Shown: positions 1 through 64,000 of the stretch, piece by piece | How the letters are laid out: each line of letters opens with the position of its first letter | How positions within the stretch are numbered: position 1 is the stretch's first letter | Origin: Ostrea edulis | Lineage: Eukaryota | Length of the DNA: 64,000 nucleotides | Assembly: GCF_947568905.1 (NCBI RefSeq) | Contig: NC_079167.1 | Location: forward strand, 15,500,001-15,564,000 | Reading direction: 5' to 3' | Notes under the pieces: model-generated | The model's input: the letters and a program-made list of their open reading frames with translations, nothing else | Databases searched by the model: none | What the model was told of the DNA's origin: nothing | Position numbers and translations under genes: made by a program

Positions 1-200
1 CTCAAATGTGAACATGGTGAAAAGAAAAAAAGTGCAGTTTGAAAATAACAGATTTATATATAATTATATATATATATATATCATCAATAAAATATTTAGG
101 GTCAGCAGCAAAAACGGAGTTAGGGTCAGGAAACTGGAAACAACATATATAATATATTATTTTGGTCATAGCAGGGTACAGAGTGACTCCTAATATGTTA

Positions 201-1745
201 GGCCACATTTAAAAATATGTTTGTTTCCCCTCTCCCGACCCTAAATTTCAGAGGAAGGTCGGTAAGTAGGTAAAAAGGGTTTTTTTTTTAGCTAGCAGAA
301 TTTTATTTATTATGAAATTCCCATAACCATTAACAATGCCCAATACCAAACGTCATGAAGCACATCATCCATGTTTCCTCATCAAACTCGTATAGTCAGT
401 TCTCGCGTAAATTCTGCTTTGATTGCCACGTTTTGCAATTAGGAAAGGTGTCGATAATTCGGACAGTACTTCATGTATTTTGGAAATGCTCATTATCTAA
501 CCACTAAACTTAGGCATTGGACTACATGTATACATATTGGTTGATTCGACGAACATTGGGTTTCATCAGAATTTTCTCTGCTATTTATACCACATACTAA
601 CACTTAAATAAAGTTAGGGAGAATGTTGCAACTATGGACAATGGTGTTAGTTTTGGACACATGGTGTTATAAAATTGGTAAACTCGGTTGCTGTCTTTTA
701 TTTATGGTTCACTGACATTTTATGCTTTTGTTTTTTGCACATTATCTTAATTTATATATGATAGTGATTTTCATTATATTTTTAAATGATATCGGTAGAT
801 CTAGTTTACCAGAAAACGTTTCAACGGGACTTGATTTTGCCGATCAAACAAAATGGATGCTGACATCAACCAATCAGAGCTGAGTTACACATGTGCATAT
901 AATTAGATGTTTTCCAGTTTGTAAATATAGCATTAGTTCAGAAATAAGTTAAATTGAGAATGCTTCTGATTGACTGTCAAAAATATTGCATCCGTCCGAA
1001 ATATCAACACTTTCCCCTACTGAAGAACACAACTTGCACACTGGATGCCCCGAATTCTCTTGTTTCCTCGCTCCTCGTATAGACAACATTTCTCCATCTC
1101 GATCTTGCAGATCACTAGTCCGAATTGCGAGCCGAATTCAATGTTAAACTCACTTGTAACTAATCAATAAAACAATCATGATTCTTGTACTTATTAATAT
1201 CGATTAAAAGAAAATATCAATCCAAAATTCGATATTAAACAGAAGCCAACAATTGTAGTCAACCGAATTTTCACTGGCATTTGAGCAAACGAGTCTCGTG
1301 ACTCAAAACAAAGCTTGACAGTTTGATAAAATGTTTTCAAGAGACTGTTTATGTGATGAAAGAACCCATAAAATCGATATTAGTAAGTACAAGAAGAATC
1401 GTTTTATTGATTAGTTATGAGCTTAAAATTAAATTCGGCTTGTAAGTATTTGAAATCAGCCAGAGAATGCCGCCTCCAGCTGGAGGCGGCGAAATTTCTA
1501 GATTTCGGACCAGAACACCTCCTGTATTCGTATTGTCATTATTTTTTAATTTTGGATTGAAACCAAAGAAGATATAGAAAATTTTTGTCATTATAAAATA
1601 CTGATCTGCAGCAGAAACGACCTTGAATTTTTCTTCAAATTAAAAAAAAAACTTCACCAGAATGGCGTAAAAAAAACTTATGGGTCGGTGTGAATTTTCA
1701 GACTCGGTCGGGCGAGGGGAAACAAACAATATTTTTATTTTGGCC
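201..1745. mobile_element. Non-autonomous TIR DNA transposon, probably PIF/Harbinger-type
   Basis: ~40-bp imperfect TIRs (GGCCACATTTAAAAATATGTTTGTTTCCCCTCTCCCGACC vs reverse complement of 1703-1745) flanked by TTA at 198-200 and 1746-1748. A 3-bp TWA TSD is typical of PIF/Harbinger. No transposase ORF. Confidence 0.65.
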
Positions 1746-2220
1746 TTATACCCTGGGTGTGGGGTATGCAAAGTGCACACTTTAAAAGTAATAAACTTTA
1801 TAACTGCACAGTTTATTGTAGAAGTTTGAAATAACTAATCAGATTTCCACTTGTGTTGAATAATCGGGAAAAAATCATAATCAATAATTGGTCATAATCG
1901 GAAGAACTGTATCGATCAATGATCGATATAATCGGCATTTACATTTTAGGGTTATTTCTTTTTAATTTTATGCTCGGATATGTGTGCAACATTATATTGA
2001 ACATACACATGTTATATTATATTAGGCTTAACGAGGAATGAAATGTGTTTTCTCTAGTCACAAATCAAATTGGCTTTACTTTTAAGAAAAAAAATCCAGA
2101 CGTCTGACTTGAGTTTCCCTGGGTTGGGATATACAATGTATGTACATAAATATGTATCAAGTTATCAACTAATCCGAGATTCCTCTGACTTTTATATCGA
2201 GACATGTGCGTGTGAGAATT

Positions 2221-2619
2221 AGAGCGGACTCCATATTGAAAAGTGGGAATTCAGCTAATGTAGCTGCTTTGCCTACCTTTTACAACTTTATTTCGCAGAT
2301 CTAGAAAGGATTCAATTATCGGTTGAGTACTTTGATGCCAATTGGAATTTTGTGTATTTGTGTGCTGACGTCATGGGCAAAGAAATCAAATGGCAATTAG
2401 GCGCCCTATGTTAAAGTAATGCTTCATTTATCAGTGTTAGAGCTTTTTACATGGCAATAGCATCATATTAGTCATGCTCAACTTGTAGTATAATCATCTG
2501 ATAACTGAATCCTCGCATCTTGGAAAGTAAACCTGCGAAATAAAGCTGTTAAAGGTAGGCAAAGCAGCGACAATAGCTAGTGTCACTGAATTTCCACTTT
2601 TCAATATGGAGTCCACTCT
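2221..2619. mobile_element. MITE-like element with ~80-bp inverted arms
   Basis: AGAGCGGACTCCATATTGAAAAGTGGGAATTCAG... at 2221 is mirrored by ...CTGAATTTCCACTTTTCAATATGGAGTCCACTCT ending at 2619. No clear TSD. Confidence 0.55.
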
Positions 2620-2809
2620 GACTCTGCCCCGTACATATCACGATATAAAATCGGGGTTAACAGTCAGAAGAATCTTGGATTAGTTATCAACTAGTGTACG
2701 GCGACAATTGATTATGAAAAATATAATCGGAATCAAAGAGCCAAAAACGATCGACAGTCGATTGTCAGCGACAATCGTTTCATCCCTAATTTCCACAATT
2801 TTCTTACAG

Positions 2810-2975
2810 GTTATATCTGAAGAGTCGGATATTAGACCAGTCAGTTTTCGATTCATAGACAATGTTAATTCAAATAATGAGGAAGTGGAGAAATTAGTCA
2901 AAAGTGATATGTCAGTGCCATTTAATAAGGTGTCTGTTTGGGTTGACCCACTAGATGCTACTCAAGAATATAAAG
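2810..2975 (+). CDS. BPNT2: Golgi-resident PAP 3'-phosphatase (inositol monophosphatase family), internal exon
   Basis: ttcttacag acceptor and G|gtaag donor. Encodes VISEE...VSVWVDPLDATQEY, the IMPase-family DPxDxT metal-binding motif as in IMPAD1/BPNT2. Upstream exon(s) were not found in the window. Confidence 0.9.
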
Positions 2976-3434
2976 GTAAGTTTGTTTTACTTATGCTTTA
3001 TGTCTATTTGTGGCGTGGTTTTCAATGCCCCAGACAGTAAAAACATGCAGAATTTGCAATCCAGATTTAATAAAACTTGGAATTTGATTATCACTTGATG
3101 TCAATCGAGACACTGACAGAGTGACAAACTAAATGTATAGTTGTAATGCTGTATTAAGAAGGGGTGGCTGCAACTAAGCATTTCATGGATTCATGAATTT
3201 GAAGTTGTTCAGGTAAACATTTAATGTTTTGATTAGACAAAACTAAAGCTGAATGAGAATTTACACATCAATAAATCCGAAAATGCAATGCATTCAAAGG
3301 TGCCTAAAACAAAAAACATAATGTTTGGAGACTCAGTGGGGAACTATTCAAATTTTTGAATCTGTATAGTGAACAAATTGGAGTTATAAGAATCAAACAA
3401 TTTTGAAAACTCCGGACATTTAGTCAAAACTTTT

Positions 3435-4125
3435 ATTCAGTTTGTGAGTAAAATGTCATTGCAACTGATGAGATAGATGCAGTTATTGCATTTGCAGGAA
3501 AAGTTTCCCAATATTTTATAACTGCGACCTGTGACAGGACTGCTAAAACCTTCAGTGTCTGAGCTATATTTGCATAATTGACATTTGAGGTCTGAGCATT
3601 TTTTGAAACCTCCATTACTATACGTAGCTGAGGCCTCAACGGGGAGTTTGACCTGGGTAAAGGTTTATTCAGTTTGGTCCTTACTACCATGTCCTTCAGG
3701 TTTCGGAGCGTCTGAAGGATGCCATTTGTGGTTCCTTAAAAACACCAACCATTCGTTTATTGGCATACAGAATGGGCTGGTGTCTTCTAAGAATACCATT
3801 GATGTTCTTGAGAGCGGGATGATACCTAGTGACTAATGGAACCCTGTCATTCTGAGGTACTGGAGGAGGGATTGTCGGTCCTGTCGTGACATCTTATCAA
3901 TCGCGGACTGTACCTTGCAAGGAACATATCATTGGTTTGTGGGACACCCTAAGGTCGAAACCAGTCAACCAAATAAAATTTTTACTGCATTCTCATGATG
4001 TGTTGGTGATCTGTTTTATTTCTTCAAGTTTATACTTTTCAATTTGGATCCAGACCCTGTTGAATACCGCATGGTATCCTCTCATGAGAATCTTCCGTAA
4101 TTTTAACCTCAAGGTGTTGGTCTCC
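3435..4125 (-). mobile_element. Degenerate Penelope-like element fragment (RT thumb, Cys linker, start of GIY-YIG), intronic
   Basis: Minus strand reads RVPLVTRYHPALKNINGILRRHQPIL...FKEPQMASFRR/LKDMVVRTKL, then GFKKCSDLKCQLCKY...FSSPVTGRSYKILGNFSCKCNNCIYLISC, with frameshifts. Confidence 0.8.
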
Positions 4126-4204
4126 AGTTAATTACTTTTTTGACTTTGTTCATATGTAATACAGTTTAACATGACCTTAATACATGTATATAATCACATT
4201 GCAG

Positions 4205-4300
4205 AGAATTTGAGGGAGTATGTGACAGTGATGATATGTGTGGCCGTCAATGGGCAGCCAACCATTGGAGTCATCCACAAACCATTTGAGAAAAAAACAG
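4205..4300 (+). CDS. BPNT2: BPNT2/IMPAD1 exon
   Basis: cattgcag acceptor and G|gtaac donor, phase 1/1. Encodes [28 protein letters not shown], matching IMPAD1 [28 protein letters not shown]. Confidence 0.92.
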
Positions 4301-4851
4301 GTAACAACTGGATAGATCTAGAATTTGTAAGATTATTAATATTTTTCAAATTCTTCCCACTCTTATTTTATGTCCATACAGATTTTACTCAAGTATAATA
4401 AAGCAGCCTTTGATCTGTTAAATCATTTGAAGAAATTCAAAACATTGCTAGGGTAGATTTTTACAGGAAGACTTCAAGTTTGCGAAAAATTTCCCAAAAT
4501 TTTGATGTATGTTCCTTGCTAGGGATTGTTTTCCACTGCATGTGGGTCTGTTAAAAGGCATCAGTCCTGACTGAAAATTCGCACAACTAACAACAAACTG
4601 AAAAACTTATCAGCTAGACAAGCATTACAGGACAATAAACTTCATTCAAAATATTTAGCTATGCTTAGAAAGTTGGTTCTCCATTTTGGGGAAACTGATG
4701 TGCTGTATGAGAATGGGACTAATTATTATATCCTAGTTTCACAGAATCCAGCATTATGACAGACATACTGCGATGTGTACTGAAGTGCTGGTAGATCTGG
4801 ATCCGCCCATCTAATTTCATATTGATGCTTATATGTATTTTCATGTTACAG

Positions 4852-5025
4852 TGTGGGCTTGGGTGGGTGTTGGACATTCCTCTAACCTCCAAACTATCAA
4901 AAACAGTCGGGAAGAAGGTGATCCTCACAACATCATCATATCCCGCTCCCACACAGGAGATGTGGCCGACAGTGTCCGCAAAAGTTTGGGAAATAATACC
5001 CATATTATTTTTGCAGGAGGGGCAG
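4852..5025 (+). CDS. BPNT2: BPNT2/IMPAD1 exon
   Basis: gttacag acceptor and G|gtaag donor. Encodes VWAWVG...IIISRSHTGDV...THIIFAGGAG (SRSH and AGGAG motifs). Confidence 0.92.
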
Positions 5026-5089
5026 GTAAGTCACAAAAGTGGCAAAGTGGCACCATACTCTTCAGATGAAAATTCATATATATGTATGA

Positions 5090-7900
5090 GTAAACTCAGA
5101 TGACCTTTTGCAATTAGTTGTCATTCATTGTGCGTTATGCATTGTGCGTTAGCAACTGAACATTTTTAACTTCGTCTTGGTAACTACCATTCCAATTCTT
5201 TTCAAATTTGCTATGAAACATCATTGGGACAAGGACGACATAGATTGTAAATTTCAGGACTCCTTGGGCCTGAGGCAAAAACTGCCAAAATGGACCAATT
5301 TTCAAAACTCTTCCTCTCTACAACCATGCTTGTGTAAAAAAAAAACCCAAAAAACTAAATGCATAGTGATGTAGAGCAGGAAGGCCTCTACCAAAATTGT
5401 AAATTTCATGATCTCTGGGGTAGGGGATCTGACCCCCAGGGTAGGGCCAAACTTGGTACATACCATTTATGTGTACAACATTTAAAGGGTTTTTACCACG
5501 ATTTTTATTGCTTGTAAATTTATATGAAAATGTGGTGTTTTAAATCATGCTGGTATTATTTTTTCGATATAAAGCGTGCTTTAGTGATTATTTTGTATCG
5601 AAAGTACAAAAAGCCAGATATGCATATTATCGTCGAAGATTTTCATGCCATTAGTATGTATTGTCCTACGTATCAATCGTGGTGAAGCGAGAAAGCATGA
5701 AAACATTTAAACAAGTTGTGAACAGCACATACAGCAGGCTATTGATACCATTACAAATTGGAGAGATTCATGATGCTGCGTGCTTACGTAATGGAAAAAA
5801 ATTGCAACTATATAATGGATAACAGCCTCCCCCCCCCCCCCCCCCCCCCCATTCCACTATTTTTATTTTATAGTAGTGAATGGGACGATTATAAGGTAGA
5901 GGTTATGAATGACTATTGGCCCCATGTATTAAATGACAAGTAACCCCCCCACCTCTCCCTCTTAATCACACACTATATACGATTTAAGAAGTCGATAGAT
6001 TTTCAGATTGGTAATTTTAGAATCTGGTAGGCACCCTCCCCTCCCCTTTGAAAAAAAAGATCATAAATGAAATGGATATCGGTAAATCGGCCTGTTTCCT
6101 TCAACACGATGTAGGTTAATGCACCAATCTAATTAAAAGCAGATCTTCTCCAGTGTAACGGTTAGAGAAGAACTGATTTTAATTAGATTGGCTAATACAT
6201 GTACAGACCTGTAATGCTTTAAAAAAAGAATATTAGGATCTACAAGGGAACATGAAATTTTTGTGAACGAAAAGTGTCATTCTATGATAAGACATTGTTG
6301 TCGAATACCTATGGGTGATCTCGTTTTTTACTCATCGTCGGATACCTATGGATGATCTCGATTTTTACTCGACGAGATCACCCATGGGTATCTGACGATG
6401 AATCATGATGATAAGATAGATATTTACCAAAACGTTCCACCCTTTCTGTGATCGGGATCTCCGTCCGAGTCCGTTAATGTCGTACATAATGTTAGGCTAT
6501 TGTTTGCTGACAGAATTTCTCTTAGATTTGGCACAGCGACAGGTTCAAACATGTATGGCTGAATCTTAAATACTAATGGGATGTCATCGATGTCGGAAGA
6601 CTAACTATCCATTCGGTATAATATATGACTTTCGATACAATCTATTCACACACACATACATGATCATACATAGCTGCTGCAGCACATTGACACATATGAC
6701 GTCATGACGTATCACGTGACTAGATAGCTCATTAGTGACGATTTGTGAAGCGGAAGCTTTGAATATGTGCAGATAAAATGCATGTTTGTATCAATTATTG
6801 GGAGTAATGAAACAATATAACAGCAGAAACGTGCTTTATTAAGGTTACTCCTTCTGATTTTATTACATTAAAAATCGTGGTAAAAACCCTTTAAATAACA
6901 TTTTCTTTAGTTAAGCACTATTGATACTAGAGTAAAACTAAATAGATATTTAGAAAGAGCAGGTAGTCCTTTACCAAAATTATAAACTTGATGATCCCAG
7001 GGGTAGGGGTTTTGGTATCAGGGTGGAGCCAAAATGGTCAGTTATGAAATATGTGAACAATAGAACATTTTTAACTTTTTGATAACTACCATTCCAATTC
7101 TTTTCAAATTTTGTAGAAAACATCATTGGAACAGGGGGGGGGGGGGCTTAAATTGTAAATTTTTGGATTCCTGCACCCCTGGGGCCTTAGGGGCAGGGCA
7201 AAAATTAACCAATTTTAAAGATTTTTCTTTTTTACAACCGCACATGTGTAGAAAAACTAAATGCATAGTGATGTAGATCAGGAAGACTTCTACCAAAATT
7301 GTATATTTCATGATCCCCGGGGTAGAGGTTGTGACAACAGGAAGGAGCCAAACTTAGTGTATACAGTGTAATATGTGTAAAACATTTAGATAATGCCTTT
7401 TTTAATGCTATTGATACTAAATTGAAACTAAATAGATATTTAGAAGGAGTAGGCAGTCCTTGACCAAAATTGTAAATTTCATAATCCTCGGGGTAAGGGT
7501 TTGGTTCCCAGGTCGATCCAAATTTATCATAGTGATATGTTTTCTTTATCATTTGAAATACTTCTTGAAGTTTGCCGATATGGTATGAAAACTAAATGCA
7601 TATTTAGGAAAAGCAGAAAAGGATTTACCAAACTTGTGAATTTCGCAACCCCAGGGTATTGACTCAAGGATTTGTCCAAATTAGTCATATTGTGTTAATG
7701 TTATGTATGTCATATTATGTAAAGCCTTTTATTACTATAGGCACCTTTGAGGGCATTTTAAGAAAGATGTAATCTTAAAAAACTTATACATGTACTTTTT
7801 TTAATATAGTATTCAAAACAAGAAATTTTTTCTAGAATTCATAGGTTTTTGGATTAGTGATACTCATAACTAATACTCAGGTGACCGATAAGGCCTGTGG
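5090..7900 (+). mobile_element. Helentron-like non-autonomous element with internal ~165-bp satellite-type repeats, interrupted by a TTAA-TSD element
   Basis: Repeated CTACCAAAATTGTAAATTTCATGATCCCC...GGGGTAGGGG modules. Ends in TCAGGTGACCGATAAGGCCTGTGG, similar to the terminus of the 18446-19720 element. The sequence rejoins across 5486-6890. Confidence 0.55.
5486..6890. mobile_element. Non-autonomous Kolobok-type DNA transposon
   Basis: 22-bp TIR AGGGTTTTTACCACGATTTTTA at both ends, with TTAA TSD at 5482-5485 and 6891-6894. AG...CT termini inside TTAA fit Kolobok rather than piggyBac (CC...GG). Confidence 0.7.
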
Positions 7901-8050
7901 TAAGAACTCTTCAGGCAAAATAAAATTTGGTCACATGACCAACTGGATATCGCATCCCAATAAAATTATCATGATGTTATCTTTCTTGATTGAGTGCAAT
8001 ACTTGTCTGTTGAGTGAAACAGAACAATGATTAAAGTGTTGTATTTTCAG

Positions 8051-8316
8051 GTTTTAAAACACTAGAAGTCATAGAAGGGAGAGCTGATGCTTATGTACAC
8101 ACCACAAGAATAAAGAAGTGGGATATATGTGCTGGGAATGCCATTTTATCTGCATTTCATGGGAAAATGACTACTTTAGAAGGGGCATTCATAGACTACT
8201 CTTCTCGAAAAGAAGTGAGAAATAATGATGGTTTGTTAGCAACTCTTTATGATCATTACAAATATTTAGAACAACATGTCGCCAAACCAATGGAGCACAA
8301 CAAAGATATAAGGTAG
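8051..8316 (+). CDS. BPNT2: BPNT2/IMPAD1 last coding exon
   Basis: tattttcag acceptor. Encodes GFKTLEVIEGRADAYVHTTRIKKWDICAGNAILSAFHGKMTTLEG...DGLLATL, then TAG at 8314-8316. The four exons sum to 702 nt, in frame. Confidence 0.9.
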
Positions 8317-11300
8317 TGGAAGATTTAGCGTGAGATGGTGGAAGCCTCAGCATAGGAGGAAGATAGAGCATCAAAAGGTGGAAGATTCAGCAGGACTTGT
8401 TATCCAGTGATATTTGTATGCATCAAGAAACACGCCATTCATCTTTCTCATAAGTGTAGATGTTTCAGTTTAAATGTATTGTGTGTATGAGAGTTCATAT
8501 ACGGAGGACATGTGTAGTTGATAAGAGTGTTGAGAAGCCTTTTTGAAAGGGTTTGATGTACATAATGATTATATTGTGACAAATCAGAGCAAAATATTAG
8601 CTCCAAAACTGTAGCTCTCGGGGGGAACAATTGCAATATATATTTACCAAAGAGGAACAAATCTACCCCCTATAGAAACCTTTGGTTTTACAGTGCAGCT
8701 TTTTCTGCACATGAATGAGGTCTTATGTTGCTGTATTCTTATGTTGCTGTCTCAAAATTATGATGTGAAAACAATCCTAATATTTTTTCTTGCTGTATTT
8801 GTGTTAAAACATACCTAAATCATTCATTCAGTCGTTTTGTTTGTTGACAAAGTAAATCCCCTTTTCCCCAGAGCTACAGTAAAATAAACAATCCTCAGGG
8901 AACGAAGTAGACGCCAAAAGGTAGCGTGAGACGATGTATAATTAATGCTTTATGATTTCTTCTGTATGGAAAACTTTAGCTTGGTTTTATTTAGCAATTG
9001 TTTTGAAGATTCTTTCAATTTGCATTGCCAAATTTGAAGTTAAGTAGGTATCACTGCAACAAACAGTTTTAAATTTAGTGGATTCTCAAATTGTAATCAC
9101 TAGTCTAGGGTTATTGGTACCTTTCATTTTTTTAAATCTGCACAATTCTACGTTCACCAAAAATAGTCCGTAAACAGCGGTATGAAATTTTTCATATTTT
9201 GTATGCAAAGAAAATTCTGTCATTTATGAAGAAAAGATGATTTAAGACAATCAGGCAAAAGTTCATAAGATTCTGAATGAAAGACTGATTGATGCTTTTG
9301 TGTATTGAATCCATTTGTATATTGTTTGTGTATCTACAGGTCAGAGTGATTGTAATAATGGTAGCAAATTTTTAATATACCAGTGTTTACCAATATTTAT
9401 AAACAATATGTCCAAAGGTATTGTTGTATGCACAGCAACAAAATTGTAGATGGAGTGGGGGTTATATATTGGAATCAGGTTGTTAGTCTGTCTTTAACCG
9501 CAATTGTTTCCAGGCTCTTAAAAAACTAATAGCATTGTCTCTCCACTTGAATGAATCTTTATACACGGACTTAGTATGAATGAGGAGGATGTGTCGGATT
9601 GATTTTAGGGTCAAAAGGTCAAAGATCTAGCTCATTGGTCAAACGGTTTTCCTGACTTTTTTTCATTACGGATACAGATATTGCCCTGAAACTTAGTCAC
9701 AAGCTTCCTCTCAAAGGAATACAATTTCAGTTTGCATTTCTTTAGGGCTGAAAGTAGGTCAAACAGTTTTCCAGATTTTTTGGTTATGGATACAGGTATT
9801 GTCCTGAAATGTAGTCACAACCTTCCTCTCAGAGAAATACAGATCCAGTTTGCATTTCAGCTTAGTGTGTGCACTGTGACCTACTTTATGGCTAAAAGTA
9901 GGTTAAATAGTTTCCCTGGACTTTTTCTCATTATGGATACAGATATTGCACTCAATTTTTTTTCATCACTGTCTGATGGGCACATGATGTACCATTTACA
10001 GTACTCTTGTTAGATAATATTTCTATCATCCTTTAAACTTTAAAGATTTGCTTGAAGGCCAGGGGTTAATAAATTATACTAGTATCCCTTGATTAGATAA
10101 ATGAACTAAAAAAGTAATGCACTTTAGATTTTCAGAACACATATTCATTGTGGTCTAAGTTATGTTATTTACATCAGTTCCTGTAGTGTTGTAACTAAAT
10201 GAATTACTTTACACTTCCACTGTGAACGCTGAACAGTTCCGTTCTGGTAAATGTGGATTTCATTATCGTTATTACCACATGTACTACCATTCCAATTTAA
10301 CAAAATTTTATTATTTTTATTGGTGCCCCTTTTTGCGATATTAGTACATGTGTATTATGCTTTAATTTGCATTGGGTTCATGAATCAAAATCATGATAAG
10401 AAGTGTGACCTTGACTTCTGTTCTTTTAACACTAAAATCTCTTTGAAGTTTTCTATTCTTTCATTTGCATATTTATTTATTATCTACATGCAGATGCTAT
10501 ATTTTCTTTTTCATTCATTTGATACATATACATAACTATGCCTTGGCACCTGTGGTGCATTTGGGATTTTTTTTATTAGATTATTTTATTTTTATGAATT
10601 TTTTATTAAAGTCCACAAAACTGATAAATATAAAGTAACTTTATAGAATATTAAATGAAAAATTACAAAGGTTAATGTATTATTTATTTCAATATTTAAA
10701 ATTCTTCGCTACAGATGGACATCTTACAAACTAACTGAATGCATAAATTTATGATGAATATAGTGGTCTCTACCAAAATAATGACACCATGGTTGGGGAT
10801 TCTTGCCAGTGCATGTATGCCCAGTTTGGAGTTTCTGAACAGTTGAACTGCCAAACAGTACATTTCCTTTCCGTATAGTAAATCGTCAATAACACAGTAT
10901 GTTCTTTATGAATAGTTAAATGCTTGTATAGTAGTTATTTTTATTGATGTTATAGAGGTACAAGGTGCTAGATTTTGTTGTTGGATTACATGTTTTATAT
11001 GTTGCAGGATGTTGATATGCTTTAATAGTTGCAGTTAACGATACTAGTCATAAGGGAATATTTGGTTGACGAGATGCATGTTATATTCTACTTGAGGACA
11101 TTATGACCTAAGACTCTAGGTAATAATTGATGCATACATTTTTAAATGTCCGAAACATTCTGAAAACCTGAAAATTTGAACCCACCCTCTAATGTTATGT
11201 TGTGTACTATTTGAACAACAGATTGCAAAAGTATACATTGATTTATAAAAATATTGAATAATGTTCCAGTTATTGTGGAACCTGTATGAGGTTCGAGACT

Positions 11301-11597
11301 TTGTGCATCTTTTTATAGCTAACTAATTATATACATGTATTATGTGAACAAAAATTTAACATATTTTAAATCTCTGGCATTTGTTTTTCATTTTTCTCAC
11401 TATTTGTGTAACTTTTTGATGTAAAGGTAAATGATATTAATGATAGAATAATTTTGGTCAAATGCATATTATTTAATTGGCCATTCTCACAAAAGTGATG
11501 TTACAGGGATGTTGGTACATGTGCATTTCTTAATCAATGCAAGCTGGTTTTTTCCTTAGTAACCACTGAAAATGTATGAAGTTGTGCATGTAATTAA

Positions 11598-12920
11598 CAG
11601 TCTGGTATTCACAGTATTGTTTTTTGACAGAGCCTGTATGCAGTATGTGGGATGTTTATTTTCACAGTCTGGTACACATTGTTTTTCATAGAGCCTGTAT
11701 ACAGTATGTGGGATGTTTATTTTCACAGTCTGGTACACATTGTTTTTGACAGAGCCTGTATGTGGGATGTTTATCTTAACAGTCTGGTACGCAGTGTTTT
11801 TGACAGAGCCTGTATGCAGTATGTGGGATGTTTATTTTAACAGTCTGATACACAATGTTTTTGACAGAGCCTGTACCGTATTTTGCCGAATATAATACGC
11901 AGTGGTGTTTAATACGCACCCCCCACTATGAGCCTAAAAGTTGGTGAAAAAACGCACTTCGGGTGTATAATACGCAGCAAAAATTTTGACTAAGCGGTAA
12001 TCTTTATTTTATACTTGGTGTTAATTTTCACTTAATGTTTTTGCAGAAATAATGAATTCTAAACAACGCACAATAATTTGCAAACTTTTTGAGATGAGGT
12101 CTACATCGCGGTAATCTTCAATGAGAATCTTCAGGGAAATATCAACCCGGACAAGCCTGTTCATTTCAGCAAAGCACGAGATTTTGTAGCATTAAAGTCT
12201 TAACTGACTCGATATTTCCTTTGTTGAAACTTAAAATCAATCAAATAGCCATTTCTTTACCCGGAGGGGGTATTTAACAAAAGCAGTGTACACAACAATG
12301 GCTTCGTAAAACACACGCTTTTACGCAAGAATAGTTATTTCAAAGATTCAAATAAGTATTTCATTAAAAATTAGGCCTATTCATAAAACTTACAGTAAAC
12401 AAACTTTTAGCAAGTGACAAAATTATTTTCCAACAATTTTAGCACGTGTCAAGGCATTATTGTGTACACATGCTTTCAATAATGGCGGCATGCGATGTAA
12501 TGAATAGTCAGATCCAATGCAATTTGATTGGTTGTTTGTTTCATGATAATTGAAGTATTTAGATATTGTATATATATCACATTTTCTGCAATTTTACGTT
12601 TCTGTAGTAATTTTCTTGAGGTCGAATTTTCTACTTAATAAATAGGTGAACGTGAAAAGGCGTACAGTATCCGAAGCCTTGGTCTTTGAGTGAAATATTA
12701 CACTACTTAATCGCCGAGTTTCATCTGGAAAAAAGGTCAAAAACCTATTGTGGTATATAATACGCACCCCTTTCTGGCACAAAAATATTCTCTAAAAAAA
12801 GTGCGTATTATATTCGGCAAAATACGGTATACTGTTTGTGGGATGTTTATTTCAACAGTCTGATACACAATGTTTTTGACAGAGCCTGTATGCAGTATCT
12901 GGGATGTTTATTTTACAGTC
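11598..12920. repeat. ~61-bp minisatellite, interrupted by a TA-TSD transposon
   Basis: Unit CAGTCTGGTACACATTGTTTTTGACAGAGCCTGTATGCAGTATGTGGGATGTTTATTTT repeats over 11598-11875 and resumes at 12828-12920. Confidence 0.85.
11876..12827. mobile_element. Non-autonomous Tc1/mariner-superfamily (Tc2/pogo-like) element
   Basis: Perfect 26-bp TIR CCGTATTTTGCCGAATATAATACGCA, with TA TSD at 11874-11875 and 12828-12829. No transposase ORF. Confidence 0.8.
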
Positions 12921-13879
12921 CACTTTTAAGCTGTGAAAAGAATTCATTGGTAAACCCAACACGAACAATGGAGTAAATGTTTCTTATGTTCATCTGTTTT
13001 AGTTCATTTGAGCTATAAGGTAGTGAACTTTTATGCTTGTTGAAGTTTGTCAATCATGTGTTTGTCTTTCAACTTTAATATCATGACTGGACCATTTTCA
13101 AGGAAACCCTTGATTCATCTAAAGTAAAGGATTGTTTGAGTAAAAGCCACACACACCATTCCAAGGGGAGGTAATTAAGATGGGGAAGACCGAGAAGAAT
13201 CAGTATCTGATAGTTTTTTCAAACCATGACTACCAGTCAGATTAAAGGTTACAGGGCATTTTTAGCATGCATATAGTAATTATTGTCTGACTGATAACTA
13301 GAGAAACCCTTTCTGATAGTCATCAAACTTAATAGGCAGCTTGTTTATGATTTGTAAAGGAGCGTTATTGATTTTCAGGTCAAAGGTTGTGGAAGATGAT
13401 CTCTGTTGATTTGCAGGTGAAAAGTCAAAGGTCTTACTAACTTGCATACAGCCATTATCCAACTGATAAATAGAGAACCCTATACCTGATGGTTATCAAA
13501 AGCTTTGGCAGATTGATCATGCCTTGGAGATTGCAGGTTAAAAGGTTACGTTTTCTAAACATGAATTTCAATAACAAACATGTTTTGTTTCTCAATTTTA
13601 TAGTATGCCAGCATTAGTTGAACTAGGTGTGTATTTCACACTCTCTTTTGAGAGAGCTGGTGCCAAGAAGGGGTCCAGATTCTGCTGTAGATATTGCTGT
13701 GTTCAGTCCAATGCCAAACAAGGTGCCACAATAAGGATCCAAAAGTTTACATGGAGTATTAGCGCGAGTTTTAAGAATATTCTGAAGAACAATTGCAACA
13801 ATTTATCAAATTAATGAGAAAGAATTCATATTACTACAAATTGAAGGCAATTTTAAGGTTTGTTGAATCATACGCTTTT

Positions 13880-13916
<37 letters not shown>

Positions 13917-15871
13917 GTTTATTTATATCCAGTCATTTGCAGAGTGGACTGGTGTTTGTCAAGTCATGATCTTGGACATGAATGAAAATTTTATTTCTGC
14001 TTGGGTAAGGTGGCTCAGGTGAGCATTATGGCCTTTTGTTTTATTGTATACCTGTGATCTTTTTTAAAGATTTAAATTTTTTTTCAGTGGTAATGGTTTT
14101 GTATTTTCAAGTAGTGAATGTATCATGTGTATGACAGATGTTGTAGGTGCTAGATCACGTGAAAACTAATTAGCTGTTTCAGATTCTATGCAAACTTTAT
14201 AGTATATATATTACAATGCATATTTCTGTTTAGATTTTCTGATTGTTTTAAAATTATGCCATACACGTATTTCACCAGGATAAGGTGTGTGAATTCTCTA
14301 CTACATGGTTTCTGTAAATAGAATTGCAGTATTAAGACATTATAACCAGCATATCTTTGTACAATGTATTATAGTCTGGTGGGATTGTCTTTCCTTTTGA
14401 TTATGGTATAAAATGTGTATGATTATGCAGACTCTCAGCATTGGTGAACAAAATCATATTGACTTTATTGTCGGTTTTTGTTTTTTTTTTTTTTTTTTTT
14501 ATTTCCTGTCAAATGTTGACTGTACTTTATTGTTTTGAAGAAGATAATAAAAATGAACAGTATTTACATGTATATAGCTATAAAACTAGCAGATTGCACA
14601 GGTAAAAACTAGCAGATTACATAGGTACGCTGCTCAACAGTTCTCTATGTGCTTTATCGATAAATGACCAAAGGTTTGCATTCAAACATTTGTACTGATT
14701 TGAAATAGGGCATAAATTCACAATCCTTGCAGAAATTGTTTACTACGAAAAGTAAGACATATACATAGTTTGGCAAAATTTCCATCAATATAATGCTAAA
14801 CATTTTTGTGTAGATTTTCTGTTTCTCATTAGATTACTAATTATATAACAAATAAACAGTGCATAGCAGTTGGTTAATTTATAAATATAATTCATGTCAT
14901 CAAGATATTCATATAAGAAATAAATTTCATTTTTGAAAATACACAAGGTATGAATTGCGATGCTTTAGGCTATCATACTTCATGAAGCGTACGCGTTAGC
15001 ATTTCATAAAAAGTATACTGGTGTGACGCATTGCTGTTCATACCCTGGTGTATTTTCAAACATTTTAACCTTGGTTATATCTCTTATACCATTAGAGGTA
15101 AAGCTTTCATATTTGGTATGTGTATTCCCTGTGGCAAGGCCTTTCCATTGACACCAAAATATTTGACCTGGTGACCTTCACCTACTTTTAGAAAATTTGA
15201 ATATAAGCCACATTTTCAGATGGTTAGAGGTACTGCTTTTATATTTAGCATGTGCATTTTTTGTGAGAAGACCTTTCCAATGATACCAAATTTGTTGACA
15301 TTGACCTAGTTTTTGGAAATTTAAAAAAAAAAAACTACTTTGCATGGTCATATCTTTTACACCAAAGAGGTAGACCTTTCATATTTGGTATGTGTATTCC
15401 TTGTGGCAAGACCCGATTACAACAAATTGGAATTGCAAGACATTGTTGGTCAAGGTCAACAAATCTGGTATCGTTGGAAAGGTCTTTTCACAAAAAATGC
15501 ACATGCTTGGTATAAAAACAGTGCCTCTTACAATTTGAAAGATATGGGTTATCGAACTTTCTAAAAGTTGGTCAAAGGTCACCAGGTCAAAAGATCAGTG
15601 TTTCACAAACATCTTCTTTATATTTACACTTTACTTTCATTTCCATTGGAATATTTCCAGCCGTAAATAGTAGTAGTTGTACTGTGTTATTATCAAGATT
15701 CATACATGCATATTCGTTCACATTCATGGTTATGAATGGCTATCATTTTGATTTGTGATGATATCGAAGGTAAAAACATTAGAAATGTAAATATATTGAT
15801 ACAGTATGTACATAACATGATGTATAATATACATCTACACTATACAAATCCCGCTCATCATACATGTTCTG

Positions 15872-16944
15872 TTAGACTACGTCAGGCTGTTCATTCCACG
15901 CGTTGAGTTTGCTCTCTTTTGAGGACATCGGACTATTAAGACTGCTGTTGAAAAACTTTGGAGCCGTTAATTTCTTTTCGTCTTTTGACGCTTTACTTTT
16001 GTCTTCTTTCACGTTATTCCGATTTTTAATCAGAGGCTCTGGCGTCCAGGCGAATGAAAATTCAGAATTAGCATCTTCTTCACCATAGTCACTGAACGAA
16101 TCGTACATTGAAACCATATCCTCTGAATCGTTAGATGTCGCTGTGCGCTCCTCCGATGTGGAGTTACTGATTTTATGTGTCAGTTTAGGTTTGCCTCTCG
16201 CTTGTTCTGAAAGCTCACTGTACTGTTTTTGGATTGTAAAGGCAATTTTTATACCGGACAAGAAGTCGTCACCTTCATTTTCGCAAATATGCAGTGCTTC
16301 CATACAATTTTCTGAATTTTTCAATATTGCGTCATTCAAACAAATTTTAAATCGAATGGGACTTTTGCACTGAAGTTCCAGGAGCGTTGCAGTGCAGTTT
16401 AGCGTCGCCGCCAATACGGACTGTTCTTCGATGACGCGGACACATTTCATGACGCTGGAATACGTGGACGCTATAATTGGCAATTCACCGAAAGTATGTC
16501 GGATCAATAGAGGGAATTGATCCTTCTTGTCAATTAGATCTTCAGTCTTCAACAATCCGCTGCCATTCTCTTCGCTTTCGAAAATCCTGTAGAAGCATCC
16601 CCCTTGCGTAACGTCAATTAAAACGCTCTCGTCTTTCTCGTCTGCACAGATGAGAATTTTGTCAGATGACCGAGTGCGCCCGTCATTTCGAATTTCATCA
16701 TATTTGGTCTTTATTTGAGCACTTTGTTTGCGCTTCCCCTCGAACAATCCTCTGACGGTGAAAATTTCTCCACTCTTCACATGTCGTCTGACTATTCTTG
16801 GGGATTCATTACCAATTGCCACCAAAGACAAACAGCTCAAGCTCCTGGCAGAGAGAAACTGGTTGGCTTCGCTTTCAACTACCGATTCCAGTGTGGTGTC
16901 GGGTGTTGACTTTTCAGAGGGACTGTTTATTACTTGAAACCAGC
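15872..16944 (-). CDS. CABIT-domain protein A (THEMIS/GAREM-like), exon 2
   Basis: cctgtag acceptor at 16945; open frame to TAA at 15872. Contains LICADEKDESVLIDVTQGGCF (CABIT core variant) and FPLLIRHTFGELP...LLELQCKSPIRF, followed by a Ser/acidic tail. Confidence 0.8.
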
Positions 16945-17265
16945 CTACAGGTAAAATGTGTATGTCTATTCATTTGACTAAAAACTCTTCAATTTTTTAT
17001 AAATATATTCACGTGCATTTGAATCGACTTTAAAATTACAGGAGTGATATGATGAGGAAAAAGCTATGTCTTGGTTTTCATATAGTAATAAAATAAGATC
17101 ACACAAGAAAGGAGTAGAAATCCTTTATTTCTTTTTTTCCTAATTGTGAAAACTGCTTATTTTCCTGAAGTAATATGTATTTCAAAGAAAAGATCTCGAG
17201 TTTATGATGACTTATATTTAAAGTTATTAACCATTATACGAATAGAGAAAAAAGTGAACAGTTAC

Positions 17266-17587
17266 CCTCATAGTCCTCGGGGATGACATACTGTGGGTGT
17301 ATTTCCGTGATCTGCCCAGACGAGGCTTCCCTCTGGAGACAACTCACCCGAATTTTCCGGGTCCACTTTCTAGAATGGAGCAATAAAGGTTCTGCCAGAT
17401 CAAACCGAAACTGATCACCATGTTCAACAGTAGGTGTTGCGTCGCTACAACGCACAACAAGAGGAAGTTTAAAGTTATCTACGATATCGCCCAGTGTATA
17501 ATTCTGGACACTCCACTGCATGTCCGAGAGGTCCACTCCATTGCTTTCTGTTCGCTTCAGGATGTTGGTCAGTTTTCGTTTGAACAT
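17266..17587 (-). CDS. CABIT-domain protein A, exon 1
   Basis: ATG at 17587 and G|gtaac donor, phase 1. QWSVQNYTLGDIVDNFKLPLVV...PLLLHS...YVIPEDYEG resembles the GAREM N-terminus (KWS...L..LV..Y.LPQI...LLIHS...IPVHYAG). The spliced CDS is 1395 nt (464 aa). The start codon is not certain. Confidence 0.8.
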
Positions 17588-18445
17588 TCGGAAAAGTCTA
17601 CATCTATTCGTCAAAATTCGTTTCACTGTTGACTTTCAATAACAACAAATCCAGGGTTCCTCTTTGTGCAGTTGACGACGTTTTAATTCACTTGATGAAA
17701 TAAATCGGTCTTTCGAAACGCCTCGATGAGCCTGTATTTTTTTCCATGCATTTTTGAAATATATCACAGGAAATTAGCATATGTATACTACCCAACCGGT
17801 ATCGATATAAGAAATAATGTCCACATCATATCACGCACAACTTTACCTTTGTGAGACAATGTTAGGGATATCCACCAGGCATTTTATTTCAAGATTCACT
17901 GGAGATAAGAACGAGAATAGTGATAATAATTAGACAATTTACTGGAGGGCGTTTTGGTTGGATTTCTACAGGGAGCAGATAGGGTTATAATTGTGTGTAC
18001 TGATCAGTGAGGTGTGTTACTTTACACACAACTGTCATTCAAACAAGTCATACAGGCTGTTTACATTATCATTCCAACTTCTGAAAACGAAATATTAGAT
18101 CCGCCATCGGTGACGTTTTAGATGTACATGGGCTTTTTATTTTACCAATAGCAGTTTATGACTTTGAAAATTATGGTGTCAAACTTGACCAAGACATGAA
18201 AACAATTGAATCTGATTTTTTTTTAGTGAAGCTCGGATTTTATTTTGGGTAACTACTTGCTGTAACCCCCCCCCCCCTTAATTGCTTTGAGTATTTTATA
18301 TATATTTTACTAAATAAACAAATCTCACAGAGAAACCGTAAAATAAACTCAGAGAAACCAGACTTTAGAATGACCGAAATTTATCTTTGTGACGTTTGGT
18401 GCGATGCGTCTATACTTCAGTTGATCTGAAGTTGTTTTTTTTTTT

Positions 18446-19720
18446 AAAGCTCACCTGAGCTGAAAACTCAAGTGAGCTTTTCTGATCGCCTGTTGTCCGT
18501 CGTTTGTACGTCTATAAACTTTTTACATTTTCGACTTTTTTTCCAGAACCACTGGGCCAAACTTGACCAAAAGCGTCATTGGGTGAAGGGCTTTCAAGTT
18601 TGTTCAAATAAGGGTCATGCCCCTTTCAAAGGGGAGATAATCACAAAAATGCAAATATAGGGTGGGGTAATTTAAAAATCTTCTTCTCAAGAACCACTGG
18701 TCCAGAAGAGCTGAAATTTACATGAAAGCTTCCTGACATAGTGCAGAATCAAGTTTGTTAAAACCATGACCCCCGGGGTGGGATGGGGCCACAATAGGGG
18801 ATCAAAGTTTTACATACAAATATATAGGGATATTTTTTTTTTTAAATCTTCTTCTCAAGAACCACTTGGCCAGGAAAGTATAAATGTACATAAAAGCCTC
18901 CTAACATAGTGCAGATTCAAGTTTGTTAAAATCATGATCCCTGGGGGGTTGGGATGGGCCACAATAGGAGATCAATGTTTCACATACAAATATGTAGGGA
19001 AAATCATTAAAATTCTTCTCCTCAAGAACCACTGGGCCAGGAAAGTACAAATGTACATGACAGCTTCCTGACATAGTGCAGATTCAAGTTTGTTAAAATC
19101 ATGGCCCTGGGGGTAGGATGGGGCCACAATAGGGATCACAGTTTTACATACAAATATATAGGGAATTTATTTTAAAATCTTATTCTCAAGAACCACTGAG
19201 CCAGAAATATGAAAACATGAAAGCTTCCTTATATAGTGCAGATATTCAAGTTTGTCAAAATCATGGTCCCCAGGGGTAGGGTGGGGCCACAATAGGGGAC
19301 AAAGTTTTACATACATATAGGGAAAATCATTAAAATCTTCTTCTGAAGAATCACTGGGCCAGAAAAGTTTACATTTACGTGAAATTCTTCCTGGCATAGT
19401 TCAGATTAAAGTTTGTTAAAATCATCCCTCCCCCCTTTGGGGGAAGAGTGGGGCCACAATTGGGGATCAGAGTTTTACATACAAATATATAGAGAAAATC
19501 TTTTTAAAAATTCTTCTCAAGAACCATTGGGCCAGCGAAGTTTACATTTACATGAAAGCTTCTTGACATAGTGCAGATTCAAGTTTGTAAAAATCGTGAC
19601 ACCCGGGGTAGACTGAGGCCACAGTAGGGATCAAAGTTTTACATGCAAATATAATGGGGAAATCTTTAAATATGGGCCATGGTGACTCAGGTGTGCGATG
19701 TGGCCCATGGGCCTCTTGTT
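18446..19720 (+). mobile_element. Helentron-like non-autonomous element carrying ~6 copies of a ~158-173-bp satellite monomer (Cg170-like)
   Basis: Starts AAGCTCACCTGAGC...GTCCGTCG. TCTTCTCAAGAACCACTGGGCC recurs at 18679, 18847, 19014, 19178, 19336 and ~19509. Ends GATGTGGCCCATGGGCCTCTTGTT. The Cg170 identity is from memory, not from alignment. Confidence 0.75.
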
Positions 19721-19959
19721 ATTTCTATGTTATCCAAAATATACAAAAAAAGACATAAGTGGGAAATTTACAATCTCATAAAGCACATGTATTGAAACAA
19801 TACATGTTGCTGCAAAGATGAATCTGGACACGGTGAACCGTGCGTGGCTACACTGTGATAAAACTAATGCAATAATTTTCTCAAATAAGAAAATGACGAA
19901 ACTCAACGTTGTTTTTATTATAATCACCCAATAATTCATCTCAAACATGAATATAAATA

Positions 19960-21380
19960 TTTGGGAATTATTTTCATCTGTAATGGTAAACTTTAATATG
20001 CAGCTGAACAGCTAGCTGACCATGCACGGATAGCTTTTATGCAACAAAACATTCTTTAATCTTTTATGATAAATTATGCGTAAAAACTCTATTAAAACTT
20101 TATTCTGCTCTTACTGAACCTATCATTTTATATGGCTCTGAAATTTGGATTTCAGACTTTAATATCAACATGACCAACTACCCTTTGAAAAAAATACAGC
20201 AATTTTAAAATAATTAAAAACGTTTTGAGCGTACAGAAGAAAGCTTAAGATTTAGCCATTAAACATGAACCAAGAACTTTCTCCATCTGCATTATAGCTC
20301 TCCTCTCTGTTTAAATATTACAAAAGACTATAAACCTATGATTATGAAAATAGTATTAAAAATCCAATACTCACTGCCGCTAAATTGGAAGATTGATTGT
20401 GGATTGTTTTGATGTTTTCCGCCACACTCAACAATTTTTCAGTTATCTGGTGGCGCCCAGTTTTTGTTGGTTGAAGAGAGGAGATACCATGTACCTGGGA
20501 CACCGACCTTCTGAAAGTAAACTGGGGAATTTTTTCACTTACCGGCGCGAGCGGGATTCAAACCCGCGCCGACCAGAGGTGAGAGGCCGTGTGATTTTGA
20601 GCGCAATGCTCTAACCACTCGGCCACGGAGGCCCCTAAATTAGAAGATGATAACCTTTATGACACTGAAATACACTGATACATATAAAAAAGTTAAGAGC
20701 TAGACTAAATCTTTCATCATTAGCACATTTTACAACTATTTGAAGAATGACTATATCGATAGTTTTAACATGCAACTACAAAACACTGAATTTTCTACAC
20801 GTGGAAAACTTCTCCTTTACAGTAAAATTAGAAAGAACTAAGAATTACAAGACTATTTAAAATTTCCAATTGTGAAAGAAGTACGCTCTAAATTAATAAA
20901 GCTAAGAATATCTGCCCACCCTTTAGGAATTGAAACTTTTAGATATTTAAAACCATATATTCAAAAAGAACGTCGGTTTTTTCGGTGAACTACTGTTGAA
21001 GAAGGTTTTTTTTATATGATTGCTTTATGCTTAAAGATATTTTTTAAAAAAATTACCTTTTAAACATCTACAACTCAATGGGAAAACCATTGCAAAATAC
21101 TACATGTACGTACCCTGTCAATACATTTCATTCTAGAAGGTTATTTGAATGTTTACATGATTATTTTGAATTGTGCAATAAAAGTAGAGTGCTATAATTA
21201 TACTACTAGTGTTATATGCAATACTAAATTGCATATATACAGTTTGACGTCACATGTACATGTTAAATGTATACATATTTACATCTGTATATGAGCTGTT
21301 CGTACTTAGTTTATTATCATTATATATCTCATATTCTTCAACATGATTGTATGCCAACATTTTTGGTGAATCAATAAATC
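19960..21380 (+). mobile_element. Old CR1/L2-group LINE 3' remnant, interrupted by a SINE
   Basis: Fragments FYDKLCVKTLLKLYSALTEPIILYGSEIW and SKIRKN*ELQDYLKFPIVKEVRSKLIKLRISAHPLGIETFRY are typical of the post-RT region of these LINEs. Many stops; boundaries are approximate. Confidence 0.6.
20394..20635 (-). mobile_element. tRNA-derived SINE
   Basis: Minus-strand head GGGGCCTCCGTGGCCGAGTGGTTAGAG (A box) ... GGGTTTGAATCCC (B box), with a CAAT-type tail. 13-bp TSD TAAATT(G/A)GAAGAT at 20381-20393 and 20636-20648. Confidence 0.8.
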
Positions 21381-21419
21381 GAATTTTGTCCTCTCCCCCT
21401 TCCTGCGTCTAACGCAAGT

Positions 21420-22048
21420 ACTTTTTTATACCCCCCGCATACTGGAATCGGGTTGTCCGTCTGTCTGTCCGTCCGTCCGTCTGTAGACGCAATGGTTTCC
21501 GGGCTCTAAAGGATTATCCTTTCCACCTACCGTCACCATATCATATATATGGACTACCCATGGGATGAAGATGTTCCCTATCGATTTTGGGGTCAAAGGT
21601 CAAGCGCACTGGACATCGAAGTAGCAATATGGTTTCCGGACTCTAAAGCGTTATCCTTTCCACCTACAGTCACCATATCATACATATGGACTACCCATGG
21701 GATGAAGATGTTCCCTATCGATTTTAGGGTCAAAAGGTCAAAGGTCAAGCGCACTGGACATCGAAGTAGCAATATGGTTTCCGGGCTCTAAAGCGTTATC
21801 CTTTCCACCTACAGTCACCATATCATACATATGGACTACCCATGGGATGAAGATGTTCCCTATCGATTTTGGGGTCAAAGGTCAAAGGTCACGCGCACTG
21901 GACATCGAAGTAGCAATATGGTTCGGTTTGTCATGCCATTTGTTTTTTACACTCAGAAAAGAGGTAGTTTATACCTATTACCAACACCCTTTGGGAGATT
22001 GGGGTAAGCGGGGGGTATTCTTAGTGAGCATTGCTCACAGTACCTCTT
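21420..22048 (+). mobile_element. HINE/pearl-like non-autonomous element with a GTCC microsatellite and 3 x ~137-145-bp repeats
   Basis: TTTTATACCCCCCGC start and (GTCT/GTCC)n tract. ATGGTTTCCGG modules at 21492, 21629 and 21774. GTGAGCATTGCTCAC hairpin and CTCTTGTT end. Confidence 0.65.
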
Positions 22049-22144
22049 GTTTCTTTTTTTTTTTTTATAATCAACTGACTCCCCCACCCCACCCACCCCC
22101 ACCCCTGTGTTATATCATGTATGTTGCCGTGGACACATGCTTCA

Positions 22145-22700
22145 AATTGTTATAGCATGTATTTTACAATAGATACAGGCTTCAGATCGTTATATCATGA
22201 TTTTTACAATTATTTGATTGATTGATTGAATATTGTTTAACGTCCCTCTCGAGAATTTTTCACTCATATGAAGACGTCACCATTGCCGGCGTAGGGTTGC
22301 AAAATTTAGGCCTATGCTCGGCACTTACGGCTTTTGAGCAGGGAGGGGTCTTTATCGTGCCACACCTGCGGTGACACGGAACCTCGGTTTTTGCGGTCTC
22401 ACCCGAAGGACCGCCCCATTTAGTGCCTCTTACGACAAGCAAGGGGTACTGAGGACCTATTCTAACCCGGATCCCCACGGGACTACAATTAATAGATACA
22501 GGCTTCAGATCGTTATAGCATGTATTTTACAATAGATACATACTTTAGATCGTTATAGCATGTATCTTACAATAGATACAGACTTCAGATCGTCATATCA
22601 TGTATTTTACTATAGATACAGGCTTCAGATCGTCATATCATGTATCTTACTATAGATACAGACTTTCAGATCGTCATATCATGTATTTTACAAAAGATAC
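22145..22700. repeat. 40-bp minisatellite, interrupted by a SINE
   Basis: Unit AATAGATACAGGCTTCAGATCGTTATAGCATGTATTTTAC with period 40 (22491, 22531...). It is present on both sides of 22213-22483. Confidence 0.8.
22213..22483 (-). mobile_element. SINE-like retroposon without a tRNA head
   Basis: 8-bp TSD TACAATTA at 22205-22212 and 22484-22491, and a (CAAT)n tail. Homologous to 32526-32752 and to the 3' half of 33083-33414. Confidence 0.75.
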
Positions 22701-23751
22701 TTCCGATGGATTATGGATTTAAGAACATACACTGCTTTATATTCACAACTGTTGGTGTTGCTTGTACCTTTGGACAAAAAGATGAAAACTATTATTTACA
22801 AAATCACAATGTTAAAACATAAAAATACTATCAATTCCGCGATGGAGAGTAATTAAATTAGGGGGTGGGGCACAGGCAATTATATCGCTTGGGTTCGAAT
22901 TTACTATTAAAGAATACTCTAATATATAGCAATTAGATCCCCAAGCGATATAAGTGCCTGTGGATGGGGGGTGGGGGGGGGGCACAGTTGACCTATTGTC
23001 TTTTGTCATCCGGGCGTACATGGGAGATCCAATGATCCATGCAGTCCTCATCGATTTACTAATTGCCTCTCACTTTTTTAAATTATTATCCTCTGTCCTT
23101 TATGCATATTGTATGTAGAAACTTAACTGTTCTTACGGTTTTCATTTTCCGGCAACTGTTTGGCAATGTTCCCAGATTATATTTATGTAGACAAATGCTT
23201 CAAACTTTCGTCTTATTGGTATTTCATCGACATAATCGCTTTCATTATCAATTTACGAAATCTCACAAAAACATTGCTTATTTTATACGTCCTATTTCTT
23301 CGAGGTACGGGATTATGTCCAGTAAAATTAAATTGTTTCTATCGTATTCAGGGTCGTAATCTTGGATGCACTATGCAATGGCAATACATTAATGTAATAG
23401 CAATAATAATACGACCTGAATAGGCCCCGAATTCTTTTCAGAATCTATTGAACCGGTTCATAAAAAGATCGCTGGCACAATCAGTGTTTACTATCCCGTC
23501 AGCAAACTGGAAAGACGGGGTTAGTGCTTTGCTCGTTCATATGGTATGATTTACTTAACTATTTATATCCGGAGATTGGAAAGAATTTACTTGGCACGTT
23601 CATGGAACATTGGTAGACCTGGTTTTTAAACAAGACATCGATCCGACCGGGACACTTGAAAAGAGTGTGTCTAGTGGAGCGAAGCTGATAGACGTGGGTA
23701 GTCTGTTTGATATTTCTAAATTCTATAAATGCTTTCCATTTTCCAGCAGAC

Positions 23752-24085
23752 ATGATGAACGGATCCACACACAGTCGGAGCAATTCCTGGAGAGAAAAGA
23801 ACAACGACTCTGCGGACGGACAGTCCAGAGCTCAGTGGAGCACACAGTCCTTCACCGCGGAGGACATTATCCAGCAGTTCGCGCTGCCACAGATTGTGAA
23901 ATGTAATCAGCAGGCCATTTTGGTCAAGCGAGATGTTCCACTACCAATTAACCTGGCACAACCGGTGCTGCTCCACGACAAACGAACGATCCGGAAGCTG
24001 TTGGCGAGAAACGTCGTACTGAATCCCGCTACCCAGCGTTATAGTGAAAATGACGAAACTGTCGTCATCCCCTCCGATTATGACG
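23752..24085 (+). CDS. CABIT-domain protein B, exon 1
   Basis: ATG at 23752, shortly after a ttttccag acceptor; G|gtagg donor, phase 1. Encodes QWSTQSFTAEDIIQQFALPQIVKC...PVLLHD...VVIPSDYDG. Confidence 0.85.
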
Positions 24086-24869
24086 GTAGGTTTCTGTATG
24101 ATTACATTATCATTTATTTTTATTTCCAATATCCACCCGGTCATTGTACGATGAGATATTTCGTTAAGCATTTTTACTCTGTAATAAATGTAGGATTATC
24201 CTAATGTATTTAAAATTCAACCTGTCAACCAAGTGAAACCTACATACAAATATGTAGAGTGCAATAGCAACATTTTAAACAAATCTCCGTTTTCGAATGA
24301 AAATAATCGTTATTTAGTTTTTATTAGGTTTATTGTGTTTCAAGTATTTTTAAAAAATATTATCACGTTTCAAATATTTCTAAAATATACCACCAGATGG
24401 CCGTTCCTCAAAATGCTCATTAAAATAGAGACTATTCAAAAGCACCCCAATTGAGAACATAGATGCGGATACCGGTATTTATTTAAACCAGTTGAATGCG
24501 TTTATTCGGTGTGTATTCAGTGGCTCTCATCTGTAGCTTCACACGGAGAGACAGTGTCACAGCAGATAGGCATTGTAATGCCGGTTCTTTGTTGTCAAAA
24601 CCAGTTGGGCAACATTGCTAAAACTGGTATTTGAGATAAGTTTAAATGATGAATATTTGTGTGCATTTACTAAAACGGTAAACATATCTATGAAATCTTT
24701 TTTTTTTTTTTAACGAAATCTATACTTTGACTTCTATAATCGTATTTTGTGCAAAGTTGTGTTAGCTTTTTATAAAACTAGTAAATAAATGGTATACACT
24801 GTACATGTATTTGCAAAATATGTAAGTCATTTCATAAACATACAAAACTCGAATTGATAACTTTAGGGG

Positions 24870-25370
24870 AAAACTTTGGTTATATTTTTGAATATTTTTG
24901 ATAGGGCTTTGACATTTCATATACAGAATCCTCACGTCCAGGTCTTTCATTTCGTAACTTGTGATCGAATGATCTCTACTTTGGACTAGCACACTCATAT
25001 ACAGATGACCACACTGACAAGACCTTTCTTTGGTATCAAAACTCTAGACTTAGTAACCTTGGCCTTGGGGACTTTGACCTACTTTTCTAAAACTTTGACC
25101 TTGGCGATATCTTTTGAACCAAGGAGGATAGGGCTTTGATATTTAACATATAGATTCCTCATGACCAGGCCTTTTTGTACCAAGACTTATGACTTAGTAA
25201 CCTTGACCTTGGACTTTGACCTACCTTCTAAGTTTTTAACTTTGGCTGCATATGTTTTGAGCCAAGGGGGTAGGGCTTTAATATTTCATATATAAATTCC
25301 TCAGGACCAGACCTTTAGTCCAAGATGTTTGACCTACTTTCAAAACTTTTGACCATGGTTATCATTTTTT
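24870..25370. mobile_element. Helentron-like repeat fragment in the intron of CABIT gene B
   Basis: Repeated TTGACCTTG/TTTGACCTACT and AGGGCTTTGATATTT modules. Related modules occur at ~15040-15600 and 63830-64000. Confidence 0.45.
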
Positions 25371-26487
25371 GACCCAGTGGGGACGGTATAGGTAGAATCA
25401 CGCTTTCCTGCCAGCTCTGTTGTCCTATGATAACTCTTGTTTTAAACCACTGTAGTTGGTCAAATTTGATGTTTATATAGTACAGTTTACATTGTCAGTA
25501 AAAATTAAAATAAAGTTTCATACATGTTGTGGTCTGTTAGAGAATCATTAATGATTGGTAATATTATCATTGTGAGAGTGATGGTTTAAAAAATGTTTGT
25601 ATTCACCTTCACATAATATTAATTTCATGTCGCTATCCTGTGAATTGCTGGTGCAAGATGAAGCAGAGTGTGAATATTCAAAAAGATATAAAATTTTGCT
25701 AGCAATTGCAATGCATTTCAAAACTAACAATATTAACCGATTCCGAAATTTCACGTGTCTAAACAACATGACACAGATGCTGAAACTAATATTATGTCTG
25801 TATGGATGTTCATGCCTATTTGAATATAATTTCCCTCTTATTTTAGATCTACTTTAATGAAGTTTAGTACATCTTTCTCTTCTATTTGTACACATCTATA
25901 TAAATTCATCTCTACATTCCTGAAATGTTTGGTGTGTCCAAATGTGGACTTGATCAATTTAATCCATATTCGTTTAACATTGTGAGAGTTTTAAATTATC
26001 CAGTAAATTCTTTAAGATTTCCTGAAGGCGAAATTCGTGGCAGTCACAATATTTAAAAACACACATTGCAACTTTAACTATTTAATCCCAAGGACATACA
26101 TTGTGCAATGGAAGTCCGTGAGAAGGTGTGCTAACACTTGAGACACAGCTCTTGAATTAAGATTCTGCTGTGCCCGTCATTTCAGAATTGCGTGGATATT
26201 AAAATGAAACATAAACAATTCCATGTAAGAAAAAATGAATTTAGAGCTCATTTTTAAATATACACGAGGAATTTATATTATCACGTAATTTAGCGATAAG
26301 CACCAATCGCGAAAGAAAGTACAGTTGTACTTAGCTTTCATTTTAGATTGCTGAACTTCTTGATCACCAGTCCATTTAGTCTCATGATTTGACGCCTACG
26401 AGTTATTTTGCGATATTAAATACTCGCGTGAAATATGGAATCTACTTTAAACACAAAGCAGTAACTTGATCCATTTCTACGTTACAG

Positions 26488-27314
26488 GTCTCTTTCTCCG
26501 TTTGCAGTCCAGGACAGCCAAAGACCACACATGTCACAAAAGCATCGAGTCTCTGGCTAAACATAAAGTCAGGGCATTCCTTAACCTCAGCAAAATGGCA
26601 GCTTTCCAAATCTCCAGGAATCCCCAGTCTAACGACTATCTCCAAATAAACTACACCCCAGGAAACGTATTCCTAGTGGAAAAAGTATTCCAAGGGTCCG
26701 CCCGCGTCAAGTCTGAGTCCATTCTGTCTCGGAAATCCACGCAAATTCAACAAATCAAATATCTAAAATGCAAAGATGAAAAGGATGTGGATGTTTTAAT
26801 TCCGATGTCGCAGCCAGGGGAGTTTATCGAAGCGCTTTCGAGTCCCACGGGTAACGGACGAATGTCTGTCAATGCTGAGAGCCTTATTGCTACGCAGAAG
26901 TTTCCAATCGTTATCCGCTTTATCAGCGGCAGAAACAGACCACGTCTGACGTCATTCTCGGGGCTTTTCACACTTTTAGACTCTTTTGAAGAAACGACCT
27001 TGTTTGGTTGCATTCTGGACCCACACGGTTTCACGATGCTGGAACTTCCGGTTTCTTCACCTCTGACTTTTCAGTTAGCACTCAATACGCATGATCTGTA
27101 TTCACACCCCGTGGTGAAGAAAGCTTTGCGCTTATGTGACGCAAAAGGACACGCGTATTTCAGAGAATTGAAGTATAAATTTAAATTTGCTCAAAGAATT
27201 CTTCAAATAAGCGGAAGACGAATTGAGCCGGAAGACGAAAACGATCCCGGTGATCCACCAAGTGCTGCAAATTCTGCCAAGTTCGGAGTGACCACCACTT
27301 ATATTTACCTGTGA
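26488..27314 (+). CDS. CABIT-domain protein B, exon 2
   Basis: gttacag acceptor; open to TGA at 27314. YLKCKDEKDVDVLIPMSQPGEF matches the CABIT core phi-x-C-x7-phi-x-(L/I)P-phi-x3-G-x-F. The spliced CDS is 1161 nt (386 aa). Confidence 0.85.
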
Positions 27315-29226
27315 ATCTGAAGACATTGTATACTGAATTATGATAATGTTCACCTGTAAATAGTCCTGAAATATCATGAATCAAATGTATTATATACCTC
27401 TAGTATTACTGATAATGCTATATTCGTGCAATAATATTTGTTGATATTCTATCGTATTACCCCTTTTGTAGTGTGGATTACATGAAGGAATAAGAAATTT
27501 AAGTATAAATTGACATCTTTTTTCAGTATTGGCACTCAGTATTGGAATAAGCAGGGTATATTCTATACAGCATATATCTATATCTGATGAAACATGCAAT
27601 GCCACTACTAATTTTCAATAAACAACCATTAGTGCTTCTGAAATCTTTAAGAGATTTTTACTTTTCCACTTCTCTGGCCTTTATTTACTCACGTTTAAAA
27701 GTTTGAGCAGGATTGGAGTACACAGTGGGGTTTATATCGATCCATAAATTTCTATTATTAAATAAATATTTGATTAAAGCATAATGTTGACAAGAGCAGT
27801 TTTGTGGTTAGCTGACATGTTAACTCGTGCAGTCTGCGATACAAAGGATGGTTTAAACAAAGGATAACCAGAGAAGGGAACTTACGACGTTCTGTTGGGT
27901 TGTTAATTGCCCAATATAAGCCATTTCACATTCACGCGTTTGAAAGTACACTCAAAGTACCATGCCATCTTCAAATTCCTGTAATAACGTACAGGTTGTG
28001 CACGTACGAACGGGCAAACCTTGGAATTTGTACAGAAAGACAACCCATAAAACTGTCACGTGGTTGGAATCTTTAATTGGGTGAAAAAGTATTTATTAGT
28101 ATATGGCGGCAATCGGTTGTTCTGCTATGCTTAGTGAGATGTATCGAGCTCGTCTTGTGATAATTTATTAACCAGCCATGTTGGAAATGTAACTTCCGGT
28201 CAAATTGTAAATCACGAGTTTCGGAGTATTTTCGATATCCACTTTGACACAGTTCAATAAGGGTGTAATGTGTCTACTCCTTAGTGATAAAAAAGGCTGA
28301 GAATCGAGTTCAGAGGACTGCTTCCACTGGGCTGATCAAATTAGGGTGAATGCGACTAGGATTTAATTAAGTAGCTGCAGAACTGTATACGTAGCTCTCT
28401 GAGAAAATATTGGGATAGATCTGTCCGAATATTTTCACAGAGAGCTAGAGTTCTGCAGCTAAGTTTTTTTTAAAGTGGATAAATGTTAAATTTTTCAAAA
28501 TAAGTATCAGAATTCTATATTGAAAAATTGCATACTCATAAATTTACAATTCCACCACCCCTCCTAAACGAATAAAAACAGCAAACGTGTAGTCTAAAAT
28601 TTTGTTGATTGATTAATTTTTAGACCAAACAAAAAACCCCATAAAATTTTATTCGCATCTTGGCTCCTATATATTTTGTGGTATATAACAAGGCAAGTTA
28701 AACTTTTTTGAAAAATTGAACTAATTTTGTGAGATGACCAAGCTGACAATTAAGATTTCTTACTAAGCAGTAAATAGACATTGACATCGTATGACAATAG
28801 GGGTCTCCTATAGGTAACACTCATTTAGATTTAAACATTTCCAGCAAAAGTACACAAGAAACATCTTGTATACTGTACAATATTTTGCATGATATTATTT
28901 GATCTTTTGAAAAAGTCCAACTAAATGAAGACAAGATACACAGAGAAATACTTAAATCACGGAGAATGTGATATATTTTTTTAAAAACCTTGAATTCAAC
29001 AATTGATTAATTCTCTCTTAAAGGTGACCCGGTTCAATTCTCAACGTTAAAAACTGACCCAGATAAGCTTTCAAAGTGGAAAATTAATCTACTTGAATTA
29101 CCAGCGTATGGGGAATAAACTGATTCAGCTTTAAATTTGGAAATTAAACCTGTCGACATCTAAAATATGGAAATTAATTTTGATATATCAAAGGAATGAT
29201 TCGTTTGAAGTATACGTACAAGATAA

Positions 29227-31685
29227 CCTACCGTCAACTACCACAGATTACTGTGACTAACTAGTGACTACTGTCACAGCCTACCGTCAACTACCACACA
29301 TTACTGTGACTAGCTAGTGACTACTGTCACAGCCTACCGTCAACTACCACACATTACTGTGACTAGCTAGTGACTACTGTCACAGCCAACCGTCAACTAC
29401 CACACATTACTGTGACTAACTAGTGACTACTGTCACAGCCTACCGTCAACTATCACACATTACTGTGACTAGCTAGTGACTACTGTCACGGCCTACCGTC
29501 AACTACCACACATTACTGTGACTAGCTAGTGACTACTGTCACAGCCTACCGTCAACTACCACACATTACTGTGACTAACTAGTGACTACTGTCACAGCCT
29601 ACCGTCAACTACCACACATTACTGTGACTAGCTAGTGACTACTGTCACAGCCTACCGTCAACTACCACACATTACTGTGACTAGCTAGTGACTACTGTCA
29701 CAGCCTACCGTCAACTACCACACATTACTGTGACTAGCTAGTGACTACTGTCACAGCCTACCGTCAACTACCACACATTACTGTGACTAGCTAGTGACTA
29801 CTGTCACAGCCTACCGTCAACTACCACACATTACTGTGACTAGCTAGTGACTACTGTCACAGCCTACCGTCAACTACCACACATTACTGTGACTAGCTAG
29901 TGATTACTGTCACAGCCAACCGTCAACTACCACACATTACTGTGACTAGCTAGTGACTATTGTCACAGCCTACCGTCAACTACCACACATTACTGTGACT
30001 AGCTAGTGACTACTGTCACAGCCTACCGTCAACTACCACACATTACTGTGACTAACTAGTGACTACTGTCACAGCCTACCGTCAACTACCACACATTACT
30101 GTGACTAACTAGTGACTACTGTCACAGCCTACCATCAACTACCACACATTACTGTGACTAGCAAGTGACAACTGTCGCAGCCTCCCTTCAACTGCCACAC
30201 CTGTATGGAGCGCCAAATTAACATAAACTTAAATAATTGAAGATATCTTCAATTATTTGAAGATATCATCAATTCAGTTATTGCTCTCTTTAATTGAATT
30301 AATGCGCTCATTAAATCAATTATTGCTCTCATCAAATGAATTAATGCGCGCATCAATGAAATTAATGAGAACAATAATAGATTTGATGCGCGCATTAATT
30401 CAGTTATTGCTCTCTTCAATTCAATTGATGAGAGCATCAATTTCGTAGAAATATTGCTTGCAATAATTAATTTAGAGCTCGGTATAAATAATTTGATGGT
30501 CTCTTAGATATCTTTATTTATTTACAATGCTTTTGTATAAGGAATTAATGCGTGCATCAATTATTTTAAAGAGAGCAACAATTCAATTAAAGAGATCATT
30601 AATTCAATTGTGGATATGTTGAATTGAAGATATCTTTAATTATATAGTTGCTCTCTCTAAAAGAATTATTGCTCTCTTCAAATGAATTAAAGATATCTTT
30701 AATGCAATTGAAGAGAGCAATAATTGAATTAGTGCGCGCCTTAAATCAATTATTGCTCTCATGAAATGAATTAATGCGTGCATCAATTCGATTATTGCTC
30801 TCATAAATAGATTTAATGCGCGCAATATATCAATTATTGCTCTCTTCAATTGAATTCTAGCGAGCATCAATTCAATTGTTGATATCATTAATTAATTTGA
30901 AGAGATCATTAATTCAATTAAAGCGCGCATCAATTCAGCTGAAGAATCAATGCTATCATCAATTCAATTAATGCGCGCAATAGTTCAGAACTGAAGATAT
31001 CATTAATTATTTGAAGAGATCTTTAATTAAATTGTTGTGAGCATCAAATGAATTGATGATATCTTCAATTATTTGAGTTTATGTTAATTTGGCGCTTCAT
31101 ACACCTGACTGTCACTGTCTATTAAGTTCTGTCACAGCCTACCGTCAACTACCACACATTACTGTGACTAGCTAGTGACTACTGTCACAGCCTACCGTCA
31201 ACTACCACACATTACTGTGACTAACTAGTGACTACTGTCACAGCCTACCGTCAACTACCACACATTACTGTGACTAACTAGTGACTACTGTCACAGCCTA
31301 TCGTCAACTACCACACATTACTGTGACTAACTAGTGACTACTGTCACAGCCTACCGTCAACTACCACACATTACTGTGACTAACTAGTGACTACTGTCAC
31401 AGCCTACCGTCAACTACCACACATTACTGTGACTAACTAGTGACTACTGTCACAACCAACCGTCAACTACCACACATTACTGTAACTAACTAGTGACTAC
31501 TGTCACAGCCTACCATCAACTAGCACACATTACTGTGACTAGCTAGTGACTACTGTCACAGCCTACCGTCAACTACCACATCTTACTGTGACTAACTAGT
31601 GACTACTGTCACAGCCTACCGTCAACTACCACACATTACTGTGACTAGCCAGTGCTTACTATCCCAGCCTATCGTCAACTACCAG
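29227..31685. repeat. 53-bp tandem array (~18 + ~10 copies), interrupted by a TIR element
   Basis: Unit CCTACCGTCAACTACCACACATTACTGTGACTAGCTAGTGACTACTGTCACAG, period 53, near-identical copies with no spacers. Confidence 0.95.
30204..31101. mobile_element. 898-bp foldback/MITE-like TIR element made of short AT-rich subrepeats
   Basis: TIR TATG(G/A)AGCGCCAAATTAACATAAACT(T/C)AAATAATTGAAGATATC. 6-bp direct repeat CACCTG at 30198-30203 and 31102-31107. Confidence 0.8.
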
Positions 31686-32061
31686 TCCTGGAGGTTTGAT
31701 AATTACTGTAACAAGACACACCTTACTGTAACTGTCACATGATCTGGGTTTTGGGTTTTGGGACGTGCACCTTGCTACATGTATTTAAGGACCTTCATCC
31801 ACTCACACACACAAAGAAGATTAGTAGACACCGGGCACCTACAAATAGAAATTATAGAAATCATGTTATTACACTGAAGGACATCAACAAAGGAAATGAT
31901 TAACCAAAATCTTGTATGAAATAAACATAATTCTCAGTTAAACATTGAATCCTATGGGGACATTTTTTGGCTGATAGAAAAGATCACTTCTAAAGAAAAA
32001 GAAAAAATATGTTTACCTGACGTAATCTGATGTTATTTATGTATTCTCTCTCTCTCTCTCG

Positions 32062-32100
<39 letters not shown>

Positions 32101-32139
32101 ACACATCTATGCCAAGTTGAATGACATACGTCATTGAAG

Positions 32140-32459
32140 TCAGCATTTCGCAAATTCTATGGTCGTTATAACGATCTAGTTCGTCAATACAACCTCGCAT
32201 TGGGTCAAATGCTGTCTGACGTGTTTCATACCGATTGTTAAGCCGTTCTTGGCACACTGATTTTGACTGCGGATAACTCCGTTTACCTGATCAGGATATA
32301 GGGCTCACGGCGGGTGTGACCGGTCAACAGGGGATGCTTACTCCTCCTAGGCACCTGATCCCACCTCTGGTTTGTCCAGGGGTCCATGTTTGCCCAACTA
32401 TCTATTTTGTATTGCTTGTAGGAGTTATGAGATTGATCACTGTTCGTTATCTTCACCTT
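32140..32459 (+). mobile_element. 3' end of a Penelope-like (probably Naiad-group) retroelement
   Basis: KSAFRKFYGRYNDLVRQYNLALGQMLSDVFHTDC* followed by the same 3' sequence as 45790-46105. Confidence 0.6.
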
Positions 32460-32525
32460 GTATACGTAAAATGCTTCACCACTATCATATCATTCATCAA
32501 ATATGTGACATCCCTTCCATTGTTT

Positions 32526-32752
32526 CCCGTGGTGACCCGGGTTAGAATAGGTCCACAGTACCCCTTGCGTGTCGTAAGAGGTGACTAAATGGCACAGCAT
32601 GCAGGTGTGGAACGTTAAAGATCCCTCCCTGCTAAAAGACCGTAAGCGCCGAACATAGGCCTAAATTTTGCAGTCCTTCACCGGCAGTGATGACGTCTCC
32701 ATATGAGTTAAAAGTTCTCGAGCGGGACGTTAAACAATTAACAATCAATCAA
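32526..32752 (+). mobile_element. SINE-like retroposon without a tRNA head (internally deleted copy)
   Basis: Same family as 22213-22483. TSD CCTTCCA(T/C)TGTT at 32513-32524 and 32753-32764. Confidence 0.75.
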
Positions 32753-32903
32753 CCTTCCACTGTTATCTAACAGATACTTTGCTGTTTATCCATGTTTAAT
32801 TCCAATAATCCTTCCGTTCTACAGTAAGATTATTCCATGAAGTAATAACGTAATAATAACAATGCTTTCTACATTTTATTTTTTTTCTTCATTTAAATAT
32901 ATT

Positions 32904-34770
32904 TCAGATACGATGTGCAGCATCGCCAATTCTGAGGGTGAGATTTTTGTTTGTGGACACGATATTGGTGGGATACCAGTCATATCGCTTAACTGATAGC
33001 GTGTTTCAATAGCGCCCATCCATAAGCAAATCCTTCTTCTCTATCTCCCATTATTTGCTTAATGACTTGTCCTTTCTTGAATGGCCGCGGTAGTCTAGAA
33101 GTAGAGCGTTTGCCCCGCATACAGAAGGTCGGAGTTCGAATCCTAAGACCTAAGTCGTTAAAACAGGTAGTGACAGTTCCGTCGCCAAATGCTCGGCATC
33201 AGGTGTGAATGTGAACGGGTCCTCGGAGATGATCTTAAAAACAGATGTCCCGTGTCACAGTAGGTGTGGCATGCTAACGAACCCCCACTGCTCCATGGCC
33301 GTAAGAGCCGAGTATAGGCTTAAATTTGAAACCCTTCACCGGAATTGGTGACTTCTCCATATGAGTGAATATTTTTCGAGAGGGACGTTAAACAAGATGC
33401 AATCAATCAATTAATCCTTTCTTGAGACTGGGCTCCTTGCTACTCCGAGCTTTGTAATTTGTGTGAGCGATCACTTTGATCTTACGCATTGTTCCTGTGT
33501 CACCATTTACCAATGCTGGATCCGAAGTGTCGAGAAGATCGGAACTCTGAGAGTTCTGCAAGGAGTTTCTATCATAGTGGGATTTCCCATCTTTTTACCG
33601 TTCTCACAATTTTTCCAATTGGTGACATGTCTGCCACTGTTTTCATCACTGTCATCATTATCATATGTCACAAAGTATTCCCTGTACCCGCTTCTACAAG
33701 GATCGTTTTCTTTTACCTTCTTCCTTGGCTCGGTCTCATCAACACATAATTCCTTGACGTAAAATGAATTTGGTAGACGATAAGATGTTCCATTTGGTAG
33801 TTACAATGTTTCTATATCATCTTCAGAATATCTCTCACCAACGGTGAGGGGAATTTCATGATTAGCGAGCTTTTCAGCACAGTATCAAAATTGGAAGTGC
33901 TAACTGCCATGCTGTGAGTAGAGTGAATAGCTTTATGTTTATGTGGTGAATCTTGCTGTTCAGAAGATGTAGAATGGTGTGCTGGAATCGTTTGTCTTTG
34001 CTGATACCAGTTTCCGCCTCCGTTACATGTATTTCTAGATTCTTTGATTCTAACAAAGGACTGTTCACCATTCCCCGTAACGAGTACCGTCTTCTTGATT
34101 CTTGTCCCCTCTACTGCTTCTATCCAATTTTGGTTGTAGATTTCTCGAATGTTTATGGTTTGTAGATTGGTGGGGGATTCAGATATCTCATCGATACTTT
34201 CATGAATGAAGTCATATCGTGGAATTACATATTCTACATACTGTGTAATAACTTCAAGAATCACAGTAAATCTGTCTTTGCCCAATTTTTATTCCAGATC
34301 AAGGACTTTAATTTTGCCCCATCTTCCATTTATGCTCCAGGGGTTGTTTTAATGCGTTCTTTCAGGTGATATATCTGTGAATTCGTGGACTCTCTTTTTC
34401 CTGCGTTGATGGATCGTATTCTGTTGCTCCTGAAAAGCTTTACTTCCAACTCAAGTTGTCTAGCGACTGCTTCTTTTTCTTAACAGCGTTTTCTAGATCG
34501 TCCCGCTGAGTGTTGTACGGGTTAAATTCTTCCTCTATTTCTTTCAACCTCGTTCCCTGATCCTGGCTAGTGTGTTTTAGGATCTTTTGATACGGACCAT
34601 TATTTGCCATGAGCGTATTATAGCGGTCTACATCCCTAGAGGAGGCTGATTGGACAAAATCAAGTATTTTACTTTCCAACTTTTGATTTCTTTAAGATAT
34701 GTTGACTCTTTGTAAGCGATTTCATATCATCACACCTATATAGCCTCCTAAAGACGAATGGTATATTTGT
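32904..34770 (-). pseudogene. Decayed intronless ORF with a C-terminal SH3 domain, split by a SINE
   Basis: Removing the SINE and one TSD restores MRKIKVIAHTNYKARSSKEPSLKKGQVIKQIMGDREEGFAYGW, followed after a frameshift by RYDWYPTNIV (SH3 signature). The upstream ORF pieces 34440-34679 and 33812-34285 appear to be linked to it by frameshifts. Confidence 0.6.
33083..33414 (+). mobile_element. tRNA-derived SINE, full length
   Basis: A-box-like GGTAGTCTAGAAGTAGAG, B box GGAGTTCGAATCC and (CAAT)n tail. 11-bp TSD TCCTTTCTTGA at 33070-33080 and 33415-33425. Confidence 0.85.
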
Positions 34771-34774
34771 TCCG

Positions 34775-37650
34775 TTTCCACCTCTACCTGTAAGCGGCCA
34801 CCATCAAAATGATGACTATTATGCCACTGTTCGGTATGCACATGTTAAAAACAAATACCGGTATATTGGCGAATGTCTATTTACAGGCGAGTTTAAAAAC
34901 AAACGAAACCAGTGGCTTATTGACGGAGATAAACCTTGAAAGCACAGTTGAGGTGGGTAAGGCATTCCACTCCTTGATGGAACGTGGGTAGAATGATTCC
35001 TTCCTCACTGATGTTCAACATGATGGAATTTGCACTGCCATAATGTTGTTATTCCTGGATGTTCTTTCTTGGATTTTTAGTTTCTCGCTAATGTCAATCT
35101 GAAGTTTATTGTTGATCAGCTTGTACATAACGCAGGGGCTGGATGTCCTTCGCCGCTCTTCTAACGATGGTCATCCAAGCTGATTAAGCATCTCGGTTAC
35201 AGACGAGGTGTTATGGTATCTGTTGTGGACATACCGGAGTGCTCTACACTGAATCATTTCAATCTTTGGAATATCTTACTTTTGATGAGGATTCCAGGCC
35301 GCACTCGCACACTCCACTGTTGGTCATATTAATGATTTATAGGCCTTTTCTTTGATTTTAGAATTGCTGGTGTTGATGTTTCTTTCGAGAAAGCCAATGG
35401 TGCTGTTTGCTTTAGCACAGATGCTATTTATGTGCTGGGTCCATTTCAAGTCTGTCGAGATTGTAACGCCGAGATAATTTGCTGATAGAATATGCTATAA
35501 TTGGTGGTCGTGTAATATGTGGTTCTTCATGATGATTTTCGATTTTTGGTGATGGTAAGCACATTACATTTTTCCGGGTGGAACCGCATGTTTTCCCAGA
35601 TTGCCAGTTGGTTCAGGTCGTCCTGGAGCTTCTCTGCATCTGAAGTGATAGTCATGTATGTCACGGTATCATCAGCAAAGAGTCGTATGGTCGATGAGAG
35701 GCCTTCCGGCATGTCGTTTATGTAAAATAGAAAGAGACTCAGTCCTAGGACAGAACCTTGTGGCACACCGGAGTCCACTGGGACCTCTTAAGATGATCCC
35801 CCCTCCACAACTAGACTTTGCTTGCGGTTTGTAAGGAAGCTTTGGATCCACTGGTTTGTCTTCCCTTTTATTCCATAATGGTTGAGCTTATGAATTAGAA
35901 GATTGTAGCTCACTTTATCAAATGCTTTAGAGAAGTCCATAATAAGGCAGTCAGTCTGTTTTCCCTTGTCGATGTTGATTGAGATATCTTCAATAAACTC
36001 TATGAGTTGAGTTTCACACGAGAGGCCTCTACCGAACCCATGCTGGAGTGGGTACATGATGTTATTGTCATCAGCATGATCTTGCTACGGATGCACGTCA
36101 ATGACACTGGCCTATAATTTACTGCCTCATATTTCTTCCCTTTCTTATATGTAGGGCTAATGTTGGTTGTTTTCCATAAGATGGGTACCTCTCCTGTTTG
36201 GTAAGAGTGATTGAAAATCACAGTAAGGATTGGCGCCAAAACATCTGCTAGTTCTTTAAGGACCCTTGGTGATATAGTATCTGGTCCTGGGGCTTTGGTT
36301 ACATTCAGCCCTTTGAGTAACTTATGGACTCCGTTTACTGTTATGTCTAGGTCTTCAATCCTGGGAAATCCACCCTTCATGTTGCATCGCTTACAAAACT
36401 CCTCAACTGTGATGTCCACTTTTTCCGAGAAGGCTTCCTGAAACTGCTTGTTTAGAATATTTGCCTTGCCTACTGATTCCTGGTGAAGAAGACCGTCCTT
36501 TTTTAAGGATGGTATACTATTACCGTCCGGCTTCCAATGTTTTGATGAAAGTCCAGAAACGTTACTTCTGTTTTGGTTCGCATCATCTGGTTCTGATTTT
36601 ATCATGTTGTCTATATACTTCCAATATGAACGTCGTTTCTCCTGCTGTGTTTTTCGTTTTAGTTCCTTGTAGTTGTTAACATCCTTTATATTTCCTGACC
36701 TTTTCTTTCTCTTATAACATGTGTTCCTTTTTCTTATCAATCTACGGACATCTCGTGTAATCCATGGTTTACTCTCCTTATTCCTGGCTAGCTTTGATGG
36801 TCTATGTTCCTTGATACTTTCTTCCAGTGCCTGTTGAAAATGGTTCCAAAGGTTATTGGTTTTAAGTGCACTGTCCCTCATAGATTCAATGCCAGATGAT
36901 ACTACTTTCATATCTTTCCTGATCTCGTCCCAGTTTGCCTTTCCGTATAATGGTATTTTACAAAGTCGTTGTTGTATTCTAGCTGGCATTACGTCTAGTT
37001 CTACAAATACTTCATCATGATCTGAAATACCAGGCATGGTCTCTACCCTGTTGACAGTCGATGGATGGTTCGTTACCACTAAGTCGAGTGTGTTCGTACC
37101 TCTTGTTGGAGTGACGACCATCTGATATAGTCCAAGGTCATCAAGAGTCTCTATGAATTTATTGTTTATCGTCACATAATGAGTTCCACTTTTAATACTT
37201 TTTGTTTCCCAATTTATTCCAGGCAGATTGAAGTCTCCTGCTGATATAATAACTGCATTGTTTACCCTGCATGATCTTTCCATACTTTTGTAATAACTTA
37301 GGAAGCCTTCTTCATTACTGGTTCTTGGATTGTAGAAGCTAGATAAATAGATTGTACGATGACAGACTAGGTTTAGCATACACCACACCATTTCACACTC
37401 CGTTTCGAATTCAGGCACTGATGAACTGAGATCCTTTTTAACTGCAATGATTACAACTCCTCCGCTAAGATTTCTGTCCTTGAGAAAGGTAGTAAAGCCC
37501 ATCGAGAGAAATTGTGAATCTTTAATAGAGCGGTCAATCCAAGTTTCAGTTCCAAAGATTACATCAGGATTTGTGGTCTCGATAAGGTTGAGTAATTCTC
37601 CCTGTTTTGTTTTAACTGACTTAAAATTAACATTTAAGAGTCATAGATTT
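34775..37650 (-). mobile_element. CR1-group LINE with degenerate APE endonuclease and RT
   Basis: APE motifs VIFGTETW, GDFNLP, NTLDLV and GISDH (36000-37600). RT motifs QHGF, DFSKAFD, GVPQGSVLG and RLFADD (35527-36057). Frameshifts and small deletions; boundaries are approximate. Confidence 0.9.
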
Positions 37651-37843
37651 CCCTTATACTTCCCATTACTGTGGTTTAATACTTTCTTCTACCAAATGGC
37701 ATCACCCATGGTTAACATCAACACCGCCTGGACTAACCGACTTTAGAATTGTTGTGGTGATCTTATCAGTACTGTGATCAATCGTAACTACTCGGCTGTT
37801 TCCGTAACCGACTACGGAAAAGGGCGAGCGCGTGATCCGATTG

Positions 37844-37896
37844 AACTCCGCCAACGCCGGTCCCAAGACCGGGTGCAAGAGGAGGAGGGTTGTGCG
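37844..37896 (+). ncRNA. Twister ribozyme (3' cleavage-product portion) at the RTE 5' end
   Basis: AACTCCGCC AAC GCCGGTCCCAAG(A)CCGG GTGCAAGA GGAGGAGGG matches the twister consensus. P2 is CTCC/GGAG, P4 is CCGG/CCGG, and the CCC/GGG pseudoknot is present. One conserved C is A (37868). Confidence 0.8.
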
Positions 37897-38217
37897 TGAG
37901 GCTAGCTCCCTCACCACGTAAAAAAACACGTTGCTACAGAAACCGAAGCAGCTGATCACACTACGATGTTTTGAGCGGACGAATAGACCCTTTGCTTCAG
38001 CAACATATGAAGAGAAATAGTGAAAGCGAGCAGGAAGCTATTTCTCCGAAATCATCTATATTGTCTCCAAAACGAATTTTAAGAATTGCATGTTGGAATG
38101 TTAGAACTATGTATGAGGCAGGAAAAACGAATCAAGTTGTTAAAGCGATGAATGAATATTCTATCAGCATTCTAGGAATTAGTGAATGTAGATGGACACA
38201 ATCTGGAGAGATTACCC

Positions 38218-38495
38218 ATAACTCAGAACATGTGATATGTTATTCAGGGAGAACTGATAACCCAGGACATGTGATATGTTATTCAGGGAGAACTGATAAC
38301 TCAGGACATGTGATATGTTATTCAGGGAGAACTGATAACTCAGGACATGTGATATGTTATTCAGGGAGAACTGATAACTCAGGACATGTGATATGTTATT
38401 CAGGGAGAACTGATAACTCAGGACATGTGATATGTTATTCAGGGAGAACTGATAACTCAGGACATGTGATATGTTATTCAGGGAGAACTGATAAC
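38218..38495 (+). repeat. 39-bp tandem repeat x7, in frame inside the RTE endonuclease
   Basis: CATGTG at 38229+39n up to 38463. Encodes HVICYSGRTDN seven times, joined by PG/SG. Confidence 0.95.
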
Positions 38496-41400
38496 AACCA
38501 TAAGAATGGAGTTGCAATCATTATGAGTAAAGATGCTAGTAAAGGACTTATCGGTTGGAAACCTATAAACGACAGACTAATAACAGCGAGATTTAATACC
38601 AACTATGGAAAACTGTCCATAATACAGTGCTATGCACCAACAAACGAATATACTGATGAAATGAAAGAGGAGTTTTATAACACATTGATTCTCTTAATCC
38701 AAGAAGTGCCAAAACACGATGTTTTGATGGTAATGGGAGACTTGAATGCTAAAGTTGGGCAAGATAACACTGGATTTGAGAACATTGTGGGAAAAGAAGC
38801 AGTTGGTTTAATCAACGATAACGGTGAACGACTTATAGAAATGTGTGTAACAAACAACCTAGTTATTGGTGGATCATTATTCCAACATAAGAATATACAC
38901 AAGACAACTTGGACATCGCCATCGGGAAGATCACATAATCAGATCGCTCACATCATGATAAACAGCAATTGGAGAACATCCGTCCAAGATGTGAGAGCTA
39001 TGAGAGGTGCTGACGTCTTCAGCGATCACAATTTGTTAGTAGCTAAAATTAAAGTTACAACAAATACCATTAGAAGTCAAGCGATGAAGGAACTAAAGCC
39101 ACCTTAAAGGAAAACTACGCCCCAACAAATAAAAACATTAAGAAAAGTGCACGAGCAGATAAAAATCATTATTTTGAAAGAAAAGCAGAAGAAGCAGATT
39201 ATGCGGCTAGACAAGGAGATCTTAAGACATTGTATAAGATTACTAAGCAGCTATCAGGCAACATACAAAACATGTCATCGTCAGTAAGAGATAAGGATGG
39301 AAAGCAGGTCAGTGGAGAGGAAGAACAGAGGAAAAGATGGAAAGAACATTTTGAAGAAGTTTTAAACAGAGGAACACCCGAAACACTACCAGATCTAAAC
39401 CACATAGAAACAGACGAGATAGAACAACTAGACATTAATCTTGGTGAAATTACAAAACAGGAAATTTGTTTTGCAATCAGAAAACTTAAATCAGGGAAGT
39501 CACCTGGAGTAGATGGAATCACAGCGGAAATGTTGAAAGTTGACGAAGTCTTCAATGCACACATGATGATTGACTTACTTAACACTGTTTGGACAAGTAA
39601 AAAGGTACCATTTGAATGGAAGAAAGGTGTCATCATAAAGCTTCCAAAAAAGGGTGATTTAACATTATGTGGAAATTGGAGAGGAATAACATTACTATCT
39701 GTTCCTGGTAAAATACTCTGTAAAATAATACTCGAAAGACTAAGGGATGCCATTGACCTGAAACTGAGAGAAGAAAAAGCTGGATTTAGAAGAAGTAGAT
39801 CCTGTACATATCATATTTTCACACTCCGTAACATCATTGAACAAGCTTTAGAATGGAGATCTACCATCTATTTAAACTTTGTCGACTTTGGAAATGCGTT
39901 TGACAGTATCCATAGAGAGACATTATGGGAAATCTTGAAATCTTATGGAATTCCAACAAAAATTATTGATATCATCAAGGATATGTATAATGGATATTGC
40001 TGCACAGTGAGACATGAGGGTAAACACTCAGAATGGTTCAACATCACATCTGGAGTAAGACAAGGATGTATCCTTTCTCCCTTTCTGTTCCTGATTACTG
40101 TAGACTGGATAATGAGAAAAATTACTAGAGAAAAAAGAGGTCTGCAATGGACACTTACATCTAGCCTTGAAGATCTTGATTTTGCAGACGATATTTGCCT
40201 CTTATCACACACACACAACCGGATATGCAAAGTAAAACATCTGAATTGCAATCTGAAGCATCAAGATTAGGACTGAAGATAAACTCTAAGAAAACAAAGA
40301 TAATGACAATCAATCCAAAGAACAGAAATACCATCAAGTTAAATGATACTGATTTAGAACAAGTTGAAAACTTCTGCTATCTTGGAAGCACGCTAGCGAA
40401 TAATGGTGACATTGGAGCAGAAGTTAAGATCGGGATAGGAAAGGCAGCGACAGCATTTAAAAGGCTAGATAACATCTGGAAAGCTAGAAGAATTGCAAAG
40501 GAAATTAAGATCAAACTATATAATAGTAATGTAAGAACTGTATTGCTCTATGGAAGTGAAACATGGAAGACAAACAAATTAATAGAATCAAAATTAAGAG
40601 GATTTGAAGGAAGATGTCTCAGAAAAATTCTTAAAGCACAATGGCCACAAATAATTTCAAACAAAGAAGTAGAGGAAAGAACTGGAGTTGGAGACATCAA
40701 TACAGAAATTAAACGGCGACGATGGAGGTGGATAGGGCATGTCCAGAGAATGGAAAGCAACATACATCCAAAAATAGGCTTTAGATGGACACCACAAGGG
40801 CAGAGAAAAGGGGGAAGACCTAAAGGAACTTGGAGAAGAACTGTAGAAGCAGAAATGAAAACAATTGGAATAACAATGGGAGAGGCAGAAAGAAAGGCAC
40901 AAGACAGAGACAGATGGCGAGCAGCTGTGGAAGCCTTATGCACTGACCAGTGTGAAGAGGACTAAGTAAGTAAGTAAGTGATCCGATTGTACAATCTTCA
41001 CCAGAGGGCGTGTTACGCTACGCTACACCACTATTATTAGTGGAGCATAGCGGGAACGATAATTCGGGGGTAGAGATTGCTCATATATTGTACTGTGTCG
41101 AATCATAATGACGTTGAACTATCTATATGACGTCAATGCTTTAAAAAAGGACTATGTGAAGATTCTAAGAATGATTTTATAATCAAATCATCGATATAAT
41201 GAAAATAAGGGATAGCCAAAATGAGAAGAAATTGAAGCTTCTCTTTCTTTTTCTCTTTTCCCCTTTTTTTCATATATTATTGTAATAATTGGTATATGAC
41301 TTAATATACTTAGAATTTTTCTCACTTGTAACATGATATAAGGCTTTTGGCTTGCTTCTCAATTTATTATAATGGACTGTATATAAACATTAATATCAAC

Positions 41401-42476
41401 TTATTTCTGAATAAAATATTGTTTAATTTGTGCTAAGCTTGACACTTTTGCACTTAGAATTTACATTCACGTTGCATATGCTCGTTCAATATAATAGTAT
41501 TGAAAATAAAGTAACAATCAAAGAAAAGAAGATACTAATTGGCCCAAAAAAGGCATTAACAGTGTCATTTCAACATTTCCTCCAATATCACGCATAACTG
41601 CGTATTTTGCAAAGTGAACGTTGCTTTCCTTTCCGTACCAATATGGCTTCCGCTTCGCACCTGGTCAGTCCCAGAGACGCATCAAATCTGACACGCTGGT
41701 GACTTCTATCGTCAATCGCCTTGTATTTTCAGATATCACCTAAAAACGAAGCGCCTTTGTCACGGTAGGCCTTGGCACGGTAAAGAACTCTCACTGCTTT
41801 ATAGGGCCATGTTTAGGTCAAAATCTGAAGCTGGTGAGTGAGACGTTCTGGAATGAGATGTAGAACAACACACAAAGAAACAAATGCGCAAACCATCACT
41901 TATCTCCTAGATGTTGTTTTGTACCGAATTTTGAATACTGGAAGACGTAACAACGCTTAATAATAATATTCCTTATGGTTGTAAACAGAGATGTTATATC
42001 CATAAAGGGTTAGAGCCCCAGAAGAAAAATCATTTGGGTTTTTGCGGTTTTCATATTGATATTACAGGGGGGGGGGGGGCTTAGGGCGGACCCCTACCCC
42101 ACCTTGGATCTGTCCATGTCAAGAACCAATCCGAAATCCCGATGCACACAAAGTGCATTCGAAGAGCCATAACTCTGTACTGAAACGCTTAATTGACAGT
42201 GTACAAATTGCATACACAAGAATCTATCTATCATTGTCGGCTTCATAAAAACAAAATTAAAAACCAAAAATTAATTGCTGTTGTCCGATGTGCACAATCA
42301 TTTGATGAGATAGTCGACTACATGTAATTAGTGGTGCTGTTGTAGTCAATTTCGGAAACCTAATAGAGTAGTGACGTAATGGATACGCTAGTATTACACT
42401 ATTTTCCATCCCGCTGAATGCTAAGAGGCACCAGTCTATCCACCACTGTTCAATACTTACAACTACACTGATGAAT

Positions 42477-42600
42477 TGACCACTAGGATGTGCCCGTAGG
42501 TACACGCTATTACCGACGAGCTGACCACTAGGATGTGCCCGTAGGTACACGCTGTTACCAATGAGTTGACCACTGGGATATGTCCATAAGTATACAACAT
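42477..42600. repeat. 45-bp tandem repeat x~3
   Basis: CACT(A/G)GGAT at 42481, 42526 and 42571. Confidence 0.7.
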
Positions 42601-43329
42601 CTCCTTGGTTAGCCCTGAACAACAGCCACATATGGGGTAGATCTCGCGTGGCTCGCTCCCTGGGCGTTCATCACTGATGTTGACAAAGGTATGAAGAAGA
42701 CAATAAAACAATCACACGTGCACCTTCACCGTGTCAAACCGTTACTTTGGGGGAGTCGCAAAAAAGAACCAGGGGGATCGCTTTTAACGGCAGAGGGAGT
42801 CGATTTTCTTCGCTTCGAAATTCGCCGAAAAGTAGGTCACGGGTTTTTGTTGCATTTATAACTAGTATTTGCACAAATGCTATATTGCACGGAACAATAC
42901 GATAAATAAGCTAAATGTACATCGGAAGTTTGCAAGACTTAACCATCTGGTACGCTCAGACACTTCGGATCTATTTGCAGAATTAATAAATTTTGCTACA
43001 TTGATGAAAAAAAATATGCATTAATGAATATTTAAGCAGTATGACTAGATAATAGGTGATCTAAATGTATTATTATTTGACAATCTTTATTGTTTGACAA
43101 TCAGAATTTGGAAAATACTCGTTTAAAGATTGCAAGAAGACGATTTCTTATTTCAATGCAAAGGTAACGGAGGGGGGAGTCGAACTTTGTTAATGATTAA
43201 GAAAGGGGGAGTCGCAAAATACTTTGGATTCAAAGAAAAAAAAATATGGTGCACGATATACTTTTACCTGTTTATTTTATTTAAAGATACTTTTTAATTT
43301 ATGTTTGCATGGATTATTCGATGATATAG

Positions 43330-43700
43330 ATGGAGGAGCATATTATTAGCGAGATGGTGGAAATAATACCACAACTGGCCTTTGAATGCGCAATTTGTAA
43401 AAAGACTTATAAACTGGAAGGTAGTCTGCACAGGCACCTACAGTCCCATAACGATGGAAATCAATTCCAGTGTCATTGGGGGAAATCATTTTCACTATTT
43501 ACTGAAAAGACATAAAAAAAAACCATGATGAAGCAAATAAAAAGAAACTTATTTGTGAAGTGTGTGGAGCTTCATTTACAAGTTCAGGGGCCTTGAGTGA
43601 CCACATGAAATTCAAACATAAAAATGAGGGATACTTGTATACCCATTGTGAGAAGAGAAGAGTTTCATAGACACATACCAATTAAGGAGGCATTTAGCAT
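43330..43700 (+). pseudogene. Degenerate C2H2 zinc-finger array (3-4 fingers)
   Basis: CAICKKTYKLEGSLHRHLQSH, then a frameshifted QCHWGKSF/YLLKRHKKNH, then CEVCGASFTSSGALSDHMKFKH and a broken fourth finger. Confidence 0.6.
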
Positions 43701-43789
43701 TTAGGACTTTCCACACTTTGGGCACGAAATGGTTGCAGTAGCCGAATGCTTAGCAATGCGTTAACTACTGGGATATGCGAAAATCTTGA

Positions 43790-44100
43790 TCTATATTCGA
43801 TAATCTGGTTTTTTATAATTATGGCGTGTAAAACATTCTGATGTATGTTCGATAATCTTGTAGTGTATGTTCAATATCTTGTGATGCATGTTCAATATCT
43901 TGTGATGTATATTCGATAATCTTGTGATGTATATTCGATAATCTTGTGATGCATATTCGATAATCTTTTGGTGCATATTCTATATCTTGTGAAATATACA
44001 TACGTTCGACAATCTTGTGATGTATGTGCAATAATTGCACTGTGGGTAATGTGACGCAACAGCGTTCTATTAAAGTAATACGATTATCGAATATACATCA
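43790..44100. repeat. ~20-bp AT-rich subrepeat tract (TATTCGATAATCTTGTGATG)
   Basis: Visible tandem modules. The same motif family occurs at 57865-57957, 58530-58670 and, inverted, at 59620-59740. Confidence 0.7.
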
Positions 44101-44149
44101 CATGAAACGGAGGCGCTTCCTTTCTTGGTGAAGTAAGTCGTCCACGATT

Positions 44150-45170
44150 CACTGTCGTATAGTAGAGCACTGAGGACATACATCCATCTTGGTTGGGATT
44201 GTAGTGTGCTTGTTTTCCCAGACTTTCTTTGCAAGTCTCGCTAGAGTTGTCAATGCCTTGCTTAGCTCTACGTCCAGTGACAGGGTATATTTGTTGCAGT
44301 GGAACAGAGTTACTGAAACTGGTTTACTACTTCCAGTTCCTCTCCATTCACAGTTACTTGCGGGGGGCCCGGCGTTGCTACCCATGACCTGCGTTTTCTT
44401 TTGGCTAATTATCAGTCCAAAGAGGTCGGATGCTTTGGAGAACTTGTCCATCAATCTCTGAAGTCCTTGCTGGTTGTGGGAAGCTACTGTGGCGTCATTA
44501 GCACATAGCATATGTCCTTGATGAGGATTTCTCCTACCTTCGTTTTCTCACGGAGTCTGCCGATGTTGAACAAGCTGCCGTCCGAACTTGAATGGAGGTA
44601 AACACTATCTGTTGAGGCAAAAGCCATGCTTCAATAGAAGCGCAAATAATATGCCAAATAATATAGGAGCAAGAACACAATCTTGGTTTTTACCACTCTT
44701 AACCCCGAATTCAACCAATGTTTAACCATCAAATTGTACTGTGCTCAACATGCCATCGTGAAATGATCTCCACTATGCTTTATGAGCTTGAGGAGCTTTG
44801 CATTTGGCGTCAATCAAAGGGCTGAATTCATTGGAATTGACACCGAGCCAGTAATTGTTTGTTTTACTTTTTCTTTCCCAAAACAGTAAGAGCTGTGTTG
44901 TGGGTAGTGTTTCTTAGGTTTTTTCATTGCTCTGTTGCAGAAACATTGAAGTTTTTCTGGAAAATTGATGAAAAGCTAGAGACAATCTCTTTTGAGAACT
45001 CTGACCACTGTGTTTTGCTCACATCGATTTTTGGGGTGCCGTTTGCTTCGAGCTTCTCTATTATGAATTTTGTCGAAGATTATGCTATAGACGTTGAGCT
45101 AAATATGAAAAAGAACTTGATACATTGTCAGAATGGATTAAAAGTGCAAGAGGAATTTTAAAATCCCGCA
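44150..45170 (-). mobile_element. Degenerate RTE-clade LINE fragment
   Basis: Minus strand gives the linker GTPKIDVSK...NLRNTTHNTALTVLGKKK and RT pieces QDCVLAPILFGIYF and MLCANDATVASHNQQGLQRLMDKFSKASDLFGLIISQKKTQVM. Confidence 0.7.
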
Positions 45171-45229
45171 TTAGACACGTCAAAACAAAAGTACGTACCA
45201 TATATCCTTCTGTGTTTAGTTAACCAGAA

Positions 45230-46105
45230 GTGATCAAAGAATTAGATAGGTTACGTGAGGAATATGTTTTGGTTCCAGCTGACAAAGCTTGTAACAACAT
45301 TGTCTTTGTTTGTAAGGCTCATTATTACAACTGTATTTTAAACGAACTTGGAATTAATTCCACTTTTGGTAATCATACTTGTACTCCAACTGCACTTTCA
45401 TAAGGTGAAATTCTTCAAAACATGGTTCAGTTTTAGACACATTTAATATTCCAGTCAATGGATCGGATGAATGGAAGGTGAAGATAACGAATAGTAATCA
45501 ATCTCATAACTCCTATAAGCAATACAAAATAGAGAGTTTGGGCAAACACGTACTCCTGGATATACCAGAGGTGGGATCCGGTTCCTAAGAGGAGTAAGTA
45601 TCATCCGTAGTCAAAATCAGTGTGTCAAGAACGGCCTAACAATCGGCATGAAACAAGTAAACATGTATATGGTGTTTATACCTCTAAGTTGATTCGATAC
45701 GCAAGAGCTTGTTCTGCTTATATGGTCAGTTTTTAAATCGAAGCAGGCTACTGATAAACAGGTTGATAATGCAGGGGTTTCAACAGTTTCATTAAAGTCG
45801 GCATTTCGCAAATTATATGGTCGTTATAACGATCTAGTTTGCCAATACAACCTATCATTGGGTCAAATGCTGTCTGACTTGTTTCATACCAATTGTAAGG
45901 ACGTTCTTGACACACTAATTTTGACTACCGATAACTCCGTTTACCTGATCAAGATATAGGGCTCACGGCGGGTGTGACCGGTCGACAGTGGGTTCTTACT
46001 CCTCATAGTCATCTGATCCCACTTCTGGTATATCCAGGGGTCCATGTTTACCCACTTCTCTAATTTGTATTGCTTGTAGGAGTTATGAGATTGATCACTG
46101 TTCAT
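45230..46105 (+). mobile_element. Rearranged Penelope-like element (probably Naiad/Chlamys group) with an inverted pLTR segment
   Basis: 45230-45420 reads PEVIKELDRLREEYVLVPADKACNNIVFVCKAHYYNC. 45474-45655 is an inverted copy of the 3' end. 45660-45900 reads YGVYTSKLIRYARACS...LKSAFRKLYGRYNDLVCQYN, followed by the 3' repeat. Confidence 0.65.
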
Positions 46106-48368
46106 AACAAATTTCATGAAATGCTCCGTGTGTAGCCTTTATCTTACAGCACACAAGGGAGAGGTCTGTGTCACAGTCAGCGCTGTAAAAAGTTCTGGTG
46201 ACAATAACCTGTTTGAGACCTCTACGTCTGGTAAGGACGAGGTCAAGCTGGTCAAGCTGGTGCTAATGTTTGGACCTCGGATGTTTCCAGGACACTCTGT
46301 GGTGAAGTATGTATGATAGGAGCAGAGTTCTTGAAAGTAAAAGAAAGAATTGTAACCATGTCCATGGTGTATTTACAACACATCAGACTTTCAAGGTCTT
46401 CAAAAGATTGTCCGATTTCCTTCAATTCTTAAATAATGGCAATTATGTAGCACTGGCAATCTCTCTGACTGCTAACTTCAAAGTGATTTAAATTTACAGA
46501 ATAAAACTCTCAAGAACTTTGACCTTCAAGACCTTCCAATAAAATTCCAGGAATACTTACAGTGACCAATCAAAGACTACTGACCTCTAAACTAGTCCTC
46601 TGCCTATACTTGTCTTGAATGAATAAAACACTAAAGACAACTCTTATTCTAAAGAAAGATAACTCTGGTTATACTTCAGTAATAGAAACATGCAGTGCTG
46701 GTTAGTAATATGTACATGTATTTTATATAAGTAATAAATTTGTATTATTTATTTACAAGTATTTAATTGGTATATCAATACTTAATTTTAGATTATTTTA
46801 AGTTTAAAAACACTTCAAAATAATACATTATCACATCAATATACATGTATATAGTTTTCAGTTTTTCACATTGCAACGGACAGTGTAGAGGGAATTTATA
46901 CTGCCTCGATCGCTAGTGATCTAGCATTTCTAGTGATGTGGTATAGTCTCTCTCGTTAAACAATATAGTGGCAGCGTAGTGACTCAGATGTTTGATGGGA
47001 GGCTCTCTTCAGGTAGAGTCTCTTCGGAGCTTTGGGTACGAACATGGTTTCGTCCAGGGACGACGGGTGATTGTTGTCGGTAACGGCGGATGCCGTTGTT
47101 AAAGAGGTGCCAAACATTCAGAGAGAACTTACACTAGACTGGGGGACGAAACTTCCCAAGCTGGGAAAGTGTAGCGAACAGTATGGAGGGATGTTATGGT
47201 GGCAGGGGACAGTTTCTTTGGTTTTGAAACATGTGGATAGGGGGTATACACCAAAGTCAGATTATGACAGACTAATGAAAAATCATATTTCCATTTTATG
47301 TCAATACTTGTATTTCATATTAGTGTAGTTAATAAATTATTACCCTAAATTACATGTAATCTATAAATACTGGTGCTGGTGCACAAAACATGCTCTGAGC
47401 AGGTTCCCCTTTTTTGCTTTGATTTTCCCTCATTTGGGCTAATCCGCACCACCCCCACACCATCACAGTACCAAACATGGGGATTTAGACACTGTGCACA
47501 ATCAAGAACCCTATCTGCCCTTCTCAAAAATCTACCTCTCATATGGGGCCATCCACCTTCCCTCACAGCTACAGACCTTTTGCTGGACCCTGCATGTTTT
47601 CACCGGAATTTCTTCAGCAACTGACCACGTGTCTTAGTTTCGTATTTGCACCCATCTATATGCTAGGAATCATGGTGACACCTACATGTTGTATATCAAC
47701 ATTTTTATTAAGCACTCAGCTACATTTGACATGCATCCTAAAATTATTGTATACATTTTTACACATGTAATATCACTTCAAATACGGGGTAATTCCATTT
47801 TTTGAAAAAGTTGACCGGGCCTATAGTGCCGGGCCTATAGTGCCAAACTGTCCCCTGCTACCTATACTGTCTCACTATAGAGTTAGCTTTTCTAGTGTTG
47901 TAGTAGAGTCACTTAAGCAACGGCTAGCGTGATAGGTATATATAGACGTCGCGCACGGTACTGGTGTTACTTTCATACGTGCATTAGAAAATGTTTCCGC
48001 TATGTTTACACAGTTGTATATTTTGTGGATTATTAAAGTCGTATACATCAATGGCAAGGAAAATATATAAATAATGATAATAGCTTATATAAAATATAAT
48101 TTACACGCATTTCATTAGCAATAAATACACGCAGATGTCGTCATTTTTCGTTGTCCCGCGTTACATGAAATACGCATACGCTTTATCCACAGATTAATAA
48201 AATGATTGATTTTGTCCCAAATAACGTAAGAATTGGTGTATGATTGTGACGTCCTTATCTAAAAACCATAAACCAATTACTTTAAACATTTAGTTCATAG
48301 AATTGATATAGCGACCTTAAAAATGGCAAAGACAGTGCCTGTCAGTGGTGTCCCGTGTTTGTAGATAG

Positions 48369-49142
48369 TGTGATGAAAGTATTGTAAGGTGGATTGAAAC
48401 ATACTTTATGATAGACCAATCAGATGGTGTAATTCTTATCCAATCAGCATTGTTTAGCCATCCAATCATAATCTTAGTATAAGTAGCCAATCATTGTTGA
48501 TCAACCTAAGACCAAAGGGTATAAATAGAGCCGTCCTGTCATCTTTAGTTTTTTTGTTGGAACTCGAACTCGATTGAGGTCTTTTGACTGGTAGTATTGA
48601 GTTGGTATTCAGGACAAGCTTGGGGTTGTGTCGGAAAGCAACAGAATTGTTAGCTAGGCCACTCAGCTCCTACACTTGGTCCTTTGTGCCTTTGTGACTT
48701 TAGAATTCTGTCTTGGTGACTTGTTTCAGGGATAGTGTCTCGGTGACTTTCCCAGGTGATAGGACGGTAGAGAGCTTAGGTTAGGTGGCTGCAGACTGTG
48801 TCGGGAAACAACAGAATTGTTTGTTATACCACTCAGTCTGTAGCTACTTAAGTTATACATGTATTTGTGATTTCTCGTATCGATTAGTCTGATTATTTTT
48901 TACTATTAGCTCATGGTTTGTTTAATGATCAACCAAGTAGGACCAAGGAAAATATTATTCCGGGTTTTAGTCAGTTAGCCTATCCTGGTTTATTTATTAA
49001 CGTTAATGTTATTGTTCCTGTTCGTCTGCAACGAAGATAGATACGTGACAGTAAGTGTATTATAATTGAACTTAATTTCTTAGGAAGGAAACCTAAGCGA
49101 ACTCATTGATTTTCTGATCATTTATTAGGTAAATACGTTACA
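48369..49142 (+). repeat. 5' LTR
   Basis: Matches 55156-55929 with about six substitutions counted by eye. Confidence 0.95.
48416..48527 (+). promoter_or_regulatory. LTR promoter: four CCAATCA boxes and a TATA box
   Basis: CCAAT at 48416, 48440, 48462 and 48487; TATAAATA at 48520-48527. Confidence 0.65.
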
Positions 49143-49147
49143 TAATT

Positions 49148-49160
49148 TGGTGGCAGCGGT
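49148..49160 (+). other. Primer-binding site complementary to the tRNA-Leu 3' end
   Basis: TGGTGGCAGCGGT, 5 nt after the LTR, is the complement of ...ACCGCUGCCACCA (tRNA-Leu type, from memory). Confidence 0.75.
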
Positions 49161-49246
49161 TAAAGGAAAATTAAGTTTCATTGTTAGTTTTGATCATTGA
49201 TATTGCTGTATAGGCATCACTGTTGTTTTTCTTTGTTGACGGAGAC

Positions 49247-50953
49247 ATGTCTAATATCGACGAAATTGACAGAGAAATAACTCTGATTGAGAAACAGTTG
49301 GCGGAATTAAAAAGTGAGAGTTTTGATATGCGTAACACTACAAAAACAGCAAGTGCTGATGTAGAGTCGGGTAAAACTTTTACCCCTGTGTTACATCCTG
49401 ACACACGACCTCGAGACTCGGGGTTTGTGTCTAATAGAACATCTGAAATAGATTATCATGGTGATGTCAAACCTAAATTACGCTCGACTGAAAGGGTTAG
49501 ATTTCAAATTGATGATACAAAATGCGGCACTGAAGATGTCTCATACAGTAATGTTGAACACGGTAACCATGATTATTTTAGTCAAACATCAACACTTATT
49601 TCTCAGTATTTGCCGAAGTCAAATATAACACGCCGACGAAATATTCCGGGATACAACACTGCGCGTCTAGACGACAGGATCAACAATACTGGTTTTACAG
49701 ACACAGAAGACAAGAGATTAAAGTCTAACATTAAGCCAGCAACATTTGATGGCACGGGATCTTGGCTAGATTATCGTTCGCATTTTGATGCATGTGTCAT
49801 GTTAAATAGATGGACAGAACGTGATAAAGGTCTCTATTTAGCAGTTTCCCTACGTGGACAAGCACAAGGTGTGCTGGGAAACTTGCCTGGTACACATAAG
49901 CATGACTACACATTACTAGTTAATGCATTAGAAGAAAGGTTTGCACCTTCAAACCAAAATGAATTATATAGAACTCAGCTGCGACAGCGCAGACAAAAAG
50001 CAACAGAAACGTTGCCGGAACTAGGTCAGTCTATTAGAAGACTCACTAACCTAGCCTATCCAACGGCTCCAGGAGATGTTAAAGAGACCTTGGCAAAAGA
50101 GCAGTTCATCGATGCTCTTTTGGATTATGATATGAGAATGAGAGTAAAGCAAGCGAGACCGTCAAATCTAAACGATGCAATAAGACATGCCGTGGAACTA
50201 GAAGCGTCTGTAAAATCGGATCGTAAAGTGCTAGAATCACAAACTCATTTACGACCAATGCACTCAGAAAAGGCAGATACTAGCAAACGGAATCATACTG
50301 GTGTTGATTCTTTAAAAGCTAATGACCTGCTGGTTTTGAAAGACGAAATAGCGAAACTTCGAAAGGGAGTTAGTGAATTAAAGGCTAATACTTCGAGGAC
50401 TGGTACATACAAGAAAGTAGCAACTAATCCACATAACAGGCGATGTTATTTGTGTGGATCAGAGTATCATTATCGTGCTGACTGCCCACAAGAGGTAAAT
50501 CAGACCAATAATAAGCCAAGTAATCGAAATAAGAAACACCACAAACAAAGCACATTCAAGTGCATTACCTCTAAAAGAGCGCAAATAGGCGTCAACCAAA
50601 ATGACCTAGAAGTTGGCATGTATGTAAGAGCCAATGTTCACGGGGTAGAAACAAATTTGCTTATTGATACGGGAGCTACTTTGTCGGTGTTGTCCAATAG
50701 AATTTATCAAGTAATAGAAAAGAAACCTCTGTTGTATCACACTGATCAAAAGGTCGCCTCTGCGACTGGAACCGATCTGTCTGTCATAGGAAAAACGTCT
50801 CTCAATATCAACTTGGGCAATGTCATCTACAATCAAGATGTCATAGTAGCGGATTTATCTTTAGATGGTGTTATTGGATTGGATTTCATGAGGAAATATG
50901 ATTGCACAATTGATATCAAGAAAGGGAATTTTAAGATTGGCGACAAATGCTGA
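49247..50953 (+). CDS. Gag plus aspartic protease
   Basis: KPATFDGTGSWLDYRSHF...LAVSLRGQA capsid region, CCHC knuckle CYLCGSEYHYRADC and protease LLIDTGATLSVL. Confidence 0.9.
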   Translation: MSNIDEIDREITLIEKQLAELKSESFDMRNTTKTASADVESGKTFTPVLHPDTRPRDSGFVSNRTSEIDYHGDVKPKLRSTERVRFQIDDTKCGTEDVSYSNVEHGNHDYFSQTSTLISQYLPKSNITRRRNIPGYNTARLDDRINNTGFTDTEDKRLKSNIKPATFDGTGSWLDYRSHFDACVMLNRWTERDKGLYLAVSLRGQAQGVLGNLPGTHKHDYTLLVNALEERFAPSNQNELYRTQLRQRRQKATETLPELGQSIRRLTNLAYPTAPGDVKETLAKEQFIDALLDYDMRMRVKQARPSNLNDAIRHAVELEASVKSDRKVLESQTHLRPMHSEKADTSKRNHTGVDSLKANDLLVLKDEIAKLRKGVSELKANTSRTGTYKKVATNPHNRRCYLCGSEYHYRADCPQEVNQTNNKPSNRNKKHHKQSTFKCITSKRAQIGVNQNDLEVGMYVRANVHGVETNLLIDTGATLSVLSNRIYQVIEKKPLLYHTDQKVASATGTDLSVIGKTSLNINLGNVIYNQDVIVADLSLDGVIGLDFMRKYDCTIDIKKGNFKIGDKC

Positions 50954-53900
50954 CAATGTTGAATTAGTCGGTTACATAGGTTGTTTCAGAATCACTTCAA
51001 AGGAAGTTGTCAATATTCCGGCAAGAAGTGAAGTCGTGACATATTGCCGTGTCATAAAACCACACGAGTATTGTCAAGCGAAGGACGTTTTAGGTTTAAT
51101 TGAACCTTCAGAACGGTTTCTCAGATCGGGAAAAGCATTAGTAGCGAGAACAGTGGGCTACATAAAGGATGGGGAAGTGCCAGTTCGTATGATGAATCCT
51201 TCTCATGACTATCAAATAGTGTATCCAGGTACATTTGTTGCAACGTTGAGCACAGTTGAAACTGTATATGATACCCCACCCATTCATGGTACAAGTAGCA
51301 GTGAAAAATATAGCGATCTACCTGCCCACCTGCAAGACCTTTTCCAAAGATCTAAATCCAAGTTGACCACGGATGAGACATTTAAATTAAAACAATTCTT
51401 ACTTGACTATAGCAACATATTTGCCACATCAGATAAAGATTTGGGACGTACTGCACTAGTGAAACACACAATCGACACCAACAATGCTCGTCCGTTGAAA
51501 GAGCCTCCTAGAAGAATACCACATCATTTAGAGGATGAAATGAACAAACAAGTGGATGATTTGCTTAGCAGAAATATAATAGAAGAATCCAATAGTCCTT
51601 GGGCATCGGGTGTAGTTTTAGTGAAAAAGAAAGATGGTTCATTACGGTTTTGTGTGGACTACAGGCGTCTGAATGCTGTCACAATTAAAGATGCTTACCC
51701 ATTACCACGCATAGACGATTCACTAGACAGTCTCGCTGGAGCAAAATGGTTTTCCACTCTTGACTTGTGCTCAGGTTACTGGCAGGTTGGCATGGATGAA
51801 GCGGATAGACTAAAAACGGCATTTGCGACAAAGCGTGGACTATTTCAATTTAATGTCATGCCATTTGGCCTATGCAACGCCCCAGCAACTTTTGAAAGAC
51901 TGATGGAATCTGTATTGAGTGGGTTGCAATGGCAAATATGCTTGGTATATCTTGACGATATTATCGTGATGGGTACATCGTTTGACAACATGTTGAATAA
52001 TCTAACAAAAGTATTTGATAGACTATTATCAGCTAATTTGAAATTAAAGGCAAAGAAATGTCACTTGTTTCATAAAACTGTGCAGTTTCTCGGATACGTG
52101 GTGTCAGAAGATGGAGTCACGACAGATCCTTCAAAAATCGATGTAGTGAGAAATTGGTCGACTCCACAAAATCTTACGGAAGTAAAAAGTTTTCTTGGCC
52201 TTTGCAGTTACTATAGGCGTTTTATTTCAAACTTCGCCGCAAAAGCAAAGCCACTTAACAGATTGACTGAAAATGGTGTAAATTTTAAATGGACTGACGA
52301 CTGTCAAGCATCATTTGATTGTTTACGTCATGCACTCATATCTGCACCAATATTAGCCCATCCAGATTTTTCTCAGTCATTTATTTTGGATACAGACGCA
52401 AGTGATGTAGCCATCGGAGCAGTTCTTTCTCAGATACAGAATGGTGTTGAAAAGGTGATTGCTTTTGCGAGCCGAACACTATCAAAAGCGGAAAAAAAAT
52501 ATTGCGTTACACGGAAAGAACTTTTAGCTGTAGTCTATTTTACGAAATATTACAGACATTACCTTTATGGCAAACAGTTTTTAGTTAGAACTGACCACAG
52601 CTCTTTAAAATGGCTTATGAATTGCAAAAATCCGGAAGGTCAACTAGCGCGTTGGTTTGAAACTCTAAGCAATTTTCAAATAAGCATAGATCATAGACCG
52701 GGAAAAAAACATACTAATGCAGATGCATTGAGTAGAATTCCCTGCAAAAAGGTGTGTTGTACTGCACAAGTTGTGAACACATTACATAGCACATCTTCAA
52801 CTCTGAATGACGAAAAAACGTCTCTGAAATGGAAACAGAGAGAGGATAAGGACATAAGCATGCTTATAAAGTGGGTTGAGATAGGAACAAAACCACCGTC
52901 ATCTGAGATATCAGGACAAAGTCAATTCGTGAAAGCCATCTGTTCTCAATGGGATGCACTGGTGATAGAAGCTGATATGTTGTTTCGAAAGAAAAAACAG
53001 AAGAAAGGTGCAGATCAGTTGCAAGCCATCGTACCATTTAGCGAGAGGCGTATACTCTTAGGACAATACCATGATGAAAGAACCTCTGCTCACCTCGGTA
53101 TAAAGAAAACATTAGCAAAAATAAAAACCAAGTACTACTGGCCAGGATTACAGAAGGATGTCAAATTGTATATTGCAGGATGTGAAAAATGCCAAAGACG
53201 CAAATCACCTAATACAACCAAAAAGGCACCAATGCAAGTATTCACTTCTGGTTCGCCTATGGAACGCATTGCTAAAGACATATTGGGCGAACTTCCGAAG
53301 TCTAACAATGGTAACCGATATATTTTAGTCGTGTCAGATTACTTTACAAAATGGACTGAAAGTTTTCCTATGGCAAATATGGAGGCCGCAACTGTTGCAA
53401 AAATAATAGCAGAGCAAGTCATTACACGTTTCGGCGTGCCCGGCATTATACACTCTGATCAAAGGGCCCAATTCGAGAGTCATCTTTTCACGGAAATGTG
53501 TCGTCTTTTGAATATTAAGAAAACCCACACGACACCATACCACCCACAATCGGATGAAATGGTTGAAAGATTCAATAAAACACTGACGACAATGCTGTCT
53601 GCGTACGTTAATGACCATCATGATAACTGGAATGAACACCTTCCATATGTAATGATGGCTTACAGAGCAGGTATTCATGAAACAACAGGTGCTACGCCCA
53701 ACAAAATGATGTTGGGTCGAGAGGTTGCAACACCTTTTGATATTGTTTATGAAATGCCTACCGATATCAAACGAATACCCCAGAACACATGGGTATGGGA
53801 ATTACAGGAAAAGTTAGAAGAAGCGCACAATACTGTCAGAAAAATGTCCGAAGATAATATCCAAAGACAGAAGTGGTATCATGATAGGAAATTAAACTGG

Positions 53901-54254
53901 CAATCACTTAGATCTGGTGATCAGGTTTACGTTTATTTTCCAAAACGTCGAATTGGAACGTCTCCCAAGTTTTCTTCGTACTGGCAAGGCCCTTTTGAAA
54001 TCATTGAGAAGTGTTCCAGTGTTACATATAAAGTAAATTGCGGACCTAGAGGAGCAAATCAGATCATTCATACTGACCGTATACGACCTTTATTTCGACA
54101 AATACTGACTTTTGAACCAGTAAATTTCCCTACCACAAATGATGTTCCTGACAAAAGTGTTGATTCTGAAGTTGAGAGTGACAATGAATGTCTGACTGAT
54201 ATTAAAAGACATAAAAAGCAACCAGCCTATTTAGCTGATTATGTTTTAGATTAA
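50898..54254 (+). CDS. Pol (RT, RNase H, integrase), +1 frame relative to gag-PR
   Basis: RFCVDYRRLN, YLDD, ILDTDASD, HHCC zinc finger (H..TSAH...CEKC), integrase D-D-E and C-terminal GPF. Confidence 0.93.
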   Translation: MIAQLISRKGILRLATNADNVELVGYIGCFRITSKEVVNIPARSEVVTYCRVIKPHEYCQAKDVLGLIEPSERFLRSGKALVARTVGYIKDGEVPVRMMNPSHDYQIVYPGTFVATLSTVETVYDTPPIHGTSSSEKYSDLPAHLQDLFQRSKSKLTTDETFKLKQFLLDYSNIFATSDKDLGRTALVKHTIDTNNARPLKEPPRRIPHHLEDEMNKQVDDLLSRNIIEESNSPWASGVVLVKKKDGSLRFCVDYRRLNAVTIKDAYPLPRIDDSLDSLAGAKWFSTLDLCSGYWQVGMDEADRLKTAFATKRGLFQFNVMPFGLCNAPATFERLMESVLSGLQWQICLVYLDDIIVMGTSFDNMLNNLTKVFDRLLSANLKLKAKKCHLFHKTVQFLGYVVSEDGVTTDPSKIDVVRNWSTPQNLTEVKSFLGLCSYYRRFISNFAAKAKPLNRLTENGVNFKWTDDCQASFDCLRHALISAPILAHPDFSQSFILDTDASDVAIGAVLSQIQNGVEKVIAFASRTLSKAEKKYCVTRKELLAVVYFTKYYRHYLYGKQFLVRTDHSSLKWLMNCKNPEGQLARWFETLSNFQISIDHRPGKKHTNADALSRIPCKKVCCTAQVVNTLHSTSSTLNDEKTSLKWKQREDKDISMLIKWVEIGTKPPSSEISGQSQFVKAICSQWDALVIEADMLFRKKKQKKGADQLQAIVPFSERRILLGQYHDERTSAHLGIKKTLAKIKTKYYWPGLQKDVKLYIAGCEKCQRRKSPNTTKKAPMQVFTSGSPMERIAKDILGELPKSNNGNRYILVVSDYFTKWTESFPMANMEAATVAKIIAEQVITRFGVPGIIHSDQRAQFESHLFTEMCRLLNIKKTHTTPYHPQSDEMVERFNKTLTTMLSAYVNDHHDNWNEHLPYVMMAYRAGIHETTGATPNKMMLGREVATPFDIVYEMPTDIKRIPQNTWVWELQEKLEEAHNTVRKMSEDNIQRQKWYHDRKLNWQSLRSGDQVYVYFPKRRIGTSPKFSSYWQGPFEIIEKCSSVTYKVNCGPRGANQIIHTDRIRPLFRQILTFEPVNFPTTNDVPDKSVDSEVESDNECLTDIKRHKKQPAYLADYVLD

Positions 54255-54274
54255 TGAATTTTATTTTGTAGATC

Positions 54275-55003
54275 ATGCCCAAAACAAAGGTCACTTCAAG
54301 AAAGTCATCTTTAAAGTGCCCTATGTGTCCTTACCAAGCAGAAACATCAGAAAATATGGAAAAAAAACATCTTGTCTCCTGTGGACTCCAGATAGTTGCG
54401 GATAAAACATTGCAATGTAGCTTATGCCCTTTTAAAACAACAAAACATGCCTACCTTAAGCGACACACGAGAACAATGCACCAACCACGTGAAACTGCTG
54501 TACAATTGAGTGCTGATTTGGATCTGTCTGACTCAAGCGATTGGGATAATGAACCCAACATTTCAATTGAAGAGGTTCAAACTAAACAACCTTGTGAGGA
54601 AAGGAGCATCTCTTGTATTTCACAACAAGAAGATTCTCCTTGCGCTGACACAACGCCTCGGTTAGCGTCAGTACCATCCCTCCAGCTAGGTCGTGTCTTT
54701 CGCCAGCCAACGAAACCTGTATTACCCGGAAAGAAGCGAAAAAGCGAGCCTGTACTTCCAGTTTTTGCCCTAGGAAAAGCCGTAAAACAAATGGAGGAAG
54801 GAAAATCTCACGGAGAAGTTGAACATCCTCAAGAGAAAATCTTAACTGAAGAGTGTCCAAATCCTTTTCATACAACTACCTCCAATGTTGGTGTGCAAAC
54901 AGACTTTCCCAAACATGTAAAGTCTACTAAGAAGATTGTAGAGTATGTTAAAGACAATGCTACAGTGAAAGAAATCACCGAAGATCGTTACGAATACTAT
55001 TAA
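54275..55003 (+). CDS. ORF3: 242-aa protein with two N-terminal zinc fingers, inside the LTR element
   Basis: CPMC-x13-H-x3-C and CSLC-x12-H-x4-H. Preceded by a ttttattttgtag acceptor-like site 3 nt before the ATG. Lies between the pol stop and the PPT. Confidence 0.75.
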   Translation: MPKTKVTSRKSSLKCPMCPYQAETSENMEKKHLVSCGLQIVADKTLQCSLCPFKTTKHAYLKRHTRTMHQPRETAVQLSADLDLSDSSDWDNEPNISIEEVQTKQPCEERSISCISQQEDSPCADTTPRLASVPSLQLGRVFRQPTKPVLPGKKRKSEPVLPVFALGKAVKQMEEGKSHGEVEHPQEKILTEECPNPFHTTTSNVGVQTDFPKHVKSTKKIVEYVKDNATVKEITEDRYEYY

Positions 55004-55140
55004 CTTGTTAAAAATCATGATGGTGTAGAAAACAATTTATCAAAGATTTCCTGACAGGAGATACCTGTTCATTTGATTATAATAAAGATACTTTTAACCA
55101 TTGAATTTTAGTCTGCCTTTGCGAGGACGCAATTTTTTTT

Positions 55141-55155
55141 CGAAGGCGTGGGTAA
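55141..55155 (+). other. Polypurine tract (imperfect)
   Basis: CGAAGGCGTGGGTAA immediately before the 3' LTR TG. Confidence 0.55.
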
Positions 55156-55929
55156 TGTGATGAAAGCATTCTAAGGTGGATTGAAACATACTTTATGATA
55201 GACCAATCAGATGGTGTAATTCTTATCCAATCAGCATTGTTTAGCCATCCAATCATAATCTTAGTATAAGTAGCCAATCATTGTTGATCAACCTAAGACC
55301 AAAGGGTATAAATAGAGCCGTCCTGTCATCTTTAGTTTTTTTGTTGGAACTCGAACCCGATTGAGGTCTTTTGACTGGTAGTATTGAGTTGGTATTCAGG
55401 ACAAGCTTGGGGTTGTGTCGGAAAGCAACAGAATTGTTAACTAGGCCACTCAGCTCCTACACTTGGTCCTTTGTGTCTTTGTGACTTTAGAATTCTGTCT
55501 TGGTGACTTGTTTCAGGGATAGTGTCTCGGTGACTTTCCCAGGTGATAGGACGGTAGAGAGCTTAGGTTAGGTGGCTGCAGACTGTGTCGGGAAACAACA
55601 GAATTGTTTGTTATACCACTCAGTCTGTAGCTACTTAAGTTATACATGTATTTGTGATTTCTCGTATCGATTAGTCTGATTATTTTTTACTATTAGCTCA
55701 TGGTTTGTTTAATGATCATCCAAGTAGGACCAAGGAAAATATTATTCCGGGTTTTAGTCAGTTAGCCTATCCTGGTTTATTTATTAACGTTAATGTTATT
55801 GTTCCTGTTCGTCTGCAACGAAGATAGATACGTGACAGTAAGTGTATTATAATTGAACTTAATTTCTTAGGAAGGAAACCTAAGCGAACTCATTGATTTT
55901 CTGATCATTTATTAGGTAAATACGTTACA
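55156..55929 (+). repeat. 3' LTR
   Basis: 774 bp, ends TACGTTACA, followed by the ATAG TSD. Confidence 0.95.
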
Positions 55930-56194
55930 ATAGACTGCAAATGCAAATCATCATGACCAGTAGCACGCCTAATACAGGGGGAAGTTGACTATTCTTGTTA
56001 CATTTATAATGTACATGTATCGTAGAGCACAATGTATACCAGTATTATAAAATTCCGAGTATATCCATGAAGTAGATTGATTTTATCGGTGTCCAGTGAA
56101 ATGTCCTTATTCTACAAACACCGCGCTTTTTAAACAATTCTACCATTTTATGTCTTATTTCTAAGCATTATTCCAACACGAATATTTTAATGAA

Positions 56195-58530
56195 TAATGT
56201 TTTACGGCGTGACCGTGTTTGAGGGCGAAGCAAAAAAGTTTTGGCATTAGCATCTATATCCAACACAGGGCAAAAATAACCCGAAGTTAGCACGAGGACA
56301 GAGCTGTATCAAAGCATCCTTTTGGACATTTGATCCGCCTATATATTGAACGCGGGAAATATAACGCAATCGATGTAAACAATACATTGTGACGTCATAT
56401 TCAGCGTCGTTATTTAGCAAATTTACAAACATAGCGTTTGAACCACAACAAAAACATGGCAATAATCGTGGAGTGATTATATATGATTAAGAAAATAAGG
56501 TTTACATGCTTTTACGGATTTTATGTAACATCTCAGAACGACGTGAACTAGGGTAGACGAGATTCAAAATAGAGGAATACATGTCCACGCGCTAATATTC
56601 GAATCGACGCCATTGGTACCAAACTTTTCAAGTTCCATAGGTATGGTTTAATTTTTCATTATTTTCCTATATTTTCCTTTTAAACATGTATATACGTGTT
56701 ACCTATAGGGAGAGCTCCGCTCTCACGGCCCTTCGGGCCGTGAGAGGGCTTCGCCCTCTATAACTTACAGAAAGTACATAAAATTTACTATATAGAATAT
56801 ATATACAACATTTCATTTTATCCCGCGTTCATTTAGGAAAACGAAAAGATACTTAATGTCCAAATAAATGTCCCATGTGATTTTGTCGCGCAATGACGCG
56901 ACGTCAATGTACACAACCTACGTCTAGCTAAAACGTAAAATGTTGCTTTTATTATTTTTGAAAGATCTAAATTAAAATGATTTTTGAAAATAGTATACAA
57001 GGTATTTAAGCTATAGCATGTGTATCTCATAGATATGTTTTGCTCTAGATCTGGTACATATACTTTAATTGACTTTATCAAATGACAATTGTACAGACTA
57101 CATTTTGTTGCATGTACTACTGTATGTCATCGTCGCAAACCACGGGTTATTGTTTCATTCTATTTCACAAACGTTTGTGAAATAGAATGAAACAATAACC
57201 CGTGGTTTGCGACGATGTACTGTATGTATGCATATAAAAATTCAGCATTGAACAGATACACTTACGGTGTGTAAAACGTTGCAATATTATAGAGGGCGAA
57301 GCCCTTTCACGGCCCTAAGGGCCGTGAGAGCGGAGCTCTCCCTATAGGTAACACGTATATACATGTTTAAAAGGAAAATATAGGAAAATAATGAAAAATT
57401 AAACCATACCTATGGAACTTGAAAAGTTTGGTACCAATGGCGTCGATTCGAATATTAGCGCGTGGACATGTATTCCTCCATTTTGAATCTCGTCTACCCT
57501 AGTTCACGTCGTTCTGAGATGTTACACATAAAATCCGTAAAAGCATGTAAATCTTATTTTCTTAATCATATATAATCACTCCACGATTAACGCCATGTTT
57601 TTGGTTGTGGTTCAAACGCTTTGTTTGTAAATTTGCTAAATAACGACGCTGAATATGACGTCACAATGTACTGTTTACATCAATTGCGTTATATTTCCCG
57701 CGTTCAATATATAGGTGGATCAAATGTCCAAAAATTAGGATGCTTTGATACAGCTCCGTCCGCGTGCTAACTTCGGGTTGTTTTTGTCCTGTTTTGGATA
57801 TAGATACTAATGTCAAAACTTTTTTGCTTCGCCCTCAAACACGGTCACGCCGTAAAACATATTACAAATCTTGATTTATATACGAAACTCTTTAATCATA
57901 TTCGATAATCTTGTTATTCATATATGAGAAAATTTTAATTATATTCGATAATCTTAATAGAGGGCGAAGCCCTCTCACGGCCCTAAGGGCCGTGAGAGCG
58001 GAGCTCTCCCTATAGGTAACACGTATATACATGTTTAAAAGGAAAATATAGGGAAATAATGAAAAACTAAACCATACCTATGGAACTTGAAACTTTTGGT
58101 ACTAATGGCGTCGATTCGAATACTATCGCGTGGACATGTATTTCTCCATTTTGAATCTCGTCTACCCTAGTTCACGTCGTTCTGAGATGTTACATAAAAT
58201 TCGTAAAAGCATGTAAATCTTATTTTCTTAATCATATATAATCACTCCACCATTAACGCCATATTTGTTGTTGTGGCTCAAACGCTATGTTTGTAAATTT
58301 GCTAAATAACGACGCTGAATATGACGTCACAATGTACTGTTTACATCGATTGCGTTATATTTCCCGCGTTCAATATATAGGCGGATCAAATATCCAAAAT
58401 TAGGATGTTTTGATACAGCTCCGTCCTCGTGCTAACTTCGGGTTGTTTTTGTTCTGTTTTGGATATAGATACCAATGCCAAAATTTGTTTGCTTCGTCCT
58501 CAAACACGGTCACGCCGTAAAACATATTAT
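56195..58530. mobile_element. Three copies of a ~570-bp non-autonomous element (Helitron/Helentron-like)
   Basis: Copies at ~56195-56761, ~57289-57864 (inverted relative to the first) and ~57958-58530. Each has the subterminal inverted motif GAGGGCGAAGC and a CTCTCACGGCCC-GGGCCGTGAGAG hairpin. Confidence 0.7.
57128..57217. mobile_element. Perfect 90-bp palindrome with 10-bp flanking direct repeats (minimal MITE)
   Basis: The 45-bp arm CATCGTCGCAAACCACGGGTTATTGTTTCATTCTATTTCACAAAC is followed immediately by its reverse complement. TACTGTATGT occurs at 57118-57127 and 57218-57227. Confidence 0.85.
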
Positions 58531-59564
58531 TTATATGCGAAAATTTTGATTTATATTCGATAATCTTGTTATTTATTTACATTTGGTAACCTTGTTATTT
58601 ATATTCGATAATTATATAAATCTCGATTTATATTCCATAATATTTGATTCGTATTTGATAATGTTGATGTACACATGCTAGATGTACGCATGGATTTAGT
58701 CATTATTGATTGTAGGTGAAATGCATAATTTCAAAAATTGATAAAAGAATTAGCTTCATTGACCATGACCTGACCTCGGATGTCTTAAATTTAACTAGAG
58801 GAGCTACTCTGCTAAAATTAAACTTTAATAAATATACAGCACTACCAGCCGTGAGACATTTGGCCTGAATTGAATAGTTGACCTTGCCCAAATATGCTGA
58901 ATAAACCCAGTAGCTATGTCGAAGCTTGGGTGACTGCCCTGTAATCCCCCATAGGCTGCTTAGCTATCTGGATTAACAAGAGTGATACAAATTTGAATAT
59001 TTATTAATCGTAATCAGAAACACGGTGCAAATTGACATGTATGGCGGAAAGGGTCGCGTGCAATTTTTTGTGGGGAACTGGGGAGGCGGCCAGTTTGACT
59101 ACCAACGTAGGGGCAACACAGGGGGCCCTATGTGGACATAGGTGCCTGGACCTGAACGGGTGGTCACGTTCTAAGGGGGAAGAGATCTCTGCGCATCTCA
59201 GCTGTCTCCTGCGTGCTACCTGGTTTAAAGAGCAAGTACAGAGCAAACTGTGGACCCTCCTACAGTTTCCAACATGCACCAGCCTGTAGCATTCCCTAGG
59301 AGGTGGATGTGAGCACAGGCACCAGAACGGTGGATATATATAGCGTGTTAGATCTTATGTACCCCCCCCCTTCCAATGAATGAAAGATATATACATAAGT
59401 CACATATTAAATGAATTGAATGTCAAAATCTTGTTAGAGTATCAGTGGCGTGTTGAACAACCTCACTGTTGTATTTAGGACCCAGGTGATCTCTGGCGGG
59501 TGTGAGCGATTGCCCCTGGAATATTTCGCCCACATGCGTTGGTACTCCAGAAGAGTAGAGGAAG

Positions 59565-59605
<41 letters not shown>

Positions 59606-62065
59606 GAGTAAAATAAAAAAAATTCGCATATGAATATCAAGATTTCTCACATATAAATCAAAATTTCCGTCCGCATATAGATATCAAGATTATCGAATAC
59701 AAATCAAGATTTCCGCATATGAATAACAATATCATTAGATCAAAAGTTCAACATCTGACAAAAAAATCTAAAGTCACACGGTTTTCACGAGACCACCCCT
59801 TCAAAACTAAATATGATATATATTGAAACTAACCGATTCGCAAGTAAAACATACGAGTATAAATAACACTCTGTATACCTTTTCTACTGTTTATTCAGAA
59901 ATGAAAGTGAACATTTTAAAAAACGTTAAAATGTAATATTATTTGGAAGTTTTTAACTCTCACTTCAACTCACCGTGGTTATTATTATTATTCATTTATA
60001 AAGCGCAAAACTACATATACTTTCTATGCGCTGGTTGTTTTATTTCCACTAGAGCGTGATCGATGTAAATCGATGACAGAAACGTACGGGAGTTTTTAAC
60101 CCCCCTCCCCCTTCCGTGTTTGGCATTAATAAAAAGTATTAAAGAGAGCAATGATTATCAAACATAGAGACTTGAGCAAGTCTATATATATCCTAGAAAA
60201 AACCAAAACTGATTTTTTTTACTGTGCAAATTTTTCAGAGGTCATATTCATAAGAATTGCAAGCCTTATTTCATGGGATGGTTACCTGTAAAATGCGAAA
60301 CGAAATCGAAAGGAAACGAAATCTACCGAAGCAAAACGAAACCTACCGAAACGGGTACCCTTATTTCATACGACATGCCTGCTATTGTAGGCACGGTGAA
60401 ATAAATACAGTACGTATACTTTGGAGTATTTCTAAGAATTCATAATTTTTATGAATGTACACTATACACGTACAAAGATTTATTTTCAATTTTTAAACAT
60501 TAAATCATGCATGTGCTTTAGTTATGATATTACAGCTTGGAGATAATGAATTTGTTTAAAATGTGACGTTGCTTTCGTGATTATATTTTGCCACAATTTA
60601 TGACGTTATAAGTGTAACGTAAAGTGACACCAGTACCGTGCGCTTAGTGATAATATAAAGCACAAATACAAAGTGATAATCGTTTTCATTATCTCTATTC
60701 ATAGGTTCTGTTACACTCAGGTATATCAGAATATATCCCTTTTTCGACAGTAAAGATTGGAAGCACTGTATGCGCGCGAGATTGTTTGTCAAGATAAATA
60801 GTTTGAAGTTACGCGGGAATAACTTTTGGTTTACCCTGTAGCAGGGAGGTCTATGTCGCAAAGATAATTTTTAAAACTAATACGAATAAACGTTTTTCGA
60901 TATCCATCTCATTATAAATCCATTGATTATATGTATGAACCCCCACCCAAATAATTCATAGCTTTTTATCGATGAAAATAATTTATCATGTTTACGACAA
61001 CCGCTAGACGAAAACGAAAAACGTATAGCTGGCTTTCCAAAACGCTAAATTGGCCTAGGCCTAAATAGTAGAATATTGTGGTGCATTTTGCAGTGACAGT
61101 TTATCAGGAAAAGAAGTACTGGTAAGTAGAATTATCGCATGCAGCAAACCCCGGCCGTCCACAGGCATATTTTAAATAATCCCAGAAAGCCAGACACCAT
61201 GAATCATTGAATGGCATGATAATGATTCGCGTGAAAATATGAAGTATTATGTGAATAGCATCGCCATGGTATTCCATATTATATAATATATCATAATAAG
61301 AAGCATCTGTGGCGCATGAAAAGCTATATGTTTGTGTATTTCTATTTTTACGTCATCTGTAGTCGCTTCGAAACAGCTACAGAGACATACAAAAACAAAA
61401 AGTACTCATCTGGTACTCGCGGGTCAATCACAGAGACTTTATTCTCAATCTATAGCCTATATATGAAGGAATATCGAAAGTTAGATATTTATATATAGAT
61501 TGAGAACAAAATGGATAAGAAACCCCTGTAGGTCAATGTTGCAATGTTCAATGCTTTTTCTATTTCAATCAACACATCATTTTTCTAAACATCTCTTTTC
61601 AGTACAGGGTATTTTACCACAGAAAATAGAATTTCCCAATGTTTAATGATGTACATCTATTATTGATATAGGTTTAAATTATTCAGTTTCAGGTGAATGC
61701 AACTTTCAATTGCAATACTTCCTATAGAGATACGATGCATAAGTTGTTGATTTTTGTTGTTTTCTGCCATGCATACATATTTTTGATATTTTGGATAAAA
61801 ATCAATTTTTCATATTTCACACATTAGAATTTGGATTCATTCTGATATATTTGGAAGCTTGTTTATATAATTTTGCTTAGTAACTGTAGAAATTTGCTCT
61901 CTGTGAAAAATTGGGACAGATCATCCTTATGTAAACCTCCAACTGACAGCTGAAGTTTTTCTGCATGCAATTTTGGTCTTCTATATTTTTGTATTTTATA
62001 AAAATTTATAAGCCTTAAAAGTAAAGTATAAAAAATTCCTATGAATTTTCCCTCTACAAATGTGT

Positions 62066-62940
62066 CAAGACATACCTTCAAACATCTATTAAAGCCGGTC
62101 TATACAAGACAGACCTTTAGACATCTATTAAAGCTGTTCTATCCAAAACATACTTTCAGACATCTTTTAAAACTGGTCTATACAAGACATACCTTTAAGG
62201 CATCTATTAAAGCTGATCTATACAATACAGACCTTTAGACATGTATTAAAGCTGGTCTATACAAGACATACCTTCAGATATCTATTAAAACTGGTCTATA
62301 CAAGACATAGCTTCAGGCGTCTATTAAAGCTGGTCTATACAAGACAGACCTTCAGATATCTATTAAAGCTGATCTATACAAGACAGACCTTTAGACATCT
62401 ATTAAAACTGGTCTATACAAGACAGACCTTCAGACATCTATTAAAGCTGATCTATGCAATACAGACCTTTAGACATGTATTAAAACTGGTCTATACAAGA
62501 CATACCTTTAGACATCTATTAAAACTGGTCTATACAAGACATACTAGTGTTAAATCTAGGATCTAGAGAGGGCACACATATCATGTTTTCAAAAGGACAC
62601 TTTTCATTGCGGCAAGACAATTTCGGGGACTTTCATTGTATCACACTATGATAGTAATAGAATAATCATTTAGCCTCTTTAAAAGTTAGTACCTGCTGCC
62701 TTGATTATAAACTTTTCAATTAACCTTGTGAAACAAATATTTTTAGAAAATTTATAGAGAAAAAAGGACATGGTGCAATTAAAAAGGGCATGTTGTGGCG
62801 CCATGCTAGTTTGCTTTAGATTTAACACTACATACTTTTAGACATGTATTAAAGCTGTCTATCCAAGACAGACCTTTAGACGTCTATTAAAGGTGGTCTA
62901 TACAAGACATACCTTCAGACGTTTATAAAAGCTGGTCTGA
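62066..62940. repeat. 39-bp minisatellite, interrupted by a small TIR element
   Basis: Unit CAAGACATACCTTCAGACATCTATTAAAGCTGGTCTATA, period 39 (62066, 62105...). It resumes after 62830. Confidence 0.9.
62545..62830. mobile_element. 286-bp MITE
   Basis: 14-bp TIR TAGTGTTAAATCTA. 5-bp direct repeat CATAC at 62540-62544 and 62831-62835. Confidence 0.7.
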
Positions 62941-63825
62941 CTCAATCCAATTTTTCCTCCAGAGAGCTACAGTTCTGCTAAATTTAAGATCAGATTGTTT
63001 TGAAGTTTCAAAGAATTGATAGGAGGAGGGGTGTGTGTGTTTACAGATGAAGGGTGGGTGGAGAGATGTTTTTCGATCAGGAACATATTACTGGTTCATT
63101 TTATTGTATAAATTTTATGCATGCCATTGTCCAGTCACATCCTGTCGGAGTCACTGACTGTGGTAACACACACCAGTATAGCAATCTATGGTAGCCAGTC
63201 ATCTGTTGTCAGTAAGCAGTTGAACAACTTCCTCAAAATTGATTTAGGCACAGGAAAAAATTGAACTCGCAATTTATGGTTCAGTTACGCTACACTTTAT
63301 CCACTGATCTGCAATGATGTACAAACAAATTGATCAAAACAAATAATTTCATAAAACATTTAAATCTCCATCTTGCAATGCAGTGTCATAAAAAAATATA
63401 AATCTTGGTGTAATGAGCTACCTGGAAAAAAATCTGTTGACAACTTGTCTGTAGTGCTCAACTAGCAGTTATTCCATATCATACTGCAGACTATTCCCAT
63501 GGTTAAGAAAATATTTCCTTGCTGTCATTTTGTTCTTCCCCAAAAGACAAAAGTCATTTATTTCAAAACTTCAATTGAGGGAGTTAAATGATATTTTATT
63601 TTGCTGTTGATTCCAATGAAAATATAGTCCCTGGTAATTCAAGTTTCCTAAAGCCCATTTTAGCGTGAAATGTCAGAACTGAAGCAGGAAAGAGTAAAGT
63701 GGATCCATGACACATGTTTTAGAATTTAAGGAAATACATGCTCATATGATGCTTGTGCTCTAACTAATCTGAATTATGACAAGAATACATCATTAAAGGT
63801 ACATGCTCCAATTTTTATGCCCCCA

Positions 63826-63929
63826 AGATCGAAGGGGGGGGGGGGGGGGATATTGTTTTTGTCCTGTCTGTCATTCTGTAATTCTGTCTGAAACTTTAAC
63901 CCTGCTAATAACTTTTGAACAGTAAGTGA

Positions 63930-63961
<32 letters not shown>

Positions 63962-64000
63962 ATGACAAGACCTTTCCGTGGGTACCAACATTTTTGACCT
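63826..64000 (+). mobile_element. Start of a HINE/pearl-like element, truncated by the window end
   Basis: TTTTATGCCCCC start, G tract, GTCT microsatellite and a GATAGAGCTTTGATATTT...GACAAGACCTTTCC module. Confidence 0.5.

What the first reader, a model, noticed from the sequence alone, without database searches (positions are those of the whole stretch)
37832..37896. RTE LINE 5' end coincides exactly with the cleavage site of a twister ribozyme
Seen: the 12-bp TSD (37832-37843 and 40978-40989) fixes the first element base at 37844. The sequence from there, AACTCCGCCAACGCCGGTCCCAAGACCGG...GGAGGAGGG, is a twister core starting at the A just 3' of the scissile bond. The 5' strand of P1 and the usual U at -1 are missing and are replaced by target DNA. 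Established: twister cleaves N^A in L1 and marks the 5' ends of RTE-clade elements in Schistosoma mansoni. Inference: the RNA that made this copy was cut out of a read-through transcript by its own twister, so this is a direct genomic footprint of ribozyme processing in a bivalve LINE. The C>A change at 37868 removes a pseudoknot pair and extends P4, so this copy may be inactive.
Basis: partly seen in the sequence, partly recalled or inferred. Interest (0 to 1): 0.75.

Follow-up and report, generated by a model that had tools for sequence, protein, structure and literature searches.

The report
Twister ribozyme heads oyster RTE retrotransposon
A dead 3.1-kb jumping gene (an RTE-type LINE) begins at exactly the base where a small self-cutting RNA, the twister ribozyme, would cut, which repeats in a mollusc (and in a catfish relative I found) the 5'-end trimming already shown for Perere-3 elements of blood flukes; it is a solid new example, not a new mechanism.

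Summary
A 12-bp target-site duplication (37832-37843 and 40978-40989) brackets a 3134-bp element (37844-40977). It has a broken endonuclease/reverse-transcriptase reading frame and a (TAAG)n tail.

Its first 46 bases are a complete P3-less twister core. They match Rfam twister-P1 at 34 bits, below the 67.2-bit cut-off because P3 and the 5' strand of P1 are absent. Base 37844 is the A just 3' of the scissile bond.

In the genome, 23 of 28 copies from at least five subfamilies start with AAC, AAT or AAG at this position, and their upstream DNA is unrelated. Nine other copies carry exact 11-14 bp duplications that abut the A. Two short internally deleted derivatives do too.

A 51%-identical element in the catfish Hemibagrus guttatus has the same twister head and a 13-bp duplication.

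The A at 37868 is a derived change that breaks one of the two T2 pseudoknot pairs.

The arrangement is already published for Perere-3 in Schistosoma mansoni (PMC8501958), and this scan noted it before elsewhere in this genome (s1-271454). What is new here is the subfamily breadth, the fish case, and a covarying hairpin (37892-37917) that takes up the place of the P1 3' strand.

The parts
37832..37843 (.). 5' copy of the target-site duplication (gtgatccgattg). It is also the terminal 12 bases of an unrelated dispersed repeat.
37844..40977 (+). RTE-type LINE copy, 3134 bp, defective
   Evidence: Duplication and tail. Pfam endonuclease, RVT_1 and DUF6451. Homology to a 1015-aa open frame of a sister subfamily.
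37844..37889 (+). Twister ribozyme core of the P3-less type. A37844 is the base 3' of the scissile bond.
   Evidence: Rfam RF03160 at 34 bits. Alignment and pair counts.
37846..37849 (+). P2 5' strand (CUCC). It pairs with 37881-37884 (GGAG).
   Evidence: 100% of cells paired in 24 sequences. A more distant subfamily has UUCA/UGAG (L070).
37850..37851 (+). L2 GC, the 5' half of pseudoknot T2. It pairs with 37867-37868.
   Evidence: fold description in PMC5408937
37857..37872 (+). P4 stem (37857-60 with 37869-72) and loop 4, which carries the T1 CCC (37862-4) and the T2 bases (37867-8)
   Evidence: Subfamily C inserts an extra U-A pair in P4.
37868..37868 (+). Derived C>A substitution that breaks one of the two T2 pairs
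   Evidence: G:C in 20, G:U in 2 and unpaired in 2 of 24 rows. The minimum-free-energy fold extends P4.
37885..37889 (+). Catalytic G (37885), A (37886) and the T1 3' strand GGG (37887-9)
37892..37917 (+). Conserved 9-bp hairpin (37892-4 and 37896-901 with 37909-17; loop 37902-8). It overlaps the vestigial P1 3' strand (37890-3).
   Evidence: 5 of the 9 pairs show compensatory double changes across subfamilies
37920..37943 (+). Conserved 5'-UTR motifs: an A-run (37920-6) and GCTACAGAAAC (37933-43)
   Evidence: Alignment. The motifs also occur in RTE relatives without a twister.
38007..39107 (+). First piece of the reading frame (endonuclease), running from the first in-frame ATG at 38007. It contains a 39-bp in-frame tandem repeat, 7.1 copies, at 38218-38495.
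39057..39077 (+). Site of a deletion of about 267 bp relative to sibling copy L030. The reading frame shifts here.
39095..40225 (+). Second piece of the reading frame (reverse transcriptase)
40195..40965 (+). Third piece of the reading frame (RT C-terminal part, DUF6451), reached by a second frame change near 40195-40225
40963..40977 (+). 3' tail (TAAG)n. The stop codon lies in its first unit.
40978..40989 (.). 3' copy of the target-site duplication

Best explanation
Bases 37844-40977 are a retrotransposed, now defective copy of an RTE-type LINE whose RNA carries a P3-less twister ribozyme at its extreme 5' end.

Proposed mechanism:
1. The element is transcribed together with upstream host sequence.
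2. The twister folds from element sequence alone (P2, P4 and pseudoknots T1 and T2). It needs no P1 partner from the flank.
3. It cuts the N^A bond, leaving an RNA that starts with a 5'-OH at the A.
4. The whole ribozyme stays on the 3' product, so target-primed reverse transcription to the end of that RNA regenerates a complete ribozyme in every new full-length copy. The new copy's first base lies directly against the target-site duplication.

The window copy is dead. It has a roughly 267-bp deletion, two frame changes and a C>A change in T2.

Shown here: the anatomy, the boundaries, conservation across subfamilies and in a fish, and the derived state of 37868. Inferred from published work on Perere-3 and on P1-less twisters: actual cleavage, read-through transcription, and any role in translation.
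For: - Exact 12-bp duplication and a 5' boundary at the A.
- Rfam twister-P1 hit with all core elements in place, and the same hit at 41.7 bits in the catfish relative.
- 23 of 28 genomic copies start AAC, AAT or AAG at this base, with random upstream sequence.
- Exact 11-14 bp duplications abut the A in 9 other copies of subfamilies B and D, in two 293-324 bp deletion derivatives and in the catfish copy.
- The twister core is nearly invariant while the rest of the UTR and the protein diverge.
- Endonuclease, RVT_1 and DUF6451 domains, about 3.13 kb, one reading frame, and the same GTAA-type tail as Perere-3.
- Published evidence: twister variants at Perere-3 5' ends cleave in vitro and in reporter constructs and lie next to target-site duplications (PMC8501958). 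P1 is dispensable.
Against:
- The Rfam score is half the gathering score.
- The 3' strand of L2 is 8 nt, against 5 in the consensus.
- Full-length copies of any LINE share a 5' end, so the pile-up alone does not separate ribozyme cutting from a fixed transcription start.
- RTE-clade membership rests on domain order, size and tail, not on a phylogeny.
Confidence: 0.85

Rival explanations
1. The shared 5' end is a transcription start fixed by an internal promoter. On this reading the twister-like sequence is a conserved structured 5' UTR (for translation or for recognition by the element's protein) that never has anything to cut.
For: - Any LINE family shows coincident 5' ends among full-length copies.
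- No RNA data were obtained here.
- The downstream hairpin and motifs persist in RTE relatives that lack a twister, so the UTR has functions besides cleavage.
Against: - The 5' end falls on exactly the one bond a twister cuts, in every subfamily and in a fish.
- All catalytic and pseudoknot bases are kept, which is hard to explain without catalysis.
- In Perere-3 the homologous motif cleaves, and cleavage is required for reporter expression (PMC8501958).
Confidence: 0.1
2. The match is a chance resemblance or a captured host fragment: a GC-rich 5' UTR that merely looks like a twister, or a single 5' transduction of a host twister by this one copy.
For: The hit is below the Rfam gathering score. 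The genome also holds unrelated twister classes that could in principle be captured.
Against: - The motif heads at least five subfamilies plus a catfish element, with near-invariant core bases.
- The other twister classes in the genome differ in sequence and keep a full P1.
- The control pattern search found 18 matches against 0 for the reversed pattern.
Confidence: 0.02

Closest known systems
T-variant twister ribozymes at the 5' end of Perere-3 (RTE clade) in Schistosoma mansoni (Liu et al. 2021, PMC8501958)
   Same: - The twister sits at the very 5' end of a single-ORF endonuclease/RT element.
- The target-site duplication abuts the AA of the cleavage site, and target DNA stands where the P1 5' strand would be.
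- The 3' end is a GTAA-type repeat.
- Sequence matches too: P2 is CUCC/GGAG, followed by GAGGG and UUG.
   Different: - The host is a mollusc, with a teleost relative, not a flatworm.
- The subfamilies aligned here lack P3, with a 5-nt linker in its place. Two more distant subfamilies in the same genome keep a P3 (L066, L070).
- The 3' strand of L2 is 8 nt instead of 5.
- A covarying hairpin starts 2 nt after T1 and uses the bases that would be the P1 3' strand.
- Cleavage was not tested here.
Oryza sativa Osa-1-4 twister (crystal structure 4OJI) and the 'mini-twister' lacking P1 (reviewed in PMC5408937)
   Same: The P3-less architecture, with a short junction between the L2 GC and P4. About 20% of annotated twisters are of this kind. 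A twister without P1 cleaves off a single nucleotide at nearly wild-type rate, which is the situation of an element whose upstream base is arbitrary.
   Different: Those are free-standing or engineered ribozymes with no retrotransposon context. My sequence comparison with Osa-1-4 is from memory and was not run through a tool.
HDV-like ribozymes at the 5' ends of R2, RTE and L1Tc retrotransposons (Eickbush & Eickbush 2010; Ruminski et al. 2011; cited)
   Same: Same logic. A self-cleaving RNA that stays wholly on the 3' product releases the element RNA from a co-transcript, defines its 5' end, and may help uncapped translation.
   Different: A different ribozyme class and fold. No HDV-like match was found in any locus examined here.

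Membership tests
Twister ribozyme (Rfam RF03160, type P1) | Score at or above the curated gathering threshold of the covariance model | tested here: not met
   34 bits against 67.2. The model expects a P3 stem and a paired P1, and both are absent. Sister copies score 36-49 bits and the catfish copy 41.7.
Twister ribozyme (Rfam RF03160, type P1) | Conserved core nucleotides of L1 and L4 (AA at the cut, the L2 GC, GUCCCAAGC in loop 4, GAGGG) | tested here: met
   All are present in the family. The window copy differs only at 37868 (A for C).
Twister ribozyme (Rfam RF03160, type P1) | Stems P2 and P4 and pseudoknots T1 and T2 can form | tested here: met
   96.1% of cells pair over the 20 scored pairs (the 14 twister pairs plus 6 hairpin pairs), against 36-63% when partners are slid. 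There is little covariation because the bases are invariant. P4 gains a U-A pair in subfamily C, and P2 is UUCA/UGAG in L070.
Twister ribozyme (Rfam RF03160, type P1) | Stem P1 closing the motif | tested here: not met
   The 5' strand is replaced by unrelated target DNA. P1 is experimentally dispensable, so this does not argue against function.
Twister ribozyme (Rfam RF03160, type P1) | Site-specific self-cleavage at N^A | not testable with these tools
Ribozyme-headed RTE LINE of the Perere-3 kind | Target-site duplication directly abutting the A of the cleavage site, with the ribozyme wholly inside the element | tested here: met
   Seen in the window copy, 9 other copies, 2 short derivatives and the catfish copy.
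RTE clade of non-LTR retrotransposons | One reading frame with an N-terminal AP-type endonuclease then RT, no ORF1, about 3.2 kb, and a short tandem-repeat 3' tail instead of poly(A) | tested here: met
   Pfam Exo_endo_phos, RVT_1 and DUF6451. Copies are 3128-3160 bp with (TAAG)n or (AAGTC)n tails. One copy has a 1015-aa open frame.
RTE clade of non-LTR retrotransposons | Placement inside the RTE clade in an RT phylogeny with reference elements, including Perere-3 | not tested
   No reference clade sequences were available by reference. The nearest named relatives are unannotated proteins of gastropods, Lingula, a catfish and Haemonchus.

The most novel reading that the evidence does not exclude
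In these elements the twister is one part of a conserved 5' module of about 100 nt (twister, a 2-nt linker, a covarying 9-bp hairpin, an A-run, then GCUACAGAAAC) that is shared by mollusc and fish RTEs.

The hairpin starts where the P1 3' strand would be. It may stack under T1 as a built-in substitute for P1. That would make cleavage independent of whatever target DNA lies upstream. The module as a whole may also recruit ribosomes to the uncapped 5'-OH RNA.

Relatives in Lingula and in an unidentified organism keep the hairpin part without a recognisable twister. That suggests ribozyme heads have been gained, lost or swapped on an older UTR.
Probability: 0.25. Interest if true: 0.6.

Novelty: new member of a known kind. 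Interest (0 to 1): 0.42.

Why it matters
The only published biological role for eukaryotic twisters is 5' processing of Perere-3 in one flatworm. Finding the same arrangement, bounded by target-site duplications, in several oyster RTE subfamilies and in a catfish suggests that the link is a general property of a branch of RTE elements, either old or spread between aquatic animals, and not a schistosome oddity.

It also has a practical consequence. Many of the twisters predicted in animal genomes, which lack P1 and score below Rfam thresholds, are probably LINE heads. A P3-less, P1-less model would annotate both the ribozymes and the true 5' ends of these elements.

The covarying hairpin that replaces the P1 3' strand is a concrete hypothesis about how such ribozymes stay active at any insertion site, and it can be tested.

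Tried and rejected
- The whole-window Rfam scan at gathering threshold gave nothing. The hit appears only with E-value thresholds on a short stretch.
- The minimum-free-energy fold of the region is no more stable than shuffles (z = 0.18). RNAalifold puts the twister part into a shifted nested fold because it cannot model pseudoknots. I therefore scored the published twister fold directly.
I did not try to reach reads by another route.
- Empty-site test: the upstream flank is the end of a dispersed repeat, and its copies mostly diverge right after ...ccgattg. Only one paralogue (L076) continues into the window's downstream flank, and it does so with about 19 extra bases. This supports the insertion boundaries only partly.
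- Supplementary tables of the two twister papers are not held as text. I could not check whether these oyster or catfish sequences were already listed or assayed.
- RTE relatives from Lingula (L051) and from an unidentified ENA sample (L052, L053) showed no twister or other Rfam ribozyme within 1.5 kb upstream. One Logan contig (L055) lacks the head. Two ENA contigs were too large to fetch, and one protein was not on record.
- A Logan contig that starts 1 nt before the A (L056) was not counted as RNA-end evidence, because assembly graphs break at repeat borders anyway.
- I did not build a full-length consensus or a mended version of the element.
- I did not verify the host species.

Full report
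**1. What is at the coordinates**

The window reads gtgatccgattg at 37832-37843 and again at 40978-40989. The second copy follows directly on a (TAAG)n run at 40963-40977. The first two bases of the duplication could belong to that run, so the duplication is 10-12 bp. The 5' boundary has no such ambiguity: the element starts at 37844 and is 3134 bp long.

The reading frame is in three pieces:
- an endonuclease piece, from the ATG at 38007 to the stop at 39105-7
- a reverse-transcriptase piece, about 39095-40225
- a C-terminal piece with DUF6451, 40195-40965

Against a sibling copy the window copy lacks about 267 bp at 39057-39077, which shifts the frame. It changes frame again near 40195-40225. 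It also carries a 39-bp in-frame tandem repeat, 7.1 copies, at 38218-38495. It is a dead copy.

**2. The twister**

At Rfam's gathering threshold the window has no match. A sensitive scan of 37780-37960 gives twister-P1 (RF03160) at 37839-37893, 34 bits, E = 4.1e-6. A genome-wide run gives the same hit E = 0.005 per genome. The score is half the 67.2-bit cut-off because the model expects a P3 stem and a paired P1, and both are missing. The core aligns at posterior probabilities of about 1.

Using the published description of the fold (PMC5408937), the parts are:

| Part | Coordinates |
|---|---|
| AA at the cut | 37844-5 |
| P2 | 37846-9 with 37881-4 |
| L2 GC (T2 partner) | 37850-1 |
| 5-nt linker in place of P3 | 37852-6 |
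| P4 | 37857-60 with 37869-72 |
| T1 | CCC 37862-4 with GGG 37887-9 |
| T2 | G37867 and position 37868, with C37851 and G37850 |
| Catalytic G | 37885 |

Exactly two As precede P2. The base at -1 is G, and the four bases before it cannot make a P1 with UUGU (37890-3).

**3. Is the boundary a family property?**

A search of the whole genome with the first 300 bases found 28 further matches, representing 27 independent loci. I lined them up on the query's first base.
- 23 of 28 copies (window included) start AAC, AAT or AAG at that position.
- Four differ or stop within the first three bases, and one is truncated by 12 bases.
- None continues upstream.
- Mean pairwise identity of the 40 upstream bases is 28.9%, the value expected from their composition. 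For the first 48 element bases it is 79%.
- The -1 base is T 11, A 8, G 7, C 2, which is the background. There is no preference for U.

The copies fall into at least five subfamilies, 75-98% identical to the window copy over the first 100 bases.

I fetched 5.6 kb for 20 of them and searched for duplications.
- Nine further copies, from subfamilies B and D, have exact duplications of 11-14 bp. These end at -1 and recur directly after a (TAAG)n or (AAGTC)n tail.
- Copy lengths are mostly 3128-3160 bp. Three are longer, probably through later insertions.
- One further copy has only an 8-bp match, which I did not count.
- Two short elements of 293 and 324 bp consist only of the first ~170 bases joined to the last ~130-155 bases. 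They carry 17- and 12-bp duplications. So the head plus the tail can apparently be mobilised.

**4. Conservation and structure**

I aligned 24 heads: 21 from this genome, a catfish copy, an ENA contig and a Logan contig (alignment A1). The bases of P2, T1, T2 and most of P4 are invariant or nearly so. Scoring the published twister fold plus a downstream hairpin gives 96.1% of cells paired, against 36-63% when the 3' partners are slid by 1-3 columns.

Within the twister there is little covariation because the bases do not change.
- Subfamily C adds a U-A pair to P4 and has G:U in T2.
- A more distant subfamily (L070) has P2 as UUCA/UGAG.

The hairpin is different. At 37892-4 and 37896-901 paired with 37909-17, five of its nine pairs show compensatory double changes, for example U-A to C-G in 11 sequences and G-C to A-U or U-A in 10. 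It begins two bases after the T1 strand and uses G37892 and U37893, which a canonical twister would use for the P1 3' strand.

Beyond it lie an A-run (37920-6) and GCTACAGAAAC (37933-43), both conserved in all subfamilies.

**5. Position 37868**

In the alignment the T2 pair G:C is kept in 20 rows, is G:U in 2 and is broken in 2, one of which is the window copy. All four complete siblings of subfamily A have C. The A is therefore derived.

T2 has only two pairs. The large assay of natural twisters found the pseudoknots and the catalytic bases to be the elements least tolerant of imperfections. P1, P2, L2 insertions and the absence of auxiliary stems were tolerated (PMC11662667). The predicted fold of this copy extends P4 to six pairs using the new A, which would compete with T1 and T2.

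Reduced activity is a reasonable expectation but is untested. It says nothing about the RNA that made this copy, because that RNA came from another locus.

**6. What kind of element, and where else**

A sister-subfamily copy has a 1015-aa open frame with endonuclease, RVT_1 and DUF6451. Its relatives are mostly unnamed proteins on contigs of about 3.2-3.9 kb. Named ones come from gastropods (Batillaria, Nucella), the brachiopod Lingula, the catfish Hemibagrus guttatus and the nematode Haemonchus.

The catfish locus (GCA_033459405.1, a 24-Mb scaffold; protein 51% identical) has all of these:
- the same P3-less twister, 41.7 bits
- the hairpin and the GCTAC(A/G)GAAAC motif
- a 13-bp duplication abutting the A-run of the cut site
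- a length of 3145 bp

An ENA metagenome contig (protein 91% identical) and a Logan contig of subfamily-B type are also twister-headed.

Copies from Lingula and from an unidentified ENA sample keep the hairpin and the motif but show no twister or any other Rfam ribozyme.

Single reading frame, size and GTAA-type tail fit the RTE clade and match what is described for Perere-3. I did not run a phylogeny.

**7. How it most likely works**

The published case supplies the mechanism. In S. mansoni, twister variants sit at Perere-3 5' ends. They cleave in vitro and in reporter constructs, they are co-transcribed with the element, and they lie next to target-site duplications that stand in for the P1 5' strand (PMC8501958). 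A twister without P1 removes a single nucleotide at nearly wild-type rate.

Because cleavage is at the 5' edge of everything the ribozyme needs, the 3' product keeps a whole ribozyme. Reverse transcription to its end recreates the ribozyme at each new site.

The data here show the genomic footprint of that cycle many times over. They do not show the chemistry. The main rival is a fixed transcription start with a non-catalytic structured UTR. It cannot be excluded without RNA data, but it does not explain why the end falls on the one cleavable bond, nor why the catalytic bases are kept.

**8. Novelty**

The arrangement is published for one flatworm. As recently as November 2026 a review-style introduction cites only that paper for the link between twisters and retrotransposons. 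Bivalves are listed among groups with predicted twisters, without LINE context.

This scan had already reached the same reading for another piece of this genome (s1-271454).

I therefore rate it a new member of a known kind.

**9. Limits**

- There are no RNA reads.
- The host species was not verified by me.
- The comparison with the rice twister sequence is from memory.
- The supplements of the two key papers were not available as text.

Noticed in passing
L057, L058, L060, L061 (G000 C7:5945704, C7:18019282, C5:56231534, C10:44093459); L059, L062, L063, L069; L064, L065, L067: The genome holds at least three other twister classes with a complete P1 (CTTT/AAAG, GTAG/CTAC, AAAC/GTTT), some with a P3, scoring up to 61.6 bits. 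They have conserved sequence upstream of the cut site and no RTE reading frame within 4 kb downstream. They belong to other repeats, of unknown kind.
   Followed up: partly
L033:101-393 and L034:101-424 (G000 C6:42796443, C4:45354037); also L032: These are short internally deleted derivatives of 293-324 bp, made of the twister head plus UTR (about 170 nt) joined to the last 130-155 nt of the element. They carry 17- and 12-bp target-site duplications. Head and tail therefore seem sufficient for mobilisation in trans. Only 2-3 such copies were found.
   Followed up: partly
L050:1269-4413 (Hemibagrus guttatus, GCA_033459405.1): The catfish RTE head is 79-92% identical to the oyster twister heads over the first 52 alignment columns, while the proteins are about 51% identical. 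This reflects either strong constraint or horizontal transfer among aquatic animals. I did not try to tell the two apart.
   Followed up: partly
L051:~1380-1460 (Lingula anatina) and L052:~1340-1412 (ENA ERZ26858540): These RTE relatives keep the hairpin, the A-run and the (G/T)(C/T)TACAGAAAC motif upstream of the reading frame, but have no recognisable twister or other Rfam ribozyme.
   Followed up: partly
L066 and L070 (G000 C3:26328851, C5:16667612): More distant RTE-type heads in the same genome carry a P3 stem, as the Schistosoma variants do, followed by the same kind of hairpin. L070 has a covarying P2 (UUCA/UGAG) and RTE homology downstream.
   Followed up: partly
window 38218-38495: A 39-bp (13-codon) in-frame tandem repeat, 7.1 copies at 98% identity, lies inside the N-terminal part of the reading frame. 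The sibling copy L030 has fewer units.
   Followed up: partly
window 37778-37843: The 66 bases upstream of the insertion are the terminal part of a dispersed repeat (418 first-look candidates for the 284-base upstream query; the listed copies of this part are 88-94% identical). That repeat ends exactly at ...gtgatccgattg, so the RTE duplicated the last 12 bases of another repeat.
   Followed up: partly
window 37560-37677: A second, different repeat (about 117 bases, 90-93% identical copies on C4, C6 and C9) lies further upstream of the insertion.
   Followed up: no

What the first reader, a model, noticed from the sequence alone, without database searches (positions are those of the whole stretch)
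54275..55003. Gypsy retrotransposon encodes an extra zinc-finger protein in the env position
Seen: an intact 242-codon sense ORF lies 20 nt after the pol stop and inside the LTRs. It has a C2HC finger and a classical C2H2 finger, an acidic Ser-rich linker (DLDLSDSSDWDNEPNISIEE), a basic KKRK NLS-like motif, and VGVQTD, which resembles the LC8/dynein light chain-binding (G-I/V-Q-x-D, TQT) motif. It has no signal peptide or TM segment, so it is not an envelope protein. Established: extra ORFs in LTR elements are usually env-like or unknown, and some transposons encode anti-silencing or transactivator proteins. Inference: this is an element-encoded nuclear regulator (transactivator, silencing antagonist or integration-targeting factor). 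I know of no characterised example in molluscan Gypsy elements.
Basis: partly seen in the sequence, partly recalled or inferred. Interest (0 to 1): 0.8.

Follow-up and report, generated by a model that had tools for sequence, protein, structure and literature searches.

The report
Conserved zinc-finger accessory gene in bivalve Gypsy elements
The extra reading frame after pol is a real gene, kept under purifying selection in a whole clade of oyster and scallop Gypsy retrotransposons, and it encodes an uncharacterised, non-envelope, probably nuclear zinc-finger adaptor protein.

Summary
ORF3 (54275-55003, 242 codons) starts 20 nt after the pol stop, inside a young Ty3/Gypsy element (48369-55929; 774-bp LTRs 99.2% identical, 4-bp target duplication). 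It is not a chance ORF or a captured exon. Homologues occupy the same post-pol position in four oyster-type lineages and in Argopecten elements whose pol is only about 52% identical. Nonsynonymous change is far below synonymous change (dN/dS about 0.1-0.37). A profile search finds about 30 further relatives of 190-340 aa. The named ones are all from oysters and scallops, labelled 'uncharacterized' or, by automatic naming, 'REST-like'.

Six modules are conserved family-wide:
- a fixed basic N-terminus;
- a confidently folded C2HC + C2H2 finger pair;
- an acidic W/DPG motif;
- an R-x-x-T-x-P motif followed by a K/R cluster;
- a [GA][VIT]QT[DE] motif that fits published LC8 rules;
- a C-terminal beta-hairpin.

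The rest is disordered, with no signal peptide or membrane segment. A splice-acceptor-like tract abuts the ATG in both oysters and scallop.

My best reading is an element-encoded nuclear nucleic-acid-binding regulator, expressed from a subgenomic mRNA and possibly dimerised by LC8. The function itself is untested. I found no prior description.

The parts
48365..48368 (+). Target-site duplication ATAG, 5' copy (3' copy at 55930-55933)
48369..49142 (+). 5' LTR, 774 bp, TG..CA ends; U3 holds four CCAAT boxes (48416, 48440, 48462, 48487) and TATAAA at 48520
49051..49058 (+). Splice-donor-like GTAAGTGT in U5; the same octamer is at the homologous place in the Magallana-type LTR
   Evidence: function inferred
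49077..49105 (+). 29-nt U5 block invariant between the window and Magallana-type LTRs; contains a 6-bp hairpin
   Evidence: role unknown
49148..49159 (+). Primer-binding site, 12 nt complementary to a tRNA 3' end with CCA; shared with L005
49247..54254 (+). gag-pol, listed as one gene: gag (weak Retrotrans_gag, weak CCHC knuckle), protease, RT, RNase H, integrase (H2C2, core, p58_C/SH3). It is read in two frames, with one frame change. Relatives L004 and L011 are continuous there, so this is either a lineage-specific programmed shift or one break.
50618..50923 (+). Aspartyl protease domain
51621..52676 (+). Reverse transcriptase and RNase H domains
53031..54089 (+). Integrase: H2C2 zinc domain, catalytic core, C-terminal SH3/p58_C domain; no chromodomain found
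54255..54274 (+). pol-ORF3 spacer: a T-rich tract then TTGTAG|ATC before the ATG. The motif is invariant in all oyster-type lineages and looks like a splice acceptor.
54275..55003 (+). ORF3, 242 aa plus stop: the accessory gene
54278..54307 (+). Conserved N-terminal motif (aa 2-11): x-K/N-T-K-x-T-x-R-K directly after the initiator Met
54317..54382 (+). Finger 1, C2HC (C15, C18, H32, C36); its helix is acidic
54416..54481 (+). Finger 2, C2H2 (C48, C51, H64, H69); helix positions -1 K/R and +6 R are conserved family-wide
54515..54574 (+). Acidic Ser/Asp-rich stretch with the conserved W-x3-(D/E)P motif (W-x3-DPG-[DE]-L in distant relatives)
54680..54742 (+). Central basic motif: L-x-L-G-R-V-x-R-x-x-T-x-P, then P-G-K-K-R-K (NLS-like)
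54881..54904 (+). LC8-type motif (aa 203-210, anchor V-Q-T then D)
54914..54997 (+). C-terminal beta-hairpin (aa 214-241), the most conserved module
55142..55155 (+). Polypurine-tract-like sequence abutting the 3' LTR
55156..55929 (+). 3' LTR, 774 bp, 6 mismatches to the 5' LTR

Best explanation
ORF3 is a genuine accessory gene of a clade of Ty3/Gypsy LTR retrotransposons of pteriomorph bivalves (oysters and scallops). It encodes a 27-kDa soluble, largely disordered adaptor protein. The protein starts with a fixed basic N-terminus and a folded tandem C2HC + C2H2 finger pair. Short conserved motifs follow: an acidic W/DPG motif typical of acidic activation or interaction regions, an R-x-x-T-x-P site next to a K/R-rich nuclear-import-like cluster, an LC8-type [GA][VIT]QT[DE] strand, and a C-terminal beta-hairpin. 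The proposed mechanism runs as follows. The gene is expressed from a spliced subgenomic mRNA that uses the acceptor-like site directly before its ATG. The protein enters the nucleus through the K/R cluster, possibly gated by phosphorylation of the adjacent Thr. LC8 together with the hairpin turns it into a dimer. Its fingers then bind a conserved nucleic-acid target of the element, and the acidic motif recruits host machinery to promote the element's expression, either transcription or handling of its RNA. What is shown: the gene is real, its position is conserved, it is under purifying selection, the modules are conserved, the fingers and the hairpin fold, and it is not an envelope protein. 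What is inferred: splicing, nuclear location, dimerisation by LC8, nucleic-acid binding and the regulatory role.
For: Position. The homologue follows the pol stop by 17-20 nt in L001, L002, L004-L008, L010, L011, L012 and L014-L017. In Argopecten L024-L026 it follows by about 110 nt, always before the 3' LTR. Fusion gene models P0211 and P0164 carry integrase followed by the ORF3-like part.
Selection. For window vs L010, dN is 0.164 and dS 1.59. Close copies give dN/dS of 0.21-0.37 with Fisher p from 2e-3 to 9e-7. For pol in the same pairs dN/dS is 0.07-0.10. Divergence of ORF3 and pol ranks the lineages in the same order.
Modules. In 30 distant relatives (21-31% identity) each zinc ligand is kept in 27-30 of 30. 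R143 is kept in 28, T146 in 29, P148 in 29 and Q208 in 28. The residue after Q is T in 26, the residue before it is V/T/I in 26, the next before is G/A/S in 25, and the residue two after is D/E in 23.
LC8. Published rules ask for a TQT-type anchor, a mid-size H-bonding or hydrophobic residue on either side of Q, P/D/E two residues after Q, no proline before the anchor, no bulky residue two before Q, and a disordered context. All are met.
Fold. With a 37-sequence alignment the fingers reach pLDDT 91-96 and the hairpin 85-92, and the rest is disordered. The fingers resemble DNA-binding tandem fingers: ZNF524, CTCF, ZBTB10, BCL11A, ZFAT. In finger 2 the helix positions -1 K/R (34/37) and +6 R (36/37) are conserved.
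Splicing. TTGTAG|ATY-ATG is invariant in oysters although dS is saturated. Scallop has CTTTCAG|G-ATG. Only 1.8-3.5% of ATGs in the window have such a context. A GTAAGTGT donor-like octamer is conserved in U5.
Precedents. CERV of Cer1 is a non-envelope nuclear protein encoded in the env position of a Gypsy/Ty3 element from a spliced mRNA. ASCIZ combines N-terminal fingers with disordered LC8 motifs.
Against: No transcript, protein, localisation or binding data exist. None of the contigs I could fetch shows a spliced junction; all that reach upstream are colinear with pol. A pair of fingers alone usually binds weakly, and the helix of finger 1 is acidic. Many TQT-containing peptides do not bind LC8, and there is only one motif per protein. 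The window protein's Pfam finger hits are below the curated threshold. The conserved recognition residues argue against binding the fast-evolving LTR sequence, so the target could be host DNA or RNA rather than the element. ORF3's dN is 2-4 times that of pol, and part of the copies in Magallana-type families carry a premature stop.
Confidence: 0.55

Rival explanations
1. ORF3 is an RNA-handling cofactor like CERV of Cer1 or Rev-type proteins. It binds the unspliced genomic RNA in the nucleus through its fingers and promotes export or packaging. LC8 and the hairpin provide multimerisation.
For: It has the same genomic position and likely spliced expression as CERV, which is needed for export of unspliced genomic RNA. 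If ORF3 is spliced, the element has the intron-retention problem that such factors solve. A 29-nt invariant U5 block with a hairpin (49077-49105) is a possible conserved RNA target. Conserved recognition residues fit a conserved target. One structural neighbour is the RNA-binding CHHC finger protein Gtsf1, though only at E = 0.2.
Against: There is no sequence or fold similarity to CERV or any RNA-export factor. No leucine-rich export signal was identified. The U5 region does not fold better than shuffles (z = 0.56). The nearest structural matches are DNA-binding fingers.
Confidence: 0.18
2. ORF3 is a silencing antagonist that works by histone H3-tail mimicry. After removal of the initiator Met, the free N-terminus presents T3-K4 and R8-K9-S10 in the register of histone H3. 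It would act as a decoy or competitor for readers or writers of H3K4 or H3K9 marks at the element. The fingers would bring it to the element and LC8 would dimerise it.
For: The window's mature N-terminus matches H3 residues 1-10, as printed in PMC8166343, at 6 of 10 positions in register. Across the family T3 is kept in 23/35, K4 in 28/35, T6 in 29/35, R8 in 21/35 and K9 in 21/35. The second residue permits Met removal in 31/35. The motif always begins at the Met, even in over-extended gene models. N-terminal H3 mimics are enriched among chromatin-binding finger proteins. LC8 dimerisation is part of a transposon-silencing complex in Drosophila (PMC7861614), so an LC8 binder could interfere there.
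Against: The defining R2 of the published N-terminal mimic rule (iM-Z-R-X-K) is K or N here. A T/K/R-rich basic stretch beside fingers can arise for other reasons. T-P-R-K in 19/35 members also fits a proline-directed kinase site. No histone came back from a PDB search with the N-terminal 24 residues. The match was noticed post hoc.
Confidence: 0.12
3. ORF3 is a trafficking or integration-targeting factor. It rides with the element's nucleoprotein complex, uses LC8/dynein and the K/R cluster to reach the nucleus, and tethers the complex to particular chromatin through its fingers.
For: The LC8-type motif and the NLS-like cluster are conserved. The integrase lacks a chromodomain, so a separate targeting module is conceivable. 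Conserved finger recognition residues fit a conserved host target. In some gene models ORF3 is read as a C-terminal extension of integrase.
Against: In all oyster lineages ORF3 is in a different frame from pol, and the frame offset is not constant. The fused models keep the internal Met and the N-terminal motif, so they are most simply over-extended or mutated copies. LC8 is now seen mainly as a dimerisation hub rather than a dynein cargo adaptor. No insertion-site preference could be examined with one copy.
Confidence: 0.12
4. ORF3 is a chance ORF, or a recently captured host exon drifting neutrally.
For: RefSeq auto-names some relatives 'RE1-silencing transcription factor-like'. The finger pair resembles pairs in large host zinc-finger proteins of arthropods.
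Against: The gene is in the same position in elements whose pol is only 51-53% identical. pN is far below pS. Six modules are conserved over 21-31% identity. The resemblance to host proteins is confined to generic finger pairs.
Confidence: 0.02
5. ORF3 is a degenerate envelope gene.
For: [quoted passage not shown]
Against: There is no signal peptide or membrane segment. It has a zinc-finger fold and disorder. No envelope family appears in Pfam, PDB or BFVD searches.
Confidence: 0.01

Closest known systems
CERV of Cer1 (C. elegans Gypsy/Ty3 element; PMC10309623)
   Same: [quoted passage not shown]
   Different: No sequence or fold similarity was found. CERV is 517 aa from five exons that share peptides with Gag, and it has a leucine zipper and no zinc fingers. 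Its role in genomic-RNA export is demonstrated, whereas ORF3's role is not.
Additional ORFs (aORFs) of plant LTR retrotransposons, e.g. the nuclear accessory protein of Grande (PMC7264820; cited in PMC8220671)
   Same: They are sense ORFs in the 3' internal region, mostly of unknown function, and some are nuclear.
   Different: They occur in another kingdom and are unrelated in sequence. None is reported with a finger pair plus an LC8-type motif. The ORF3 family is conserved across bivalve orders.
Errantivirus / retroviral env genes
   Same: They occupy the same position after pol and are expressed from a spliced subgenomic mRNA whose acceptor lies just upstream of the start codon.
   Different: ORF3 has no signal peptide, membrane anchor or fusion machinery. 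It is a soluble, disordered zinc-finger protein.
ASCIZ/ATMIN (PMC5963919, PMC10046861)
   Same: It has N-terminal C2H2 fingers followed by a long disordered region carrying LC8 TQT-type motifs, and LC8 binding controls the oligomeric state of a DNA-binding factor.
   Different: It is a host transcription factor with four fingers and 7-11 LC8 motifs. ORF3 has two fingers and a single motif followed by a beta-hairpin. No homology beyond generic fingers.
Regulatory proteins of complex retroviruses (transactivators and RNA-export factors encoded 3' of pol from spliced mRNAs; from my own knowledge)
   Same: The concept is the same: a small nuclear, partly disordered regulator added to gag-pol.
   Different: No homology came back from any search, and ORF3 is in a retrotransposon without env.
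H3 N-terminal mimicry proteins (H3TMs; PMC8166343)
   Same: They share a free N-terminus after Met removal with K4 in register, are attached to zinc-finger chromatin proteins, and have a motif fixed at the very N-terminus.
   Different: The defining R2 is K or N in the ORF3 family. On the other hand the match extends to the R8-K9-S10 context, which H3TMs do not require.

Membership tests
Ty3/Gypsy LTR retrotransposon | Direct LTRs with TG..CA ends, a target-site duplication, a primer-binding site and a polypurine tract | tested here: met
Ty3/Gypsy LTR retrotransposon | Domain order protease, RT, RNase H, integrase | tested here: met
Retroviral / errantiviral envelope protein | N-terminal signal peptide and a membrane-spanning anchor | tested here: not met
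   maximum hydropathy 1.07 and no hydrophobic segment; finger fold plus disorder.
C2H2-type zinc finger (Pfam PF00096 / PF13909 class) | C-x2-C ... H-x3-5-H/C ligand pattern, conserved | tested here: met
   each ligand kept in 27-30 of 30 distant relatives
C2H2-type zinc finger (Pfam PF00096 / PF13909 class) | Score above the curated Pfam threshold | tested here: inconclusive
   The window protein scores 21 bits against a cut-off of 27. Relatives reach E = 4.3e-9 (PF13909) and 6.9e-10 (PF23223).
C2H2-type zinc finger (Pfam PF00096 / PF13909 class) | Beta-beta-alpha fold | tested here: met
   pLDDT 91-96, two beta-beta-alpha units; nearest structures are tandem C2H2 fingers, none at E <= 1e-3
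LC8 (DYNLL) binding motif | Anchor [T/V/I]-Q-[T/V] with Q invariant | tested here: met
   V-Q-T in the window; Q in 28/30, T after it in 26/30, V/T/I before it in 26/30
LC8 (DYNLL) binding motif | Strand breaker (P/D/E) two residues after Q, a small residue two before Q, no proline before the anchor, disordered context | tested here: met
   D/E in 23/30; G/A/S in 25/30; pLDDT below 60 for aa 195-210
LC8 (DYNLL) binding motif | Physical binding to LC8 | not testable with these tools
   Many anchor-containing peptides do not bind.
H3 N-terminal mimicry protein (iM-Z-R-X-K) | Second residue permits removal of the initiator Met | tested here: met
   31/35 (P in the window)
H3 N-terminal mimicry protein (iM-Z-R-X-K) | Arg at mature position 2 | tested here: not met
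   K in 17, N in 9, never R
H3 N-terminal mimicry protein (iM-Z-R-X-K) | Lys at mature position 4 | tested here: met
   28/35
Classical monopartite nuclear localisation signal | K-K/R-x-K/R cluster in an exposed region | tested here: met
   by pattern only (KKRK at 153-156; K/R cluster in most relatives); import itself not tested
14-3-3 mode-I type site (consensus from my own knowledge) | R-x-x-pS/pT-x-P in a disordered region | tested here: met
   Pattern only: R143 in 28/30, T146 in 29/30, P148 in 29/30. Phosphorylation and binding were not testable.
CERV-like accessory protein | Sequence or fold homology to CERV | tested here: not met
   No such hit came from the profile, PDB or fold searches. 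The resemblance is positional and conceptual only.

The most novel reading that the evidence does not exclude
A clade of bivalve retrotransposons carries its own chromatin-directed countermeasure. This would be a zinc-finger protein whose free N-terminus imitates the histone H3 tail (T3-K4 ... R8-K9-S10 in register) and which is dimerised through the LC8 hub. It would divert or block the host's H3K9/H3K4-reading silencing machinery at the element. That would make it the first histone-tail mimic encoded by a transposable element.
Probability: 0.1. Interest if true: 0.88.

Novelty: new variant of a known kind. Interest (0 to 1): 0.62.

Why it matters
Accessory genes of LTR retrotransposons are rare in animals, and only one (CERV of Cer1) has a known role. 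This report defines a second, unrelated family. It is spread over oysters and scallops, is multi-copy, is under purifying selection, and is built of recognisable modules, so its partners can be predicted and checked descriptively. The family is currently mis-filed in genome annotations as host 'uncharacterized' or 'REST-like' genes, which inflates host zinc-finger gene counts. Bivalve retrotransposons are of wider interest because of their horizontal transfer and their amplification in transmissible neoplasias. An element-encoded regulator would be part of how such elements control their own expression or escape host silencing.

Tried and rejected
- Envelope reading: rejected. There is no hydrophobic segment.
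- Captured host exon or chance ORF: rejected.
- Large multi-finger hits of the profile search (P0055 from an ostracod, P0062 from a ladybird): the similarity is only to repeated generic finger pairs, so there is no evidence of origin from them.
- Pfam YozE_SAM_like hits over the C-terminus (E about 2.5e-3 to 0.017, below threshold): ignored as sub-threshold and bacterial.
- First AlphaFold2 run with 12 close sequences: mean pLDDT 42 and uninformative. The deeper alignment was needed.
- Foldseek against PDB and BFVD: only generic C2H2 neighbours, none at E <= 1e-3.
- L022 as a spliced subgenomic copy: rejected. The junction of leader and ORF3 lies about 20 nt upstream of the ATG at a 3-nt microhomology without GT..AG, so it is an internal deletion derivative.
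- RNA structure of U5: not better than shuffles.
- PDB search with the N-terminal 24 residues: no histone hit.
- Exact-sequence look-ups of the window ORF3, P0002 and P0009 found nothing, so no sister copy from the window's own genome could be examined and the host species was not identified.
No tool predicted that intron, so the joined step was left out.
Full report
OBSERVATION. The window holds a complete LTR retrotransposon at 48369-55929 (7561 bp).
- Its two 774-bp LTRs differ at 6 positions (99.2% identity), end in TG..CA, and are flanked by a 4-bp duplication, ATAG.
- A 12-nt primer-binding site follows the 5' LTR after 5 nt, and a purine-rich tract abuts the 3' LTR.
- Pfam gives protease, RT, RNase H and integrase in Gypsy order.
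- ORF3 is exactly as described: 54275-55003, 242 codons, beginning 20 nt after the pol stop.
- The C2HC and C2H2 ligand sets, the acidic Ser-rich stretch, KKRK and VGVQTD are all present.
- There is no hydrophobic segment.
- gag-pol of this copy is read in two frames, with one frame change. Two relatives are continuous at that point, so this is either a programmed shift peculiar to this lineage or a single break. I give the count only.

IS IT A GENE? A word-based search found six protein clusters at 45-72% identity, three of them Magallana gigas 'uncharacterized' proteins.
- Wherever DNA upstream was available, the homologue sits 17-20 nt after the stop of a pol that is 70-84% identical to the window's. 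This covers the oyster-type loci L001, L002, L004-L008, L010-L012 and L014-L017.
- Codon comparisons by the Nei-Gojobori method:
  - window vs L010: dN 0.164, dS 1.59;
  - L011 vs L001: dN/dS about 0.13, near saturation;
  - four closer Magallana-type copies: dN/dS 0.21-0.37, with Fisher p from 2e-3 to 9e-7;
  - pol in the same pairs: dN/dS 0.07-0.10, with dN two to four times lower.
- Constraint is modular. The fingers, the acidic motif, the central basic motif and above all the C-terminus (72-92% identity, pN/pS about 0.05-0.1) are held. Two linkers are free (5-17% identity in deep pairs).
- As expected for transposon copies, some are damaged. A group of Magallana-type products is shortened by one premature in-frame stop. 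Many of those contigs are probably the same loci seen in different sequencing runs.

HOW WIDE IS THE FAMILY? A profile search of 1.84 billion representatives gave 685 hits at E <= 1e-3. They fall into two classes.
- Long multi-finger host proteins match only the finger pair. The similarity is generic.
- About 30 proteins of 190-340 aa match along most of the profile.
  - The named ones come from Argopecten irradians, Pecten maximus, Mizuhopecten yessoensis, Saccostrea echinata, Saccostrea cucullata, Ostrea edulis and Magallana gigas.
  - They are often multi-copy and are annotated 'uncharacterized' or, automatically, 'RE1-silencing transcription factor-like'.
- In three Argopecten loci the 272-aa relative (29% identical to ORF3) again lies after pol and before the 3' LTR. 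That pol is 51-53% identical to the window's, and the element period is 7.3 kb.
- In each of these three copies pol is read in at least two frames, while the ORF3-like gene is intact and identical.
- Two gene models fuse integrase and the ORF3-like part, but the conserved start Met and N-terminal motif are still inside them.
- ORF3 and pol rank the lineages in the same order, so the gene has travelled with the element since before oysters and scallops diverged their element lineages.

ANATOMY OF THE PROTEIN (alignment A8: 37 sequences, of which 30 are distant).
1. N-terminus. Directly after the Met comes x-K/N-T-K-x-T-x-R-K. The second residue permits Met removal in 31/35.
2. Finger 1, C2HC, with an acidic helix.
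3. Finger 2, C2H2, with helix positions -1 K/R (34/37) and +6 R (36/37) fixed. This argues for one conserved nucleic-acid target rather than the fast-changing LTR sequence.
4. An acidic Ser/Asp/Glu stretch with a conserved W-x3-DPG-[DE]-L motif (W-D-N-E-P in the window).
5. A central motif: hydrophobic-x-R-x-x-T-x-P (R in 28/30, T in 29/30, P in 29/30), followed within ten residues by a K/R cluster. The pattern equals a basophilic-kinase / 14-3-3 mode-I type site next to an import signal. The consensus is from my own knowledge; NLS masking by 14-3-3 is in PMC12017986.
6. The motif [GA][VIT]-Q-T-[DE].
7. A beta-hairpin.
- With the deep alignment AlphaFold2 gives pLDDT 91-96 for the finger pair and 85-92 for the hairpin, with disorder elsewhere.
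- Sequence and fold searches return only tandem DNA-binding C2H2 fingers, none significant.

THE LC8 IDEA. The published rules (PMC6607443) are these:
- an eight-residue strand in a disordered region;
- a TQT-type anchor with Q most conserved;
- mid-size H-bonding or hydrophobic residues at -1 and +1;
- P/D/E at +2;
- penalties for prolines before the anchor and for bulky residues at -2;
- a best binder ending G-T-Q-T-E.
The family motif meets all of them, and it is conserved in proteins that share only about 25% identity. Binding remains unproven, because many anchor-bearing peptides do not bind. A motif followed by a self-associating element is the usual LC8 client layout, and ASCIZ shows the same fingers-plus-LC8-motif logic.

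EXPRESSION.
- The 17-20-nt spacer ends in TTGTAG|ATY before the ATG in every oyster-type lineage, although synonymous sites are saturated between them.
- The unrelated 110-nt spacer of the scallop element ends in CTTTCAG|G before the ATG.
- Only 1.8-3.5% of ATGs in the window have such a pyrimidine-tract-AG context.
- A GTAAGTGT octamer is conserved in U5 of the window and of the Magallana-type LTR. It lies just upstream of a 29-nt invariant block in LTRs that are otherwise mostly unalignable.
- This points to a spliced subgenomic mRNA, as for env genes and for CERV.
- No spliced contig was found, and I did not build a joined-exon query because no tool predicted the intron.
- Coupled termination-reinitiation is a weaker alternative, and it is disfavoured by the 110-nt scallop spacer.

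MECHANISM AND RIVALS. The architecture is a nucleic-acid-binding domain, an acidic W/L-containing region, an import-like signal and a dimerisation device. That is the architecture of a nuclear regulator, and I commit to that reading at 0.55. Transcriptional activation is somewhat more likely than RNA handling. The rivals are:
- a CERV-like RNA export or packaging cofactor (0.18);
- a silencing antagonist acting by H3-tail mimicry (0.12);
- a trafficking or integration-targeting factor (0.12).
On mimicry, the window's mature N-terminus equals H3 residues 1-10, as printed in PMC8166343, at 6 of 10 positions in register. The defining Arg-2 of the published rule is absent, and the match was noticed after the fact.

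NOVELTY. Full-text searches found no description of this ORF. The main survey of mollusc LTR elements does not discuss ORFs at all. The kind, an accessory ORF in an LTR retrotransposon, is known. This protein family and its module set are not.

LIMITS.
- There is only one copy from the window's own genome.
- The host species was not identified. The relatives say bivalve, oyster-like.
- Logan and metagenome contigs cannot be counted as independent copies.
- dS is saturated for the deep pairs.

The H3 letters used are those printed in PMC8166343.
- My first notebook entry lists the two gag and pol ORF bounds, which bracket the single frame change. It was written before I saw that relatives are continuous there.

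Noticed in passing
L022:1-1192 (Logan SRR14865062): This is a gag-pol-deleted derivative. The 5' leader (matching L004:27-273) is joined about 20 nt upstream of an intact 252-aa ORF3 homologue at a 3-nt microhomology, without GT..AG. A non-autonomous copy that keeps only the accessory gene would place ORF3 first on the LTR transcript.
   Followed up: partly
window 48416-48525 (and the same in the 3' LTR): U3 carries four CCAAT boxes spaced 22-25 nt apart, followed by TATAAA. The Magallana-type LTRs have two to four CCAAT boxes at similar spacing. This suggests an NF-Y-type promoter.
   Followed up: partly
window 49077-49105: A 29-nt block in U5 is invariant between the window and Magallana-type LTRs, with a 6-bp stem and a 7-nt purine loop. 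It lies just downstream of a conserved GTAAGTGT. It could be a packaging, dimerisation or protein-binding site.
   Followed up: partly
window 49247-54254: gag-pol of this copy is read in two frames (one frame change), whereas L004 and L011 have a single continuous frame there. It is undecided whether this is programmed or a break.
   Followed up: partly
L025:2652-17572 (Argopecten irradians CM084265.1): Two complete internal regions share three identical LTRs (period 7310-7311 bp). This is a tandem LTR-internal-LTR-internal-LTR array, with identical intact ORF3-like genes and pol read in more than one frame in each copy.
   Followed up: partly
P0068, P0139, P0243-P0247 (RefSeq Saccostrea echinata, Ostrea edulis): ORF3-family proteins are annotated as host genes named 'RE1-silencing transcription factor(-B)-like'. 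This is an automatic name based on generic finger similarity, and they are transposon genes.
   Followed up: partly
window 57289-58529: Just downstream of the element lies a direct repeat of about 666 bp in two copies (94-95% identity), with short 20-26-bp tandem repeats at its edges.
   Followed up: no
window 36000-41000: Fragments of non-LTR retrotransposons lie on both strands: endonuclease ORFs at 36003-37502 (-) and 37971-39104 (+), RT at 39230-40267 (+), and a DUF6451 ORF at 40195-40962 (+).
   Followed up: no
window 26466-27314: An ORF with a CABIT domain hit (E = 1.2e-6), probably an exon of a host gene.
   Followed up: no
ORF3 vs pol, window-L010 pair: The synonymous difference is higher in ORF3 (pS 0.66) than in pol (pS 0.48) for the same pair of elements. 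This could reflect recombination between lineages, different codon constraints, or extra constraints on pol RNA.
   Followed up: no
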